A stretch of 50,823 bases of DNA from a virus (lineage: Duplodnaviria; Caudoviricetes), in the IMG/VR virus record IMGVR_UViG_3300010005_000035, positions 1-50,823 of that record; one strand, written 5' to 3'. Shown here piece after piece: positions 1 to 50,823 of the stretch; within the stretch, counting starts at the first letter, position 1; every line of letters begins with the position of its first letter. A program made the position numbers and the translations under genes. Below the pieces are notes generated by a model. It was not told the DNA's origin, did no database searches, and saw only the letters and a list, made by a program, of their open reading frames with translations.

Positions 1-990
1 ATGGCAGAGCTGGAAGCTGAACCAGATCCGCGCGACTGGCTGGTAGCGATCATCAACGGGTCGGACGATGCGATCATCAGCAAAGACCTCAACGGCATCA
101 TCCGAACTTGGAATCCGAGCGCAACCCGCCTGTTCGGCTATGGGCCTGAAGAAGTCGTCGGCAAGCCGATCACTATCGTCATCCCAGAGGATCGGCTTAA
201 CGAGGAGCCGGCGATATTGGCTGAGATCAGGCGTGGAAACAGAGTCGACCATTTCGAGACGCTCCGGCGCCGCAAGGACGGAAGCCTGATTGATCTCTCC
301 TTGACGATCTCCCCAATCCGCAATTCGAAAGGCGCCATCGTCGGCGCTTCAAAGATTGCGCGCGATATTACCGAGCGCCGTCTGGCACAGGAAAAGCAAC
401 GCCTCCTCTACGGCGAAATGCAGCACCGGGTGAAAAACCTGTTTGCGCTGACCGCTGGCATAGTTGGCCTGAGCGCCCGGTCAGGCGTCGACGCTCCGAC
501 GCTTGCGGCGAGCATTCACGAGCGCCTGGTTGCATTGGCAAGAGCACATGACTTGACGATGCCTGACTGGCAGGGCGACGCGTTTATCGGCCAGTCCACC
601 ACTCTGCAGGCTCTGGTGCGAGCAATCCTACAGCCATATGCAGGGCATCATGTGATCGATATCAGGGGAGACGACCAGCAGGTCGGCTCGCGCGCCCTGA
701 CCCACGTTGCTCTCTTGCTCCATGAGCTGGCGACGAACGCTGCGAAATATGGTTGCCTCGCAGTTGCTGCAGGCAGTTTGGACCTCGACGTGCGCATCAT
801 CGATGGCGACGCCATCCTGATCTGGACTGAGCAGTCTGGGAGTGCGGCCGCTCCGCCTGAGAATTTAGGCTTTGGCGCACGCCTTGAGAAAGCGATCCAG
901 ATTTCCCTTCAAGCCAAGATCGAAAGGGACTGGCGGCCGAAAGGCTTGCTTGTGCGGATTACAATCCCGCTGGACGTTCTCACACAGTGA
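1..990 (+). CDS. PAS-domain HWE-family sensor histidine kinase
   Basis: PAS/PAC (SDDAIISKDLNGIIRTWN...GASKIARDITER), H-box EMQHRVKN, N-box LHELATNAAKYG, WTE, GFG. Confidence 0.9.
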   Translation: MAELEAEPDPRDWLVAIINGSDDAIISKDLNGIIRTWNPSATRLFGYGPEEVVGKPITIVIPEDRLNEEPAILAEIRRGNRVDHFETLRRRKDGSLIDLSLTISPIRNSKGAIVGASKIARDITERRLAQEKQRLLYGEMQHRVKNLFALTAGIVGLSARSGVDAPTLAASIHERLVALARAHDLTMPDWQGDAFIGQSTTLQALVRAILQPYAGHHVIDIRGDDQQVGSRALTHVALLLHELATNAAKYGCLAVAAGSLDLDVRIIDGDAILIWTEQSGSAAAPPENLGFGARLEKAIQISLQAKIERDWRPKGLLVRITIPLDVLTQ

Positions 991-1052
991 GAGCTTGGAC
1001 GGCGATTGCTTGGGCAGCAAAGGTCCAACCCCACTAAGAGGGATTTGAATTC

Positions 1053-1625
1053 TCACTGCGGCCGGCGCGCCGCGATCTCTTTGATCAGCTGTTCGGCGGC
1101 CCGGAGCCGTTCATCATGCCGCGCCATCAGCGCGTCGAAGCTCTGGGCCTGGTCTATGAAGCGGGTGTTGGCGACGGCCTGCTGCTCGACCAAGCCGAGC
1201 TTGACGCGATCGGCAGCCTGCTCGCGCTGCATCGTCTGGATCGCGGTGTTGAGCGCGGTCTGCCCGTCGACCATCCCGCGCACCGTCAGTCCGAGCTGAG
1301 CGTTCGCAGCCTCAGCCGATTGCTTCGACGACCCGACCTGACTGGTCAGGTCCGACCGGACCGAGGCCGCCGAGACATTGATCAGGTACATCAGGCCGCC
1401 GAGCAGGACGGCCGTCATCGTCACCGTGGCGGCGAGTGTCGCGACCAACTGCGGAAAGGTCATCCTCGCATTGCGGTGCGCCTTGCGATCCTCCTCCGCC
1501 TTGTTCGACCACTCCTCGCGAAATTCGGCGAGGCTCCGGCCGATAGCGGTGACGTCATGCTTGACCAGGGCGAATTCAGCCTCGAGCTGGCCCAGCCTGC
1601 GTTCGGTGCTGCTCTCTGTCGTCAT
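1053..1625 (-). CDS. Lysis-cassette membrane protein (coiled coil-TM-coiled coil)
   Basis: One TM segment (LVATLAATVTMTAVLLGGLMYLI) flanked by heptad-rich helices; last gene of the late operon. Confidence 0.6.
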   Translation of the reverse strand: MTTESSTERRLGQLEAEFALVKHDVTAIGRSLAEFREEWSNKAEEDRKAHRNARMTFPQLVATLAATVTMTAVLLGGLMYLINVSAASVRSDLTSQVGSSKQSAEAANAQLGLTVRGMVDGQTALNTAIQTMQREQAADRVKLGLVEQQAVANTRFIDQAQSFDALMARHDERLRAAEQLIKEIAARRPQ

Positions 1626-1655
1626 CGGCTGAGGCTCCGGCGAGGGGCGGCGGCG

Positions 1656-2024
1656 CTACGGGGCCGGCGTCGGAGCGGCGAGCACCCCGAGCTTGGCCAC
1701 CAGCTTCTCCGCGATCTCGATCTCGGTCAGGCCGAAATGCGCGACGGCGTCAGGCACGGCCGAGCGCACATAGGCAACGCCGTCGGCGACTCCCGGGCTG
1801 GCGGGATCGAGCCGCATGGCGAGCGTGCCGGAGCCGATGCGGGCGACGAGCAGGCCCGCCGCATTGGTCAACGCCGCCTGCAGAGCGTCCCGACGGGAGG
1901 CTTCGACGTCGATTCCGGCCTTCTCCTTCAGCAGCTTGAGCGCATAGCCCAGGCCGGCGAGCAGCAGGATGGTGGCGATCTCGGTCAGGACCGGGCGCAA
2001 AGCGTCCAGCAACGTGTTGAGCAT
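1656..2024 (-). CDS. Putative holin
   Basis: 122 aa with N-terminal TM, directly downstream of the endolysin; GVAYVRSAVPDAVAHFGL resembles LL-H-like holins. Confidence 0.55.
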   Translation of the reverse strand: MLNTLLDALRPVLTEIATILLLAGLGYALKLLKEKAGIDVEASRRDALQAALTNAAGLLVARIGSGTLAMRLDPASPGVADGVAYVRSAVPDAVAHFGLTEIEIAEKLVAKLGVLAAPTPAP

Positions 2025-2077
2025 GATGAAGCTCCGATGTCAGAGGATCGGCGGCAGGCCCGGCCGCCTCGGGATCA

Positions 2078-2905
2078 TCAGATGCCGAGCGCTCGCCTAG
2101 CCTTGGCGAAGTAGGCCTCCGCCTCGTCGAGCCCGTTCCGCCCGCCATTGATGCGTTTGCGAACAGGTGCGACGGCGCCAGCGTCAGCGAGCCGATTGAT
2201 GTCGTGATCGGTCCAGAACTTCAGCGCAGCAGCAAGGCCCACGGCCGGCGTCCGCAAAAGTTCGGGGTGGTCCTCGAAGCCGGCATTGCGATAGTTCGCC
2301 CTGCCGGTGGTCTGCAGGATGCCGCCGCCGCGATAGCGCCAGCCGTCGCCCGCCTGGAAGTTGCCGAGATTCTTCCAGCCCCAGTCGCCGCCGTAGACGA
2401 TGTTGGCGATCTGCTCCTGCTGGGCCGCCCTGCCCGGCTTGCGGCCGAGCGCCTGACACTGAGCAATGCTAATCCGCTCACGACTGAACGTGTTCTTCAG
2501 CCCGTCGACGTCGTAGTTAAGGCTTTCCTCGAGCGCCCTCAGGCCGCCGGTCTCGGTTGCCGCCTGTGAGAGGAAATGCGCCATGCGCTGCTTCGTCACG
2601 ATGCCGGCGACAGCGAAGCGCGCGACCTCATCACAGAGCGCCTCGACGATATCTGCCCGCGCCTTCGGGCAGACGGCTTTGATGATTGCGGGCGTCAGGA
2701 TACCGGCACGATCCGGCGTGGTCTCGCGCTCGAGCATCTCGTGCAGCTTGGCGATCGTCAGCTTTCCGGCGACACCATCAGCCTTCAGCCCATGGCGCGC
2801 CTGGAAATCTTTGATTGCCGTTCTGGTCTTCGGCCCGATGTCACCGTCGACGGCGACCGAATAGCCGAGCGCGACCAGCGCGGCTTGCACCTCGTTGGGA
2901 ATCAT
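2078..2905 (-). CDS. Endolysin: peptidoglycan-binding domain plus GH19 lysozyme/chitinase domain
   Basis: VDGDIGPKT...FQARHGLKADGVAG; AHFLSQAATETGG, EESLNY, YRGGGILQTTGRANY, RINGGRNGL. Confidence 0.93.
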   Translation of the reverse strand: MIPNEVQAALVALGYSVAVDGDIGPKTRTAIKDFQARHGLKADGVAGKLTIAKLHEMLERETTPDRAGILTPAIIKAVCPKARADIVEALCDEVARFAVAGIVTKQRMAHFLSQAATETGGLRALEESLNYDVDGLKNTFSRERISIAQCQALGRKPGRAAQQEQIANIVYGGDWGWKNLGNFQAGDGWRYRGGGILQTTGRANYRNAGFEDHPELLRTPAVGLAAALKFWTDHDINRLADAGAVAPVRKRINGGRNGLDEAEAYFAKARRALGI

Positions 2906-2968
2906 CTGATTGCTCCGAGAATGAGAAGGCGCGGAATGGCGCGGCAGTCGACGTTGTGGGAGGCGTTA

Positions 2969-3247
2969 ATGCATGACGATGCGCAGATGGCGCGGCTGTT
3001 CGACGACGCAATTCTCAGGGCGATCCGGGCGGGCATCCTCGCCGGGGCTGTTGCCATACTCACGATGGCTCAGCAGCATTTCAGCTACCCCACCTGGAAA
3101 GTTTCGTTGGCAGCATTCCTGATAGCGTTGCCGCGCCGAAGCTTTCCGCTGATCGTCTATGTGCTCGCCTTCCTGTGCCTGCTCGCGCTGCTGCCACCGG
3201 CGGCGGTCGCTTCGCTCGCAGACTTCATCCTCAGACTGCGCGGTTGA
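2969..3247 (+). CDS. Small antisense multi-TM membrane protein (moron)
   Basis: GGGAGG RBS at 2958-2963, ATG 2969; 92 aa with about three hydrophobic segments; fills the gap between late genes. Confidence 0.55.
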   Translation: MHDDAQMARLFDDAILRAIRAGILAGAVAILTMAQQHFSYPTWKVSLAAFLIALPRRSFPLIVYVLAFLCLLALLPPAAVASLADFILRLRG

Positions 3248-3359
3248 TGGAAGCCAGCGCGATCAGCGCCCGCGGAAGAGCGGTCGTGCCCATGTTGATG
3301 CTCCGAGCATGGAAAAGACCGCGCGCGGCGGGCGGTTCGTCGAAACCTGAGGCGAACCG

Positions 3360-3803
3360 TCAGGCCGGCCAGGACATCGCCGGCAGTTCGGCCAGCAAGG
3401 CCGCGACGTTGGGCTGCTCGCGCTGGCCGGCCTCGACCTTGGCTAGCTCAGTGTAGGCGTAGGCCCAGACCGCATCGCGCCAGGCGACGAAGGCCTGCGC
3501 CTCGGCCGCCCATACGGGATTGGTCGAGGCGACCCAGGAGGTACAGGAGACGCCGCTGTCGTAGTCGCGCGAGCGCGCCGTCGCATCGACATGCGCCTGG
3601 ATCGCGCTGCGATAATCGCCAAGATGGAGCCGCTGCGGATCATGCGCAGCGATCACGGCGTCGAGCGCGTCGCGCTGAGGCGCAGTCAATAGCTCGCGGC
3701 CGATGACGACGCCGGCCGAGGTCCAGGAGATCGGCAGCCCGCCGAGGCCAGCCGCCTCGAGCTCCGCCGCGAAGTACTGCCCAATAGCTTTGCTCATCGC
3801 CAC
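3360..3803 (-). CDS. Tail-fibre-associated protein / assembly chaperone
   Basis: Follows the tail fibre; AIQAHVDATARSRDYDS...WAAEAQAFVAWRDAVW...ELPAMSWP is typical of post-fibre proteins. Confidence 0.65.
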   Translation of the reverse strand: MAMSKAIGQYFAAELEAAGLGGLPISWTSAGVVIGRELLTAPQRDALDAVIAAHDPQRLHLGDYRSAIQAHVDATARSRDYDSGVSCTSWVASTNPVWAAEAQAFVAWRDAVWAYAYTELAKVEAGQREQPNVAALLAELPAMSWPA

Positions 3804-3804
3804 C

Positions 3805-5271
3805 TCACTTCACCCGCATGATCTTGTTGACGATCGCAGTCGGCTGCATGCGGGAATGGGCTTGATTGGAGCCGAAGGGCGTGCCGCTGAAGCTCGAGCT
3901 CGCCGAGCCTGAGAAGATGGCAGTGATGCCGGTCAGCGACGTCGATGTGTTGTTGTTGGACGCCAGCGGCGAAGTCGAATTCTGCGGGCTGGAGTTCACG
4001 GCAGTGTTCGACCCTGACGCATTGACGCCGTGCGCGTGTCCAGGATCAATGATTGTCACCGAACCCGATACGCTGGTCGAGACCGAGCCGGTCGGCGTCA
4101 CCGTCGGCAACTGCGCGATCGTCAGCGTGCCGGTCTCGGCGCCGGTGCTTGCGCCAAGCGCTGTGCCGGCGACACCGGTCGCTGTGGTAATCCGACCAGC
4201 AGCGGTTCCGCCCATATTGTCGCGGCCTGCCGCGATGCGGCCCCGGAGATCGGGCACGCGAATCTCGGTAGACGGATTCGAGCATGGTGTTGCGGGATAG
4301 ACCGTGACGTCGCTTGAACCCGAGGACACCGCCTGCTGCGAGAGCGTGATCGTTGACGAGGTCAGCGTGAGGACGGTCGAGCCGGGGAAGATTCCGGTGC
4401 CCTCGACCTGCATGCCGGCGCCGAACATGGTGGTGTCGGACAGGCCGGTGATCGTGGCATTGCCGGAAACCCGGGTGGCGGATTGGACCTTGCCGAGCGC
4501 GGGAGCCAGCAGCGGCACGTTGGATCGGGTCAGACACTGACCGGCGGCGAACTCGTAATTGCTGTCCGGCACGTTGAAGCCGGCATAATCGAGCACCGTG
4601 CCGACGGGCACCGCCTGGTTTGCGACCGGCAGGCCAGTGGTGCGCGAGTAACTCCAGATTGACCAATTGCCGCCGCCGAGATTGATGGCGATAGCTTGGT
4701 CGCCAGAAGCGGTCGCTATGTCTGCTCCGCTCGGGAGGATCAGGCTAGTTGCGTTGTGAGTCAGCGTCAGCGCGCCGGAGAAGCGGATAAACTTGGCGGT
4801 GCCGATCACGGCGCTGGAACCAAGGCTAGTGATAGTCGTGGTGCCGCTGATCGTGATTGCGGACGCGGCCGATGCACCCAGGTCAACCGTCGCCGCGCTC
4901 GCCATTGTCGCGGCGCCGCCGCCGATCGGAGGCGCCCAGACATGGTTCGTCAGATCGACTGAGCCCACCGCAAGCCAGGCTGTGCCGTCATAGTGCTTCA
5001 GGACGTTTGGCGACGCTGACGTGTCGAGCCACCACTGGCCCTTTACGGCGACGCCGGCACAGCCGGTCGCCGGCACGGTCGCACCAGAATTGGAGGAGAT
5101 GACCGCGGCGAAGCCAAGGTTGACCGCCTGAGCGAAGGCGAGGCCGGAGACCGTACCGGTGGTCGGCATGCAGGCCGAGCCCTGGTCGGCGCGGGCGGGT
5201 GGCTGAGGACCGAGCGACAGCGCGAGCGCGAGCGCCAGCGCCAGCGCCATCCGGGCGAGGATGGTGCGCAT
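3805..5271 (-). CDS. Tail fibre 2 with tail-collar domain and N-terminal signal peptide
   Basis: Collar motifs VPVGTVLDYAG, VPDLRGRIAAGRDNMGG, AHSRMQPTAIVNKIMRVK; leader MRTILARMALALALALALSLGPQPPARA. Confidence 0.85.
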   Translation of the reverse strand: MRTILARMALALALALALSLGPQPPARADQGSACMPTTGTVSGLAFAQAVNLGFAAVISSNSGATVPATGCAGVAVKGQWWLDTSASPNVLKHYDGTAWLAVGSVDLTNHVWAPPIGGGAATMASAATVDLGASAASAITISGTTTITSLGSSAVIGTAKFIRFSGALTLTHNATSLILPSGADIATASGDQAIAINLGGGNWSIWSYSRTTGLPVANQAVPVGTVLDYAGFNVPDSNYEFAAGQCLTRSNVPLLAPALGKVQSATRVSGNATITGLSDTTMFGAGMQVEGTGIFPGSTVLTLTSSTITLSQQAVSSGSSDVTVYPATPCSNPSTEIRVPDLRGRIAAGRDNMGGTAAGRITTATGVAGTALGASTGAETGTLTIAQLPTVTPTGSVSTSVSGSVTIIDPGHAHGVNASGSNTAVNSSPQNSTSPLASNNNTSTSLTGITAIFSGSASSSFSGTPFGSNQAHSRMQPTAIVNKIMRVK

Positions 5272-5293
5272 CTGATGGGTTCCTTTCAGGTGG

Positions 5294-7462
5294 TCAGGAC
5301 TGAATTTCGCGGATCACCGCGTTGGCCGTGCCGGTGGTCGCGGTACCGCCGCCGATCCGGGAATGTCGGAATTTGTATGTCGTCGCAGATGTCGTATTCG
5401 GCTGGTCGATCCCGCCGAAGGCGACATACCCTTCCGTCTGCATGTTGGTTCCTGCACCGCTGACAACGGCGATGGTACCGGCCTGAAGCTGAGTCGAGGC
5501 TCGGATGAATTCGCCGGAATAGTAGCTGTTGATGCCGGCGCCACCGGCCGTGATGGTGCCGCGCGCTGTTGCCATGTACTCGATTATGTTGGCCGCCGAA
5601 GTCGGAGTGATCGTCACGGCGCCACCGGTGACGTCGACCATACTCGCGCTTGTCGTCGAGGAGCCGCCACCCGTAACCGATGCGACCTGAATTGTGGTCC
5701 CTGGCAGCGCCAGGCCCGGCCGAAAAATCTCGACGCGCGTCGGCGCGGCATCCCATGTCCCTGCTGTCGTCAGCCCGGAAGCCCATTCGAGATAGCCAAG
5801 AACGGTGTAGGGCTTGGCCGAGACCGAAGCGGCGCAGTAGAAGGTCTGAGCGCTGTCGGCGGCGCCGGCGCCGCCCTCCGCCGTCGCTCCGGCGATCGCG
5901 AACTGCTGCAGCGGGAAGACGGCGCCTCCCGAACGGGCATTTATCGCGCAGATCCGCACTGTTCCCGCGTCGTCGAAGCCGACGACCCAGAGCCGGAACG
6001 GCGTGGCATTGCTGGCGCCCGCGGTTGAGCCGGAGGAAATGACCAAGCTGAGGGCGCTGTTGACTGCCCGCTGCGCGAGCGAGCCGTCGCCGGCCGTAGC
6101 CGAGCGGAAGGGAATCGAGACGATCGAGCTGCCGCTCGGCGCCGCGCCGGCGGCATCGGTGAGGTTGATCGTCAGCGCGTTCAACGCGACCGAAGCCGAC
6201 AGGCCCGCATTGGTCAGAATTCCGACCGGCGCCGAGCTCGATGAGCCGCTCGATGCGGCCGTGACCCGCCCCTGAGCGTCGACCGTGACTGTCGCGAAAT
6301 TGTAGGTGGCGGCCGCGACGCCGGTGTTGGTGAGTGCGAGCGTGCGATCTGCGGTGAGGTCGCCGCCGCCGGTCAGGCCGGTTCCGGCGGTGATCGTCCG
6401 CGCACTGGCGGCAGCCCCGAGCGTGCCACGCGCCGCGGCGGCATCGGCATCATCCAGGAGCGTGCGGGCAAAGGCCGAGAAGTCCGCCAGCGCAGCAGTG
6501 CCGGTACCGGTGAAGTAGGGCAGCTTGTTCGCGGCCGAGGTCAGGCCGGCCAGCGCCGCGAGCTCGGCATCATAAGCCTGGACGTCGCTACCGATCGCCA
6601 GACCGAGTGCGTTGCGGGCGCCGGAGGCTGTAGAGGCATTGGTGCCGCCGGAAGCGATGCCGATCGGCGTCGAGGCGGAGATCGTTGTGAAAGCACCGGC
6701 CGCCGGCGTCGTGCCGCCGATCGGCGTATTGTTGATCGTGCCGCCAACAATCGTCGCCGTGTTGATCGCCGGCGAGGTCAGCGTCTTGTTGGTGAGGGTG
6801 TCCGTCGTCGCGCGGCCGACCAGCGTGTCGGTGGACGTCGGAAGGGTCAGGGTGCCGGTGTTCGAGATCTGCGCGATGATCGGCAGCGAAAAGGTGCCGC
6901 CCGTCACAGTCTTGCCGGTGAAGGTCAGCGCCGGCGGTAGCGAGACGGTTGGATTGCCGCTGGCGCCATCGCCGTTCGTTACCGTGATCTCATTGGCGGT
7001 GCCCGTCAGCGTGCGGAACTGGAAGCTGCCGGCACCGCTGCGGACGATCAGCCCAGTCGCACTCCAGCCACTGATGGCGTCGACGCAGGCGCCGGCCGCC
7101 GCGTTGCAGCCGGTACCGCCAGCCGAGACCGGGATCGTCAAGGCGTGCGTCGCGGTGTTGAGCGTCGCCAGCACCACCCATTGCGTGCCGTCCCAGATCT
7201 TCCAGCTGCGCGGCTGGCCAGAGGTGTCCATCCACTCCTGGAAGGTGAAGGGCGAGCCGCCGGCGGCGTTTGTTGGCGCGCCCGTGCCTGCGTTCTTCGC
7301 ACCCGTCGCCAAGATCGCAGCGTTGATCTGGCTGGCGACTCCCGTCGGGCCGCCAAACTGGTTCGGCCCGGAAAGTGGGATGTTGAGCGTGGCCTGTTGG
7401 GCGAGCGCAGGCAGCGCGCAGGCAAGCGCGAGCGCGCCGATCGAGCGACGGATGAGCTTCAT
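5294..7462 (-). CDS. Tail fibre 1 with N-terminal signal peptide
   Basis: Gly/Thr/Ala-rich; fibre motifs [12 protein letters not shown] and [27 protein letters not shown]; start reassigned to ATG 7462 (AGGA RBS, no overlap with J). Confidence 0.85.
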
Positions 7463-7484
7463 GACGATGTCCTGGTGGACGGGC

Positions 7485-10400
7485 TCAGTAGCCCTGGATG
7501 TCGAGATTGACCTTGCGGGCGACGGCAACGCCGCCCGACTTGATCTTCAGCGTGCAGCCGGCCTTGGTTTCCGACGTGATTTCCGGAACGCCGTCACCGC
7601 CATCCAGAATGGTGACGTTGACGTAAGGCGTAGCCGAGTCGTTGGGGCCGCCATTGAACGGGGCATCCTCGCTGGCGCCGTCCGGCCGATGCACGATCGC
7701 GAGCCCCGCCGACCCAATGTTGAGCCCAAGCCGGTGGTCGATCCTATCGGGCACGTCGATCCTGAATTTGAACTGCTGCACGATCGCGATCGCGCGCGGA
7801 TCAAGCGTTGTCAGGATTAGCCGGAACTTGAAATGCCGCGCCCGATAGGAGCCCGGCGTAAAGCGCTGCCATGGCTCCCATTGGATGTTCTGCAGATAGA
7901 CGTCGTCGGTCTGGTAGACGTTATCCGGAGCGTAGATGTCTAGCGGATCATTGAAACCAAGCGCGATCTCCGCGAAGATCTCCACCTTGCGCGCGGCCTC
8001 CGCGGTGAAGATGTCCGGGTTCCCAAGAAAGTCGGGATCCGCCAGAATATTCTGGTCCGACCAGATCGCCGTGGTGGTGAGCTCGATTGTGACGGCGCAG
8101 GCCGCCTCGCGCCCGATATCGACGAAGTGCGCGCCCGGGATCTCGTAGGCGCCACTGCCTCCGCCGCCGTAATCAAGGATTGATGGCTCTGCCAGGAAGT
8201 CCGGGATCTCGAGCATGTTGCCGGCGCCGCCAGTGCGCAGATCCGAGCCCGAGACCGCGACTGTGCCGAAGGTCTTGCCAGACCAGCCAGTCGCCTTCTC
8301 GTCGTACTCAGCAACGACATTGCGGACCAAGGTCGCGCCGGTGATCGTGATGGCCTGCGGCTCAGCGGAATAGACCGTAAGCCCGGTGACGGGCTTTGCC
8401 ACGGCTGCGATCCAGTAGGTATCATTGCCGAGCGTGGCGAAGGGCGGGTGTGCCACAGTCTCGACCAAAAGCGCGCCCTCCCAGGTCACGCCCTTGCGGA
8501 TCTCGTACATGATGCCGCCGCGCCAGTCCTGGACTTCATCCCATGCGAGATTGCGCACGCCGTCGACAAAGACTGATCGCAGACGCCGGATGTTCGGCAG
8601 CGGGTTTTTGAGCAGGTTGCCCGTGACCGCGCTTGCCGGAAGTGTTGACCAGCTGGAGGTGGTGCCGTCTTCGAAGATCGCACGGACCCTGAAGCCGTAA
8701 TTGCCGAGCAGCAGGCCGTCGATGTCGACCCATTGCTGCGGCGCAAGGACGGTTTGGGTGCCCGTCCAGCCGGCTGCCCCAACACCGCCAGCCTGCTCGT
8801 CGCGCCACTGCGCCTCGAATCCGCGAACTTTGCCAAGCCGCGGCGCTTGCCATTCCATCCGGACGACGACGGTCGTCGCGCCGGAACCGGCCTGCAAAAT
8901 CTGCTCCTTTACCGTGAGGTTGCGTGGTGGCAGCAGGAACGGATCGGCTGGCTCGGATATCTTCGAATCGAACGGCGGGATTGGGCCGGTGTCCGAGTGC
9001 TGCAGTTCTGGCGCGTCATCGACCAGGGTTAGGCGCGCCCGCAATTCGTCCTGGTGCGCGATCTCGAAGACGCGGCAGACGATCGACTCCCGCTCGGCCT
9101 CGCCGAACATGAAGAGGTCGCCAGGCGCCGGCAGGTCGCCATCACCCGCGATCTGCACTAGATTGCTCTCGCCTTCAACCGTGACGACCTCGCGGATCAC
9201 GCTGGCCCCATCCGCGAGGCGGAATCGAATCTGATAGGTCTTGCCGGCCTCCTGAGTGATCTGTTCATCAAGCGTCACGGTGCCTATACCGAGCGCCCGG
9301 ACCCGGCCGGTAAAGAGCCCGACTTTGATGACGTCGTGTGCCAGGCGAACACGATCGCCGCGGGTGCAACGAATGTTCTCCCAGTCGACAAGGATCGAGT
9401 ATTTCTCGGGCCGTAGCCGCGCCTGCGCGATGTGGTACCGACCGTACTTCCAGTTCAAAGCCTCACTGGTCAGCCCGTCTGTTTCCAGCGACTCGAAGAG
9501 AGTAGCGTTGCCGGCGTCATAGCCGTCGTCGTAGATGATCCGCTCGTCAGACGCCCAACCCTTCGCTTCATTCAAGAATTTCAAGCGCAGACCATGTGGG
9601 GGTCGCGAATACACTCTGCTTGCCGAGAAATTGGAAGAATTGCGCGGCGTAAAGTGCTGCACAACTGGGGCGTCAAAACGATCCCAGATCACGCTCCATT
9701 TGCCGTCGCGGAACGTCGGCACCGCCCGACCGGCAGCAGAGATCAGCGAGAGGCGCTCATAGACAGAGGTAGGCTCCTCGACAACGACGTCATAGGTGAA
9801 GCCGTTCTGGTTGCAGTACCACCACCAATTTTCGAGCGTCTCGGCATCGATCAGGTCGCTGTGCACGACTAGCGCGTTCGCCGGAGATTGCAGCACCAGA
9901 CGAAACAGGTCGGCGGGATTGCGCGAGGCAGCGTAGGTGACATAGCCGGAGCCGGTGAAGGCCGTGCACATCGACTCGGCAACGCAGTTGAAGGTGTCGA
10001 TCACGGACGAAAGCTGGTCGGTCGCCTTGATGCGCATCGCGATCAGCGCGAGCGGCTTTGGCGGAATTACAGGCACGATGTTTCTCATCGAGCGCAGCGT
10101 CGTCCAGACCACCTCATTGACGTAGTTCGGATCGGTGTAGTCCGGCGTGATCTTTACCAGCATAATTTCGTAGCGTCCCCGTGGCACGCGGACCGTCGAG
10201 CCGACGCGGGCCTGGCCGAGTTCGCGCCAGAATGCGAGCTGGCCGGTCAGGACGAAGGACCCAGACTTCTCGTGTCGGAAGAACACGTTGACGAGCACTT
10301 CGAGTCCGTTGCGCTCGCCCGTCGTGGTATCCAGCCTGAAGATGCCTTGCGGCGCCGCCATCTCGACGGTGAATTCGTCGATCTCGGGATCCGTAAAGCG

Positions 10401-11252
10401 GCGGTTGAGGACGTTCTGCTGCAGCAGGACCGACAGTTCGAGTTGCTCGGCCTGCGCCGCAAACAAGGTCGGCGCCGTGTCGCTCGCATACCCCTCGCGA
10501 ACTTCAATCTCGACGTTGCTGAAATTCGCGAGAGGCGTCTCCCCGATCTTGAGCTCGCTGATCCGCAGCGGGCCGACACCGACACAGAATAGCAGCCTCA
10601 GATACTGGTCATTGCCGACGAGTTCGGTAAACGGCTTGGCTGCATAAGGCGGCGAAATCCGATGCTTGCCGAGCACAACCGGGACAGTGCCGAATTGACG
10701 CGCCTGGTTCTGCGCGCCGGCGATCGACATCAGTCGCGCCTGCTCCTCACCGGGGCTGAGCGCGTTGCTATCAGACGTCGGCTTGGATTTGACCGGAAAC
10801 AGCGCGTTGACGAGTAGGCTGCCGCCAATCGAGATGGCAGCGCCGAGCAAAGCGGCGCCAAATGTGCCCGCGGCGAAGCCTGCCCCCAACAATGGCGCCG
10901 CAAAGCCACCCGTAACGATAAGTGCCACCACCGCGACGACCACCATCGCGATTGTTCGCCAGATGCCCTTTCCCTGCATCAGCGGCTGGAAAGTAACCAG
11001 CGCCCCTGGCTTCGGTCGCACGCGATGCCAGCGCCCGGACGGAATTACGTCCTCTCCGACATATGCGGCTATCGCAAGAGATCGGCGGTCGGGCCACGCA
11101 AGTTCGGCCATCTCCTCAATCGTCAGCCCGGCCGGCAGCTGACGGCAAATCCGCTCGCCGCGAAGTGGATGTCGCCTGACTATGACGTCGACGAGCCCCT
11201 CCCCCGGCCGCAGAACCTGCGCCGGCTCCCCGGTGGCAACGATGCTGTTCAT
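7485..11252 (-). CDS. Tail tip / host-specificity protein J with fused gpI-like N-terminus
   Basis: 1255 aa; [18 protein letters not shown], FnIII-like repeats; follows NlpC/P60. Confidence 0.9.
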
Positions 11253-11647
11253 TACCGGCTTTCGTGTCGAAAATAGCCGCGGATGCGCCGGGCGATGCGC
11301 GGACTGGAAAGGGGCTCGATCACCGAATCGGCGCCCGCTTCGACATGCAGCATCAGGCCGGGGCCGGCGACGATGCCGACATGCGGCACGCCGACATTGC
11401 GGATCTCGACTAGGTCGAATTCGCGGGCGGCCTCGCGCTGGATTTCGCGCCAGCAGCTGCGCCCCTCGGCGATCAGCCGCTGCAGCGTCTCTCGATCGGC
11501 GGTGCTAACGTAGTCCTCTGCATGGTGCGGCAACGCGATCCCGAGCTGCTCGTCATAGACCAGGCAGGCGATGCCCCAGCAATCGACGCCCATGCGGCTG
11601 CGCCCCCTCTCGGCGAAGGGCAGCCCCACGTAGCTCTTAAGGCGCAT
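11252..11647 (-). CDS. NlpC/P60 tail assembly protein
   Basis: YVGLPF...GVDCWG...HVGI...MLH catalytic motifs. Confidence 0.92.
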   Translation of the reverse strand: MRLKSYVGLPFAERGRSRMGVDCWGIACLVYDEQLGIALPHHAEDYVSTADRETLQRLIAEGRSCWREIQREAAREFDLVEIRNVGVPHVGIVAGPGLMLHVEAGADSVIEPLSSPRIARRIRGYFRHESR

Positions 11648-12147
11648 CAGAACAGGCCTGGGAAGGTCGCCGGCGAGAATGTCAGATAGGGAAACGGTTC
11701 AGTGGTGAGCCCGTTGAGCGTCAGCGTCAGCGTGATCTGACCGTCATCATAGTCGGCCGCGACCATCTCCAAGAGCGGCAACTCGACCTCGATGTCGTCG
11801 GGCGCGGAGGCAAGAACCAGTTCAATCCGAAACAGCGCCGGAATCGTCGAAGAACGCAAAAGGTTGACGAGCTCGCGGCCGACATTGTCGAGGACAAGCC
11901 GCACCATAGGCGTGGCATCGTCCTTCTCGTCGGGGAGCGGCAGCGTCATCGGCAGGAAGCGATATTCCTCGCCACGGCTCCGCGTGCCGTAAATCAACGG
12001 TGTAACGGAAAGCCGCTCGGTCGGGTCGGTCGACAGCAGTTCGGGCGCCGCAAGCACCGGGTGTGTGATCCTGATCAGGAAGACCGGCACCTCGCCAGCC
12101 TCTTGCGCATTGATTTGCGCCCGCAGCAGAAGCGACAGCGACCTCAC
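11647..12147 (-). CDS. Minor tail protein (DUF1833-like)
   Basis: LIRITHP, LPDE, LVLDNV, EPFP...FPGLF; position in the tail-tip cluster. Confidence 0.8.
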   Translation of the reverse strand: MRSLSLLLRAQINAQEAGEVPVFLIRITHPVLAAPELLSTDPTERLSVTPLIYGTRSRGEEYRFLPMTLPLPDEKDDATPMVRLVLDNVGRELVNLLRSSTIPALFRIELVLASAPDDIEVELPLLEMVAADYDDGQITLTLTLNGLTTEPFPYLTFSPATFPGLF

Positions 12148-12503
12148 GGCAGCACCTCGAGATCAAGTACAACCTGCCACCAGCCCGCCCCTAGGCTAGA
12201 TATTGACGGCGGTTGCTCACCTTCTCGGACGAGAAGCGTTCCGGCGCCTTCCTGGTTTGGGAACTCAAATGGCAGACTGCCGTCGAGGAGCGTCGAGCGG
12301 AAAAAGGCCTCCAGTGTCTCTTTCTGGGCCGTATTGATGATCATAGATCCCTTCATTGGCGCAGGCGCCGCCGATGTGCGCCGGCGAACCTTCGCAGGGC
12401 CCGCGTCGTTCTTGCTGCGAAGCCGTCCGTCCGGGAGCGCTCTCCCGAAGTCGGAGCGCTGAAACTTCTGCGGCAATGAGATCGGCCAGGGATCGACCGC
12501 CAT
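12144..12503 (-). CDS. Distal tail protein
   Basis: WPISLPQ...GPAKVRRRT...FFRSTLLDGSLPFEF; directly after the tape measure gene. Confidence 0.75.
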   Translation of the reverse strand: MAVDPWPISLPQKFQRSDFGRALPDGRLRSKNDAGPAKVRRRTSAAPAPMKGSMIINTAQKETLEAFFRSTLLDGSLPFEFPNQEGAGTLLVREGEQPPSISSLGAGWWQVVLDLEVLP

Positions 12504-12504
12504 T

Positions 12505-15500
12505 TTAGCGCCTCGTCAGCTGTGTCTTGCCGCCGAACTGGGTTTGGAAAGCGCGACGGCTGTCCGAGCCCGGCGTCGAGATACGGTCAGCAACCGCGGT
12601 ATCGATCATCGTGACGATGTCGAACCCGCCGCTGTCGTTTTTCCGCTTCTCGGTCTTCACCTCGGCGCCGGCGTTGTTGATCACCTGCATATTGAACTGC
12701 GCGCCGCCTTGGGCCGCGGCGACGCCGAGCCGGCCGGCGCTGTCGCGGCGCAGCGGCATAATCGCTTCCGGGCCGGCTTCGCCCATCAGCCCAGTGCCCT
12801 TGGCGAACGGGAAAAGCGTGGGCCGATCCACGATGCGATTGGTGAACGCCCCGCCGCGCGCAAACGGGATGACGTTTCCGTAATCGAAGGCATGCCCTTT
12901 CGCGCTTTTTTGGGTGACAGTCGCCCATCCTCCTCCGGCGGAGCCACCGGAGCTACCGCCGAACAGCGCGCTGACGATCGACGCGAGCCATCCTCCGCTT
13001 CCGCTACTGGTACCAAATAGCCCATTGGTGATCTGGTTCGATGCGATATCGAAGAGCTTGTCCGCAACACGATCGAGTGCGTTTTTCAGCGCTTCCGAAG
13101 CGCTCTTGCCCTGCCGGAGATCCGACAGGAAGCCCTTGAGGGCATCCCGGCCGATGTTCTGGATCTCGACCATCCTATCGCGCAGGGTCGTCATCTCAGC
13201 GATGCGCTGCGCGTTGGCGAGATAAGCTTGTCCCTCTTCGCTCTTCAGCGAGATACCTTGCCGCCGCAAGTCCTGCTCGGCGCGCATCGTCGCCACCAAG
13301 CGGGCGCGCTCCGCCTCGTTCTTGCCGATCGAGGCGATCTCGAGCTCGAGCATGCTAATCTGCTCGGCCTGTCCGTAGAGCATACCGAGCGCGCGACCCT
13401 TGACCGCTTCGGTGTTGGCAGCGGCGAGAGCATTGCCGTACTCAGTCAACCGCTGGTTCAGCGAGCTTTGATCGGTGATGCCCACAGCGATGAGCTGCCT
13501 ACGCTCCTGCTCGAGCGCGTTCCGGCGCTGGAGAAGTTCGGAGCGCTGCGTCTCGCTGAGATTGCCGGAGCGCGTCGCGGCGTTGACCGATGCCTCGACC
13601 GCCGCCGCTTCTTTCGATTGCGCTACCTTGAGCGTGAGCTCCTTGTTGGTCCTGGCGATCTCCTCCCGCATCAACCGCTCGAGGACCACGCTCTGATTCT
13701 CTCCGGTCGATCGAGAAATCTGGACGGCCTGCTGCCGCAGCTTGGCGACGTCGGCAGACGCCGAACCGAGGCTGCGGACGGCAGCCTCCTCGCGCCCCAA
13801 GCTTTGGACGTTGTCATTGGCGGACCGACGCGACTCTGCTGCTGAGCGAGCGGCGTCCGCGTCGATCTGCTTGGCCGCTAACTTCGCCGCGTTATCCCGC
13901 TCCTGCGCGGTCGTGGCGGTCCCCAGCATGTCGTTGCGGGCAAGAGCTTCAGCGGTGGCCCGTCGCTCAGCAACGGTGGCGTCGTTGGCCGCCTTCATCC
14001 TGATGTCAGCGGCGGCGTTTGCCTTAATCTGCTCTGTGGTCAGTCCGCCGGTCGCCTTTGCATAGTCAGCGGCCTGCGCCTTGGCGCGTTCAAGGGCAAT
14101 CGACTGCTCTTTGATCTGCGAATTGATCTCCGCGAATTTCCTGGCGTCGAGGCCTGCACCGGTGTCTCCGGAAGCGACGAGAGCATTCCGGCGCTGAGTT
14201 AGCTCCTCGATCGACTTTTCGTAGGCGGTTATGGCCTGTGTCGCCAAGCGATAGGCCAACTCGTCCCTCTGCGCGCCTTGCAGCAGCCCATCAGCGGAAT
14301 TCACACGCTGATTGCCCTCCACTCGCTTAGCCCGGTTGCGCGCGGCCTCATCTTCGACCTTGAGCGTCGCCTCCAGTTCCGAACGGCGCTGACGTAGGTT
14401 CGCAATCTCAGCCTTCAGCTGGTAGTCCTTGCCAGGCGCGGACGTGCCAGCCTGCAGGCGCTGTTCGAGCGTCGCGAGTTCGCTGTTGATCTCCGCGAGG
14501 CGCTCGCGATCGTTCGGGCCGATCAGCGCATTGCCAATAGACTGCTTGGCGCGATCGAGCGGCTTGGAGATGAACCGCTCCCAAGCCTGATCGAACTTGG
14601 ATTGGGCATTTTCAGCGCCCTCAGTCGCTCGCGCGACCTCATCCATGAGCAGCTTCTGCGCCCGCAGCCGATCTCCGTAGTCGCTCGCGGTACGGATTGC
14701 CCGAAGCGTCGTGCTGTCAAGGGCGCCGAGCTTCTCCGATAGCATCTCCGCACCACGCACTGGATCTCGGAATGCCGCCGCAAGCTCCTTTGCAGCCTCC
14801 GGCGCATCCTGGCCGGTGACGCGAGCATAGTCCTTCGTGATCTTTGCCAATTGAGGAAGGCTAGAGGTCGCAAGTTGCCCAAGACGCGCATACTCCGCAG
14901 CGATCAGCCGAGATTTCGACACGGTGGTGTCGGCCGCGACGGATGCATCCTTGGCCAGCTGATCGAAGGCATCGCCGGACACGCCAGCAGCGCGACCAAT
15001 GCCGAGTAGCGAGTTGCTGAGTGCTTGGCGCTCCCCGAGAACGGCGAACGCCGAGTAGATCGCCGTCGCTCCTGCAACGACCGCCGCGATCGGCCCAAGA
15101 GCAGGCGCAATCATTGCCGGCAGGCTGCGGAAGAAGCCCACAACCGAACCGCGCGACGCGGCGAAGATGTCGGCGATCTGTGTACCCTGCTGGATCAAGA
15201 CCGTCGTGAATGACTGGCCCGACGCCAGCGACACTCCAACGTCCTGTACCTGGCGGCCGAGGTTGATTAGTTCGTGCCGGGCAAGGCCAACGCCGCTCGT
15301 ATACTTACCGGTCGCCGTGTACGCCCCTTCGAGAGCCCTCTTAGTGTCGTCGTGGACACGATTGATGTTGGCGATCGTCGCCTCGTACTGCTCTCCGGAT
15401 AGAGAACCGCGGGACTGCAGCGCCGTTGCTTCCCGCAAGGCCTTGTTGCGTCGCTCTTCGTTGACGATGAGCGGATTGTAGGCTTGGTTTAGCTTGGCAA

Positions 15501-16068
15501 CGGCCTGCTGGTCCGCCTCCAGGAAAGCGCTGGCGGAAGCCCGCGCACTGGCGGATGGCGCCGCGCCGATGCCGAAGCTGGCATTGATCCGGGACTGGGT
15601 GGCCTGGGCCTGCGCAAGCCGGCTCGTCGCCGCGGCGGCCCGATCGGCAATCTCAGCGGTGGCCGCCATGTGCGAATTCAGCGCCTGCACCACCGGCGCT
15701 AAGCTGACATAGCCCTGTTGAGCCAACCGGGCGGCATCCGCTGTCTGTCCAAACTTCCGGTAGACACCGTCGAGAGCCGCCGCCGCCCGTGCGGGGTCCA
15801 TCCCGCGATCCAGCGCGTTGCCAACGCTCCTGATCGCGCTCTCGAACTTCGCCGCTTGGCTATAGCCCTCAATGTAGCTCCGGCTCAGCGAAGAGACGCC
15901 GGGCGTTGCCTTCTTCGCAGCCGCATCGATCTCAGCAAGCGATTGCCCGACCGCCTTCGCCGAGGCCACCATCGCTTCGTCAGCGCCAGCCTTCTGGTTC
16001 GCCGCGCGTACATACTGCGCGACGTCCATCTCGGCCGAAACGCGGAGTGAGGAGAGCTTAACGGTCAT
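12505..16068 (-). CDS. Tail tape measure protein
   Basis: 1187 aa Ala-rich helical; NLGRQVQDVGVSLASGQ...QQGTQI and C-terminal FARGG...GEAGPEAIMPL. Confidence 0.95.
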   Translation of the reverse strand: MTVKLSSLRVSAEMDVAQYVRAANQKAGADEAMVASAKAVGQSLAEIDAAAKKATPGVSSLSRSYIEGYSQAAKFESAIRSVGNALDRGMDPARAAAALDGVYRKFGQTADAARLAQQGYVSLAPVVQALNSHMAATAEIADRAAAATSRLAQAQATQSRINASFGIGAAPSASARASASAFLEADQQAVAKLNQAYNPLIVNEERRNKALREATALQSRGSLSGEQYEATIANINRVHDDTKRALEGAYTATGKYTSGVGLARHELINLGRQVQDVGVSLASGQSFTTVLIQQGTQIADIFAASRGSVVGFFRSLPAMIAPALGPIAAVVAGATAIYSAFAVLGERQALSNSLLGIGRAAGVSGDAFDQLAKDASVAADTTVSKSRLIAAEYARLGQLATSSLPQLAKITKDYARVTGQDAPEAAKELAAAFRDPVRGAEMLSEKLGALDSTTLRAIRTASDYGDRLRAQKLLMDEVARATEGAENAQSKFDQAWERFISKPLDRAKQSIGNALIGPNDRERLAEINSELATLEQRLQAGTSAPGKDYQLKAEIANLRQRRSELEATLKVEDEAARNRAKRVEGNQRVNSADGLLQGAQRDELAYRLATQAITAYEKSIEELTQRRNALVASGDTGAGLDARKFAEINSQIKEQSIALERAKAQAADYAKATGGLTTEQIKANAAADIRMKAANDATVAERRATAEALARNDMLGTATTAQERDNAAKLAAKQIDADAARSAAESRRSANDNVQSLGREEAAVRSLGSASADVAKLRQQAVQISRSTGENQSVVLERLMREEIARTNKELTLKVAQSKEAAAVEASVNAATRSGNLSETQRSELLQRRNALEQERRQLIAVGITDQSSLNQRLTEYGNALAAANTEAVKGRALGMLYGQAEQISMLELEIASIGKNEAERARLVATMRAEQDLRRQGISLKSEEGQAYLANAQRIAEMTTLRDRMVEIQNIGRDALKGFLSDLRQGKSASEALKNALDRVADKLFDIASNQITNGLFGTSSGSGGWLASIVSALFGGSSGGSAGGGWATVTQKSAKGHAFDYGNVIPFARGGAFTNRIVDRPTLFPFAKGTGLMGEAGPEAIMPLRRDSAGRLGVAAAQGGAQFNMQVINNAGAEVKTEKRKNDSGGFDIVTMIDTAVADRISTPGSDSRRAFQTQFGGKTQLTRR

Positions 16069-16432
16069 GCGGAGGAGCTTTCTTCGCCGCCTCGCGAGCG
16101 ACGAATTCGAGCCATTCGGCGTCGAGCGCCATGATCAGGAAGAGGAAGGTGTCGAACTCGGTGCCGTCGATGCGATGCCGGCTTGCGAAAGCGTCAATCG
16201 CCAGGAACGACAGAGGAGCCTCGCCGCCATAAGCGCCGTATTGCCGGTCACCGCGCAAGCAAGCCCACGCGCGCCAGTAGAACCCGTGCCAGGCGCGCAG
16301 CTCCCCGCGCTCCTCACCGTCTTCTTCCTGCTGCAGTGGGCCAGCGTCTCCTTCCTCATCTCGGACTGATGCCAGCCAGTCGTCTACGTCTTTCCGCTCG
16401 AGCTGATAGCGGAAGACGAGCCTCAGTTTTTT
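16058..16432 (-). CDS. Tail assembly chaperone gpT-like segment, reached by -1 frameshift
   Basis: Open -1 frame starting at the slippery site (…KKLRLVFRYQLE…FYWRAW…LDAEWL); no own RBS/ATG. Confidence 0.75.
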   Translation of the reverse strand, partial: KKLRLVFRYQLERKDVDDWLASVRDEEGDAGPLQQEEDGEERGELRAWHGFYWRAWACLRGDRQYGAYGGEAPLSFLAIDAFASRHRIDGTEFDTFLFLIMALDAEWLEFVAREAAKKAPPHDR

Positions 16433-16836
16433 GCTTCGGCCTCGACGAATTCGACATCGCGCTTGCCGACGCGGCTGGCGGCCCAAAAGACGATGTCACG
16501 CATCAGCCGGTGCTCTTCGGCGAGCAGCGTTTCGCGCGCAGCCTCGGCGCTGTATTCCACGTCGAGACCGTCCCAGCGGACAAGCAGATGCTCGACCGCG
16601 AGCCTTCCGTCAGCGCGCGCGAGATCGTCTGGCGGAATGGTGCCGCCGTCGAACTTCTTCGCGAGACGCTGCATCTCGGCAGCGCGCGCGGCGATATAGG
16701 GAGGATACTGAGTCGACCGAACCGTGACGGTCAGACCGGGAAGCGGGCCCACATTGGGCCAGTCCTTCACAACGATCTCTTCGCCTTCCCTCTCAAGGGC
16801 AAGGTCGGACGCGAGGGAGGAGAGCTTGATTGTCAT
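16423..16836 (-). CDS. Tail assembly chaperone gpG-like
   Basis: Between tail tube and tape measure genes; ends GCA AAA AAC TGA. Confidence 0.85.
   Translation of the reverse strand: MTIKLSSLASDLALEREGEEIVVKDWPNVGPLPGLTVTVRSTQYPPYIAARAAEMQRLAKKFDGGTIPPDDLARADGRLAVEHLLVRWDGLDVEYSAEAARETLLAEEHRLMRDIVFWAASRVGKRDVEFVEAEAKN
16426..16432 (-). other. -1 ribosomal frameshift heptamer A-AAA-AAC
   Basis: X-XXY-YYZ heptamer in correct phase just before the gpG stop. Confidence 0.85.
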
Positions 16837-16855
16837 CGGTGTCCTGGAGAGTTGC

Positions 16856-17004
16856 GGCGGGCGCCCCCGACAGGGCGCCCGCCATGGCCGTGATCACGCG
16901 CCAACTCGCCGCCGGCACTACCGGCATTCGGACACCAATCCGAGCGGCTCTTTGCGCCTCGCCGTGTCGGCGACGAGGGTATTCAGTTCCCGGCGCTTGC
17001 CGGG
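16856..17004 (-). ncRNA. Structured cis-RNA with a kissing-loop pair upstream of the tail chaperone
   Basis: Hairpins at 16957-16978 (loop CCGACA) and 16856-16883 (loop UGUCGG) have complementary loops; further hairpins lie between them. Confidence 0.6.
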
Positions 17005-17010
17005 CTCAGA

Positions 17011-18492
17011 TCAAGCGACGTATTCGAAGCGATCCAGAATGACCTGGGCGCCCGTCGCCGGGTCTTTCGACGCCTGCCAGCTCAGAGGCAACATGACGTC
17101 GGTATTCTTGCCCGAGGCGTTCGGGTTTCCATCGCCGCGATAGGTCACGCGCGGGAACTGCCAGACCAGCGCCTGGCCGTTCTTCTCGATCCAGGAGGCG
17201 ATCGAGGTCGGCGTGCCGTCATAGAACTTCTGCAGCATCGCGTTGCTGCCGAAGTAGGTGTTGATCTGGCCGGACACGGTGCATTCGCCCTCGCGAACCG
17301 CGACAGGCGAGGTTTCGTCGACCGACTCGTTGGTCCGCAGGTTGTTGTTGACCGTGAAGGTGAGCTCCTGGGCCCAATTCGGCGAAGTCAGGCGCCCGCC
17401 ATTCTCATAGAGCCGGCCGACATTGGCATTCGCCGCCATCACGACATTGGTCGTGACCGCTTCCGGGGATGCATCGAGTGAGGTCGTGCTCTGGCTGCCC
17501 CCCATGCCGGTGAAGGTCACCGAGCCGGTGATCTTCTGGCGGGACGTAATGCTGTGCTGCAGCTCACCGGCATGCATGCCGAGGTTGACGATATAGGTCG
17601 GAACGGCTTGCCCCATGAACCCGCGCTCGATCGTGAACGAGGTCGGAGTAGTGCCATTGCGGATCTGATCGCCGAACCAGACGCGGATCGTCTTGCCAGT
17701 GCCGGAGTCGGTCGTCCAGCCGGACGGCAGATGATCGAGGGTGAGCTTGGTCGCGGCGATCGCGGTGACGCGCGCCCAAGCCGCGCGCCGGGCAGCCGCG
17801 CCTGCGGTCACCAGGAAGGCGAATGTGGTGGCGTCGGCAGTGCCGCCGATCTTGACGAATTGGCCGACGCGGAGCCCCAGCGTGGTGAAGTCGAGCGCCG
17901 TCGACCCGAGGCCGTCAGCGAGAGCGGTGACGTCGCCTGACGCGCCCTCGAAGCCGACAACCTTGAGCCGGGCGGCGGCCGGCGGCGCTGCTTCTGCGAC
18001 CAGACCCGCGCCAAGGACCGCGACCGACGTCGCGCCGCCCGTCGTCACCTTCCAGATGCCGTTGTTGGCGGCATTGCTGAAGCCGATCGCGCGCAGCAGA
18101 TGACCGGCCACGAAGGCGTCGCCCGTGGTGACCGTGAAGACGTCCGTGGTATCGGTGACCGCGGTGATGACGCTGTCAGCGGTGCCATCATTCGCGCGCT
18201 GCGGGGTATTGAGCCAAGCGCTCATGAAGGCTGAGCGATAGACCTCTGAAAGCGGGCTCTCGTCGACCGGATAGGAGATCTCGAAGTTGATGCCGCCGCC
18301 TGCCGCCTGCATGACCTTGATCGGGTCGTCGAGCATGCGGTCGTCTCGGATCTCCTCCGGGTCGACGTACTCGGGCGCGAACGACAGGCTCTCCCCCGTG
18401 GTCCGCATGGTGCGCATCCGCGGCGTCGTCGGAGTGATACCAGGGGTGGTCTCCCTCACCATGGTCAGGCGCAGGCGATTGGCAGAGGTCAT
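17011..18492 (-). CDS. Major tail tube protein with inserted domain
   Basis: ETTPGITP...RTTGESL...EEIRDDR, TSFTIER, G-ECTVSGQINTYF; position upstream of the chaperones. Confidence 0.85.
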   Translation of the reverse strand: MTSANRLRLTMVRETTPGITPTTPRMRTMRTTGESLSFAPEYVDPEEIRDDRMLDDPIKVMQAAGGGINFEISYPVDESPLSEVYRSAFMSAWLNTPQRANDGTADSVITAVTDTTDVFTVTTGDAFVAGHLLRAIGFSNAANNGIWKVTTGGATSVAVLGAGLVAEAAPPAAARLKVVGFEGASGDVTALADGLGSTALDFTTLGLRVGQFVKIGGTADATTFAFLVTAGAAARRAAWARVTAIAATKLTLDHLPSGWTTDSGTGKTIRVWFGDQIRNGTTPTSFTIERGFMGQAVPTYIVNLGMHAGELQHSITSRQKITGSVTFTGMGGSQSTTSLDASPEAVTTNVVMAANANVGRLYENGGRLTSPNWAQELTFTVNNNLRTNESVDETSPVAVREGECTVSGQINTYFGSNAMLQKFYDGTPTSIASWIEKNGQALVWQFPRVTYRGDGNPNASGKNTDVMLPLSWQASKDPATGAQVILDRFEYVA

Positions 18493-18504
18493 CTAGGCGC
18501 TCCC

Positions 18505-18530
18505 AAAGAAAAAGGGCGCCACGAGCGCCC
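18505..18530 (-). terminator. Intrinsic terminator-like hairpin before the tail tube gene
   Basis: GGGCGC-TCGTG-GCGCCC followed by TTTTTCTTT on the minus strand. Confidence 0.6.
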
Positions 18531-18599
18531 TGCATGCCTTGCCCAAGGGTTCGATGGTCGCTGCCGGCGCGGGCCACGCGCGGGCATGGGTGGAATTGA

Positions 18600-18836
18600 T
18601 CAGGGCTTCCGCCGCGCCGGGGCGGGATCAGCCGCAGAAGGCTCGGCCTCGGTCGCAGCGACTTCCGCCTTCTCCACAGCGGCCTCTGCGGCCTTCGTCT
18701 CGGCGCCGGCGATGAACTTGCGCGCCTTGAGATCGCTGATCGGGAGCTTGCTGCCTTCCAGGTCAGCCTCGGTCACGGTTGCCCCGATCGGGAAGCGGCG
18801 GGTCTCGTGCGGGAACGGCTTCAGAACGGTGAACAT
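18600..18836 (-). CDS. Small virion-region hypothetical protein
   Basis: AAGGAG RBS; MFTVLKPFPHETRRF..., 78 aa. Confidence 0.65.
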   Translation of the reverse strand: MFTVLKPFPHETRRFPIGATVTEADLEGSKLPISDLKARKFIAGAETKAAEAAVEKAEVAATEAEPSAADPAPARRKP

Positions 18837-18847
18837 GGGAATCTCCT

Positions 18848-19264
18848 TCAGGCTTCCATGAGCCGCCAGTCGATGCTGACGGTAATGCTCCACGTGGCGC
18901 CTGCGTCGTCGCCGACATCGCCAAGTCCGATCGACGCATCGGTGAACTCGAGGGCGTCGTCGAGCAACTTCGCGCCTCGGAATATGTCTGCGATTGCCTT
19001 CGCCCGTCTTCGGGCGGTACTGCTGCCGGTGCCGGTCGGGACGAAGACGTGCACCCACAGCACGCCCTCCTCGTCCCAGCGGTTCGCCGCCTGCGTCTCG
19101 GCGCCGATGCTCTGCTGCGCATAGGTCGTGCCGGACACCTCGACCGCCACCCACCCAGCTTCCACCGGCGGGACGAAGTTCTCGTTCTCCCAAGCGATAT
19201 CAGTTTCCGACCAGTTGGCGCCCAGATGGGCCCGAACCGCATCGTAGACGACGTCGGAAGGCAT
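18848..19264 (-). CDS. Tail terminator protein
   Basis: IAWENENF.PP...EEGVLWVHVFVPTGTG; synteny. Confidence 0.75.
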   Translation of the reverse strand: MPSDVVYDAVRAHLGANWSETDIAWENENFVPPVEAGWVAVEVSGTTYAQQSIGAETQAANRWDEEGVLWVHVFVPTGTGSSTARRRAKAIADIFRGAKLLDDALEFTDASIGLGDVGDDAGATWSITVSIDWRLMEA

Positions 19265-19920
19265 CAGCCGAAGCCCTTCATGCGCATAATGATTGCGGGA
19301 TAGGTCATCCGCGCGCCGGCTTCGGTGTCGCGCCGGATCTTGCGCCGGGCAAATGGCTTGTAGCCGCGCCGGAATCGCCCTTTCAGAACGTATCCGTTCG
19401 CGATAAGGACCATCCGGAACCGGACGTCCACCACCCGACCGAACTGCGCTTGAACCCTCCGCCGGACATCTTGAAAAACCGCGTCGCCCGTCGAGACGCG
19501 CTGAAAACCTGACTCAATCTTTCGCGCGTAAGGGACTGTCGCGACAAAAGAAACCTCCTCCCCGGCTGCAATCTCGGCGTCCGGTCGCAGCACCTGCGAT
19601 CCGACCATCACGACATGCGAGGCGATATAATCGCCGCTCTTGCGCGGGGAGCGCTTCTCAAGCTCCGCGAGTGTGAAGGCAATGATCGGCTGCCAATAGG
19701 AGAAGTCGTAGACGATCGGACCGGGAAGGACGACCGACTCCTCTTCCGCGCCGTCTCGGCCGTTGACGTACTTCGTATAGATTGTCGAAGCTTCGCCCGC
19801 GGCGATCGCGTCAGCGAGCGAAGACCGGGCCAATTTGGCGAGCTCGCGCCCGATGACGTTTGGCGCCAGATCGGCCGTGGCCAATTGCAGATCACGAGCG
19901 AAGGTCTCGAACCGGGCCAT
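19264..19920 (-). CDS. Neck / tail-completion protein (HK97 gp10-like)
   Basis: SPRKSGDYIASH...VPYARKIE; synteny. Confidence 0.65.
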   Translation of the reverse strand: MARFETFARDLQLATADLAPNVIGRELAKLARSSLADAIAAGEASTIYTKYVNGRDGAEEESVVLPGPIVYDFSYWQPIIAFTLAELEKRSPRKSGDYIASHVVMVGSQVLRPDAEIAAGEEVSFVATVPYARKIESGFQRVSTGDAVFQDVRRRVQAQFGRVVDVRFRMVLIANGYVLKGRFRRGYKPFARRKIRRDTEAGARMTYPAIIMRMKGFG

Positions 19921-20309
19921 CAGCCGCTGATCCGACCTTCGATTCGGACCAAGACGTCGCCGACGCGGATGTTATCGATCTGCTCAATCCTGCGCTGGCG
20001 ACCTTCGTCCAGGAGGAAATCACCGATCTTCACATCCGAGCCACCGCCGGCAGCACCAGGCCATGCTGCGCCATCCGCTGTAATAGGCGTCGGGCTGAAG
20101 ATGAACCTGCTGTCGGTGACTTTGATGCCCGCGACCAGATCCGTCGTCGCGTAGCCTTGCAGCTTCACGCGGACCGAGACCTCCGCGAACGTATTGCCCG
20201 TGCCGATACGGCGACGAAGCGACGCCGTCTGCCCACGCCGCGCCAGCGACGCATCGAGCCGCGCAATCATGCCGGCGGGCGTGTCGTCGAGGTTCAAGCG
20301 ACGACCCAA
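19920..20309 (-). CDS. Head closure protein
   Basis: Beta-rich 129 aa gene after the connector. Confidence 0.6.
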   Translation of the reverse strand: MGRRLNLDDTPAGMIARLDASLARRGQTASLRRRIGTGNTFAEVSVRVKLQGYATTDLVAGIKVTDSRFIFSPTPITADGAAWPGAAGGGSDVKIGDFLLDEGRQRRIEQIDNIRVGDVLVRIEGRISG

Positions 20310-20962
20310 TTCACGTAGCGCTCGAGGCGAGCGGCATACTCGGCCGGGATCGGCCCCCCGGAGAAGGACGGGCTGCCAGCGCTGGTCGCGTTGACCCAGA
20401 AATCCTGTTCGATCTCCTCGACGCCGTCGGTGCGGACGCGCTGGCGCTTGGTCAGCGGGTCTCTGCTCGCCTCGGATTTCCGCAGACGGATCACGTCACT
20501 TGCGACAGCGACAATATCCGCCGGGATGACGTCTGCTGCGAAGCCAGCCTTGTAGACGATGACGATCTTCCGCCCGGTCCAGCAGATGCGATTGCCGCTT
20601 TCGTCCAAACGGTGCAACAGCCCGCCTTCCTGCTCGACCTCGTAGAAATTGGGATCAAGCGGGTCGGTGGCATCATCGACGTTCACATTGATGACTTCGA
20701 CCTTGTGCCGGCGCGAAAGGACGATTGGGCCCGAGCGCGGGCAACGCACGACCTGCCGCAGCGTCTCCTGCTTCAGCGTCGGCTCGCCGCCATTCGCGTG
20801 TGCAATTCTGCAAGATTGAGAGATTGCCGCGCTGATTTGCACGTTCAACGCCGCAAGATTCATGTCTTGGCTGCTGTCGTTCGCAGCGAGGCCGTAGGCG
20901 AGGCGCATCTGCTCCGGCGTCAGCAGTTTGGTGTCCGACGCCGGAGCAGTCACAGTGAGCAT
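20294..20962 (-). CDS. Head-tail connector/adaptor (gp6-like)
   Basis: LLT...ISAAISQSC, IVYKAGF...IPADI, ARLERY; start reassigned to ATG 20962. Confidence 0.75.
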   Translation of the reverse strand: MLTVTAPASDTKLLTPEQMRLAYGLAANDSSQDMNLAALNVQISAAISQSCRIAHANGGEPTLKQETLRQVVRCPRSGPIVLSRRHKVEVINVNVDDATDPLDPNFYEVEQEGGLLHRLDESGNRICWTGRKIVIVYKAGFAADVIPADIVAVASDVIRLRKSEASRDPLTKRQRVRTDGVEEIEQDFWVNATSAGSPSFSGGPIPAEYAARLERYVNWVVA

Positions 20963-20963
20963 G

Positions 20964-21371
20964 TCAGGCCGAGGCCTTCTCGTGCTTCTCAAGCACAGCG
21001 ACGGCTTCGTCCTTCGTGCGGACCTCGGCGTCGAACTGCTTGGCGAGGTGGATCTGCTTCATGAAGTGCAGATCGCGCCAGTCGGCAGGGACCTCGGGCA
21101 CATCATTGCCAGCCCCCTCGCCTCCGACGTGGCCGCCAGCACCGCCGGGAGCCGCCAGCGCCTTCTCGACGCTCAGGAGGTGCACCTTGCCACTCTTCAC
21201 GTCGGCATCATTGACCGCCTCCGCAGCGCCGCGCTTGATCCAGCGGTCAGCGGAGGGCGCGGAGAGCGCATAGGTCTCGCCCTCTTCGTATCGCTCCTCG
21301 AACTTCGTGCCGGTGCGCTCGTCCTGCACGACGCGCGTTTCGAGGAACTTGATCTTGACCAGGTCTGCCAT
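20964..21371 (-). CDS. Head-region hypothetical protein
   Basis: GAAGGAGG RBS; ADRWIKRGAAE; C-terminal HeH-like segment. Confidence 0.65.
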   Translation of the reverse strand: MADLVKIKFLETRVVQDERTGTKFEERYEEGETYALSAPSADRWIKRGAAEAVNDADVKSGKVHLLSVEKALAAPGGAGGHVGGEGAGNDVPEVPADWRDLHFMKQIHLAKQFDAEVRTKDEAVAVLEKHEKASA

Positions 21372-21432
21372 GACGCCCTCCTTCAGGGCTGGCGCGCGGC
21401 GAGGTACGCCGCAGCGCGGGCTGGTGTGAGGG

Positions 21433-21879
21433 TCAGGCCACGGCCTGGTCGACGGCCGCCGGCTGTGTCACCGGGGAGTACCGGGCGCGAGTGCCGAGCA
21501 CGATCGCGGCGAGGTCGCTAGTCGCGGTCGCCACAGTCACCGACAGCCGGACGTGGGTGAAGCCGTTCCTCCGATCAAGCTCCTCCGACCGCAGGTTGAT
21601 GAGCGCCTGCTTGTTGGACTTGTCGGTTCCGGCCTGCGTGAGCTGGGTGATCGCCTTGCCGGACACGTCCTTGGCGCCTGTGCCGGAGCCATCGGTGGCC
21701 TGCTGCAGCTTGGCGTCGACCGTAGCGTTCGTGCCGAGGTCGCCGGCCATGATGACCGCGAGGATCTGGCCGTAGGTGGCCATGGAAATCCACCCGGAGG
21801 TGGCGGTGCTGGCCGTGGTGGCGTCCGGCTTGATGACCGAGACGACGGCCAGGCTTTCGCTGAGAAGCTGGTTCTTCAT
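21433..21879 (-). CDS. Probable head decoration protein
   Basis: Follows the capsid gene; LQQATDGSGTGAKD...GFTHVRLSVTV. Confidence 0.65.
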   Translation of the reverse strand: MKNQLLSESLAVVSVIKPDATTASTATSGWISMATYGQILAVIMAGDLGTNATVDAKLQQATDGSGTGAKDVSGKAITQLTQAGTDKSNKQALINLRSEELDRRNGFTHVRLSVTVATATSDLAAIVLGTRARYSPVTQPAAVDQAVA

Positions 21880-21904
21880 CGGGGTTCTCCGATCTGAGGG
21901 AACG

Positions 21905-21931
21905 AAAGCGGCGCGGCCAGTGAGCCGCGCC
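21905..21931 (-). terminator. Hairpin/terminator after the capsid gene
   Basis: GGCGCGGC-6nt-GCCGCGCC followed by GCTTTCGTT. Confidence 0.5.
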
Positions 21932-21939
21932 AGGAGCCG

Positions 21940-23220
21940 TTACGCGCGCTCGGCGAGCGTCACGAAGGGGCTGAGGGTGTCCGTGCCCTTGAACGGGGTC
22001 AGCGGCGCTTCCCAGATCGGCTGGCCATCGACCCGCAGCACGAAGCGGAAGGTCGACTCGTCGTAGATGAACCGGACGTGCATCGAGACGTCCTGCTTCA
22101 GCCCGCCCTTCTCGATCATCAGGTACTGGCTGAGGTCCATCAGGACGATGTCGCCCTTGTCGCCCAGCGCCGAGTTGAACTCGGTCGGGACGATCGGGCG
22201 GCCCATCAGGGTCGCGTAGGGCGAGCCGGCGATGGTGCCGTTCGGCAGGTAGATTGGAGTGTCGCCGATCTTCATCGTGTAGAGCTGCGGCTCGACCTGC
22301 TGGTTGATGGTCCAGATCGCATTGCTGCGGCTGCGCGACCACAGGCGAGACCACATCTTGACGATGTTCTCGACCTGGACGGTGTCGGCGGTCTGCGACC
22401 CTTCCTTCGCAACAGTGACCAGCGCGGGCGAGTTCATGATGCCGAAAGGCTTGCCGGCGCCGTCGCCCTCGAAGATCGAGTCGTCGAGCACGAAGGCGAA
22501 CTCCTCGGAGAAGGCCTCCTTCAGCACCGCTTCGAGCGCAACCGCGTCCTCGAGCAACTCGTCGGTGACGTAGCTGATGCCGGCGAGCTTGTGCAGCTTC
22601 AGATCCATCTGGCGGAACTTCATCTGCGAGGCGGTCTTCTGCTCGCCCTCGGCGGTCCAGTATGCGCGCACGCCGCCGTAGCGGGAACCGGTCGCGCGGC
22701 TGGTCTCCTTCACCGCGTTAACGCGGATGCCGTTGGAGTTGCGCCCGAGCGGGATCTTGCGGGTGCGCGGATAGAGCACCGCGCTGTCGTGGGCGAGCTT
22801 GATCAGCTCGGCGGCGAAATCCTGCTGGACGAGAAAGCCGCCATCGGCACCGACGCCCTCGCTGTGACCCGATGCCGCCTGGAAGGTCTGCCAGGTCAGT
22901 CGCGGATCACGATGAGCGCCATTGGAATTGGACGCCTGGGCGACCGCCACCATCATCTCGCCGAAGGACGAGAACGACTTGCCGTCACCAGAATTGTCTG
23001 GGGTGATGATCGCCGGGGCCGAAGGCGAGATGATCGCCGTCGAGCTCTTCAGCGCCTGCACTCGCTCGGCAGCCTTGATCTGCGTATCGAGCTTGATGAC
23101 GTTCGACTCGGCCGTGTCGAACGCGGCCTGCTCGTCGTCGTTGCTCGGGTGCCCGAGAGCCACCAGAGCCTCATAAGCCGCTGCCCGCTCCTGGCGAAGG
23201 CTCGCGATGTCCTTGGGCAT
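21940..23220 (-). CDS. Major capsid protein, HK97 fold
   Basis: N-terminal coiled-coil delta domain; DGGFLV, WTAEG, KLAG...VTDELLEDA, GDGAGKPFGI, RVDGQP. Confidence 0.96.
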   Translation of the reverse strand: MPKDIASLRQERAAAYEALVALGHPSNDDEQAAFDTAESNVIKLDTQIKAAERVQALKSSTAIISPSAPAIITPDNSGDGKSFSSFGEMMVAVAQASNSNGAHRDPRLTWQTFQAASGHSEGVGADGGFLVQQDFAAELIKLAHDSAVLYPRTRKIPLGRNSNGIRVNAVKETSRATGSRYGGVRAYWTAEGEQKTASQMKFRQMDLKLHKLAGISYVTDELLEDAVALEAVLKEAFSEEFAFVLDDSIFEGDGAGKPFGIMNSPALVTVAKEGSQTADTVQVENIVKMWSRLWSRSRSNAIWTINQQVEPQLYTMKIGDTPIYLPNGTIAGSPYATLMGRPIVPTEFNSALGDKGDIVLMDLSQYLMIEKGGLKQDVSMHVRFIYDESTFRFVLRVDGQPIWEAPLTPFKGTDTLSPFVTLAERA

Positions 23221-23247
23221 GGAATGTTCTCCTATGTTCAGCCCAAC

Positions 23248-23270
23248 AAAAAGGGGCGCCGAAGCGCCCC
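23248..23270 (-). terminator. Intrinsic terminator-like hairpin before the capsid gene
   Basis: GGGGCGC-TTCG-GCGCCCC-TTTTT. Confidence 0.7.
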
Positions 23271-23296
23271 GCTCTTCCGCCTTCGCAGGCGAAACC

Positions 23297-24181
23297 TCAG
23301 TCCTTCAGCGCCGCGACGCGACGCTGGTTCGTGACCGCTCGGCGAAGCCCCGCCAGCGTCGCGTCCATGCTCTGAACCCGATCAGCCATCTTCGCGGTCA
23401 CCGCCGCGCCGCCGACCTTCACGCCGCCCTTGCCGAAGTCGCTGCGCACGGTCTCGACCGAGACGCCGCGGCCCTTCGCGACATCCCAGATGAAGGCTTT
23501 CTCGATCGCGTCCAGCGTGTCGCGGATCTCTGCGCTGCCTTCATCGCTGGCCGGATCGGGACGCTTATTCGGCGCATTCGACGAGACGATCTCGATCGTG
23601 ACGTAGCCATCACTGTCCGGCTCGACCTGCTTCGGCATCGCGACGACGACACCAATCGAGCCGACGATCCCGGTGCGCTCCATCGCGATCTCGCTGGCCG
23701 CCGACGCGATCCAGTACGCGGCAGAGCAGGCCTGCCCGGCGACATGCGCCACGACCGGCTTCTTGCCTTTCCCTGCGGCAACCGTGTCGGCGAAGGCGTT
23801 AATGCCGGAGACCGCACCGCCGGGGCTGTCGATCAGCAGCAGGATGGCCCCGACCTCCGGATGCAAAAGCGCGGTGCGGAAGTCATGCTGCAGCATCGTC
23901 ACCGACGTCGCGCCCGACATCTCGGTCATCATGTTGGCGCGAGGGAAGATCGGGCCCATGACCGGGATCACGGCGACGCCGTCGACGACGGTTGCGCGAT
24001 ATCCGCCCTGCAATCGCTGCGCAGTCGGCCCGGCGATGATGTCGAAGTCACGGGACTGCCACTCGGCAGCCTTGACCTCCGGCGCATTGTGATTGCGCTG
24101 CGCCAGCGCGGCGATCAGCGGCAGGTACGATGGCTCGATCGCCCACGGCTCGCCCGTGAGCGCCCGGAAGGCGCGCGTCAT
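23297..24181 (-). CDS. Prohead protease, S49 family
   Basis: IDSPGG, ACSAAYWIASAA, VGSIGV. Confidence 0.93.
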   Translation of the reverse strand: MTRAFRALTGEPWAIEPSYLPLIAALAQRNHNAPEVKAAEWQSRDFDIIAGPTAQRLQGGYRATVVDGVAVIPVMGPIFPRANMMTEMSGATSVTMLQHDFRTALLHPEVGAILLLIDSPGGAVSGINAFADTVAAGKGKKPVVAHVAGQACSAAYWIASAASEIAMERTGIVGSIGVVVAMPKQVEPDSDGYVTIEIVSSNAPNKRPDPASDEGSAEIRDTLDAIEKAFIWDVAKGRGVSVETVRSDFGKGGVKVGGAAVTAKMADRVQSMDATLAGLRRAVTNQRRVAALKD

Positions 24182-24197
24182 GGTGGTTATCCTCGTG

Positions 24198-25517
24198 CTA
24201 GGCGTAGAGCCCGATGTCCTGCGCTGTGGGGCGCACGATCCCGTTCGGCCGGCCCTGATCCTGCTCGGCCTCGTTCTTCCCGCCGCCGGGCGTCGTCATG
24301 TTCATTGGCGACAGGTATTCCTTGCCCTGACCGTCAGGCAGATCGTCCATGTTTTCGCGAGCGCGAACATCATCGGCGCTGAGCCAACCCCACTGCCGCC
24401 CGATTGCATAGGCGCGATAGCGGCTCTGGATGTCCCCCTTCATCAGGCCGTCGAGGTTGAGCTCGATGTAATAGCCGGACTCCCGCTCAGCGACGCTCAG
24501 GCAGGCGATCTCCAGCGCGGACTGCATTGACTCGGCAAGCGAGGACAGAGCGCCGGTGACATAGTCGATGCCCTGGTGCTCGATGTTGTTGTTCGTGGCG
24601 CGATCAAGGATGCCGATCTTGTGCGGCGGCACTCCGAACATCGTGCAGAACTGGACCGCTTGTTCCTTGCGAGTCTCCAGCAGCTGGCTGTCGGTCGGCT
24701 TGAACGACAGCTCGCGCAGCTTCATCCCAAGCTCTGTGATGGCGATCTTGTGTGCGTTGTCGACACCGCCGAGTGCCCGTTCCAACCCGGCGCGGATGCG
24801 GCGAGCAACCTCATCATTCGGGATGCGCTTGTCGTACTCCAGCACGAGCGAGGGCCGGGCTCCGTTTGAGAAGAACTTTGCTGCGAAGCGCTCAGCAGCA
24901 AGCGCCAGCGCGATCGTCTCCTTGTTCTGATCGAGCGGCGAGATACCGACGATGCCACCGTTCTTCCCCCGATCGGTCGAGCCGCGGTAGGCCATGTGGA
25001 CCACGTCCTGCCAGGAAAGCCCTCGGAGCGTGATGGTCTCGCTCACCGCGACGTCGAAAACCGGCTCGCCATCCTCCGTCCAACGGATCTGCGTGTGCCC
25101 GTGCTTCAAAGGCTGCAGGCGCTCCAGTTGACCTGATCCATCGCGGATCGAGCGAGCGAAGCCGTTGCCTCGGGTAAGAGCGTTGTGAGCCAGCGCACGC
25201 CGGAACTGGAATGACGAGAGCCAGGGCGCCGCGGATTCCTTGATCACGCGATAGGCCGGGTGTTCCTCAGCCGGAACTCGCCGCCCGTCGCCCTTCTTCT
25301 TGTAGAGGATGGCCGGCACCTTTGCGATGTCGTCCTCCAGCACCTGCACGCACGCGGCGATGCCCGGCATCGTCAGTGCGTCCTCGACGCTGACCCGGAG
25401 CCCGGTTCTCGACACGATGCCGCCGAGCAGCTCGCCGAGCACTTCGCTGCTGTCGAGATCGCGATACCGCGTCTGCGCCGAGGAGCCCGCCCCCAGCAAG
25501 CGACCGAAGAAGCCCAT
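24198..25517 (-). CDS. Portal protein, HK97 family
   Basis: LTRGNGFA, GISP, FFSNGARPS, FGVPPHKIG, NNIEHQ, VRARENM. Confidence 0.96.
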   Translation of the reverse strand: MGFFGRLLGAGSSAQTRYRDLDSSEVLGELLGGIVSRTGLRVSVEDALTMPGIAACVQVLEDDIAKVPAILYKKKGDGRRVPAEEHPAYRVIKESAAPWLSSFQFRRALAHNALTRGNGFARSIRDGSGQLERLQPLKHGHTQIRWTEDGEPVFDVAVSETITLRGLSWQDVVHMAYRGSTDRGKNGGIVGISPLDQNKETIALALAAERFAAKFFSNGARPSLVLEYDKRIPNDEVARRIRAGLERALGGVDNAHKIAITELGMKLRELSFKPTDSQLLETRKEQAVQFCTMFGVPPHKIGILDRATNNNIEHQGIDYVTGALSSLAESMQSALEIACLSVAERESGYYIELNLDGLMKGDIQSRYRAYAIGRQWGWLSADDVRARENMDDLPDGQGKEYLSPMNMTTPGGGKNEAEQDQGRPNGIVRPTAQDIGLYA

Positions 25518-25696
25518 CAGCGGCTCCGAAGCTGCCCGAGGATTGCCACTCCGAACAGCATCGCGCCGGCGGAGATGAAGCCCGCAGGCGGGTAATGGAG
25601 ATAGCCGCCGTAGCCGACCAGCGCGGCTCCGAGCAGCGCCACCACCAGCCGGACGCCGTCGGCGACCACATCTGCGGGCTCGGGACGCTCTGCCAT
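25517..25696 (-). CDS. Small two-TM protein between terminase and portal
   Basis: MAERPEPADVVADGVRLVVALLGAALVGYGGYLHYPPAGFISAG; TGATG coupling on both sides. Confidence 0.7.
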   Translation of the reverse strand: MAERPEPADVVADGVRLVVALLGAALVGYGGYLHYPPAGFISAGAMLFGVAILGQLRSR

Positions 25697-27393
25697 CACG
25701 CCCAGACCGGTATGTCGTAGTCGGCTGGCATGTTCGTGTCCGGTTCCGGGTTTTCGAGCATCAGCCAGGCGCAGTCGAACATCGCCATGAGCGGGTCGAT
25801 CTTGCCGTAACCGGATGCCTCGCGAGCGATGCGAATGCCCGTGGTCGTTGGAACGACGATGGCGTTGTGAGCGCACCAGTTCATCATCGCTCGCCCGCTA
25901 TGCTTGAACGATCCATCGGCGAGCTTGCGCTCGACCACCTTGATCGCGCCCATCAGTTGGATGCCCTGCGGCACCGTGACGAGCGTCTTGCTTGGTTCGA
26001 GGCCGATCGCGATTAGCTCGTCGATCAGCACCTGGCCGGCTCCAATCCGATCGAGCCCCATGCAGCCGAACTTCCCGGACTCGCGCACTTCCTGAACGAT
26101 GGCGAGAATGCCCGTGATGTCGTCAGGCAGGCGCTCGACTAGTGTCAGGTCACCTTCGCGCATGAACTGCTCGTAGAGCACGGCGTTGGCACGGCGCCGC
26201 TCCATCCCGATCGGTGAGATGAAGGCATGGCTCCAAGACAGCCAGCGGCGCGTCCCACGTTCGCGGCCGAGCACGCTGGCGCCGAACAGGTCATCCAGGC
26301 CGCCGCCATCGCCAGCGATCGTCACCACCTCACTGCGGTTGAGCAACTCGCTCAACGTCAGAGCCCGTTCGGCCCCGCTCGTCCAGAGCCTGGCGCCGGA
26401 CCAGCCATCAGCACGCAGCGCGCCGGCGATCTCGACGTTGAGGTGCTTGGCGAGGAAGACGTTGCGGGTCTCAGGGCCCTTCTGCTGCTCCTTCTCGAGC
26501 TCGTTCGATATCCAGTCGCGCCCCCACTGGGTTCGACCGATATAGGGGTTCGTGACGTAGAAATTTTCAGGCTTGAGATAGGCCTCGGAGCGGATCATTG
26601 AGGCCGGGAACTCGTAAATAACCGGCATGAACTTCCGGTCATCGACCTCGCCGTCCCTCACCTTCCGGGCATAGTCGAGCTTGTCCTTGAACACTCCGGC
26701 CGGCGGCCGATCGGACTGCGTCGTGATCGTGATCAGGAAGCCTTCCGGCCTGCCCACCAGCCCACCGGCGGCTTCCTTCATCATCGAGTCGGCGTTCGCG
26801 CGCGCCCCGAACTCCCAGAGCTCGTCGATCAGCACGAAAGCTGCCTTGTTGCCTGCCACTGTGCCCGCGTCGGCTGCGAGAATGCGCAGGGTGGCTCCAG
26901 TTTTCAGGTGCGTAATGGTCCGCAGGTGATCCTGGATGTGCAGGAAGCCCTGCTCACCAGCGTTGAGCCGCGGATCGGCGCGAACCATGTCCGCGGCCGG
27001 CTTGAAGGAGTTGCTCGCCGCCTTGATCGTGGGGGCGACGATGATCAGCTCGTTTGAATTCCGCCAGTTTCGGATCAGCGCGGTGAGCATGATGCCCGCA
27101 GCGATCGTCGACTTGCCGTTCTTCTTGGCGACGCACAGAAAGAACTCGCTGATCTCGCGGCGCCCGGTCTCGCGATCATAGGCCCCGAAGATCGCCTCGA
27201 CGAAATCGAAGATCCAATCGTCGCCGGCTTCCCCGAATGTTGGCCGGCCAGGCGCGTCGACGATCCTCAACGACTTGAAGACCGCGAGTGCCTCGGCCGC
27301 CTCATCGGGAAACAGCGCCGGAGCCGGGACGATCGAGCGCCCCTCGACGATCCTCGCCTCCCAATCTCGGCAGGCTGTGGACCACGACACCAT
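25696..27393 (-). CDS. terL: Terminase large subunit
   Basis: Walker A VAKKNGKST, Walker B VLIDELW, ITTQ, GDGGGLDD, KIDP. Confidence 0.96.
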   Translation of the reverse strand: MVSWSTACRDWEARIVEGRSIVPAPALFPDEAAEALAVFKSLRIVDAPGRPTFGEAGDDWIFDFVEAIFGAYDRETGRREISEFFLCVAKKNGKSTIAAGIMLTALIRNWRNSNELIIVAPTIKAASNSFKPAADMVRADPRLNAGEQGFLHIQDHLRTITHLKTGATLRILAADAGTVAGNKAAFVLIDELWEFGARANADSMMKEAAGGLVGRPEGFLITITTQSDRPPAGVFKDKLDYARKVRDGEVDDRKFMPVIYEFPASMIRSEAYLKPENFYVTNPYIGRTQWGRDWISNELEKEQQKGPETRNVFLAKHLNVEIAGALRADGWSGARLWTSGAERALTLSELLNRSEVVTIAGDGGGLDDLFGASVLGRERGTRRWLSWSHAFISPIGMERRRANAVLYEQFMREGDLTLVERLPDDITGILAIVQEVRESGKFGCMGLDRIGAGQVLIDELIAIGLEPSKTLVTVPQGIQLMGAIKVVERKLADGSFKHSGRAMMNWCAHNAIVVPTTTGIRIAREASGYGKIDPLMAMFDCAWLMLENPEPDTNMPADYDIPVWA

Positions 27394-27401
27394 AAGATTG
27401 C

Positions 27402-27851
27402 TCAGCGAGTGTTATCGACCGCGAGACGGGGCGGCGTCGGAACCGCGAAGGTGCCTTCCGAGGAGCTCTGCTCCGCGTTCTGCTGCCGAACCTCCCGCTT
27501 GGTGAGAGGCGCGGCCGGCTCATCAGGCTTTGGCTCGGCGCTCGGCTTGTAGCTGTCGGCCGCCGCGACTGCAGCGGCATTGGCCGGCGTGACGAAGCCC
27601 CATGTCAGGAGCAAACTCGCCGCCTTGATCGCTTCGACTGCGCTTCCATTCGCCACGATGGCATTGAGGCGTTTGATTGACTTCAACGCGCCCGCCTTGG
27701 CCTTTGTCGTGATGTCGCTCTGACCTCCTGTCGGACCTGTCGGCTCGTCCACCGCCGCGGCACGAACCGGCGACGGCACCTGAGCGACTTTTGGCTTGCG
27801 CCCAGCGCCTGGACGAGCGCCGCCGCGGCCAACGCCCTTTGATTTCGTCAT
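27402..27851 (-). CDS. terS: Terminase small subunit
   Basis: GRGGARPGAGRKPK N-terminus and C-terminal PTPPRLAVDN; upstream of terL. Confidence 0.75.
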   Translation of the reverse strand: MTKSKGVGRGGARPGAGRKPKVAQVPSPVRAAAVDEPTGPTGGQSDITTKAKAGALKSIKRLNAIVANGSAVEAIKAASLLLTWGFVTPANAAAVAAADSYKPSAEPKPDEPAAPLTKREVRQQNAEQSSSEGTFAVPTPPRLAVDNTR

Positions 27852-27879
27852 TCGACACCTACTCGGATCACGGATTCAA

Positions 27880-27956
27880 CCGGGCCGAAATTCTCCGCAT
27901 GCCCCCCCGTGCGGTGGAGGCCCCCTGCCCGCCCAAGGATTAGACCCGCCCCCCTG
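27880..27956 (-). other. Probable cos packaging region
   Basis: G-run-rich intergenic tract (GGGGGGCGGGTC...ACCGCACGGGGGGGCATGCGGAGAATTT) between HNH and terS, the usual cos position in HK97-like phages. Confidence 0.5.
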
Positions 27957-28012
27957 TTGAGGTCAGGCGAGTAATGCCTCTCAGTTCGCTTTGCGTGGCC
28001 GCTGGCGGGCGA

Positions 28013-28342
28013 TCAGCCCTTGAGCCTCGCCACCCTAGCCAGATGCGTCTTGCGGACGTGGCACGACGCGCACCGGCACATGCCGTTGTTCCGATCTAGG
28101 GCCAGGTGCGGCGCGTCCTGACGTTCCTCGATGTGATCGGCATAGAGGGTGACGCCTGCGCCTGATGGCTGGCGCGGATCGTGGTCAGGGTCTTGGCACT
28201 GGTAGCCGGCGCGGGCCTTGACGTCTTCGGCCCATGCCTTGTGAGCTGCAGTGCCCAGCTCGGTATCGGCGCGCTTCGTCTGTTTGGGCCAGCGGGAGGG
28301 TGCGGGGCCAAGCCGGCTTGGCAAACTGCGCAGGCGTGGCAT
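28013..28342 (-). CDS. HNH endonuclease (terminase cofactor, gp74-like)
   Basis: YQCQ...ADHIEE...NGMCRCASCHVRKT. Confidence 0.88.
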   Translation of the reverse strand: MPRLRSLPSRLGPAPSRWPKQTKRADTELGTAAHKAWAEDVKARAGYQCQDPDHDPRQPSGAGVTLYADHIEERQDAPHLALDRNNGMCRCASCHVRKTHLARVARLKG

Positions 28343-28371
28343 GCTCAGGATCTTATGGAGGAATGAAACCA

Positions 28372-28587
28372 ATGGCCTTGCAGATTGCCAACTATTATCA
28401 AATCGGAACCCGCATCTCAGTCGTAACAACGGGCGGATACCTGTTCACTGGCGCGATTGAAGTGGCTGGCTCTGAAACGCTGGTGCTAGCGGATACCGTT
28501 GTCCGGGGACCAGAAGGCGGCGAAGTGACCAGAGGTGCCAGCGTTCGAATCCTTCGCGATCACATCACAGCAGCGTGGGGCTCCTGA
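28372..28587 (+). CDS. Sm/LSm/Hfq-like small protein
   Basis: GGAGGA RBS; Sm1-like IGTRISVVTTGGYLFTGAIEVAGSETLVLAD and Sm2-like SVRILRDHI. Confidence 0.55.
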   Translation: MALQIANYYQIGTRISVVTTGGYLFTGAIEVAGSETLVLADTVVRGPEGGEVTRGASVRILRDHITAAWGS

Positions 28588-28591
28588 GCGC

Positions 28592-28617
28592 AAAAGCCCG
28601 ACCACGAGGGCCGGGCT
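28592..28617 (-). terminator. Terminator ending the late-leader RNA (possibly bidirectional)
   Basis: AAGCCCG...CGGGCTT stem followed by TTTT on the minus strand. Confidence 0.6.
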
Positions 28618-28622
28618 TCGCT

Positions 28623-28706
28623 TGGCGAGGTCTCAATCCAGTACATCCGTGGAGAGACGATTCGCCAGAATGATTCGCTTTTGAATCATCCGTCTGATTG
28701 CGTCAA
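28623..28706 (-). promoter_or_regulatory. Putative late promoter and leader hairpin (pR'-like)
   Basis: TTGACG at 28701-28706, dyad ATGATTC-N6-GAATCAT at 28670-28689, long hairpin 28623-28667, then the terminator. Confidence 0.45.
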
Positions 28707-28779
28707 CTGAATTTTGCAAAGACGCATAATTAATCGCCACGCAACTTGCGATGGCGCATGATCGGAAGCAATTGGCTGG

Positions 28780-29151
28780 CTAGTCATCGTCAGGCTTCGC
28801 CATGCGAGCGCCCTCGCCCGTTCCGTCGCTGTCATCGTAGAGCCGCACGCCTGCCTCGCTCAACGCCGTGCGGATGCTAGCGAGGGTGCTTGCCTTCGGG
28901 TCGATCAACTCGGCTTCGATTCGGGCGAGCGTGGCGCGGCCGACCTTGGCCCGTTCCGCGAGCTGCTCTTGCGTCCAGCCTAGCAGCGCACGGCCGGCAC
29001 GTATCTGGCGGGCGGTTATCACTGGCGCAGCATCCGGCTCCTGTGGCGGGGTAATCGAGGCGACCGCAGATGGCCGCGCTCTGATGACCGCCTTTCCCAC
29101 GCGACTCGCCTTCGCAGGTTCTGTCTCGACATACCGGATCGCCATCGACAC
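28780..29151 (-). CDS. XRE-family HTH regulator
   Basis: QIRAGRALLGWTQEQLAERAKVGRATLARIE...AGV. Confidence 0.9.
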   Translation of the reverse strand: MSMAIRYVETEPAKASRVGKAVIRARPSAVASITPPQEPDAAPVITARQIRAGRALLGWTQEQLAERAKVGRATLARIEAELIDPKASTLASIRTALSEAGVRLYDDSDGTGEGARMAKPDDD

Positions 29152-29171
29152 TCCAAACTTTCTGAGAAATT

Positions 29172-29214
29172 TGTATCACGCCCTATTGACGCGTCAATTC
29201 AAGTGATACATATT
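29172..29214. promoter_or_regulatory. Symmetric divergent promoter/operator
   Basis: TGTATCAC-5-ATTGACGCGTCAAT-4-GTGATACA; TTGACG-17-CATATT on the + strand. Confidence 0.7.
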
Positions 29215-29287
29215 CGCTCACACAGAACACAACAAGTGCTCTGAACGACGTGAGCCCCATCGTGGGGCGCCCAAGAGGAAAAGTCAG

Positions 29288-29419
29288 ATGACGACCATCA
29301 AGCACACTGGAGTGTCGTATCCCGCCGGGTCGAACGCGAAGCGAGCCGAAGGCAAGGATCGTCGCCGCGTTCGCCGTCAGCGGCTCGCTGACAAGCGCGC
29401 ATACCTGATGGGGGCGTGA
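29288..29419 (+). CDS. Small basic hypothetical protein
   Basis: GAGGA RBS; 43 aa; GTGA overlap with the next gene. Confidence 0.45.
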   Translation: MTTIKHTGVSYPAGSNAKRAEGKDRRRVRRQRLADKRAYLMGA

Positions 29420-29664
29420 CGATGGCGATGGCTTTCGATACCCTCGGCTACGCAAAGGCGCTGAAGGCTGGCGGCGTAAAGGCCGCTGATGCCGAGGCGA
29501 TGGCGGAAGCTGCGCGGGACTTCATCATGAAGGAAATCGCCACTCGCGAAGACCTGCGGCAGGCGCTGGAAACCCAGACGCTGCGCCTTACGGTTCGCAT
29601 GGGCGCCATGATGGCCGCGACCGCTGGCTTGCTCTTCGCCGCGCTGCGCTTTTTCCCCCACTAA
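29416..29664 (+). CDS. DUF1640-like protein
   Basis: FDTLGYAKALKAGG...AEAMAEA...ATREDL plus C-terminal TM. Confidence 0.75.
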   Translation: MTMAMAFDTLGYAKALKAGGVKAADAEAMAEAARDFIMKEIATREDLRQALETQTLRLTVRMGAMMAATAGLLFAALRFFPH

Positions 29665-29806
29665 GCGACCGGCGCGGCTCCGGTCGCGCCCCTTCCCCTA
29701 CTCCGCATAGCTGACGCGCCGACCATGTCGGCCGCGTCTCTCGACCCATCACCCCACTGCACCGCGCTCGCCCTCGGCTCGAGCGCGAACGGGAAAGGAT
29801 TCTGTC

Positions 29807-30202
29807 ATGGCTAAGCTCACCGATGCCGGCGCGATCTACAATCAGCATGACGCCGCGTTCTCGCATGTCGCCGCATATGTCGTCATCGATCGGTGCACCG
29901 GCTCTTGCGTCGCCAAGGTCGCTATCAAGCGCAGCACATCGGGCTTGCGCACCACGGCCTTTGTACACTGGCTTGGCTCCCAGATGGCCAAGGGCGTAGC
30001 GAACGGCGGCGGGTACAACAAAGACAGCGCCAGCGTGGCGGCTGCTGCCCGCCGCATCCCGGATGACGTCACCGGCCGGGACGACAAGAGCGGCACCCAC
30101 AATGCCCGCGCCAAGTTCATCGATGCCGCCTCCTTGGATGGCGGGAAGCGCTGGGACGATGCCGTTCGCGATGCCGGCTTCTCGGTTTTTCAGGCCGTCT
30201 GA
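29807..30202 (+). CDS. Hypothetical phage protein
   Basis: AAAGGA RBS; ANGGGYNKDSA...AGFSVFQAV. Confidence 0.75.
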   Translation: MAKLTDAGAIYNQHDAAFSHVAAYVVIDRCTGSCVAKVAIKRSTSGLRTTAFVHWLGSQMAKGVANGGGYNKDSASVAAAARRIPDDVTGRDDKSGTHNARAKFIDAASLDGGKRWDDAVRDAGFSVFQAV

Positions 30203-30462
30203 TGACCGCGCGCACCCTCACCCCTGCCGCCGCCTATTCCATCGCTTCGGATTGGGGCTCCTACCTCAATAGCTCGGATCCCGGCGCGTGCCTGTACGGG
30301 TTCCGCGCTGGCGATGGCCGGCCCGTCTCGGAACAGCACCGGGCGCAGTGCTTGGCCTATCTCGACACGCTGCAGCCGACCCGCTGCGAAGAGCTGTTCG
30401 ATATCGACCGCCTGCGCCGGTATCTCGCGGTCGCGCCGCTCTGGTCGGAGGCGCGTCGATGA
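30202..30462 (+). CDS. Hypothetical phage protein
   Basis: TGATG coupling; 86 aa. Confidence 0.65.
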   Translation: MTARTLTPAAAYSIASDWGSYLNSSDPGACLYGFRAGDGRPVSEQHRAQCLAYLDTLQPTRCEELFDIDRLRRYLAVAPLWSEARR

Positions 30463-30614
30463 TCCGGCGCCCCTACGTCCCGCCGTCGCTTTATCCGTGG
30501 CGCGTCGACCGGATCGGCGCGGCCTTCCTGAAAGCGGTTGTGCTCTTCGCCTGCCTTGGCGCGTTCGGCGCCGGGTTCCCGCTCCTTCTAGCTCTCGTTC
30601 TTGGAAAGGTCTGA
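30459..30614 (+). CDS. Small TM protein
   Basis: GGAGG RBS, ATGA overlap, hydrophobic C-terminal half. Confidence 0.5.
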   Translation: MIRRPYVPPSLYPWRVDRIGAAFLKAVVLFACLGAFGAGFPLLLALVLGKV

Positions 30615-30617
30615 TCC

Positions 30618-30722
30618 ATGATTGACCTGCTGGTGATGCTCTAGGCCTGGCTGGAGCGCGAGCGCGAAGCTCGCATACCCTATACCGAGGAATGGTGCCG
30701 GCGGCGCGGGATCAGGTTCTGA
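30618..30722 (+). pseudogene. Small ORF interrupted by an in-frame TAG
   Basis: MIDLLVML*AWLEREREARIPYTEEWCRRRGIRF; TAG at 30642; AAAGG RBS. Confidence 0.4.
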
Positions 30723-30724
30723 TC

Positions 30725-30984
30725 ATGGCCAGCGAGCCGCGCCCCAGCCTGCACTTTTTGGGCTTCCGAGATGACCGCTGGTGGAACGCCGTGCGCGTAT
30801 TCGACGGCCCGACTTCGTCCACCCGAAATGGGATTTGCGCGCTCGGCGGGAAATTGCAGATGGGGATATCGTGGTTTTCGCAACCGGGAATGAGACGCAG
30901 CCAGTTGCGCGCCACAACGCTCCGGATTTCATTGAAGGTAGTGATGGCAGGGCGGAAGTAGATGGATTGGCTCCAAGCGATTGA
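30725..30984 (+). pseudogene. Frameshifted phage hypothetical gene
   Basis: HFLGFRDDRWWNAVRVF continues as RPDFVHPKWDLRARREIADGDIVVFATG in another frame; adding one base at ~30803 restores VFGRPDF. Confidence 0.6.
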
Positions 30985-31528
30985 GAAACTCGTTCAGAGC
31001 GTCAGCAAATTCGCGTGGCCCTTGTTTCTCGCCGGCGCAGCCTTATTGGCGGCTCGCTTTTACAAGCAATGGCCCGGGACAGAAATACAAGATCGTGAAG
31101 CAGCATGGCTAGTTATGGCGACAACTCTCGCAGGAACCTTTTGCCTTATTGGCGTTGTCCAGAAGATGGGATCGTGGGCTTCGAATCGCCTAAAACGCGC
31201 CAGCAACAACATGCGCCGCGGCCGTCATCTGCGGAGCGCTCCAAATCGAATTCGAGAGCTAAACTCTTTAGAGACAGCTTCTCTGATTTGGCTAGTTCGG
31301 CACGGCTATTCGAGAGTTGAAGGCAAATTAGGGGACAGGCCATTCAGCGGACTAGTGGACAAAGGATTCTTGATTTCGAGTCATAGCGACGAAGATTTCT
31401 ATTCTGCGCAATTCTTCGATTTGAATCCTTGGATGCTGGCAAAGAAGGACGAGCTATTGGGGTTGTTGTCGCGTCCGGATTTGAAAGAGATGACGGACGA
31501 TAATCGGCAGCCGCCTTGGGAATTCTAG
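30962..31528 (+). CDS. SieB-like superinfection exclusion membrane protein
   Basis: Visibly lower GC; two TMs, basic linker, then a winged-helix-like LNSLETASLIWL...LVDKGFL. Confidence 0.55.
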   Translation: MDWLQAIEKLVQSVSKFAWPLFLAGAALLAARFYKQWPGTEIQDREAAWLVMATTLAGTFCLIGVVQKMGSWASNRLKRASNNMRRGRHLRSAPNRIRELNSLETASLIWLVRHGYSRVEGKLGDRPFSGLVDKGFLISSHSDEDFYSAQFFDLNPWMLAKKDELLGLLSRPDLKEMTDDNRQPPWEF

Positions 31529-31551
31529 CAATCTTGCAGGAGAGAGTGAGC

Positions 31552-31950
31552 ATGACCGCTTATGCCCCGCATCAGCTTCTCATTGCGCTCGGTAACGCAC
31601 GCCGGCACGCGTGGCGCATCAAGAAGACAGTGCACGTCGTTGAGAATGATGGGCTGTTGGTGTGGCTGCGAGGCCCGCTCGTAACGGTCGAGACGGTGAA
31701 GCCCCACCATACCGTGGTGATCCGAGACGTTCACCCGGCGCCGATGCCGAGCGAGATGGTGGACACCTATTGCCGGGCCGCTCTGCACGATCCGGTGCGG
31801 ACCGCCCATGTCGCGGACGTGCTGCGGGAGATCGGCGGCATTGGGCGAAACGAGCCGTTCGATGTCGAGGCGCGAGCGCTGATGCTCTGGGATCTCGCGG
31901 AACACCTTGAAGAGGTCGAGCGCTGGCGCGAGCGCGGCGCGGCGGCCTGA
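31552..31950 (+). CDS. Hypothetical protein
   Basis: AGGAG RBS; 132 aa. Confidence 0.6.
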   Translation: MTAYAPHQLLIALGNARRHAWRIKKTVHVVENDGLLVWLRGPLVTVETVKPHHTVVIRDVHPAPMPSEMVDTYCRAALHDPVRTAHVADVLREIGGIGRNEPFDVEARALMLWDLAEHLEEVERWRERGAAA

Positions 31951-32007
31951 TCGCCAGCCCCTCCTTTCCCCGGACGCCGGAATCGACCACAACCAGAGGA
32001 GACCCGA

Positions 32008-32283
32008 TTGCTGGACACCGTGAAGCCCGTGGCGAAGCGATACGAATACGAGAGGATGACTGGCGAGCAGCTCTCCGCTGCGCTGGCACAGCTCGGCATC
32101 ACCATGCGCGAATTCGCCAAGCTGACCGGGTCAAAGCCTGAGCGCGTCCAGTCTTGGCTCGACGGGACAGATAATATCCCGCAATCGGCGGCGCTGGCGG
32201 CCGTGCTGCTGACCGTGCCTGGCGCGCTCCAACTGGCGCGGACCTATACCGATTCCGTCGCCCGCGACACGCGGTCCGGCTGA
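32008..32283 (+). CDS. Small HTH protein
   Basis: MTGEQLSAALAQLGITMREFAKLTGSKPERVQSWLDGTDNIP. Confidence 0.8.
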   Translation: MLDTVKPVAKRYEYERMTGEQLSAALAQLGITMREFAKLTGSKPERVQSWLDGTDNIPQSAALAAVLLTVPGALQLARTYTDSVARDTRSG

Positions 32284-33236
32284 TGCTGACACTTAAAACC
32301 AAGGCTGATCTGGAAGCGCTTATAGCAGAGGGCGAGCGTGAAAGCCTGACGCTCGAATTTAAGGCCGGAGCCGCACTCGCGAACGAGAAGAAGGGCGAGA
32401 TCGGCAAGGACGTATCCGCGATGGCCAATGCTGCGGGCGGCCAGATCATCTATGGCATCAAGGAGCGCGATCACGTCGCTGCAGAGCTCCAGCCTGTCGA
32501 CGTGAGGCGCTTCAATCACGAGTGGCTGGAGAAGGTCATCCGGAACAACATCTCTCCGGCGGTTGAGGGCGTCACGATCGATATGATCGACGTCGGGCCT
32601 GAGCCATCCGATGTGGCATTCGTTGTGTCTATCCCTCCGGCTACCGTGCTCGCTCCGCATCAGGCCAAGAGTGATCTAAAATACTATAGGCGCCATAATT
32701 TTATGGCCGATCCGATGGCCGACTATGAGATCAGGGAAGCAATGCGCCGCGTGGCCACTCCTCAATTGACCTGCAAATACACAGCATCGAGACCATTGCT
32801 AAATCATTATACCCCTCATGAGATATGCAGCCTCTCTATTGAGCTTTCGAATCGATCGCCTGAGCCTGCACTTTACGTCGCAGTATCTTTCTATCTTGAT
32901 GCCAGGATGAAAGCTGATGGGCTGCCTCGCGGCTTTACCCAAGCAAATGCGGTCGAACACCCCAACGGCCTACCTCTGTGCAGCTATTCTTTCCACATCT
33001 CGGCTCCGCGCGATTTCCCGGTATTTCGCGAGATATCACAGCAGATCGCCGATTTTAGATTTGAGATACCTGCTGACTATAAAGGCGCAAAGATCGCTTT
33101 TGGGCATCGCATCGCCTGTCCCGGATATACGGAGGCGATGCTATTCGACGTCGTCCGAGATCAACGACGCAGCCGTAGCGGCTTTCTCGTAGAGTTTAAC
33201 CAGGATGCTACAGCGCAATGGCGCTTAGCTCACTGA
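32283..33236 (+). CDS. Schlafen/AlbA_2 domain protein with beta-sandwich-like C-terminus
   Basis: ERESLTLEFK, KDVSAMANAAGGQIIYGIKE, PHQ...YYRR; lower-GC 3' half. Confidence 0.85.
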   Translation: MLTLKTKADLEALIAEGERESLTLEFKAGAALANEKKGEIGKDVSAMANAAGGQIIYGIKERDHVAAELQPVDVRRFNHEWLEKVIRNNISPAVEGVTIDMIDVGPEPSDVAFVVSIPPATVLAPHQAKSDLKYYRRHNFMADPMADYEIREAMRRVATPQLTCKYTASRPLLNHYTPHEICSLSIELSNRSPEPALYVAVSFYLDARMKADGLPRGFTQANAVEHPNGLPLCSYSFHISAPRDFPVFREISQQIADFRFEIPADYKGAKIAFGHRIACPGYTEAMLFDVVRDQRRSRSGFLVEFNQDATAQWRLAH

Positions 33237-34397
33237 GCGCCGACACCTGCGGACATAGTGCGCCCTGACAGCCTCTCTCTCCAGGGTTAGTGCTCGGGAA
33301 TACGCCAGGTCCAGATCGCCGCCTGGCCGGCGCGTTCTGATACCTGATGGCGCCATATGCCGGCAGATTGCGACCTCTTCCAGCGCTTCGTTAAGGAAGC
33401 GGACCGGCGAGCCGACCGCCGCCGGCAGCTCCAGCCGCGCCAGCGGGCGATCGAGCCTGACGACATGGTCCAGCACCCGCCACCTCCATTCCGCTGTACC
33501 ATCGGGCCGGAACGCCGCGAGGACGTGCTCCTTCACCATGGTTTCGATCTTGAGCGCGTCGACGGAGGATTCCGCACCGTTACCGCCGCTGGAGCCATCG
33601 ACATGGTCGCGAGTTGGATCGAAGCCGCGCACGCCGCCGGCGCCGATGCGATCGAACAGTGCGGAGAGCCATACCCCGGCTTGGAGGCAGTATTCGTCGA
33701 TTCCGCCGGCGCTCGCCTCGGCGTGAAGTGCTGACGCATTCGGGTTCCAGATCCGCTCGCCGCCGCCGCGGAGCTTCTGCGTCATGCGGACGCTCTCCGG
33801 CTTTAGGGAGAGCATGGCCTGCAGATGCTTCCAAAGGCCGGCCGTGGGGCTGCGGGCTGCCCAGTGCGCGACGAAGCCCTTCATGCCGCCGGGCGTCTTG
33901 TGGAACAGCTCAGCGAGCCGGCGCAGGCGTGCGTCGCTCTTGCGGACCGCTTCCAACCTGCCAGCGGTGACGACCCGGTTGATCGGGCCGCGCCGCTTGC
34001 CCTCACCGATCGCGTCATTGATTTGGTCGACGGTCTGGCCGCACAGGTACATCACGGACGTCTGCCAGCGCTCGAGTTCGCGGAGCTTGCTCTTGCGGGC
34101 CTTCATCTCGAATTGAATCGAGGCGATCTCTGCCTGGCGCTTCGCCTCGCCGGCAGCGTCTCGATTCTGGATACTCGCTTCCCGCGCCTTCCGGTCCCGC
34201 TCACGACGCGCGGAGCGACCGGCCGCAGCGCTCTTCGCCACGCTGTTGCGTTTGCAGCCGCGCGAGCATCCGCCGACGCAGGGCAGCTTGTAGGCTGCGG
34301 CGCATTTCTGCTGACGCGCAGCGAGGCGATCGGCCTTCGCCTGCGCCTTGGCAGCGGCCTCTACTTCCCGCTCTTCCTTCGATCGATGCTTGCCCAC
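33225..34397 (-). CDS. Putative late transcription regulator (Q position)
   Basis: Last gene of the middle operon; C-terminal QAGVWLSALF...DHVDGS...VLDHVV resembles alphaproteobacterial Q-position proteins. Confidence 0.45.
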   Translation of the reverse strand: MGKHRSKEEREVEAAAKAQAKADRLAARQQKCAAAYKLPCVGGCSRGCKRNSVAKSAAAGRSARRERDRKAREASIQNRDAAGEAKRQAEIASIQFEMKARKSKLRELERWQTSVMYLCGQTVDQINDAIGEGKRRGPINRVVTAGRLEAVRKSDARLRRLAELFHKTPGGMKGFVAHWAARSPTAGLWKHLQAMLSLKPESVRMTQKLRGGGERIWNPNASALHAEASAGGIDEYCLQAGVWLSALFDRIGAGGVRGFDPTRDHVDGSSGGNGAESSVDALKIETMVKEHVLAAFRPDGTAEWRWRVLDHVVRLDRPLARLELPAAVGSPVRFLNEALEEVAICRHMAPSGIRTRRPGGDLDLAYSRALTLEREAVRAHYVRRCRRSVS

Positions 34398-34474
34398 GGC
34401 GCCGCTCCTGATGGCATCGGCCGGCAGCGCTGTGGCTACCGGCCGTGGTCTACTTCTCGCTCTCCAGCGACCGC

Positions 34475-34750
34475 TCAGGCCGCCAGCGCGCGCTTCAGCT
34501 CGGCCGCGGGCTTGAAGGCCGGAACGTTCTTCGCCGGCACCTCGACCGTGCCGCCGGTCGCAGGGTTGCGGGTGGTGCGCGCCGCGCGATGCTTCGCCAC
34601 GAACTTGCCGGCACCGGGGATGGTGATCTCGCCGCCGTCCTTCAGCGTGGTCGTGATCGCGACGCCGAGGTTCTTGAGCAGGTCGGTGGCCTGCGCCTTC
34701 TTGATGCCGACGCTGTCGGCGAGGGTCTGTGCGAGTTCGGATGCTTTCAC
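34475..34750 (-). CDS. HU-family DNA-binding protein
   Basis: ITIPGAGKF...RAARTTRNPATGGTVEVPAKNVPAFKPAAELK. Confidence 0.93.
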   Translation of the reverse strand: MKASELAQTLADSVGIKKAQATDLLKNLGVAITTTLKDGGEITIPGAGKFVAKHRAARTTRNPATGGTVEVPAKNVPAFKPAAELKRALAA

Positions 34751-34799
34751 GGGTGCTCTCCTATGTTGACGGGCCGCGACATGCGGTCCCGATCTGCCC

Positions 34800-35102
34800 T
34801 CAGCGGGCGGATTCCATGCGGCGGTGCCGGCCTTGGCCGACGGCGCGATAAGTGAGGGCGCGGCGAGTCAGCGGTGCCCTGCCCTGCTCCTCGGCGGCAT
34901 CCTTGGCGCGCGCCGCGGCTAGCTCGGCTTCGACCTGCGTCGGGAAGACCTGCGCAACTGGCTTGCCGTTCTCACGCGTTACGACGCCTTCCTGGATGAG
35001 CGTTCGGTAGCCGACGCCAGGTGCTATGAACCACGCGGTCCAGCCCTCTCGGCTGCGCAGCGGCACAGCGCCGAAGTCGCGGGTTTGAGCCGTATTCCTC
35101 AT
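34800..35102 (-). CDS. Hypothetical protein
   Basis: ATGA overlap with the initiator stop; 100 aa. Confidence 0.6.
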   Translation of the reverse strand: MRNTAQTRDFGAVPLRSREGWTAWFIAPGVGYRTLIQEGVVTRENGKPVAQVFPTQVEAELAAARAKDAAEEQGRAPLTRRALTYRAVGQGRHRRMESAR

Positions 35103-35983
35103 GCTGCTGGTCTCTCGAGGTTGAATTCGCGGAGGATGTGTTTCGGGCAGATGACCTGGAATCCGGGGGTTTCCGGGTGGTTGCCCCAGTGCCCATTCCA
35201 CTCGCCGGTCTCTCGCCAGCGCTTGAGCTTGCGCCGCCATTGAGCGTCTTCGTCGACCGGAAGAGGTGGCGGAGTTGTTGGGGCCAATGACTGGGCTGGC
35301 CCCCAAGACGGGTCGAAGCCGCGCCAGCCCCGCTCGATCATCAGATCGGCTGCCGAATTGGGATCTGAGGACTTGCCGAGGCTCTTCGCTAGCAGCTTGG
35401 CGGCATGAGCGCCGAGCGGGGCTTTGATCCGCTTCCGGTGATCGACGATGGCTTGTGCCCGCTCCGGGCTGACGACGGCTGTGAGCTCTTCCATGACGAG
35501 CTGCCGCTCTGGCTTTGCCTTTTCGCCATCATCACGCGCCCTCGCGCTCCGAAGAGACGAAGTCTCTGAGGATATAATTGGTTCTGGTTCTGGAACGGGC
35601 GCGTGATGCTGAGGCAATTGCTTGGCACTTGCTAAGGCCTCATCGTTGTTTTTCAAAGACTTGGCTTTTCCGCCAGCCGCGCCGGATGCGCTCCGTTTCG
35701 CCGATATCGAAGAGGCTTTTTGGTGCTCCCGTTCGAGCCGTTTCTGCGTGATCTCGCCGTCGACGATCTCGAAGAATGGCATCAAGTCATCGGCGAGCAG
35801 GTGCCAGCGGCGGGGGCTAACGCGCGCGATCCGAGCGAGCTTAGAAGGGTCGTGGGGGAGCCGCCCCCCGGAGCGCCACATCGCCATGAGCAGCAGCAGA
35901 TATGCCCCATGCTGCTCGGTGGTCAGGTGCTGCGTGTCACCCAAATAATCAGCGATGTAGAGCTGCATGTATGGAGCGCTCAT
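35099..35983 (-). CDS. Replication initiator, DUF1376/YdaU family
   Basis: PYMQLYIADYLGDTQHLTTEQHGAYLLLLMAMW...QKRLERE; C-terminal MIERGWRGF. Confidence 0.88.
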   Translation of the reverse strand: MSAPYMQLYIADYLGDTQHLTTEQHGAYLLLLMAMWRSGGRLPHDPSKLARIARVSPRRWHLLADDLMPFFEIVDGEITQKRLEREHQKASSISAKRSASGAAGGKAKSLKNNDEALASAKQLPQHHAPVPEPEPIISSETSSLRSARARDDGEKAKPERQLVMEELTAVVSPERAQAIVDHRKRIKAPLGAHAAKLLAKSLGKSSDPNSAADLMIERGWRGFDPSWGPAQSLAPTTPPPLPVDEDAQWRRKLKRWRETGEWNGHWGNHPETPGFQVICPKHILREFNLERPAA

Positions 35984-37410
35984 CGGCCGCCCCCGAAACG
36001 CGCGGCGACAATTGAGCGGCCAGGATCGCACCACAGGTTGACGCGGCCAGTCTGACCCTGCCGGCTCTTTTCGACGCCTACCTCCAAATCGTTCTTGATC
36101 GCGTCGGCCTGCTCTTGAGCGACTTCGTCACCGCGGCGGTAGGCCTCTGTGCGGGTGGCGTAATAGTGCTCGCGATAGAGCATCAGGACGGCGTCAGCTG
36201 CCTCCTCGATCTCGCCCGAGGCGCGGAGGTCAGACAGGTTCGGGCGCTTGTCGTCGCGTTGCTCAACGGCTCGGGCGAGCTGGCAACACAGCATGACCGT
36301 GCAGTCGAGGCTCTTCGCCATGACCTTGGACGCGTTGGCGATCTCGCCGAGCTCATTGACCTTGTTGCCCTGGTACCGCCCCGAGGGCTTCACCAGCATG
36401 GCGTGGTCGACAATGGCTAGGCGGAGCCGCTTGCCCTGCTTGTCGAGCCGGTCGGCATACTTCCTGCCCTCGACGAGTATATCCGCCATGCTGAGGGCTG
36501 GCGTGTCGTCGAGATGGAGTGGCTCCTTCTTCGACTCGTGGGCGGCCCAGAGATAGCTCTCAAGTTCGTTCTCGGTGGCGTGTCCCGAGAGCACGTTGCC
36601 GTAGGTCGGGCCCTTGCCGCCGAGGCGCTCGCAGATGATGCGGGCAGCGATCTCCTTCGACGGGACCTCAAGCGAGAAATAGAGCGCGCCGTCCCCGCGC
36701 CGGCACATCTTGGAGGCGAGTGCCGCCCCCATCATCGTCTTGCCCTGCCCGGTCCGACCGGCAAGGACATAGAGAGCTCCTGGTGCCAGCCCGCGCAATG
36801 GGAGGTGGCGGTCGAGATCCTCGATACCGGTAGATGGTGGGCGGTCAATCTCGCCGCGGAGCATGGCCTCGGCTTCACGGCCGACTTGCTCGGCGATCGT
36901 CGATAGGCTGCCTCGGTTTGAACGACGCTGGTCGTTCGTCGCGTCGCGTAGCGCGTCGACGGATTCGATCAAGCCCCGGGCTAGTGCCGAGACATCTGCC
37001 GTGGCAATTTTGCTCCGGGCACCATCGGCTGCATCGAAAATCCGCCTCACAACCCAGGCACTGCGTATGATCTTCGCATAGTCCGGGAGCGAACTTGCCG
37101 GAGCGGCGAGCGCTGCCATGCGGGCCATCAGAGCATTGATCGAACCCCCCTCGCCCATCAGGACCGAGGCACCACCCTGGACGACAGTCCGGAAATCGAC
37201 CACGCCGCCGCTGGAGACGGTATCGATGATGCGGCGGAACAACGCTCCAGCTGAGATATCGCCGAAGTGCTCCTCCTGAAGCCCGGCGAGCATCACATTG
37301 CTGATCGCCGATGGCGCCATCAGCATGCCGCCGATCAGCGCCATCTCCGTTTCGGAGATTTCACGAAACCAATCCTGGAAGTGGCCCGGGCCGAGAGCGT
37401 TCATGCTCAA
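35980..37410 (-). CDS. dnaB: DnaB-like replicative helicase
   Basis: AGRTGQGKT, FSLEV, IVDH, QLARAVEQRDDKRPNLSDLRASGEIEEAAD, KSRQG. Confidence 0.95.
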   Translation of the reverse strand: MSMNALGPGHFQDWFREISETEMALIGGMLMAPSAISNVMLAGLQEEHFGDISAGALFRRIIDTVSSGGVVDFRTVVQGGASVLMGEGGSINALMARMAALAAPASSLPDYAKIIRSAWVVRRIFDAADGARSKIATADVSALARGLIESVDALRDATNDQRRSNRGSLSTIAEQVGREAEAMLRGEIDRPPSTGIEDLDRHLPLRGLAPGALYVLAGRTGQGKTMMGAALASKMCRRGDGALYFSLEVPSKEIAARIICERLGGKGPTYGNVLSGHATENELESYLWAAHESKKEPLHLDDTPALSMADILVEGRKYADRLDKQGKRLRLAIVDHAMLVKPSGRYQGNKVNELGEIANASKVMAKSLDCTVMLCCQLARAVEQRDDKRPNLSDLRASGEIEEAADAVLMLYREHYYATRTEAYRRGDEVAQEQADAIKNDLEVGVEKSRQGQTGRVNLWCDPGRSIVAARFGGGR

Positions 37411-37577
37411 CCCGCCTCGGAGAGCTTGAGGAACGTGGCCCAGGCACGGCCAGCGGCTATGCCGTCTTCTACGCGCCTGGAACGTTCCGCACGGTCGAGG
37501 GCCTGCAGATAGCCTTCCCAGGCGCGCTGCTGCTCAACGGTCGACGCAGGCTTCGCTGGGACGAGAGAGAGAATCAT
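37407..37577 (-). CDS. Small hypothetical protein
   Basis: 56 aa read manually (...AWEGY...VEDGIAAGRAWATFL); coupled to both neighbours. Confidence 0.6.
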   Translation of the reverse strand: MILSLVPAKPASTVEQQRAWEGYLQALDRAERSRRVEDGIAAGRAWATFLKLSEAG

Positions 37578-37840
37578 CACGCCCTCGCCTGGAAATGGCC
37601 GACGAGAATGCCGACGAGCACCGGGACATCGAGCGGCGAGATTGCGCCGTTCTTCTGAACCCGGAGATAGACCTCTTCGAGCGCGAGCTCGGGGCTGGAG
37701 ATGCCGAGCGCGAAGTCGCGATTACGCGATGCCGGCACATCCCAGGAGACTTTTGCCTCCCCGCTGCCGCCAGATCGGGCGAGAAGCGCGAGTCCCCAGC
37801 CGAGAGCACCGCTGTCGATGACGATGGGTGCGAGGCTCAT
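37577..37840 (-). CDS. Hypothetical protein
   Basis: GGAGG RBS; ATGA overlap. Confidence 0.55.
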   Translation of the reverse strand: MSLAPIVIDSGALGWGLALLARSGGSGEAKVSWDVPASRNRDFALGISSPELALEEVYLRVQKNGAISPLDVPVLVGILVGHFQARA

Positions 37841-38436
37841 GGCCGGCCTCCATCGCGATGAAGCCAGTCACCGGTCCAGCGGCCCTCGAAACCCTTGAGG
37901 AAGACGAGAATGCAGAAGTCCTGCTTGCCGCCCGAGGGGTCCTTGCCGGCCTCGAGCAGCCGCCGGTACTCGTGCCCAGGCGGCATCGATGGGCGAGGCG
38001 TCAGGTACCAGAGCCGGAACAGCGGCATACTCCGCAGCCACTTCCCCGCCGCGTTGAGCCGACGGGTCGGATAGACCATCGCGACCTTCGAGCGGGCCAG
38101 CCGGAGTGCATGGTGCGCGAACTCTTCGCCGAGTTCGAACGGCGGGTTGAAGGCGAAATTGTCGACCTCTTCGCAACTTTGCAGGAAGTTGCGCGTGGCC
38201 TTCAGTTGAGGAGCGCCGCGGTCGACAAGATCGTAGCCGACCGTGCGCAAACCGGCCGCCTCAGCACCGGCCAGCAAGTTGCCGAAACCGCAGCAAGGAT
38301 CACAGACCTCGCCCTCAAAGCGCTCGACCTCGAACAGGCGCCGGCCAGTCCAAAGCGGCTCGACATAGTGCTCGTGCTCCTCGCGACCCCAGATATGGGA
38401 GGCTTCGGGCCGGCGGTGCTGGACGACTTCGGTCAT
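37837..38436 (-). CDS. Orphan amino-DNA methyltransferase (N6A/N4C)
   Basis: Motif I DPCCGFG and motif IV NPPF. Confidence 0.8.
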   Translation of the reverse strand: MTEVVQHRRPEASHIWGREEHEHYVEPLWTGRRLFEVERFEGEVCDPCCGFGNLLAGAEAAGLRTVGYDLVDRGAPQLKATRNFLQSCEEVDNFAFNPPFELGEEFAHHALRLARSKVAMVYPTRRLNAAGKWLRSMPLFRLWYLTPRPSMPPGHEYRRLLEAGKDPSGGKQDFCILVFLKGFEGRWTGDWLHRDGGRP

Positions 38437-38765
38437 GCCGCGCTCCGAAGCTGGAGCAATGCAGCGCGGCGATTGAACTCGGTGCGGCTGATCTGGTGGG
38501 TGCGGCAGTAGCCAGAGATCATCAGCTCTAGTTCAGGTGCCAGATGATCGTGTTCTACGATCAACAGCGACCTAGAGGTTCTGGCCTCACGCTTGATGAA
38601 GCCGCGCTGCTCCAGCCGGTCGATCATGGCGTTGACGGCGCCGCGCGATTTGATGCCGAGGGCTTCCGCCATCTCGGCCCGGCTGGGGGCATATCCGTGC
38701 GCGCTGATGTAGCGACGGAGATAGGCAAGCGCCTGCGCCAGCCGCGGGGTGAGGCCCAAGGTCAT
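38433..38765 (-). CDS. LexA-type DNA-binding-domain protein (no peptidase domain)
   Basis: LTPR...YI..HGYAPSRAEMAEALGIKS...LEQRGFIKR...RSL. Confidence 0.85.
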   Translation of the reverse strand: MTLGLTPRLAQALAYLRRYISAHGYAPSRAEMAEALGIKSRGAVNAMIDRLEQRGFIKREARTSRSLLIVEHDHLAPELELMISGYCRTHQISRTEFNRRAALLQLRSAA

Positions 38766-39328
38766 GATGCAACCCGTTCGATGAGAGGATCGCGCCGGGA
38801 CATCTGCGCGACGGCGTCGCGGGCGGCGAAGTCAGGGTCGATCCGGAAAGCGAGGTGGAACCAAAGGCAGATCGCATCGGCCTGGTTGTCGTCGACGAAC
38901 TCAAGGGCTCGGGCAACGCATTCGCGCTTTACCGCGGCCTTCGCGTCATCGCGCTTGAGCCGGCCGTTGCCTTTGCCGAGAAAGGATATGCGCGCGTCGG
39001 TCGGTTTGACCTCGTCGCAGCGCACGTGAAGCAGGTTCGAGACACCAAGGATGCCCCAGCGCATGCCGGCCTGCATCATGATGGTGTCGATGTTGGTGAA
39101 GCCGGCGCCCTGCTTGCCGGCGATCGTCTGTGTCGAGAACTCGAAGGCGACGCGATCTGGCCGATACAGCCCGATCATGTCGCCGACGAACTGAAGCTGC
39201 TCCCCGGCGATCTTGCCGTGCTCAGCACCGCTCGGCGCGAGACGGTGCGTGCCACCAATCAGCTTTCCACCGATCGGGGCGAACGCCCATCCCGTCTTCA
39301 CACCGATATCGAAGGTGAGCAGCTTCAT
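38762..39328 (-). CDS. RuvC-like Holliday junction resolvase
   Basis: LTFDIGVKTGWA, VAFE, DDNQADA acidic residues. Confidence 0.8.
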   Translation of the reverse strand: MKLLTFDIGVKTGWAFAPIGGKLIGGTHRLAPSGAEHGKIAGEQLQFVGDMIGLYRPDRVAFEFSTQTIAGKQGAGFTNIDTIMMQAGMRWGILGVSNLLHVRCDEVKPTDARISFLGKGNGRLKRDDAKAAVKRECVARALEFVDDNQADAICLWFHLAFRIDPDFAARDAVAQMSRRDPLIERVAS

Positions 39329-39339
39329 CAGACCTGCCC

Positions 39340-40098
39340 TCAGTGGACCGAGGTCTTCTCGGCGGCGCGTTCGCGCTCGCGGCGCTTCAGGAACTCAGGC
39401 CGGAGGTCTTCTTCCTCGTCGTCGGCCAGCGTGAGGGCCGGCGGCGGAGGCGGAGCGGCTTCGACCGGGCCGAGACGCTGGCTCTGCTCGTCGACGTATT
39501 TTTCCGCGACGCTCGGCGCCTGCGGCGCGGCATCGGCCGCGGTCTTGCTCTTGCGCCCGCGCTTCGGCTTTTCGGTCACGGCTGGCGGAGCCGGAGGCGC
39601 AGCAGCGGAACCATCCTCTGGGAGGTCCAGCTTCTTCCGGGCGGCGCGACGATTCTCCGCGATCGCCTTGGCACCTTCGAGCTGCTTCTGGGCATCGCCA
39701 AGCGGCACACCGCCCTCGCCCGTCGGTGCGTTGTTGAGGTCGGGCTCGCCGTTCACTTCGTCATCCGATTTTTCGGTGCCGGCCTTCGACATCCTGTCGA
39801 GATCACCGGTGTGCCCCTTGTTCTCGATCTCCTCCTCCAGGATCTCGATGTAGAACTTCAGGTGGGCCAGATGCTCCTTGGCCTTGAGCTCGTTGCTCCG
39901 GCTCTTGCGATGGATGGCCGCCGCCTGCCGGAAGGCTGGACCATGCAGGTTGCCGACCTCGACCTGGGTCTTCACCCGATCGCCGTACGTGCCGGCGATG
40001 CTGGCGACCTCTTCCTTCGCCTTGTTGTTGGCGACGAATAGCGCCTTCACCACCGTGGCTTGGGCGAACTTGATTGGCGCGTCACTGCTTTGGGCCAT
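39340..40098 (-). CDS. Hypothetical protein, N-terminus weakly GapR-like
   Basis: Helical N-terminal ~90 aa followed by a disordered acidic/Pro-rich tail. Confidence 0.5.
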   Translation of the reverse strand: MAQSSDAPIKFAQATVVKALFVANNKAKEEVASIAGTYGDRVKTQVEVGNLHGPAFRQAAAIHRKSRSNELKAKEHLAHLKFYIEILEEEIENKGHTGDLDRMSKAGTEKSDDEVNGEPDLNNAPTGEGGVPLGDAQKQLEGAKAIAENRRAARKKLDLPEDGSAAAPPAPPAVTEKPKRGRKSKTAADAAPQAPSVAEKYVDEQSQRLGPVEAAPPPPPALTLADDEEEDLRPEFLKRRERERAAEKTSVH

Positions 40099-40107
40099 CT
40101 GTGGCTC

Positions 40108-40254
40108 CTATGGGTTTCGGGCGAGACGGGTTGCCTGCCGGTCGAACCAGCGGCCGAGCGCGACGAATGGCATGGGGAAGAGCATCAGCAGCCAGGCGAT
40201 GCCGCCGCACAGAGCGGCCAATCCTGCACTGGCGATGGAGAGAAGGCCCCGCAT
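40108..40254 (-). CDS. Small TM protein
   Basis: AAAGGAG RBS; 48 aa hydrophobic ORF read manually. Confidence 0.5.
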   Translation of the reverse strand: MRGLLSIASAGLAALCGGIAWLLMLFPMPFVALGRWFDRQATRLARNP

Positions 40255-40272
40255 CGGCCATCTCCTTTCAGG

Positions 40273-40620
40273 TCAAACGAGTTCCGCGATTTCGGCCCGG
40301 ATGCGGGCCTGCTCTGCCTCAAGCGCAGCAAGACGCTCGCGCCGGTGCGCGTCGTCGAGCCACTTTGGGGCCTTTGGATAGACAGCGATCAGGAAGGCCG
40401 GGCCGTAGGCGAAGATCATCCTGCTGAAGAGGATCGTGCTCGGGGTGGAGCAGCGATCCATCATCTTTTGGATGGTTTCGGGCGAGCCGCCGATATCCGC
40501 CGCGACATTCTCGGCGGTCTTCGTCGGGTAGAGCCGGCGCAGGAAGCCGATGATCCGCTCGGCCTTCTCTGTCCTCTCCGCGACGGACAAATGTCCGGCG
40601 GTGACGGGCGACTGTCGCAT
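40273..40620 (-). CDS. CII-position HTH regulator
   Basis: LRRLYPTKTAENVAADIGGSPETIQKMM...YGPAFL; start reassigned to ATG 40620 (GGAG RBS). Confidence 0.65.
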   Translation of the reverse strand: MRQSPVTAGHLSVAERTEKAERIIGFLRRLYPTKTAENVAADIGGSPETIQKMMDRCSTPSTILFSRMIFAYGPAFLIAVYPKAPKWLDDAHRRERLAALEAEQARIRAEIAELV

Positions 40621-40913
40621 CTGCATCTCCGATATTGGGGACACAGACGGAGCGGGAGCGGCCTTGGCGGGGCGCGAAGCTTCAAGGGGATTCCGGGGAG
40701 AACGGGCTGCAACCCGCGCCCCACCAGAGAATGAGGACGATGGCGATGTCGGAGAAAGCGCGAGGCCCACCATGACAGTCAGTTCTCCTCGCGAGTTGCG
40801 ACGAGAACGACCGACAATCCGAAGAACGCCACAGCATGGGCGAACCTACCTGCGCTGATGAATAGCGCGGTCACCGGGGCCGGGATGGCAATGTCGAAGT
40901 CGCTGAGCATCGA

Positions 40914-41153
40914 TCAGGACGCCTCAGCGAGCGAAGAATTCGTCGGGCGCGCCGCGATGCTTGCGAGTAGCTCGAGCGTCACGTCGGCGATGCCTCGGTC
41001 AGAAGCCGATGCGACCAGTTTCGCCCAATGTTGCGGCGGAATGCCGTCGCGGCTTTTCCAGGAACTGACCGTCCCAGCGGGAACTCCAAGGGCCTCGGCA
41101 ACCCTCGCGTAGCCGCCAAAGGCAACGATGATGTCGGCAAATGTCTGCATCAT
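40914..41153 (-). CDS. cro: Cro-like repressor
   Basis: IIVAFGGYARVAEALGVPAGTVSSWKSRDGIP; divergent from cI. Confidence 0.88.
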   Translation of the reverse strand: MMQTFADIIVAFGGYARVAEALGVPAGTVSSWKSRDGIPPQHWAKLVASASDRGIADVTLELLASIAARPTNSSLAEAS

Positions 41154-41234
41154 GCATATTTATCTGCGTTACGCAGATTCAATTGTCAAGTCGTGATTCT
41201 CGGATTTGCAGAGCGATGTTCTGCATGATGCAGC
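41144..41234. promoter_or_regulatory. OR operators (three copies, consensus TCTGCRTNRYGCAGA) and pR
   Basis: 41144-41158, perfect dyad ATCTGCGT-T-ACGCAGAT at 41162-41178, 41220-41234; TTGACA on the minus strand at 41184-41189. Confidence 0.85.
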
Positions 41235-41235
41235 T

Positions 41236-41952
41236 ATGGCTAAGCTCGATGCTAACGAACGGCTCCGCATCGCTCGCAAGCGCAGGTTCAAAACCGCGCG
41301 CGAGGCTGCAACCGCACTCGGTGTGCCTTACGGCACCTACACGGGGCACGAATCCGGAACACGTGGCTTTTCGGAAGACGTCGAGCGCTATGCGAAGGCG
41401 TTCCGCGTTCGCGCTGCTTGGCTGGCGTTCGACGAGGGGGCGATGGAGCCCGGAAGAGACGACGCGACTGCAAACCGAGTTTCGGAAGTTGGGCCGCGGA
41501 CAGAGCTTGCCGCCACAGCGCCCCCGGGCGGCAGCCGAGATCTCCCCAACCTCGGTACCGCCGTCGGTGGCGGAAGCGGAGACGGCGATTTCCGGCTCAA
41601 CGGCGAGGTGACCGAAATGGTCGCACGCCCGCCTGCTCTAGTGGGGCGCAAGAAAGCTTTCTGCGTGACTATGCAGAACACAAGCATGCATCCCGTCTAC
41701 AAGGAAGGGCGCCGCGTTTACGTCGATCCGGATGGTCTCCGGCCGGTCAATGGTGACGACGTCCTAATCGAGATGTACCCGGACGAGGACGGCGAGCCTG
41801 GCGCCTCCTATGTCAAGACATTGGTCGCTCGAGGGCCGAAAGAGATCGTCGTCACCCAATACAACCCGCCGCCGGAAAGCCTCCGATTTGACGCCGCTCG
41901 CGTGAAGCAAATGTTGCGAGTGATCCCTTATGACGAGCTGCTTGGAATTTGA
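41236..41952 (+). CDS. cI: CI repressor (HTH plus S24 peptidase)
   Basis: ERLRIARKRR...TYTGHESGTRG; catalytic Ser NTSMHP and Lys YVKTL. Confidence 0.93.
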   Translation: MAKLDANERLRIARKRRFKTAREAATALGVPYGTYTGHESGTRGFSEDVERYAKAFRVRAAWLAFDEGAMEPGRDDATANRVSEVGPRTELAATAPPGGSRDLPNLGTAVGGGSGDGDFRLNGEVTEMVARPPALVGRKKAFCVTMQNTSMHPVYKEGRRVYVDPDGLRPVNGDDVLIEMYPDEDGEPGASYVKTLVARGPKEIVVTQYNPPPESLRFDAARVKQMLRVIPYDELLGI

Positions 41953-41960
41953 TCGGCCGC

Positions 41961-42299
41961 TCACCGCGGCACGATCAGCTTCACGGGCGCTACCCACTCG
42001 ACCGCCACTCCTTCCTCGATCGCGCCATCGGCGGAGACTATCGTCCAGCCATCGCCGCCATGCGAACGGTAAATCCGCATCGAGAGATTTCGACCATCTT
42101 CAGTTCTGATCATGCAAAACCTACCAACATGCCGATCATCCGGTTTCGATCGCTCGCTCGCGTTGTAGCACATGGTCCAATTGTCCATGAGCGAACCCTG
42201 CGGATCGGCATGGATGCGCATGCCAGTGGCGGATGCGTCGAGGACATCCAGGCTGACGGTTTCCCCAGGCGCCGGTGAGGATCTCGGTCGCTTTGCCAT
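41961..42299 (-). CDS. Stand-alone degenerate S24/CI C-terminal domain
   Basis: VGRFCMIRTEDGRNLSMRI...WTIVS...VEWVAPVKLIVPR resembles CI C-terminal domains; Met at the expected catalytic Lys position; no HTH. Confidence 0.6.
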   Translation of the reverse strand: MAKRPRSSPAPGETVSLDVLDASATGMRIHADPQGSLMDNWTMCYNASERSKPDDRHVGRFCMIRTEDGRNLSMRIYRSHGGDGWTIVSADGAIEEGVAVEWVAPVKLIVPR

Positions 42300-42541
42300 C
42301 AGCTCACCTTCGGGATTGGAACGAGGCTGATGTTCTTGCCTAAGCCCCCACGCTCATAGCAGAGCGTGCAGCGAAGGCGGTTATGCAGACCAAATAGGCT
42401 GCAGGTGCCCTGACCGATGATATCCACTATTTCGGCAGCGCGTAGGCGCTTGGTCCTCCCGCAGTCGTCGCAGCTGATGTCAATTGCACGATACTGCGCA
42501 AGTTCGGGCCCTCTGATGCCCTCGGTGAATGCCAAGCTCAT
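42299..42541 (-). CDS. Zn-ribbon small protein
   Basis: CDDC...RLRCTLC; TGATG coupling to the next gene. Confidence 0.75.
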   Translation of the reverse strand: MSLAFTEGIRGPELAQYRAIDISCDDCGRTKRLRAAEIVDIIGQGTCSLFGLHNRLRCTLCYERGGLGKNISLVPIPKVS

Positions 42542-42560
42542 GTGACGCTACCCTGAGTTT

Positions 42561-42575
42561 GTTCTTGTTGCGTTC
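42561..42575 (-). promoter_or_regulatory. Alphaproteobacterial LexA (SOS) box
   Basis: GTTC-TTGTTGC-GTTC (GAAC-N7-GAAC on the minus strand), 20 bp upstream of ATG 42541. Confidence 0.8.
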
Positions 42576-42733
42576 CTATCGATTCCAGAGACCGCGGAGA
42601 GAGTCGAGAGGCTTAAGCCCTCTACTGACTCGCCCTGACAGGGGCGCGCGGCTCGGTGAACAATTTTCGCTGTGATATGCAGTACGTTGACGGTCGGAAA
42701 ATCCGTCGGTCATTCCTGAAAAAATAGGAGTGT

Positions 42734-43087
42734 TTGTTGAAAATGGTCTTCACCGTCGCCGTGGCAGTCGCACTTGCTGGCTGCGAAGCGCTAACGGTCC
42801 GGGGCTCTGCCCCAACGGGAGAGTGGACATCTAGAAGAACACTTGATGAGGCGGCGGGGTGCGTAGTTCGAGCGTTCGACTCGGTGAATACGCGGATCAC
42901 TCACGCCATACAAATCAAGGTGCCCGGCAGAGTTTATGAGATCGTGCCTCAGCAGACGCTGACCGTTGGGGCCGAAATTTACTACGCTCGGCTTGAGGCA
43001 GAGAAAGGGAACACCTTCATGCAACTCTTCAGCATCGGCGTGTTCACCCGCGACATGATGCCTGCGCTCGCAAGCTGCGCCAACTAG
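42734..43087 (+). CDS. Lipoprotein in the immunity region
   Basis: Lipobox LAGC after a hydrophobic leader; AGGAG RBS; lower GC. Confidence 0.8.
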   Translation: MLKMVFTVAVAVALAGCEALTVRGSAPTGEWTSRRTLDEAAGCVVRAFDSVNTRITHAIQIKVPGRVYEIVPQQTLTVGAEIYYARLEAEKGNTFMQLFSIGVFTRDMMPALASCAN

Positions 43088-43104
43088 CAAAAGCACGCTA
43101 GAAT

Positions 43105-43468
43105 TATCCTCTGATCAGCCTCCTATCAGACGACTGGTGAGGGGGTTGAGTTGGCATAGGACGAGACACCCCTGCCTGATCTGACGAGCTCGGCAAGGTT
43201 GTCCCGATCCATGAGACCAGACGGCCGGAGCCGGGGCTCTCACTGGCTGCGCTCGAAGCGAGCGGCGCATCTTGATCCGTACTTTCGAGCGCTCTCGTGC
43301 GCCCGCTTCCCGCCCCCGGATCTTTCGGACCAGGCTTGGCCTTGGGAAGCCCCCACGGTAGGCCATCGTCGAACCGCCCCGCCGTGTGTCACCACCGACG
43401 ACGACTCGCGATCGAGCCACCCGACCGGTGACCGACGGTCAATGGGTCGGCCCGACGGCCTCCCGCGG
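43105..43468 (-). ncRNA. Candidate large structured ncRNA
   Basis: Many nested helices with G-U pairs only on the minus strand, GNRA-type loops, no credible ORF. Confidence 0.6.
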
Positions 43469-43472
43469 ACAA

Positions 43473-43535
43473 TATGCGTTACGCAGATTTTTCTGCATTG
43501 TGCAGTTGACATTAATTCTGCGTTGTGCAGATTAT
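43473..43535 (+). promoter_or_regulatory. OL operators (three copies) and pL
   Basis: TATGCGTTACGCAGA 43473-43487, TCTGCATTGTGCAGT 43492-43506, TCTGCGTTGTGCAGA 43517-43531; TTGACA at 43506-43511. Confidence 0.85.
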
Positions 43536-43564
43536 TGCATCATACCTCCCTAACGGAGAGCGAG

Positions 43565-43831
43565 ATGCCGGTCAGCGACCGACCATACCAAGAGAGGCTT
43601 TTGCAACTTGCGGCCCGGCAGTTCGTCACTGGGGCGCTGGAAGGCTTCGATCCGCGCCTTGGCGATGCTGTCGCGGTTCCGCCGACGACCGGGGCCGACG
43701 AGTACGAGCGCGAAGCACAGGCTCTTCGCGGGGCCGATGCGATCGCAATGGAACGTCGGCAGGCTGCCTATGCCCGCTGCGTCACGTTCGCTGAGCGGTC
43801 ACGCCGGCTTCGTCATGCGAGGGCTGCTTGA
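43565..43831 (+). CDS. First early gene, hypothetical
   Basis: GGAG RBS directly after pL; 88 aa. Confidence 0.65.
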   Translation: MPVSDRPYQERLLQLAARQFVTGALEGFDPRLGDAVAVPPTTGADEYEREAQALRGADAIAMERRQAAYARCVTFAERSRRLRHARAA

Positions 43832-44055
43832 TGGCTAGCGACCTCACCAATGGCGGGCCGGCATACCAAGGCGCTCCAGCTGGCTCCCACGGCGCGCCCG
43901 GAATGACCTTGCGCGACGCTATCGCAATCGGCGCGCTGCACGGCGTCATTGCCGCAGAAGGCGAAAACATGACGCCTCCAGGCACCGCGGCGCGTCGAGC
44001 TTATGAGTATGCCGACGCGATGCTGTCTGAGCGCGCCAAGGCGGTGCGTTCATGA
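43828..44055 (+). CDS. Conserved phage hypothetical protein
   Basis: GGPAY...GMTLRD...AYEYADAMLSER, a motif common in phage early regions. Confidence 0.8.
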   Translation: MMASDLTNGGPAYQGAPAGSHGAPGMTLRDAIAIGALHGVIAAEGENMTPPGTAARRAYEYADAMLSERAKAVRS

Positions 44056-44438
44056 GGGTCGCCCTCTTCCTCCCGGTCGAATCTGAGGCCGGCGCCCTCG
44101 CCTTCGCCGCCGGCATCGATACCGGCCGCATCCCGTGCCTTCGCGAGTACCTCGACGAGGATCTCGCTCGCGAGAACTTCGCCAAATATCCCGCCGGCAT
44201 CAGCAAGCTCCTCGGGATTTTCCGGGTCGAGAACGGTGTCGCCACCCGAGTTGCCGGAGACGCGGGGTGCGCCGCCCCCTTCCCCCCAGCCAGCACACTT
44301 TGCGGCTCCGGCAAACCTTTCACGAATGCCGAGGGAGCGCCACGCGTTCGGGCGAGCGCGCTGACCGATGACCGGATCTCCAATCGTGGGGCGCGCTCCC
44401 TCGGCGCTGGGTTCGAGGAGGCCGCCGATGCTGCCTGA
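44052..44438 (+). CDS. Hypothetical protein
   Basis: ATGA overlap within the early operon. Confidence 0.5.
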   Translation: MRVALFLPVESEAGALAFAAGIDTGRIPCLREYLDEDLARENFAKYPAGISKLLGIFRVENGVATRVAGDAGCAAPFPPASTLCGSGKPFTNAEGAPRVRASALTDDRISNRGARSLGAGFEEAADAA

Positions 44439-44676
44439 ACTTGCGTGCATCCTCTCCGGCGCGCCGATCGTCGAATGCGGCCAGCTCATCGCGAAGCCCG
44501 CTCAGACGCTGGCCGACGCGTGGCCGATGACCATCATCTTAGCGCTGATCCTAGGGCTCAGCGGCTACGCGTACCTCCGGTCGATCTATCGCCACGACAT
44601 CGACTGGGAACAGGAGCCGGAGAAACCGAAGCCCCTGGTGTCTGTCGAGACTGCCGCCCGCGACGCCGGCGCCTGA
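44428..44676 (+). CDS. Small TM protein
   Basis: GAGGAGG RBS; TM segment TIILALILGLSGYAYL. Confidence 0.6.
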   Translation: MLPELACILSGAPIVECGQLIAKPAQTLADAWPMTIILALILGLSGYAYLRSIYRHDIDWEQEPEKPKPLVSVETAARDAGA

Positions 44677-44837
44677 TGTCCCGCGGCGCGCCCTCTCCCG
44701 GAGCCGTGCGCCGCCACTGCCTCGCGGTCCATGACCGCCTCAAGGCCGAGATCGCCATCCGGGCGGCCGGCCTCAACCTCACAGGATGGCGCGGCACTCG
44801 GCCGGTCATCCGCGTCCAGACGAGATCGAAGCCATGA
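44676..44837 (+). CDS. Small hypothetical protein
   Basis: TGATG and ATGA coupling; 53 aa. Confidence 0.45.
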   Translation: MSRGAPSPGAVRRHCLAVHDRLKAEIAIRAAGLNLTGWRGTRPVIRVQTRSKP

Positions 44838-45757
44838 CCGAAGACTTCAGCTGGTGGCGGGCGCAGCTCGCGGGGAAGAACCCAGAGCTCGACGACAAGC
44901 TCCCACGCGTCGGCTTCTACCGGAAGGTCGATGACCCGGTGCAAATCCGGGTCGTCAAGGACGTCATGTGGGCTTGGATCGGCCGCAAGGGCGCGCAACG
45001 TGCGGTCAAGGCTGACGACAGCTTTGCCGAGACGACCTTCTCCTTCTTCTGTCGGAACGCGATCTCGTCTGAGCTCTATGAGGCGGTGACGAACCAGGGC
45101 GCGCCGTGGCCCGAGACGCCGCCGGATGTCCGCGGCGAGATCGGCGACAATTTGCCGGCCGATCCTTTTGAGCGGCTGTCGGTCGAGCTCGAAGCCCACA
45201 AGGAGCGGATCGAGGCGTTTCTCAACGAGCCGGTGACAAGCGAGGAACAGGCGGCGAAGGCTGGTCTTTGGTCAGGCCAGGTCGATGGGATCGGAAAGCA
45301 GCTCGAAGACCTTCGCAAGGCTGAAAAGCGTCCCCTCGATGAGGCTGTGAAGGCGGTGCAGGCCAAGTTCTCGCCCAAGGTCGATCTCGCGTCGGGGCTG
45401 GCCCGGCGCCTCAAGGATCACATGTCGGCTTGGGTGCTGGCGAAGAAGCGTAGGGCCGAGACCGAAGAGCGCGAGCGGCAGGAGGCGGCGCGCAAGGCGG
45501 CTGAGAGCCTCGAGATGCCGGCGCCGCAGCCCGCGCAGACCCGGGCGCCCAGCAAAGTGGTCACCGGCGGCGTCACCGTCCGCACCTTCAAGGTGCCGGT
45601 CGTCACCGACATCAAGGCAGCCGCCGCCTTCTATGCCGGGCTTCCGAACCCGCCCCGTCAATTCGTCGAGGTCATCGAGAGCATGGCCGAGAAGAACCTG
45701 AAGGGCGGCATCGATGTGCCCGGCGTCCATCTCGAAACCCGCGAACGCGTCGCCTGA
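44834..45757 (+). CDS. Coiled-coil recombination-region protein (Gam-like, uncertain)
   Basis: GFYR, IGDN, RKAEKRP, long helix, C-terminal VPGV; directly upstream of the RecT-like gene. Confidence 0.6.
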   Translation: MTEDFSWWRAQLAGKNPELDDKLPRVGFYRKVDDPVQIRVVKDVMWAWIGRKGAQRAVKADDSFAETTFSFFCRNAISSELYEAVTNQGAPWPETPPDVRGEIGDNLPADPFERLSVELEAHKERIEAFLNEPVTSEEQAAKAGLWSGQVDGIGKQLEDLRKAEKRPLDEAVKAVQAKFSPKVDLASGLARRLKDHMSAWVLAKKRRAETEERERQEAARKAAESLEMPAPQPAQTRAPSKVVTGGVTVRTFKVPVVTDIKAAAAFYAGLPNPPRQFVEVIESMAEKNLKGGIDVPGVHLETRERVA

Positions 45758-45766
45758 GAGGCCCAC

Positions 45767-47068
45767 ATGAACGCCCTTGCCCCGGTCCAAGACAATCCGC
45801 GCCCTGCGCGCCAGATCGTCGAGGACGTCATCCCGATCCTCGATACCGCGCGCTTTGAGCACATGCAGCGGATCGCCACCATCATGGCGAATGCCAGCCT
45901 AGTTCCGGAGCAGCTTCGAACCTACCGGGAGGGCGACAAGACCTATCCGCTGCCGTTCGAGCAGATTATGGCCAACTGCTTCTTAGTCGTGAACCAGGCG
46001 ACGAAGTGGAACATGGACCCTTTCGGCGTCGCGCAGTGCGTTTCGGTCGTCAAGGGCAAGCTCTGCTACGAAGGCAAGCTAGTCGCCGCCGTCCTCGATG
46101 CGAAGCTAGGGATCGAGCTCACCTTCACCTACAACGGCAAGACCGGCGATGCTCTCGGCGTTGTGGTCTCCGGCGTCATCAATGGCGTCACTAAGACCGT
46201 CGAGGGCACTGTCGGCGGCTGGAAGACCACCGGTTCGAACTCCCCGTGGTCCTCGCCGAACAATCATCAGCGGCAGCTCGCCTATCGTGGTTCCCGTGAA
46301 TGGGCCCGCGTTCACAAACCTGCCCTGATGCTGGGCGCCTACACGGACGACGAGCTCGCCGACATGCAGGATGCCAGTCGCGCGAACAGGGCGCGAGACG
46401 TCTCCCCGCCGCCGCCTCCTCCGCCCACCATACAGCCACCCGCCACCACGCCGGCGATCGAGGACGCGCAGTTCGCCGAATCTCAGACCGCCGTGACCGA
46501 GACCTCCTCCCGCTCGGAAGCGACGCAGGACGCCGGGGCGCCGCCGCCCCTCAGCAATGATGCTCCGGCGTCCGACCCCTCCCTGTCTGAGGCGATCTCG
46601 CCCGACGACATCCTGGCGAACCTTGCGGAGGTGCTCGCGACCGCCACGGACGCCGCCTCGATCGAGGAAGGCTATGTCTATCTTGACGTCGAGGCAGAGC
46701 TGTCCGGCTTCGATGGTTATGTCGAGAAGGCGCGAGCGCTGAGAGGCGAGCACCTGGCTCGCGTCGAGAAGGTGAAGCCGGTCATCGACGAGGCTCCGGC
46801 CCCGCCGCCGACACTCGCCGACGACGAGACCAGCCAGGAGCCGGAGGAGACCAGGGCGTTCGACCTGAACGGCTGGCGCGAGATCGAGCACCAGCAGTCC
46901 TACATCGGTTACGCCGAAATGCTGGTTGACCACGCCAAGAAGGTCGGCGACTTCGCCATCGTCGAGACGTTTTGGACGGACAGCCAGCCTGTCCGGGCAA
47001 AGCTGATCCCGCTCAAGGAGCGCAACTCGCTCAAGGATGCCCTGCTGGCGCGCTGGGAGAAGGCTTGA
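45767..47068 (+). CDS. RecT-like single-strand annealing protein with long C-terminal extension
   Basis: ANCFLVVNQATKWNMDPFGVAQ...GKLCYEGKLV...QLAYRGSREWARVHKP.LMLGAYTDDE. Confidence 0.75.
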   Translation: MNALAPVQDNPRPARQIVEDVIPILDTARFEHMQRIATIMANASLVPEQLRTYREGDKTYPLPFEQIMANCFLVVNQATKWNMDPFGVAQCVSVVKGKLCYEGKLVAAVLDAKLGIELTFTYNGKTGDALGVVVSGVINGVTKTVEGTVGGWKTTGSNSPWSSPNNHQRQLAYRGSREWARVHKPALMLGAYTDDELADMQDASRANRARDVSPPPPPPPTIQPPATTPAIEDAQFAESQTAVTETSSRSEATQDAGAPPPLSNDAPASDPSLSEAISPDDILANLAEVLATATDAASIEEGYVYLDVEAELSGFDGYVEKARALRGEHLARVEKVKPVIDEAPAPPPTLADDETSQEPEETRAFDLNGWREIEHQQSYIGYAEMLVDHAKKVGDFAIVETFWTDSQPVRAKLIPLKERNSLKDALLARWEKA

Positions 47069-47071
47069 GCC

Positions 47072-47509
47072 ATGCAGCGCGGCGACGAGATCCTCGCACG
47101 ATGGGATGGCCGATCGCTCAAGGCGGTCGGCGGTCGGGATCGTGAAGCAATCGCCTCGTTCCCGATCGACACCGTGTTTTCGCTCCGGAAATGGGAGCCC
47201 GGGACGCAGTGGGCCCGCGCCTACATAACCGTGTTCAGCGAGCTCGCCGCCGATGCGCTTCCTGAGATCGCCGACAAGGACGAGCTGAAGACCACGACGA
47301 AAATCCAGCACCGCTGGATTGACGGCGTCCAGGTCGAGGCTGATGGCAGCGGTGCCGCTCGCTACAAGTCCGTCGGCAAGATGGATCAGGACGAGCTCAC
47401 TCGCTTCACCGAGCAGATGAAGCAGCTCGCCGGCGAGCTTGGCCTCGATGTCGAAGGGCTTGATCGCGAGACCCGCGAGCGCATCAAGCCGCGGAGGGCG
47501 CGGGCATGA
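47072..47509 (+). CDS. DUF1367-like protein
   Basis: KSVGKMDQDELTRF motif; position in the early operon. Confidence 0.5.
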   Translation: MQRGDEILARWDGRSLKAVGGRDREAIASFPIDTVFSLRKWEPGTQWARAYITVFSELAADALPEIADKDELKTTTKIQHRWIDGVQVEADGSGAARYKSVGKMDQDELTRFTEQMKQLAGELGLDVEGLDRETRERIKPRRARA

Positions 47510-47934
47510 TGCGCACCTCCGAAAACCGCCGCCGGCCGATCCCGGACAGCGTCAAGCTGCAGGTCGCGCTTCGCCGCTTCGACCTGACCACCGCTATGGT
47601 CCGCTTCGACCACTCGCCGCCGCTGGCCATGCGCGAGTGGGACGACGTCGCCCGCGACACGATCCCGCCGGCGAACGACCCCGACTTCATTCAGATGCTG
47701 CTCGTCGACGAGGACAGGGTGAAGACCTTCGGCCGCGGAGGCGAGCGCAGGATCAGCACCGCCGACGGCGACATCGGCAAGATCGCGAAGATGCGCCGCA
47801 ACGCCAAGAAGGAAGCGGCGTTCCGGGCCCAGCTACTGGCCAAGGCCACTGGCATCGAGCCGCCGGCGCCGTTCAAGCGCAAGCGCGTCTGGCCGACTCG
47901 TCCCTTCCCCAATCGCAAGAGGAGCAATCCGTGA
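47506..47934 (+). CDS. Degenerate HNH-like protein
   Basis: FDHSPPLAMR...PPANDP...KT...DIGKIAK. Confidence 0.55.
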   Translation: MMRTSENRRRPIPDSVKLQVALRRFDLTTAMVRFDHSPPLAMREWDDVARDTIPPANDPDFIQMLLVDEDRVKTFGRGGERRISTADGDIGKIAKMRRNAKKEAAFRAQLLAKATGIEPPAPFKRKRVWPTRPFPNRKRSNP

Positions 47935-48200
47935 GCGTGCAGATGCCTCGCACCTTCTGGATGGTCTACGGCGCTGGCGAGCGCCCCCCGACAGTCCGCC
48001 ACAAGACACCGGAGAGCGCGCTCGAGGAGGCGTCCCGCCTGGCTCGCGTGGCTCCCGATGTCGAGTTCTTCGTCCTGCAGGCAATCGCTCACGTCGTGAA
48101 GCGCGATGTCGAGATTACGCCGATGGCTGGCGAATCCGATCTCGCGGAGGTTCCGATGGTGCCGCGGCGACATCCCCAAGACGACAATATCCCGTTCTGA
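47931..48200 (+). CDS. Hypothetical phage protein
   Basis: GAGGAG RBS with GTG start; FWMVY...PTVRH...A..EA.RLA...FFVLQ. Confidence 0.7.
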   Translation: MSVQMPRTFWMVYGAGERPPTVRHKTPESALEEASRLARVAPDVEFFVLQAIAHVVKRDVEITPMAGESDLAEVPMVPRRHPQDDNIPF

Positions 48201-48209
48201 GGCCGCGCG

Positions 48210-48410
48210 ATGAGCCGCTTCAAGCCTCGCCCCGCGAATTGGCCCTGGCGCGACTTCGTAACCGCTCGCGAAGCTCAGACGCTCGCTCAGGTCGAAACCG
48301 CCAAGACCGAGTACCGCCGCCTCGTGAAGGAGCGCAGCACCATCATGCACGCGGCTATCGCGCGGGCGAAAGCCGCCGGCGCCAGGAAGGTGGAGCCGAG
48401 CCATGGCTGA
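48210..48410 (+). CDS. Hypothetical protein
   Basis: GAGG RBS; 66 aa. Confidence 0.55.
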   Translation: MSRFKPRPANWPWRDFVTAREAQTLAQVETAKTEYRRLVKERSTIMHAAIARAKAAGARKVEPSHG

Positions 48411-48609
48411 GCGCACGTTCACCGCCCGCGAGAAGCAGAAAGCCGCCGCGCGCGAGGTGTCGCAACGCCAGCGCGTCTACCCTCGCCTGGTCGACGCTGG
48501 CCGGCTCAAGCAAGCCGAGGCCGAGCGCCAGATCGCTGTCATGCAGTCGATCGAGGCTGACTACCGGAAGCTGGCCGAGACGGAAGACGCCGCTGGGAGG
48601 CTGCTGTGA
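48403..48609 (+). CDS. Conserved phage hypothetical protein
   Basis: REVSQRQRVYPRLV...AERQIAVMQSI. Confidence 0.7.
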   Translation: MAERTFTAREKQKAAAREVSQRQRVYPRLVDAGRLKQAEAERQIAVMQSIEADYRKLAETEDAAGRLL

Positions 48610-48614
48610 CTTTT

Positions 48615-49085
48615 TTAGCTCAGGCATTCAGTGATGCGAATGGCGCAGCCGAGCAAGACCTCGGTGGCGTCGTGTGGCTGCCCGGCCGCTCCCTCCCAAT
48701 AAGCTTCCGCGGCTGCGAGAAGCCCAGGCAATGCCACCCCGCTATTTGGTACGGCGCAGTGAGTCAGCGACGCCCGATGCTTAGGCGCGTCGAATTCGCA
48801 TGCCTCGACGCGATAAAGCAGGCTGGCGCCAGCGTGCTTACGGTAATTCTGCGCGTCCTCGATCGTTGGCAGGACGAAACAACTCGAAAGCCGACTGGGC
48901 TTTCCACTAAAGTGCTGCGCGCGGACCATCTCGAAAGCGAGCTCTCGAGCGAGAAGCATGTCGACACCGGCATTGCCAGTTGCAGTCTGCACCACGGGAT
49001 GCACACGGAGCAATCGCCCCCAGTTCCCCGGCTCAATGATGCTCCCTGCGCGCAATCGCAGCGGTGCGAAATGAAAGCCGATCAT
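48615..49085 (-). CDS. DUF2441-like protein (ADP-ribosyltransferase-like fold)
   Basis: GGAGG RBS; FH...GSII.PG, RE..FE.VR..HF..KPSRLSSCF, AEAYWEG, EVL. Confidence 0.65.
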   Translation of the reverse strand: MIGFHFAPLRLRAGSIIEPGNWGRLLRVHPVVQTATGNAGVDMLLARELAFEMVRAQHFSGKPSRLSSCFVLPTIEDAQNYRKHAGASLLYRVEACEFDAPKHRASLTHCAVPNSGVALPGLLAAAEAYWEGAAGQPHDATEVLLGCAIRITECLS

Positions 49086-49268
49086 CTATCCTCCGAAGCG
49101 TTCCCCTTCCTTTACCGCTGGAACCGCTGCGGCCGGAAGGGGCAGCGCTGCCGCGTGTTCGCGCGAAGCCGCCGCTGGCCGAACGGTAAGAGCATGAACT
49201 CCGTCGGCCTCGAGTTCGAAGACGGCTTCACCATGGTCTCCTCCGGCAATGCGCTGAGGAGGGCGTGA
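49071..49268 (+). CDS. Small phage hypothetical protein
   Basis: YRW...RKGQRCRV.AR...MNS..LEFEDG..V.SGNALR. Confidence 0.6.
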   Translation: MKADHLSSEAFPFLYRWNRCGRKGQRCRVFARSRRWPNGKSMNSVGLEFEDGFTMVSSGNALRRA

Positions 49269-49549
49269 CCATGGCGCGCGGTCTCCCGGCTCGCTATCCG
49301 CCGCACGGCGCGTGGCCGGAGATGATGCGCGCCGACATGGCAGCTGCGTTCTTCGACAGGAAGGATACCAAGGATCTCGCGACGGCTGTCGTTCGAGGGG
49401 AGATTCCGCCACCATGCGGGTCAATAGGGTCAGGCAAGGCGAAAGAGCCGGTCTGGACCCGATCCTACTGCCTCGCCTTCATCGGCAGGCGGTACGACGC
49501 GGGCGCCGCTGAGCGGGCCGTGTCCGAAGACCTGGCTGACATGGTGTGA
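49265..49549 (+). CDS. Excisionase-like protein
   Basis: WPEMMRADMAAAF...GEIPPP...W; overlaps the integrase start. Confidence 0.6.
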   Translation: MTMARGLPARYPPHGAWPEMMRADMAAAFFDRKDTKDLATAVVRGEIPPPCGSIGSGKAKEPVWTRSYCLAFIGRRYDAGAAERAVSEDLADMV

Positions 49550-50823
49550 CGATGAAGATCAGGAAGAAGCCGAGATACACGAACCGGAAGTGGCTCAGCG
49601 GCCAACGCCGCTGGGCTTGGTACTTCACCGTGCCGACGTGGGCCCGCGAGCGCGGATGCCCGATGGACGATGCCCCGCTCGGCACGGACCGGGACGCCGC
49701 GTGGGATCATGCAGAGGACGTTCTTCTGCCGCAGCTCGACTCATGGCGCACCGGCGGCATGAGCGACCTGGTAGCGGTGCGCGGCGCCGTTGGCACGTTC
49801 GACTGGCTGATCACGCTCTACAAGAACCATAAGAGCTATAAGGATCTGAGCGACGGCCAGAAACGCAATCACGAGCGCGGCTTCAGCATGGTCGCCGATT
49901 ATGAGCTCACGAAGGGATCGAGAAAAGGATCGCGCATCGGCACGCAGCCGGTCGTGGACATCACAACCAAGCTCGTCGATGCGCTCTACGAAGCTCTGCT
50001 CACCGTCACCGAGGAGGACGAGGACGGAAACGAGGTCAAGCGCGAGCGCAAGACGACGACCAATGCTGCCATGAAGTCATGCCGGCGCGCCTGGAACATC
50101 GCCTACCGTGCCGAGCCGGGCATCGTGCCGAAGGACAACCCCTTCTCGAAGATGGGCCTGGACGAATCGTCGACACCGAACGTCGACGCGACCTTCGAGC
50201 AACTCAAGATTTTCGTCGCCAAAGCCGACGTTGAGAAGCGCTCCTCGCTCGGCACTGCGGCTATGATCACCTGGGAATGGCTGCAGCGCGGAGAACACGT
50301 CTTCGGCGCCTTCGAGGTCGCTCACTATCGGCCGAAGGAGCGTCCCGACGCAGTCCGTATTGTCCACCCGAAGACCGGCAAGGAGGTCTGGTGGCCGCTG
50401 TTCGATCCTGAGCAGGCCGAGCGCGTGCCCCTCTTCCCCGAGCTCATGGCGCGGCTGGACGAGATCAAGCGAAACCGCATCGGCGGACTGATGCTCGTCC
50501 GCGATTGGAAGGACGACAAGGAGGGGCGCCCGCTGCCCTGGCCTACCGGGAAGAGAGGCGATCTGACTTACATGCGGCACGAAGTGAAGCGGATAATCCG
50601 CGCCGCTGGTCTTCCCGAAGAGTTGTCATTCACGTCGTTCCGCCACGGCGGCCTGACGGAGACCGGCGACGCTGACATGACGGATCGTGAGATCCTCGCA
50701 CAGTCGGCGCAGAGCTCGCCGAAGGTGCTGCCGCGCTATGTCAAAAAGACCATGCGACAGGTTGCTAATGGGGCTAGGAAACGCCGCGCCGTGCGAACGG
50801 ATGCTGGCCAAAAGTCAGAATGA
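49546..50823 (+). CDS. int: Tyrosine integrase
   Basis: WLQR, KTG, FTSFRHGG, PRY catalytic layout; terminal position. Confidence 0.88.
   Translation: MTMKIRKKPRYTNRKWLSGQRRWAWYFTVPTWARERGCPMDDAPLGTDRDAAWDHAEDVLLPQLDSWRTGGMSDLVAVRGAVGTFDWLITLYKNHKSYKDLSDGQKRNHERGFSMVADYELTKGSRKGSRIGTQPVVDITTKLVDALYEALLTVTEEDEDGNEVKRERKTTTNAAMKSCRRAWNIAYRAEPGIVPKDNPFSKMGLDESSTPNVDATFEQLKIFVAKADVEKRSSLGTAAMITWEWLQRGEHVFGAFEVAHYRPKERPDAVRIVHPKTGKEVWWPLFDPEQAERVPLFPELMARLDEIKRNRIGGLMLVRDWKDDKEGRPLPWPTGKRGDLTYMRHEVKRIIRAAGLPEELSFTSFRHGGLTETGDADMTDREILAQSAQSSPKVLPRYVKKTMRQVANGARKRRAVRTDAGQKSE

Follow-up and report, generated by a model that had tools for sequence, protein, structure and literature searches.

Predicted Sec signal peptides and paired cysteines in the two tail fibres of a temperate siphovirus

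The whole stretch of virus DNA analysed here, 50,823 nt long (the window), is that of a temperate siphovirus. On the minus strand the late genes run from terminase, portal, S49 protease and capsid through tube, tape measure, NlpC/P60 and J to the two fibres, followed by a small gene and then the lysis cassette, in which no lipoprotein spanin was found. To the right of this late operon lie a repressor-like gene and an integrase-like gene, the latter label being a reading of the sequence with no family match. The two fibre genes, F1 and F2, are packed inside the late operon with gaps of 22 nt. The closest named homologues of F2 come from Bosea (88% and 81% in the N-domain), which points to a Bosea-like host. 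Coordinates are collected in Table 1.

Table 1. Features around the fibre genes, with positions counted from the first letter of the window
Feature	Position	Strand	Remarks
Lysis genes: GH19-type endolysin with peptidoglycan-binding domain, holin-like protein (122 aa), 190-aa single-membrane-span protein	1053..2905	-	
145-aa leaderless protein coupled to F2; tail-fibre-assembly-like, lead only	3360..3797	-	Atlas feature scores
Fibre 2 (F2), 488 aa, made up of leader, N-domain, XD-like beta-sandwich and a collar domain bearing an HxH needle insert	3805..5271	-	
F2 collar/needle region	3808..4620	-	Fold matches to T4 gp37 and gp12 tips
F2 second domain, like XD domains of CBA120 TSP4 and T4 gp9-gp10; possible branch point, lead only	4636..4926	-	
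F2 N-domain with C34/C71 pair	4909..5187	-	Both Cys in 46/58 relatives
F2 predicted Sec signal peptide, 28 aa, cut ARA|DQG	5188..5271	-	
Fibre 1 (F1), long side tail fibre with leader, 722 aa	5294..7462	-	PHROG tail fibre matches, E 8e-10
F1 N-domain, predicted tail-anchoring module, no Cys	7115..7399	-	
F1 predicted Sec signal peptide, 21 aa, cut ALA|QQA	7400..7462	-	In-frame indels only, kept in three close relatives
Central tail-tip protein J, 1255 aa, no leader	7485..11252	-	phrog_31, E 1.5e-116
J C-terminal region, about residues 978-1255; candidate fibre dock	7488..8321	-	Jelly-roll bearing acidic inserts in its loops, and a small lectin-like domain
Rest of siphovirus late operon (NlpC/P60, DUF1833, tape measure, tube, terminator, capsid, S49 protease, portal, terminase)	11252..27851	-	All leaderless

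F1 and F2 are tail fibres of known build. Both genes come after J in the late operon, the position of siphovirus side tail fibres, and fibre-type domains (collar, needle and shaft repeats) were recognised from PHROG matches, from collar proteins and from the likeness of the F2 model to the T4 gp37 and gp12 tips. The C-termini of both proteins are fibre-tip strands. The F2 model reached a pLDDT of 81, with residues 376-430 of the mature model below 50. Its collar/needle region aligned with the T4 gp37 tip (2xgf) at a VIA Z of 7.5 (rmsd 6.4, 114 aligned) and with T4 gp12 (1ocy) at 7.4 (rmsd 3.0, 102 aligned); the Pfam Collar match in F2, at E 0.007, fell below the cut-off. For the second domain, Foldseek returned CBA120 TSP4 (7rej) at E 1.2e-5, with a VIA Z of 4.9 (rmsd 4.3, 89 aligned). 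The VIA scores for F2 are middling, yet they agree with the PHROG and BFVD matches.

A preliminary description of this DNA had proposed that both fibres begin with a Sec-type leader behind a good ribosome-binding site. Both parts hold. Each leader has a basic n-region, a hydrophobic core and an AxA end, the F2 N-terminus reading MRTILARMALALALALALSLGPQPPARA|DQG, and a Shine-Dalgarno-like AGGA/AAAGGA stands close 5' of each fibre ATG. Signal peptides were scored by a crude rule of our own rather than by SignalP, together with controls, and by this rule F1 and F2 have the sequence features of Sec and signal peptidase I substrates, including small residues at -3 and -1. Among 24 late genes only these two were positive, as were 129/145 leadered homologues, compared to 0/31 leaderless homologues and 0/27 J proteins. 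Random 45-mers of F1 and F2 mature composition gave 138/5000 and 122/5000 positives, respectively. In F1 the next start in frame comes at codon 51, within the domain shared by both fibres, so the F1 leader cannot be skipped. The alternative starts of F2 are M8, which retains the hydrophobic core, and M35, which lies within the domain; in neither fibre does a downstream start give an intact domain. That the leaders arose by chance as Ala/Leu-rich extensions, or reflect start sites misplaced in GC-rich DNA, is therefore hardly credible: Ala-rich random draws do trigger the rule at 2-3%, but F1 has no usable downstream start, the leaders show in-frame indels only, cysteine pairs co-vary with the leader (see below), and in 15 locus copies an in-frame stop only 24-36 codons before the domain forces the leader start.

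To place the leaders among homologues, we used an N-domain profile of 12 rows (7 leadered, 5 leaderless), which at E 0.001 matched 5857 representatives; the best 150 of these 5857 were used, so the sample favours close relatives. From 195 stored proteins, 177 with a full N-domain were kept (17 partial or repeat matches and one non-match were dropped), and reduction at 80% identity left 135 proteins, 108 leadered and 27 leaderless. The 108 leaders vary in sequence and in length (15-64 aa), but K or R occurs within the first eight residues in 105 and a hydrophobic core in 107. At the profile-defined domain start, Ala occupies position -1 in 105/108, and the (-3,-1) small-residue rule is likewise satisfied in 105/108. 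Leaderless homologues start M-S-Q at the very position where the leadered ones would be cut, so that cleavage would restore the leaderless N-terminus. In 16/18 leaderless locus copies an in-frame stop lies at most 14 codons upstream, and these copies are therefore truly leaderless. The Tat motif has an S/T-R-R-x-F-L-like consensus. No such motif occurs in any of the 108 leadered homologues, which rejects a Tat route, although RR falls within the first 12 residues of 18/108, F1 among them, and Bosea F1 leaders keep conserved RR or basic pairs. A lipoprotein route was rejected as well, with one lipobox-like match in 108 and none in F1 or F2. Judged from these sequences, F1 and F2 are very probably exported to the periplasm, presumably by Sec rather than Tat. 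In sampled genomes the leadered form is rare: N-domain matches occurred in 7/401 order-level and 3/111 genus-level genomes, and leadered N-domain proteins only in Bosea sp. LC85. One relative carries, in one source, the automatic name 'membrane-anchored cell surface protein'.

The preliminary description also gave four cysteines to each mature fibre and a shared domain directly after the leaders, and both are found. The domain has 30% identity over 111 columns (E 9e-9), and the cysteines stand at 119, 126, 505 and 543 in F1, with one more in its leader, and at 34, 71, 246 and 330 in F2. A cysteine pair inside the shared domain is true of F2 only; the F1 pairs lie elsewhere, one (119/126) in the shaft and the other (505/543) in a distal domain. 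Covariation of leader and cysteine pairs, a check named at the same time, was observed. At least two cysteines in the N-domain were present in 102/108 leadered versus 2/27 leaderless proteins (Fisher p 2e-19, kinship ignored), and in DNA-checked loci in 36/42 leadered versus 0/18 leaderless copies, the remaining 6/42 leadered copies lacking the pair as the F1 N-domain does. Even cysteine counts were more frequent in leadered proteins both over the mature chain (85/97 versus 10/25) and outside the N-domain (78/90 versus 10/24), kinship again being ignored. In nearly all cases the N-domain pair takes one of three alternative forms, 6/43, 32/52 or 5/25, and no listed protein has more than one of them.

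Within 58 aligned F2 relatives, five pairs of cysteine columns are gained or lost jointly. Both cysteines versus a single one occurred in 46 versus 2 relatives for 34/71, in 15 versus 1 for 132/154, in 31 versus 4 for 342/483 and, less cleanly, in 6 versus 3 for 246/330. The F1 shaft motif had both cysteines in 9, neither in 95 and one in none of 104 occurrences, the nine being for the most part four Bosea-type proteins, each counted twice, together with Bradyrhizobium phage ppBdUSDA122-1 (OP596612). The 6/43 pair is also present in three database proteins that begin MA|SQ and have no leader; these may be mis-called starts, as with P0035. On a tree of 141 rows, built with cysteines masked and leaving out P0035, P0135 and P0166, the leader state changes at least 19 times, with 9/138 branches well supported; the co-evolution test, underpowered with three independent supported contrasts, found none opposite (p 0.25). 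Taken together, and as far as sequence can speak, the leaders and paired cysteines of F1 and F2 are a real feature under selection, and the paired cysteines probably form disulfide bonds.

Sequence search found no solved relative of the N-domain, which in the F2 model is built of helix plus beta. The last 280 residues of J are common to J-type and GTA-hub-type proteins; the model of this region matched only generic jelly-roll and lectin-like folds, and Foldseek gave no match at E 0.001. The J C-terminal region lies upstream in 41/43 loci with an N-domain (three matches weak), compared to 1/39 loci without one, where J may fall outside the flank. Conversely, an N-domain fibre stands next to J in 5/5 cultured phages examined, of eight matched by the C-terminus of J. 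Among the loci examined, bar two without a J match in the flank, no N-domain copy was found outside a J context. This co-occurrence could in part be gene linkage. We predict from it that the N-domain is a tail-anchoring module that binds the J C-terminal region. Because the N-domain always lies beside the cognate J C-terminal region, the data are best read as docking of the fibres on the tail at lysis or later. Were leadered fibres never attached there, the majority of these phages would be maintaining a dock and an anchor that go unused.

The same loci bear on whether the fibres, once exported and disulfide-bonded, might instead act free, being released at lysis and masking receptors on debris or neighbouring cells and so protecting progeny while J alone adsorbs. 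Export, the well-supported step, is common to such a role, J itself carries a lectin-like domain at its C-terminus (VIA Z 8.5 to the AP22 gp53 tip), and one locus, L016, pairs a leaderless fibre with two leadered ones. But every leadered copy retains the whole presumed anchor domain at its mature N-terminus, and of the 43 loci 25 have leadered copies only (17 have leaderless copies only and one has both), so that no leaderless copy is there to occupy the J site. We consider free action unlikely.

The 145-aa gene beside F2 had no family match in family searches; its Atlas feature scores were 0.83-0.86 to XkdW, Caudo_TAP_N and DUF4376 clusters. The gene is leaderless here and in two close relatives, while the comparable small gene of L016 does carry a leader. 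F2 retains the HxH needle motif, and in T4 an HxH-type needle needs a chaperone (PMC3004832, partial text). Both the leaderless gene and the HxH needle fit cytoplasmic folding better and thus argue against the export route; the lack of a cysteine pair in the F1 N-domain counts against it too. If the 145-aa protein is the chaperone of the F2 needle, it would be in the wrong compartment; its role may be to cap the fibre upon lysis, or its presence may mark a cytoplasmic pool. One alternative accordingly has a dual location or membrane tethering: part of the fibre pool would escape or stall, fold in the cytoplasm with the leaderless partner and join tails before lysis, the disulfides arising later, in air or lysate. 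The coupling of the assembly-like gene to F2, the conserved RR or basic pairs in Bosea F1 leaders and the spontaneous formation of disulfides in virions (PMC13576161, partial text) are in its favour. It leaves unexplained why Ala -1 is fixed at the leaderless start (105/108) and why cysteine pairs track the leader. Moreover, the small leaderless partner follows 12/13 tabulated leaderless fibres but few leadered ones, for most of which the next gene, as judged by eye, is again leadered or is a lysis gene. A dual location thus appears rather improbable.

Phage-like fibres behind a signal peptide are known from Bdellovibrio. Its MAT proteins combine a signal peptide, a conserved N-terminal domain and a mosaic phage-like trimeric fibre, and are chromosomally encoded surface adhesins of the bacterium, 13/21 with an S74 chaperone (PMC10769870, partial text). 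No sequence kinship between F1/F2 and MAT was found, and the fold comparison gave one weak row (E 0.15). An identity with MAT fibres was rejected, F1 and F2 being prophage late genes with no S74 match and an N-domain of helix plus beta, where that of MAT is beta-rich. The MAT precedent and the automatic name of the relative mentioned above would suit adhesins or receptor blockers made by the lysogen. The late-operon embedding with its 22-nt gaps, the absence of a membrane anchor or lipobox and the constant J context speak against them, and near the fibre genes no promoter-like site was found where 0.6 were expected, in a scan that is weak for alphaproteobacteria. Lysogen-made adhesins are therefore very unlikely. 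Of the interpretation offered in the preliminary description, export and disulfide formation are strongly supported by the cut site and the cysteine covariation, whereas its lysogen-adhesin option found no support.

Based on these results we propose, with a probability of roughly 0.6 for the route as a whole, that F1 and F2 are exported, cleaved, folded and disulfide-bonded in the periplasm and docked on J at lysis. The fibres would be expressed late with the rest of the late operon and pass by Sec into the periplasm, where the signal peptide would be cut at AxA and the chains would fold, trimerise and form disulfides. Heads, tails and J would remain cytoplasmic, and once the holin opens the inner membrane the fibres would dock on the tail-tip J, so that the particle would be finished in two compartments. 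DsbB is present in 3/3 host genomes with leadered fibres; PF01323 matches were also obtained, from a family too broad to prove DsbA. The P22 tailspike is assembled separately and attached late to particles. Late docking is biochemically plausible by analogy, since T4 long tail fibres attach last, to fibreless particles (PMC3004832, partial text). The T4 long fibre differs from F1 and F2 in folding in the cytoplasm with gp57A and gp38 and in having no leader. Dilution after lysis works against fibre attachment; we speculate that slow breakage of the outer membrane, no lipoprotein spanin having been found, would leave time for mixing.

The Ff protein pIII is a receptor-binding protein with periplasmic disulfides. 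Together with pVIII it belongs to the virion proteins that carry type I signal sequences and take the SecYEG route (PMC4823517, partial text). Both Ff proteins differ from F1 and F2, which have no anchor and belong to a tailed dsDNA phage, in being membrane-anchored and in leaving with a particle extruded without lysis. An inovirus pIII-type virion protein was ruled out by the capsid, portal, terminase, tube and endolysin genes and the fibre-tip C-termini. Virion disulfides with no leader reported also occur in Agrobacterium phage Milano and in the siphovirus tail tube gp39, which counts against the proposed route; there they link core tail subunits, and the available parts of the two papers (PMC10811340, PMC13576161) contain no 'signal peptide', 'periplasm' or export route. 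Phage dependence on host Dsb enzymes is a supposition in the available text of PMC13576161.

Our literature search, with subscription papers mostly outside its coverage, found no tailed-phage precedent for leadered fibres or other leadered virion proteins; as far as searched, an export route for tailed-phage fibres is undescribed, its parts being of known kinds. To our knowledge, tailed-phage particles are taken as assembled wholly from cytoplasmic proteins. Exported phage proteins are known in the roles of lysis, exclusion or moron factors. Joint gain and loss of a leader and of disulfide pairs within one fibre family implies that assembly has a second compartment, and the route would account for the ability of phages to use host Dsb enzymes. 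Annotation would change, such genes now being labelled secreted hypothetical or surface proteins. More tentatively, and with odds clearly against it, a large group of tailed phages of alphaproteobacteria, most of them uncultured, might divide the building of the particle between two compartments, with the heads and tails made in the cytoplasm and the host-recognition fibres in the periplasm. These phages would be armed only at lysis, any surplus of fibres would cover receptors of the dying cell, and, with docking late and the anchor shared, loading in trans could take place. If so, co-resident prophages or lysate could supply fibres in trans and host range could shift without genetic change.

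Cultured relatives are of two kinds. Fibres of the Rhizobium phages RHph_TM16, RHph_I4 and RHph_Y3_1, the Roseobacter phage CRP-701 and the Pelagibacter phage HTVC202P carry the same N-domain after the same type of J C-terminal region, and these J-distal fibres have collar-type bodies as well. They differ in starting M-x-Q without a leader, in having 0-1 cysteines in the N-domain and in being mostly followed by a small leaderless assembly-type gene. Leaderless fibres were likewise found in the other cultured phages examined, except in OP596612, where J is followed by two leadered, Cys-paired N-domain fibres; this phage has a 32/52-type pair and the reverse fibre order compared to the phage studied here. 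It is a siphophage that Bradyrhizobium diazoefficiens USDA 122 produces spontaneously, with a tail of 125 nm, and neither 'signal peptide' nor 'tail fiber' occurs in the available part of its description (PMC10127595). With the same two leadered fibres, it makes the export route directly testable in a non-pathogenic cultured lysogen.

One phage (L016:1862-7050) encodes three fibres with the N-domain, the module predicted to anchor the fibres to the tail, one of them leaderless and two leadered, and the small protein encoded after these fibres carries a leader as well. Small virion-type genes adjoining leadered fibres at two further homologue loci (L025:4601-5002 and L017:9320-10078) likewise encode a leader and four cysteines.

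In locus L010, a 131-aa ORF without leader (region 5970-6360) directly follows a leaderless fibre gene. Its N-terminus is a near copy of the first 28 mature residues of F1, one of the two window fibres ([21 protein letters not shown]), and the next gene encodes a 643-aa leadered protein lacking the N-domain. The short ORF is possibly a stub that serves as adaptor to an outer fibre that is exported.

A subgroup of the homologous N-domain proteins, including P0019, P0022, P0024, P0027, P0028, P0031 and others, has leaders of 48–53 residues. In these, a conserved segment that includes NDRGG separates the hydrophobic core from the AxA at the end of the leader, so that a pro-peptide or double cleavage is possible.

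In the C-terminal region of the tail-tip protein J, which is a candidate fibre dock, three loops of the jelly-roll domain carry acidic inserts in which D-x-L/F recurs periodically; they possibly form a docking or metal-binding surface of pseudo-threefold character.

No lipoprotein spanin was found in the lysis cassette of the window, and the 92-aa hydrophobic ORF had no family match. The histidine kinase gene is likely host flank or a moron. Near the repressor, the 117-aa ORF is a candidate exclusion factor, and the palindromic repeats are operator-like.

Coordinates of features in the window
Feature	Position	Strand	Location
Histidine kinase gene (PAS + HWE)	1-990	+	left edge
Lysis cassette	1053-2905	-	
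92-aa hydrophobic ORF	2969-3247	+	between endolysin and fibre module, opposite strand
J C-terminal region	7488-8321	-	
Palindromic 18-bp repeats	41162-41179, 43472-43489, 43516-43533		around repressor region
117-aa lipoprotein-like ORF	42734-43090	+	near repressor

What the first reader, a model, noticed from the sequence alone, without database searches (positions are those of the whole stretch)
43105..43468. ~365-nt highly structured ncRNA candidate transcribed away from pL
Seen on the minus strand: a closing helix 43453-43467 with 43354-43368 (two G-U pairs) encloses three hairpins (CCGACC/GGUCGG, GGCUCG/CGAGUC and a GUGA-tetraloop stem). It is followed by a GCUUCC/GGAAGC domain (43305-43350) with a GAAA-containing loop, a CGCUCG/CGAGCG hairpin, and a long stem 43162-43176 with 43192-43206. 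The G-U pairs would be A-C mismatches on the + strand, which fixes the orientation. A -10-like CATATT (43471-43476) overlaps the first OL operator. Inference: a CI-controlled lysogenic RNA acting in immunity, as an antitoxin, as a scaffold or as a ribozyme.
Basis: partly seen in the sequence, partly recalled or inferred. Interest (0 to 1): 0.78.

Follow-up and report, generated by a model that had tools for sequence, protein, structure and literature searches.

The report
Self-targeting phage RNA, candidate replication origin
This is a conserved, intricately base-paired non-coding RNA motif of about 285 bases, found in well over a hundred phage and phage-satellite sequences; it carries two near-identical short sequences, the first of which likely pairs with the DNA that encodes the second, so the RNA would start DNA replication without a dedicated initiator protein.

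Summary
The conserved part is window 43408 to 43127 (minus strand). Homologues occur in Bosea prophages, Paracoccus phage Shpa and over 100 viral contigs; 92 distinct sequences show strong covariation, including pseudoknots. The 5' domain is a distant form of Rfam RF02932 (Betaproteobacteria-1), and true RF02932 members continue into the same 3' module, so the Rfam model is a 5' fragment. That module holds two repeats (R1, R2) around a hairpin; they vary between elements but match within one. 33 of 39 inner differences are those tolerated if R1 RNA pairs with the complement of R2; 1 is the reverse. No other partner and no reverse transcriptase was found. In capsid-forming satellites the RNA sits where a primase or initiator otherwise sits, and the two were not found together. 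Best reading (0.45, inferred): a ColE1-like RNA that captures its own template strand and primes or opens replication, CI-repressed in this lysogen. Transcription and origin activity are untested.

The parts
43127..43408 (-). Conserved ncRNA core, about 285 nt (long form of the RF02932-related family)
   Evidence: family profile hits the window at 43404-43129, E 1.7e-30, the window being part of the profile
43370..43408 (-). P0 hairpin, 43408-43400 with 43378-43370; its loop carries the 5' pseudoknot strand
   Evidence: read by eye against the Bosea alignment and the RF02932 consensus
43354..43386 (-). Pseudoknot 0, 43386-43382 with 43358-43354
   Evidence: covarying columns mapped near 43381:43356, z 14; register read by eye
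43338..43364 (-). Pseudoknot 1, 43364-43361 with 43341-43338
   Evidence: four covarying pairs, z 9.6-11.7
43305..43350 (-). P2 (43350-43344 with 43311-43305) and P3 (43335-43332 with 43315-43312) enclosing the near-invariant loop 43330-43322
   Evidence: z 7.5-15.5; compensatory changes
43274..43322 (-). Pseudoknot 2, 43322-43318 with 43278-43274
   Evidence: strongest covariation in the family, z 12-26, 99% canonical pairs
43287..43304 (-). P4 hairpin, 43304-43299 with 43292-43287
   Evidence: z 7.7-16
43248..43269 (-).
   Evidence: z 10-22
43218..43236 (-). Repeat R1: segment A (43236-43233), invariant core (43232-43226), segment B (43225-43218), displayed in the loop of P6 (43242-43238 with 43216-43212); predicted guide
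43153..43213 (-). P7 long hairpin, 43206-43192 with 43176-43162 plus base helix; invariant 3' strand 43160-43153
43127..43144 (-). Repeat R2: segment A' (43144-43141), core (43140-43135), segment B' (43134-43127); its template strand is the predicted target. One B position (43224 against 43133) does not fit the family's wobble rule in this copy
43476..43504 (-). Candidate promoter, -35 at 43504-43499 and -10 at 43481-43476, predicted start near 43469; aligns with closer-to-consensus -35 boxes in L038 and L039
   Evidence: read by eye; not found by the consensus scan; inferred
43475..43529 (.). Three operator-like palindromes (43475-85, 43494-504, 43519-29), same motif as three at OR; pL consensus match 43506-43535 on the plus strand
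43409..43468 (-).
43108..43152 (+). Plus-strand hairpin overlapping R2, likely terminator of the lipoprotein gene 42734-43087
   Evidence: inference

Best explanation
The element is a conserved, multiply pseudoknotted RNA motif whose loop repeat R1 likely base-pairs with the DNA template strand of its own downstream repeat R2, and the resulting R-loop would serve as a ColE1-like origin that primes or opens replication without an element-encoded initiator. Shown: the fold by covariation, the two repeats and their one-sided G/A and U/C differences, the gene contexts. Inferred: that the motif is transcribed; that the partner of R1 is DNA and not an antisense RNA; that the 5' pseudoknotted domain holds R1 single-stranded until RNA polymerase has passed R2; that the purine-rich RNA downstream extends the hybrid; that host RNase H, DNA polymerase I and PriA-type loading (recalled from ColE1 biology), or the phage's own primase-helicase, act on it. 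In this prophage the promoter is predicted to be shut by CI and opened on induction together with pL, and the RNA would be an auxiliary origin beside the phage's own initiator and DnaB-like genes.
For: Covariation in 92 distinct sequences, effective number about 59, median identity 0.58. R1 and R2 match within a locus at 6.45 of 7 (B) and 3.35 of 4 (A) against 4.20 and 2.16 for shuffled pairings. Among 87 distinct R1/R2 combinations from 144 loci, 33 of 39 inner differences fit G.T or U.G wobble of R1 against the complement of R2, 1 fits the reverse, 5 fit neither; the last core base is G in R1 and A in R2 in 74 of 87. Later finds follow the same direction by eye: L279, L286, L291, L292. No copy or complement of B is enriched within 3 kb of 63 loci or in 25 records, 501 kb, so the only complement found is R2's own opposite strand. 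Nine RNA-bearing integrase-plus-head-gene satellites show no primase, helicase or initiator family among the ORFs scanned, although a primase-replicase gene is a core part of capsid-forming PICIs (PMC10085698, passages). Among 15 loci picked by terminase alone, 9 looked satellite-like: 5 have a primase or initiator just upstream of terL and no RNA, 3 have the RNA or its repeats there and no such gene, 1 has neither (Fisher p 0.048). In phages the RNA often adjoins replication genes: primase upstream in 6 loci of the first set, primase downstream in 6 and helicase upstream in 5 of the second set, RNase H directly downstream in L238, an O-like initiator directly downstream in L279. The 50 nt after R2 are purine-rich (0.65-0.67 against 0.53) and AT-rich (0.52-0.56 against 0.41) in 129 loci. 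Precedent: an rG stretch of ColE1 RNA pairs with a dC stretch of the template to form the persistent hybrid (PMC4412123, passages).
Against: No expression or replication data. The wobble count is not corrected for shared descent, and some G residues in R1 may be kept for local hairpins, as the short forms suggest. The same asymmetry is expected if an antisense RNA or a cDNA copied from R2 pairs with R1. The three RNA-bearing satellites of the terminase-picked set have IS remnants or host genes upstream and may have lost a replication gene; L286 shows only the repeats and was missed by the profile. Several small satellite ORFs have no family and could be initiators. This phage and L279 encode their own initiator, and the closest relative L018 lacks the RNA. 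In 9 loci of the first set the RNA points into a convergent cI-like gene, far from replication genes. Purine and AT richness also fit a translation leader. This window's own copy has one R1/R2 difference against the rule and a less purine-rich tail. The L290 and L292 cores differ from the usual ones and L284 has a non-wobble difference.
Confidence: 0.45

Rival explanations
1. The same R1-to-template pairing works as a transcription switch: R1 invades the 8-9 bp hybrid when RNA polymerase sits on R2 and either releases the transcript or makes the complex processive, so controlling late or packaging genes downstream.
For: B is 7-8 nt long, like the elongation hybrid (hybrid length recalled). terL follows the RNA on the same strand in 27 plus 8 loci. 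In short forms P7 ends right before the R2 core. In L038, L039 and L041 a ribosome-binding site and a gene follow.
Against: Does not explain why the RNA and a primase or initiator were not found together in satellites. Downstream genes are unrelated between groups, and in 9 loci the next gene is a convergent cI-like gene.
Confidence: 0.2
2. A trans-acting regulatory RNA in which R1 and R2 both pair with one outside RNA (an antisense transcript across R2, a helper-phage or a host RNA), in the manner of P1 C4 or P4 CI immunity RNAs.
For: Rfam types RF02932 as an sRNA. Bipartite repeats either side of a hairpin recall the a1b1/a2b2 sites of C4 (recalled). An antisense RNA over R2 would give the same wobble bias.
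Against: No complement of B inside the RNA, within 3 kb, or in 25 records. No positioned antisense -10 behind R2 in 112 loci. No C4-family match. Host genomes were not searched for targets.
Confidence: 0.15
3. A ribozyme or processing substrate: the pseudoknotted 5' domain cuts or joins the RNA at equivalent points in R1 and R2, releasing or circularising the P7 hairpin, whose 3' side resembles a tRNA acceptor end.
For: Three pseudoknots and many near-invariant junction bases. A cross-over between R1 and R2 would regenerate both junctions (sequence logic).
Against: No internal guide complementary to A or B, so nothing would enforce R1/R2 identity or its one-sided bias. No match to ribozyme families; ARAGORN finds no tRNA or tmRNA in the window.
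Confidence: 0.1
4. A CI-activated lysogenic RNA for superinfection immunity or as antitoxin.
For: It lies in the accessory slot between cI and pL in this phage, four Bosea prophages and other lambdoid loci.
Against: Both candidate promoter boxes lie in operator-like sites. No shared partner protein; the 133-aa gene behind L038 and L039 is absent here and has only 5 relatives. Most homologues lie in replication or packaging contexts.
Confidence: 0.05
5. R1 and R2 are DNA sites for an element-specific protein (late activator, small terminase, initiator) and the RNA fold is a separate feature.
For: Direct repeats upstream of terminase genes are common binding sites (recalled).
Against: A and B are one base further apart in R1 than in R2; differences are one-directional; spacing runs from 49 to 102 bp without helical phase; no gene is shared across contexts.
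Confidence: 0.05

Closest known systems
Betaproteobacteria-1 RNA motif, Rfam RF02932 (typed as sRNA; attributed to Weinberg et al. 2017 from recall, the name is not in the main text of PMC5737381 and its supplement could not be read)
   Same: Same 5' hairpin with conserved loop, same following motifs and P2/P3/pseudoknot-2 layout; the model hits the 5' end of 6 of 25 relatives at E up to 3e-4; 6 loci above the gathering score all carry R1, a hairpin and R2 downstream.
   Different: The window scores no RF02932 hit and the relatives stay under 49.4 bits. The long form adds P4, P5 and P6 and a longer P7. The 120-nt model stops before R1, so the repeat module is not part of the described family.
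ColE1 primer RNA II origin
   Same: Predicted logic: an upstream RNA segment pairs with the template strand further downstream to start a persistent hybrid (PMC4412123, passages); no initiator protein in cis.
   Different: No sequence likeness was found in the plasmid collection. The guide is a variable bipartite sequence, not a G run; no RNA I-like antisense control was detected; it lies in phages and satellites.
Capsid-forming PICIs
   Same: Integrase, regulator, terL, HNH, capsid, protease, portal and head-tail genes in 10-14 kb elements (PMC10085698, passages).
   Different: The RNA-bearing elements show no primase-replicase among the ORFs scanned; the RNA, often with two small helical genes, takes that slot.
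P1/P7 C4 and P4 CI antisense RNAs (recalled)
   Same: Bipartite direct repeats around a hairpin in a temperate element; tRNA-like 3' end.
   Different: No complementary a'/b' loops inside the RNA; no Rfam C4 match; large pseudoknotted 5' domain.
IS110 bridge RNA and DRT2 or retron ncRNAs (recalled)
   Same: Structured RNA of similar size with variable bipartite loops or repeated ends.
   Different: No reverse transcriptase in 0 of 30 records; no IS110 recombinase seen among neighbours scanned; both loops carry the same sequence.

Membership tests
RF02932 Betaproteobacteria-1 | Score at or above the gathering threshold, 49.4 bits | tested here: not met
   no hit in the window at E up to 5; 0 of 25 long-form relatives above cut-off, best 33.9 bits
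RF02932 Betaproteobacteria-1 | 5' hairpin with conserved loop followed by the pseudoknot-forming motif | tested here: met
   alignments; window copy is divergent and read by eye
RF02932 Betaproteobacteria-1 | Shared downstream module in true members (test of homology beyond the model) | tested here: met
   6 of 6 loci above cut-off among the 20 scanned carry R1 and R2 with 5-8 of 8 B positions identical
ColE1-type RNA-primed origin | Upstream RNA segment able to pair with downstream template strand | tested here: met
   33 of 39 inner differences fit this pairing, 1 the reverse; indirect
ColE1-type RNA-primed origin | No element-encoded initiator needed | tested here: inconclusive
   none found in 9 plus 3 satellites, but small ORFs are unassigned and some elements truncated; present in this phage
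ColE1-type RNA-primed origin | Persistent RNA-DNA hybrid, RNase H processing, Pol I extension, autonomous replication | not testable with these tools
   needs bench work
ColE1-type RNA-primed origin | Sequence homology to RNA II and RNA I | tested here: not met
   no match among 72,556 plasmids; no such Rfam hit
C4 or CI antisense immunity RNA | Loops complementary to flanking bipartite targets | tested here: not met
Retron, DRT or DGR ncRNA | Reverse transcriptase gene in the element | tested here: not met
   PF00078 in 0 of 30 records, 0 of 12 at least 90% complete; controls positive
c-di-GMP-I riboswitch (RF03167) | Gathering score 59 bits and a downstream regulated gene | tested here: not met
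   18.6 bits, E 0.35; the matched loop is part of pseudoknot 2
tmRNA or tRNA | ARAGORN or Rfam call | tested here: not met
Protein-coding gene 43115-43420 | Frame kept in homologues | tested here: not met
   all four Bosea homologues carry a 2-nt insertion near 43247; no PHROG or Pfam hit

The most novel reading that the evidence does not exclude
A widespread class of programmable, self-targeting origin RNAs: a pseudoknotted scaffold presents a variable bipartite guide that recognises its own downstream DNA, starts replication without any initiator protein, and replaces the primase-replicase module in a whole group of capsid-forming satellites. The guide would set origin specificity and could be reprogrammed.
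Probability: 0.35. Interest if true: 0.92.

Novelty: new variant of a known kind. Interest (0 to 1): 0.8.

Why it matters
It extends an orphan Rfam motif from 120 nt to a full 200-300 nt architecture and gives it a testable function. If the origin reading holds, it explains how satellites without primase or initiator replicate, adds a phage counterpart to ColE1 priming with a variable guide, and offers a small protein-free replicon for alphaproteobacteria. Even if it fails, an RNA whose loop co-evolves with the complement of its own 3' end across more than 80 sequence combinations needs a mechanism that I did not find described in the searches run.

Tried and rejected
Direct similarity searches with the window found nothing useful in annotated phages (1 short match) or plasmids. 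Window-specific patterns found nothing or chance hits. Single-protein searches with the lipoprotein and cI found no viral loci; the lipoprotein has no relative but itself within the lengths searched. No sequencing run was listed, which is no evidence on expression. RNase P, tmRNA, cobalamin riboswitch, Y RNA, group I or II intron and tetraloop-receptor resemblances were considered from recall and dropped because the homologues do not keep the pairings. L048 and three 30-nt Bosea matches were not confirmed. 28 of 128 pattern loci were dropped before the alignment for lacking the upstream loop motif or upstream sequence, among them the divergent L046 and L132. A DNA target for A plus B elsewhere in the elements was not found; one of 52 spacing cells gave 8 against 2.7 expected. 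The 133-aa gene behind the Bosea homologues has no family or clear fold neighbour. The satellite gene c5 is all-helical with no clear structural match, best Z 6.0; c1 was not folded. A formal pair count on a hand-drawn structure and a hybrid-energy estimate were not obtained; helix limits rest and on reading. Paper searches: 'Betaproteobacteria-1' gave 3 unrelated papers, 'RF02932' 0, satellite plus RNA primer plus R-loop 0, and nothing on this element (listings only). PMC10690425 lists two candidates under RF02932 in a supplementary table; its alignment archives could not be read, so an extended motif there is not excluded. The scan's own notes held nothing.

Full report
Setting. The window is a virus record classed as a provirus: a lambdoid siphophage with cro (40914-41153), cI (41206-41952), an initiator-like gene and a DnaB-like helicase, and head and tail genes on the minus strand. 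cI relatives lie mostly in Bosea genomes. Three operator-like palindromes flank cro/cI and three lie at 43475-43529 with a pL consensus match. The finding lies between pL and a convergent lipoprotein gene. The closest relative by cI, L018, has about 60 bp in place of window 42611-43477, so the lipoprotein and the RNA are accessory.

Observation. The helices listed exist on the minus strand, and the region folds modestly better than shuffles (z -2.6; plus strand -1.6). Rfam gave only a weak c-di-GMP-I hit, E 0.35, and ARAGORN nothing.

Homologues. BLAST of 111 genomes of the genus of G001 gave 7 with a match, 4 of them long (270-286 nt, 74-87% identity), each just upstream of a pL-like region and opposite to it, with different genes behind. 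A sample of 401 family genomes added two distant copies, one of which found Paracoccus phage Shpa, where the motif follows the primase gene. Of 128 pattern-bearing loci in hand, 100 also had the upstream loop motif, which was not in the pattern; 92 were distinct. A sequence-only model found 3 of 151 alphaproteobacterial-class genomes.

Structure. Mutual information with background correction on the 92 sequences (effective number about 59; no tree correction) recovers nested helices P2-P5 and pseudoknots, the strongest being 43322-43318 with 43278-43274 at z up to 26. RNAalifold on 7 sequences had 24 of 63 pairs with a two-sided change. The conserved unit runs from about 43408 to 43127.

Known family. 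Scanning 20 homologous loci gave two weak RF02932 hits on the 5' domain; a family search found it at the RNA's 5' end in 6 of 25 records at E up to 3e-4, none above the gathering score. A pattern for the 5' motifs returned 70 viral loci; of 20 scanned, 6 are true RF02932 members at 84-104 bits. Of 60 distinct loci, 46 have a candidate R1/R2 pair and 41 match at 6 or more of 8 B positions; the best pair was chosen per locus, which inflates this. All six true members carry the module. So RF02932 is the 5' part of a longer RNA with a short form (repeats about 50 nt apart) and a long form (about 88 nt apart). The window holds a long form.

The repeats. R1 and R2 each consist of a variable 3-4 nt segment A, a conserved core and a variable 7-8 nt segment B. 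They covary by identity, not complementarity. No complement of B is enriched nearby or in whole records. The differences are one-sided: at inner positions 33 of 39 are G in R1 with A in R2 or U in R1 with C in R2, 1 is the reverse and 5 are neither (87 combinations from 144 loci; L001 and L119 as duplicates, L158 and L039 for indels were left out). This is what pairing of R1 RNA with the exact complement of R2 would leave. The nominal p of 4e-9 overstates the case because relatives are not independent. The complement could be the template DNA strand, an antisense RNA or a cDNA. No reverse transcriptase was found in 30 records and no positioned antisense -10 in 112 loci, which leaves the template strand as the simplest partner.

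Contexts. Three recur: directly upstream of terL in 10-14 kb integrase-plus-head-gene satellites of two unrelated capsid types; beside primase, helicase, initiator or RNase H genes in phages; and between pL and a convergent cI-like gene in lambdoid phages. Nine RNA-bearing satellites show no primase, helicase or initiator among the ORFs scanned (ORFs were picked by codon bias, and not every small one was scanned), whereas a primase-replicase is core to capsid-forming PICIs (PMC10085698, passages seen). As a control I picked loci by terminase alone (6 of 401 and 6 of 130 genomes; 15 loci). Nine looked satellite-like: 5 with primase or initiator and no RNA, 3 with RNA or its repeats and no such gene, 1 with neither (p 0.048). 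One phage locus, L279, has the RNA directly ahead of an O-like initiator; 5 other loci had no RNA hit. The three RNA-bearing controls may be truncated.

Mechanism. The best fit to both the wobble signature and the satellite pattern is a ColE1-like origin: transcription through R2, capture of the template strand by the R1 loop, extension of the hybrid into the purine-rich tail, then priming or helicase loading. ColE1 offers the precedent of an upstream RNA stretch pairing with downstream template (PMC4412123, passages seen). All steps after the sequence patterns are inferred; I put this at 0.45, and pairing of R1 with the complement of R2, whatever its use, at about 0.7. In this prophage the candidate promoter boxes lie within operator-like sites, predicting silence in the lysogen, as an integrated origin would need. 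The phage has its own initiator, its copy has one off-rule R1/R2 difference, and R2 overlaps a plus-strand terminator-like hairpin, so this copy may be auxiliary or starting to decay. Rivals are a transcription switch, a trans or antisense regulator, a ribozyme, a lysogenic immunity RNA and DNA-binding sites.

Novelty. The 5' 120 nt are in Rfam as an sRNA of unknown role. I found no text on the 3' module or on a function in the searches run (listings and abstract starts only). The supplement of PMC5737381 and the alignment archives of PMC10690425 could not be read and may describe more. Verdict: a real conserved RNA motif, a new long variant that completes a known orphan family, with an unusual self-targeting signature and a directly testable origin hypothesis.

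Noticed in passing
window 41961-42576: Two minus-strand genes (80-aa Cys-rich and 112-aa) behind cI, preceded by a direct repeat that looks like an alphaproteobacterial LexA box (motif recalled); the pair recurs in L013, L014, L018, L019, L020, L026.
   Followed up: partly
window 32008-33236: HTH gene and a Schlafen/AlbA_2-domain gene on the plus strand inside the late-oriented region, lower GC3; possible defence moron.
   Followed up: no
window 42734-43087: Lipoprotein-like gene with no relative found within the lengths searched; other secreted or lipoprotein-like genes fill the same slot in L038, L039, L040.
   Followed up: partly
L039:1040-1441, L038:1730-2275, L041 end: 133-aa arginine-rich gene directly behind the RNA in three Bosea prophages, apparently IS-interrupted in L041, absent from the window; 5 relatives, no family.
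   Followed up: partly
L272, directly after R2: About seven tandem 8-9 bp repeats, iteron-like, begin about 15 nt behind R2.
   Followed up: no
L053, L060, L095, L109 and kin: A group of 10-14 kb capsid-forming satellites with no recognisable replication gene and two small genes (c5, c1) upstream of the RNA; c1 in 24 loci, c5 in 15.
   Followed up: partly
alignment columns at window 43329 and 43161: These two positions change together by identity (U/U or C/C, z 11), suggesting a further tertiary or template contact.
   Followed up: no
L222, L232, L248, L258, L267, L206, L215, L265: Loci with the RF02932-like 5' domain but no recognised R1/R2 module; some continue into other long structures and may be further variants.
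   Followed up: no
L158: Internal duplication of part of R1 and of R2 within one copy.
   Followed up: no
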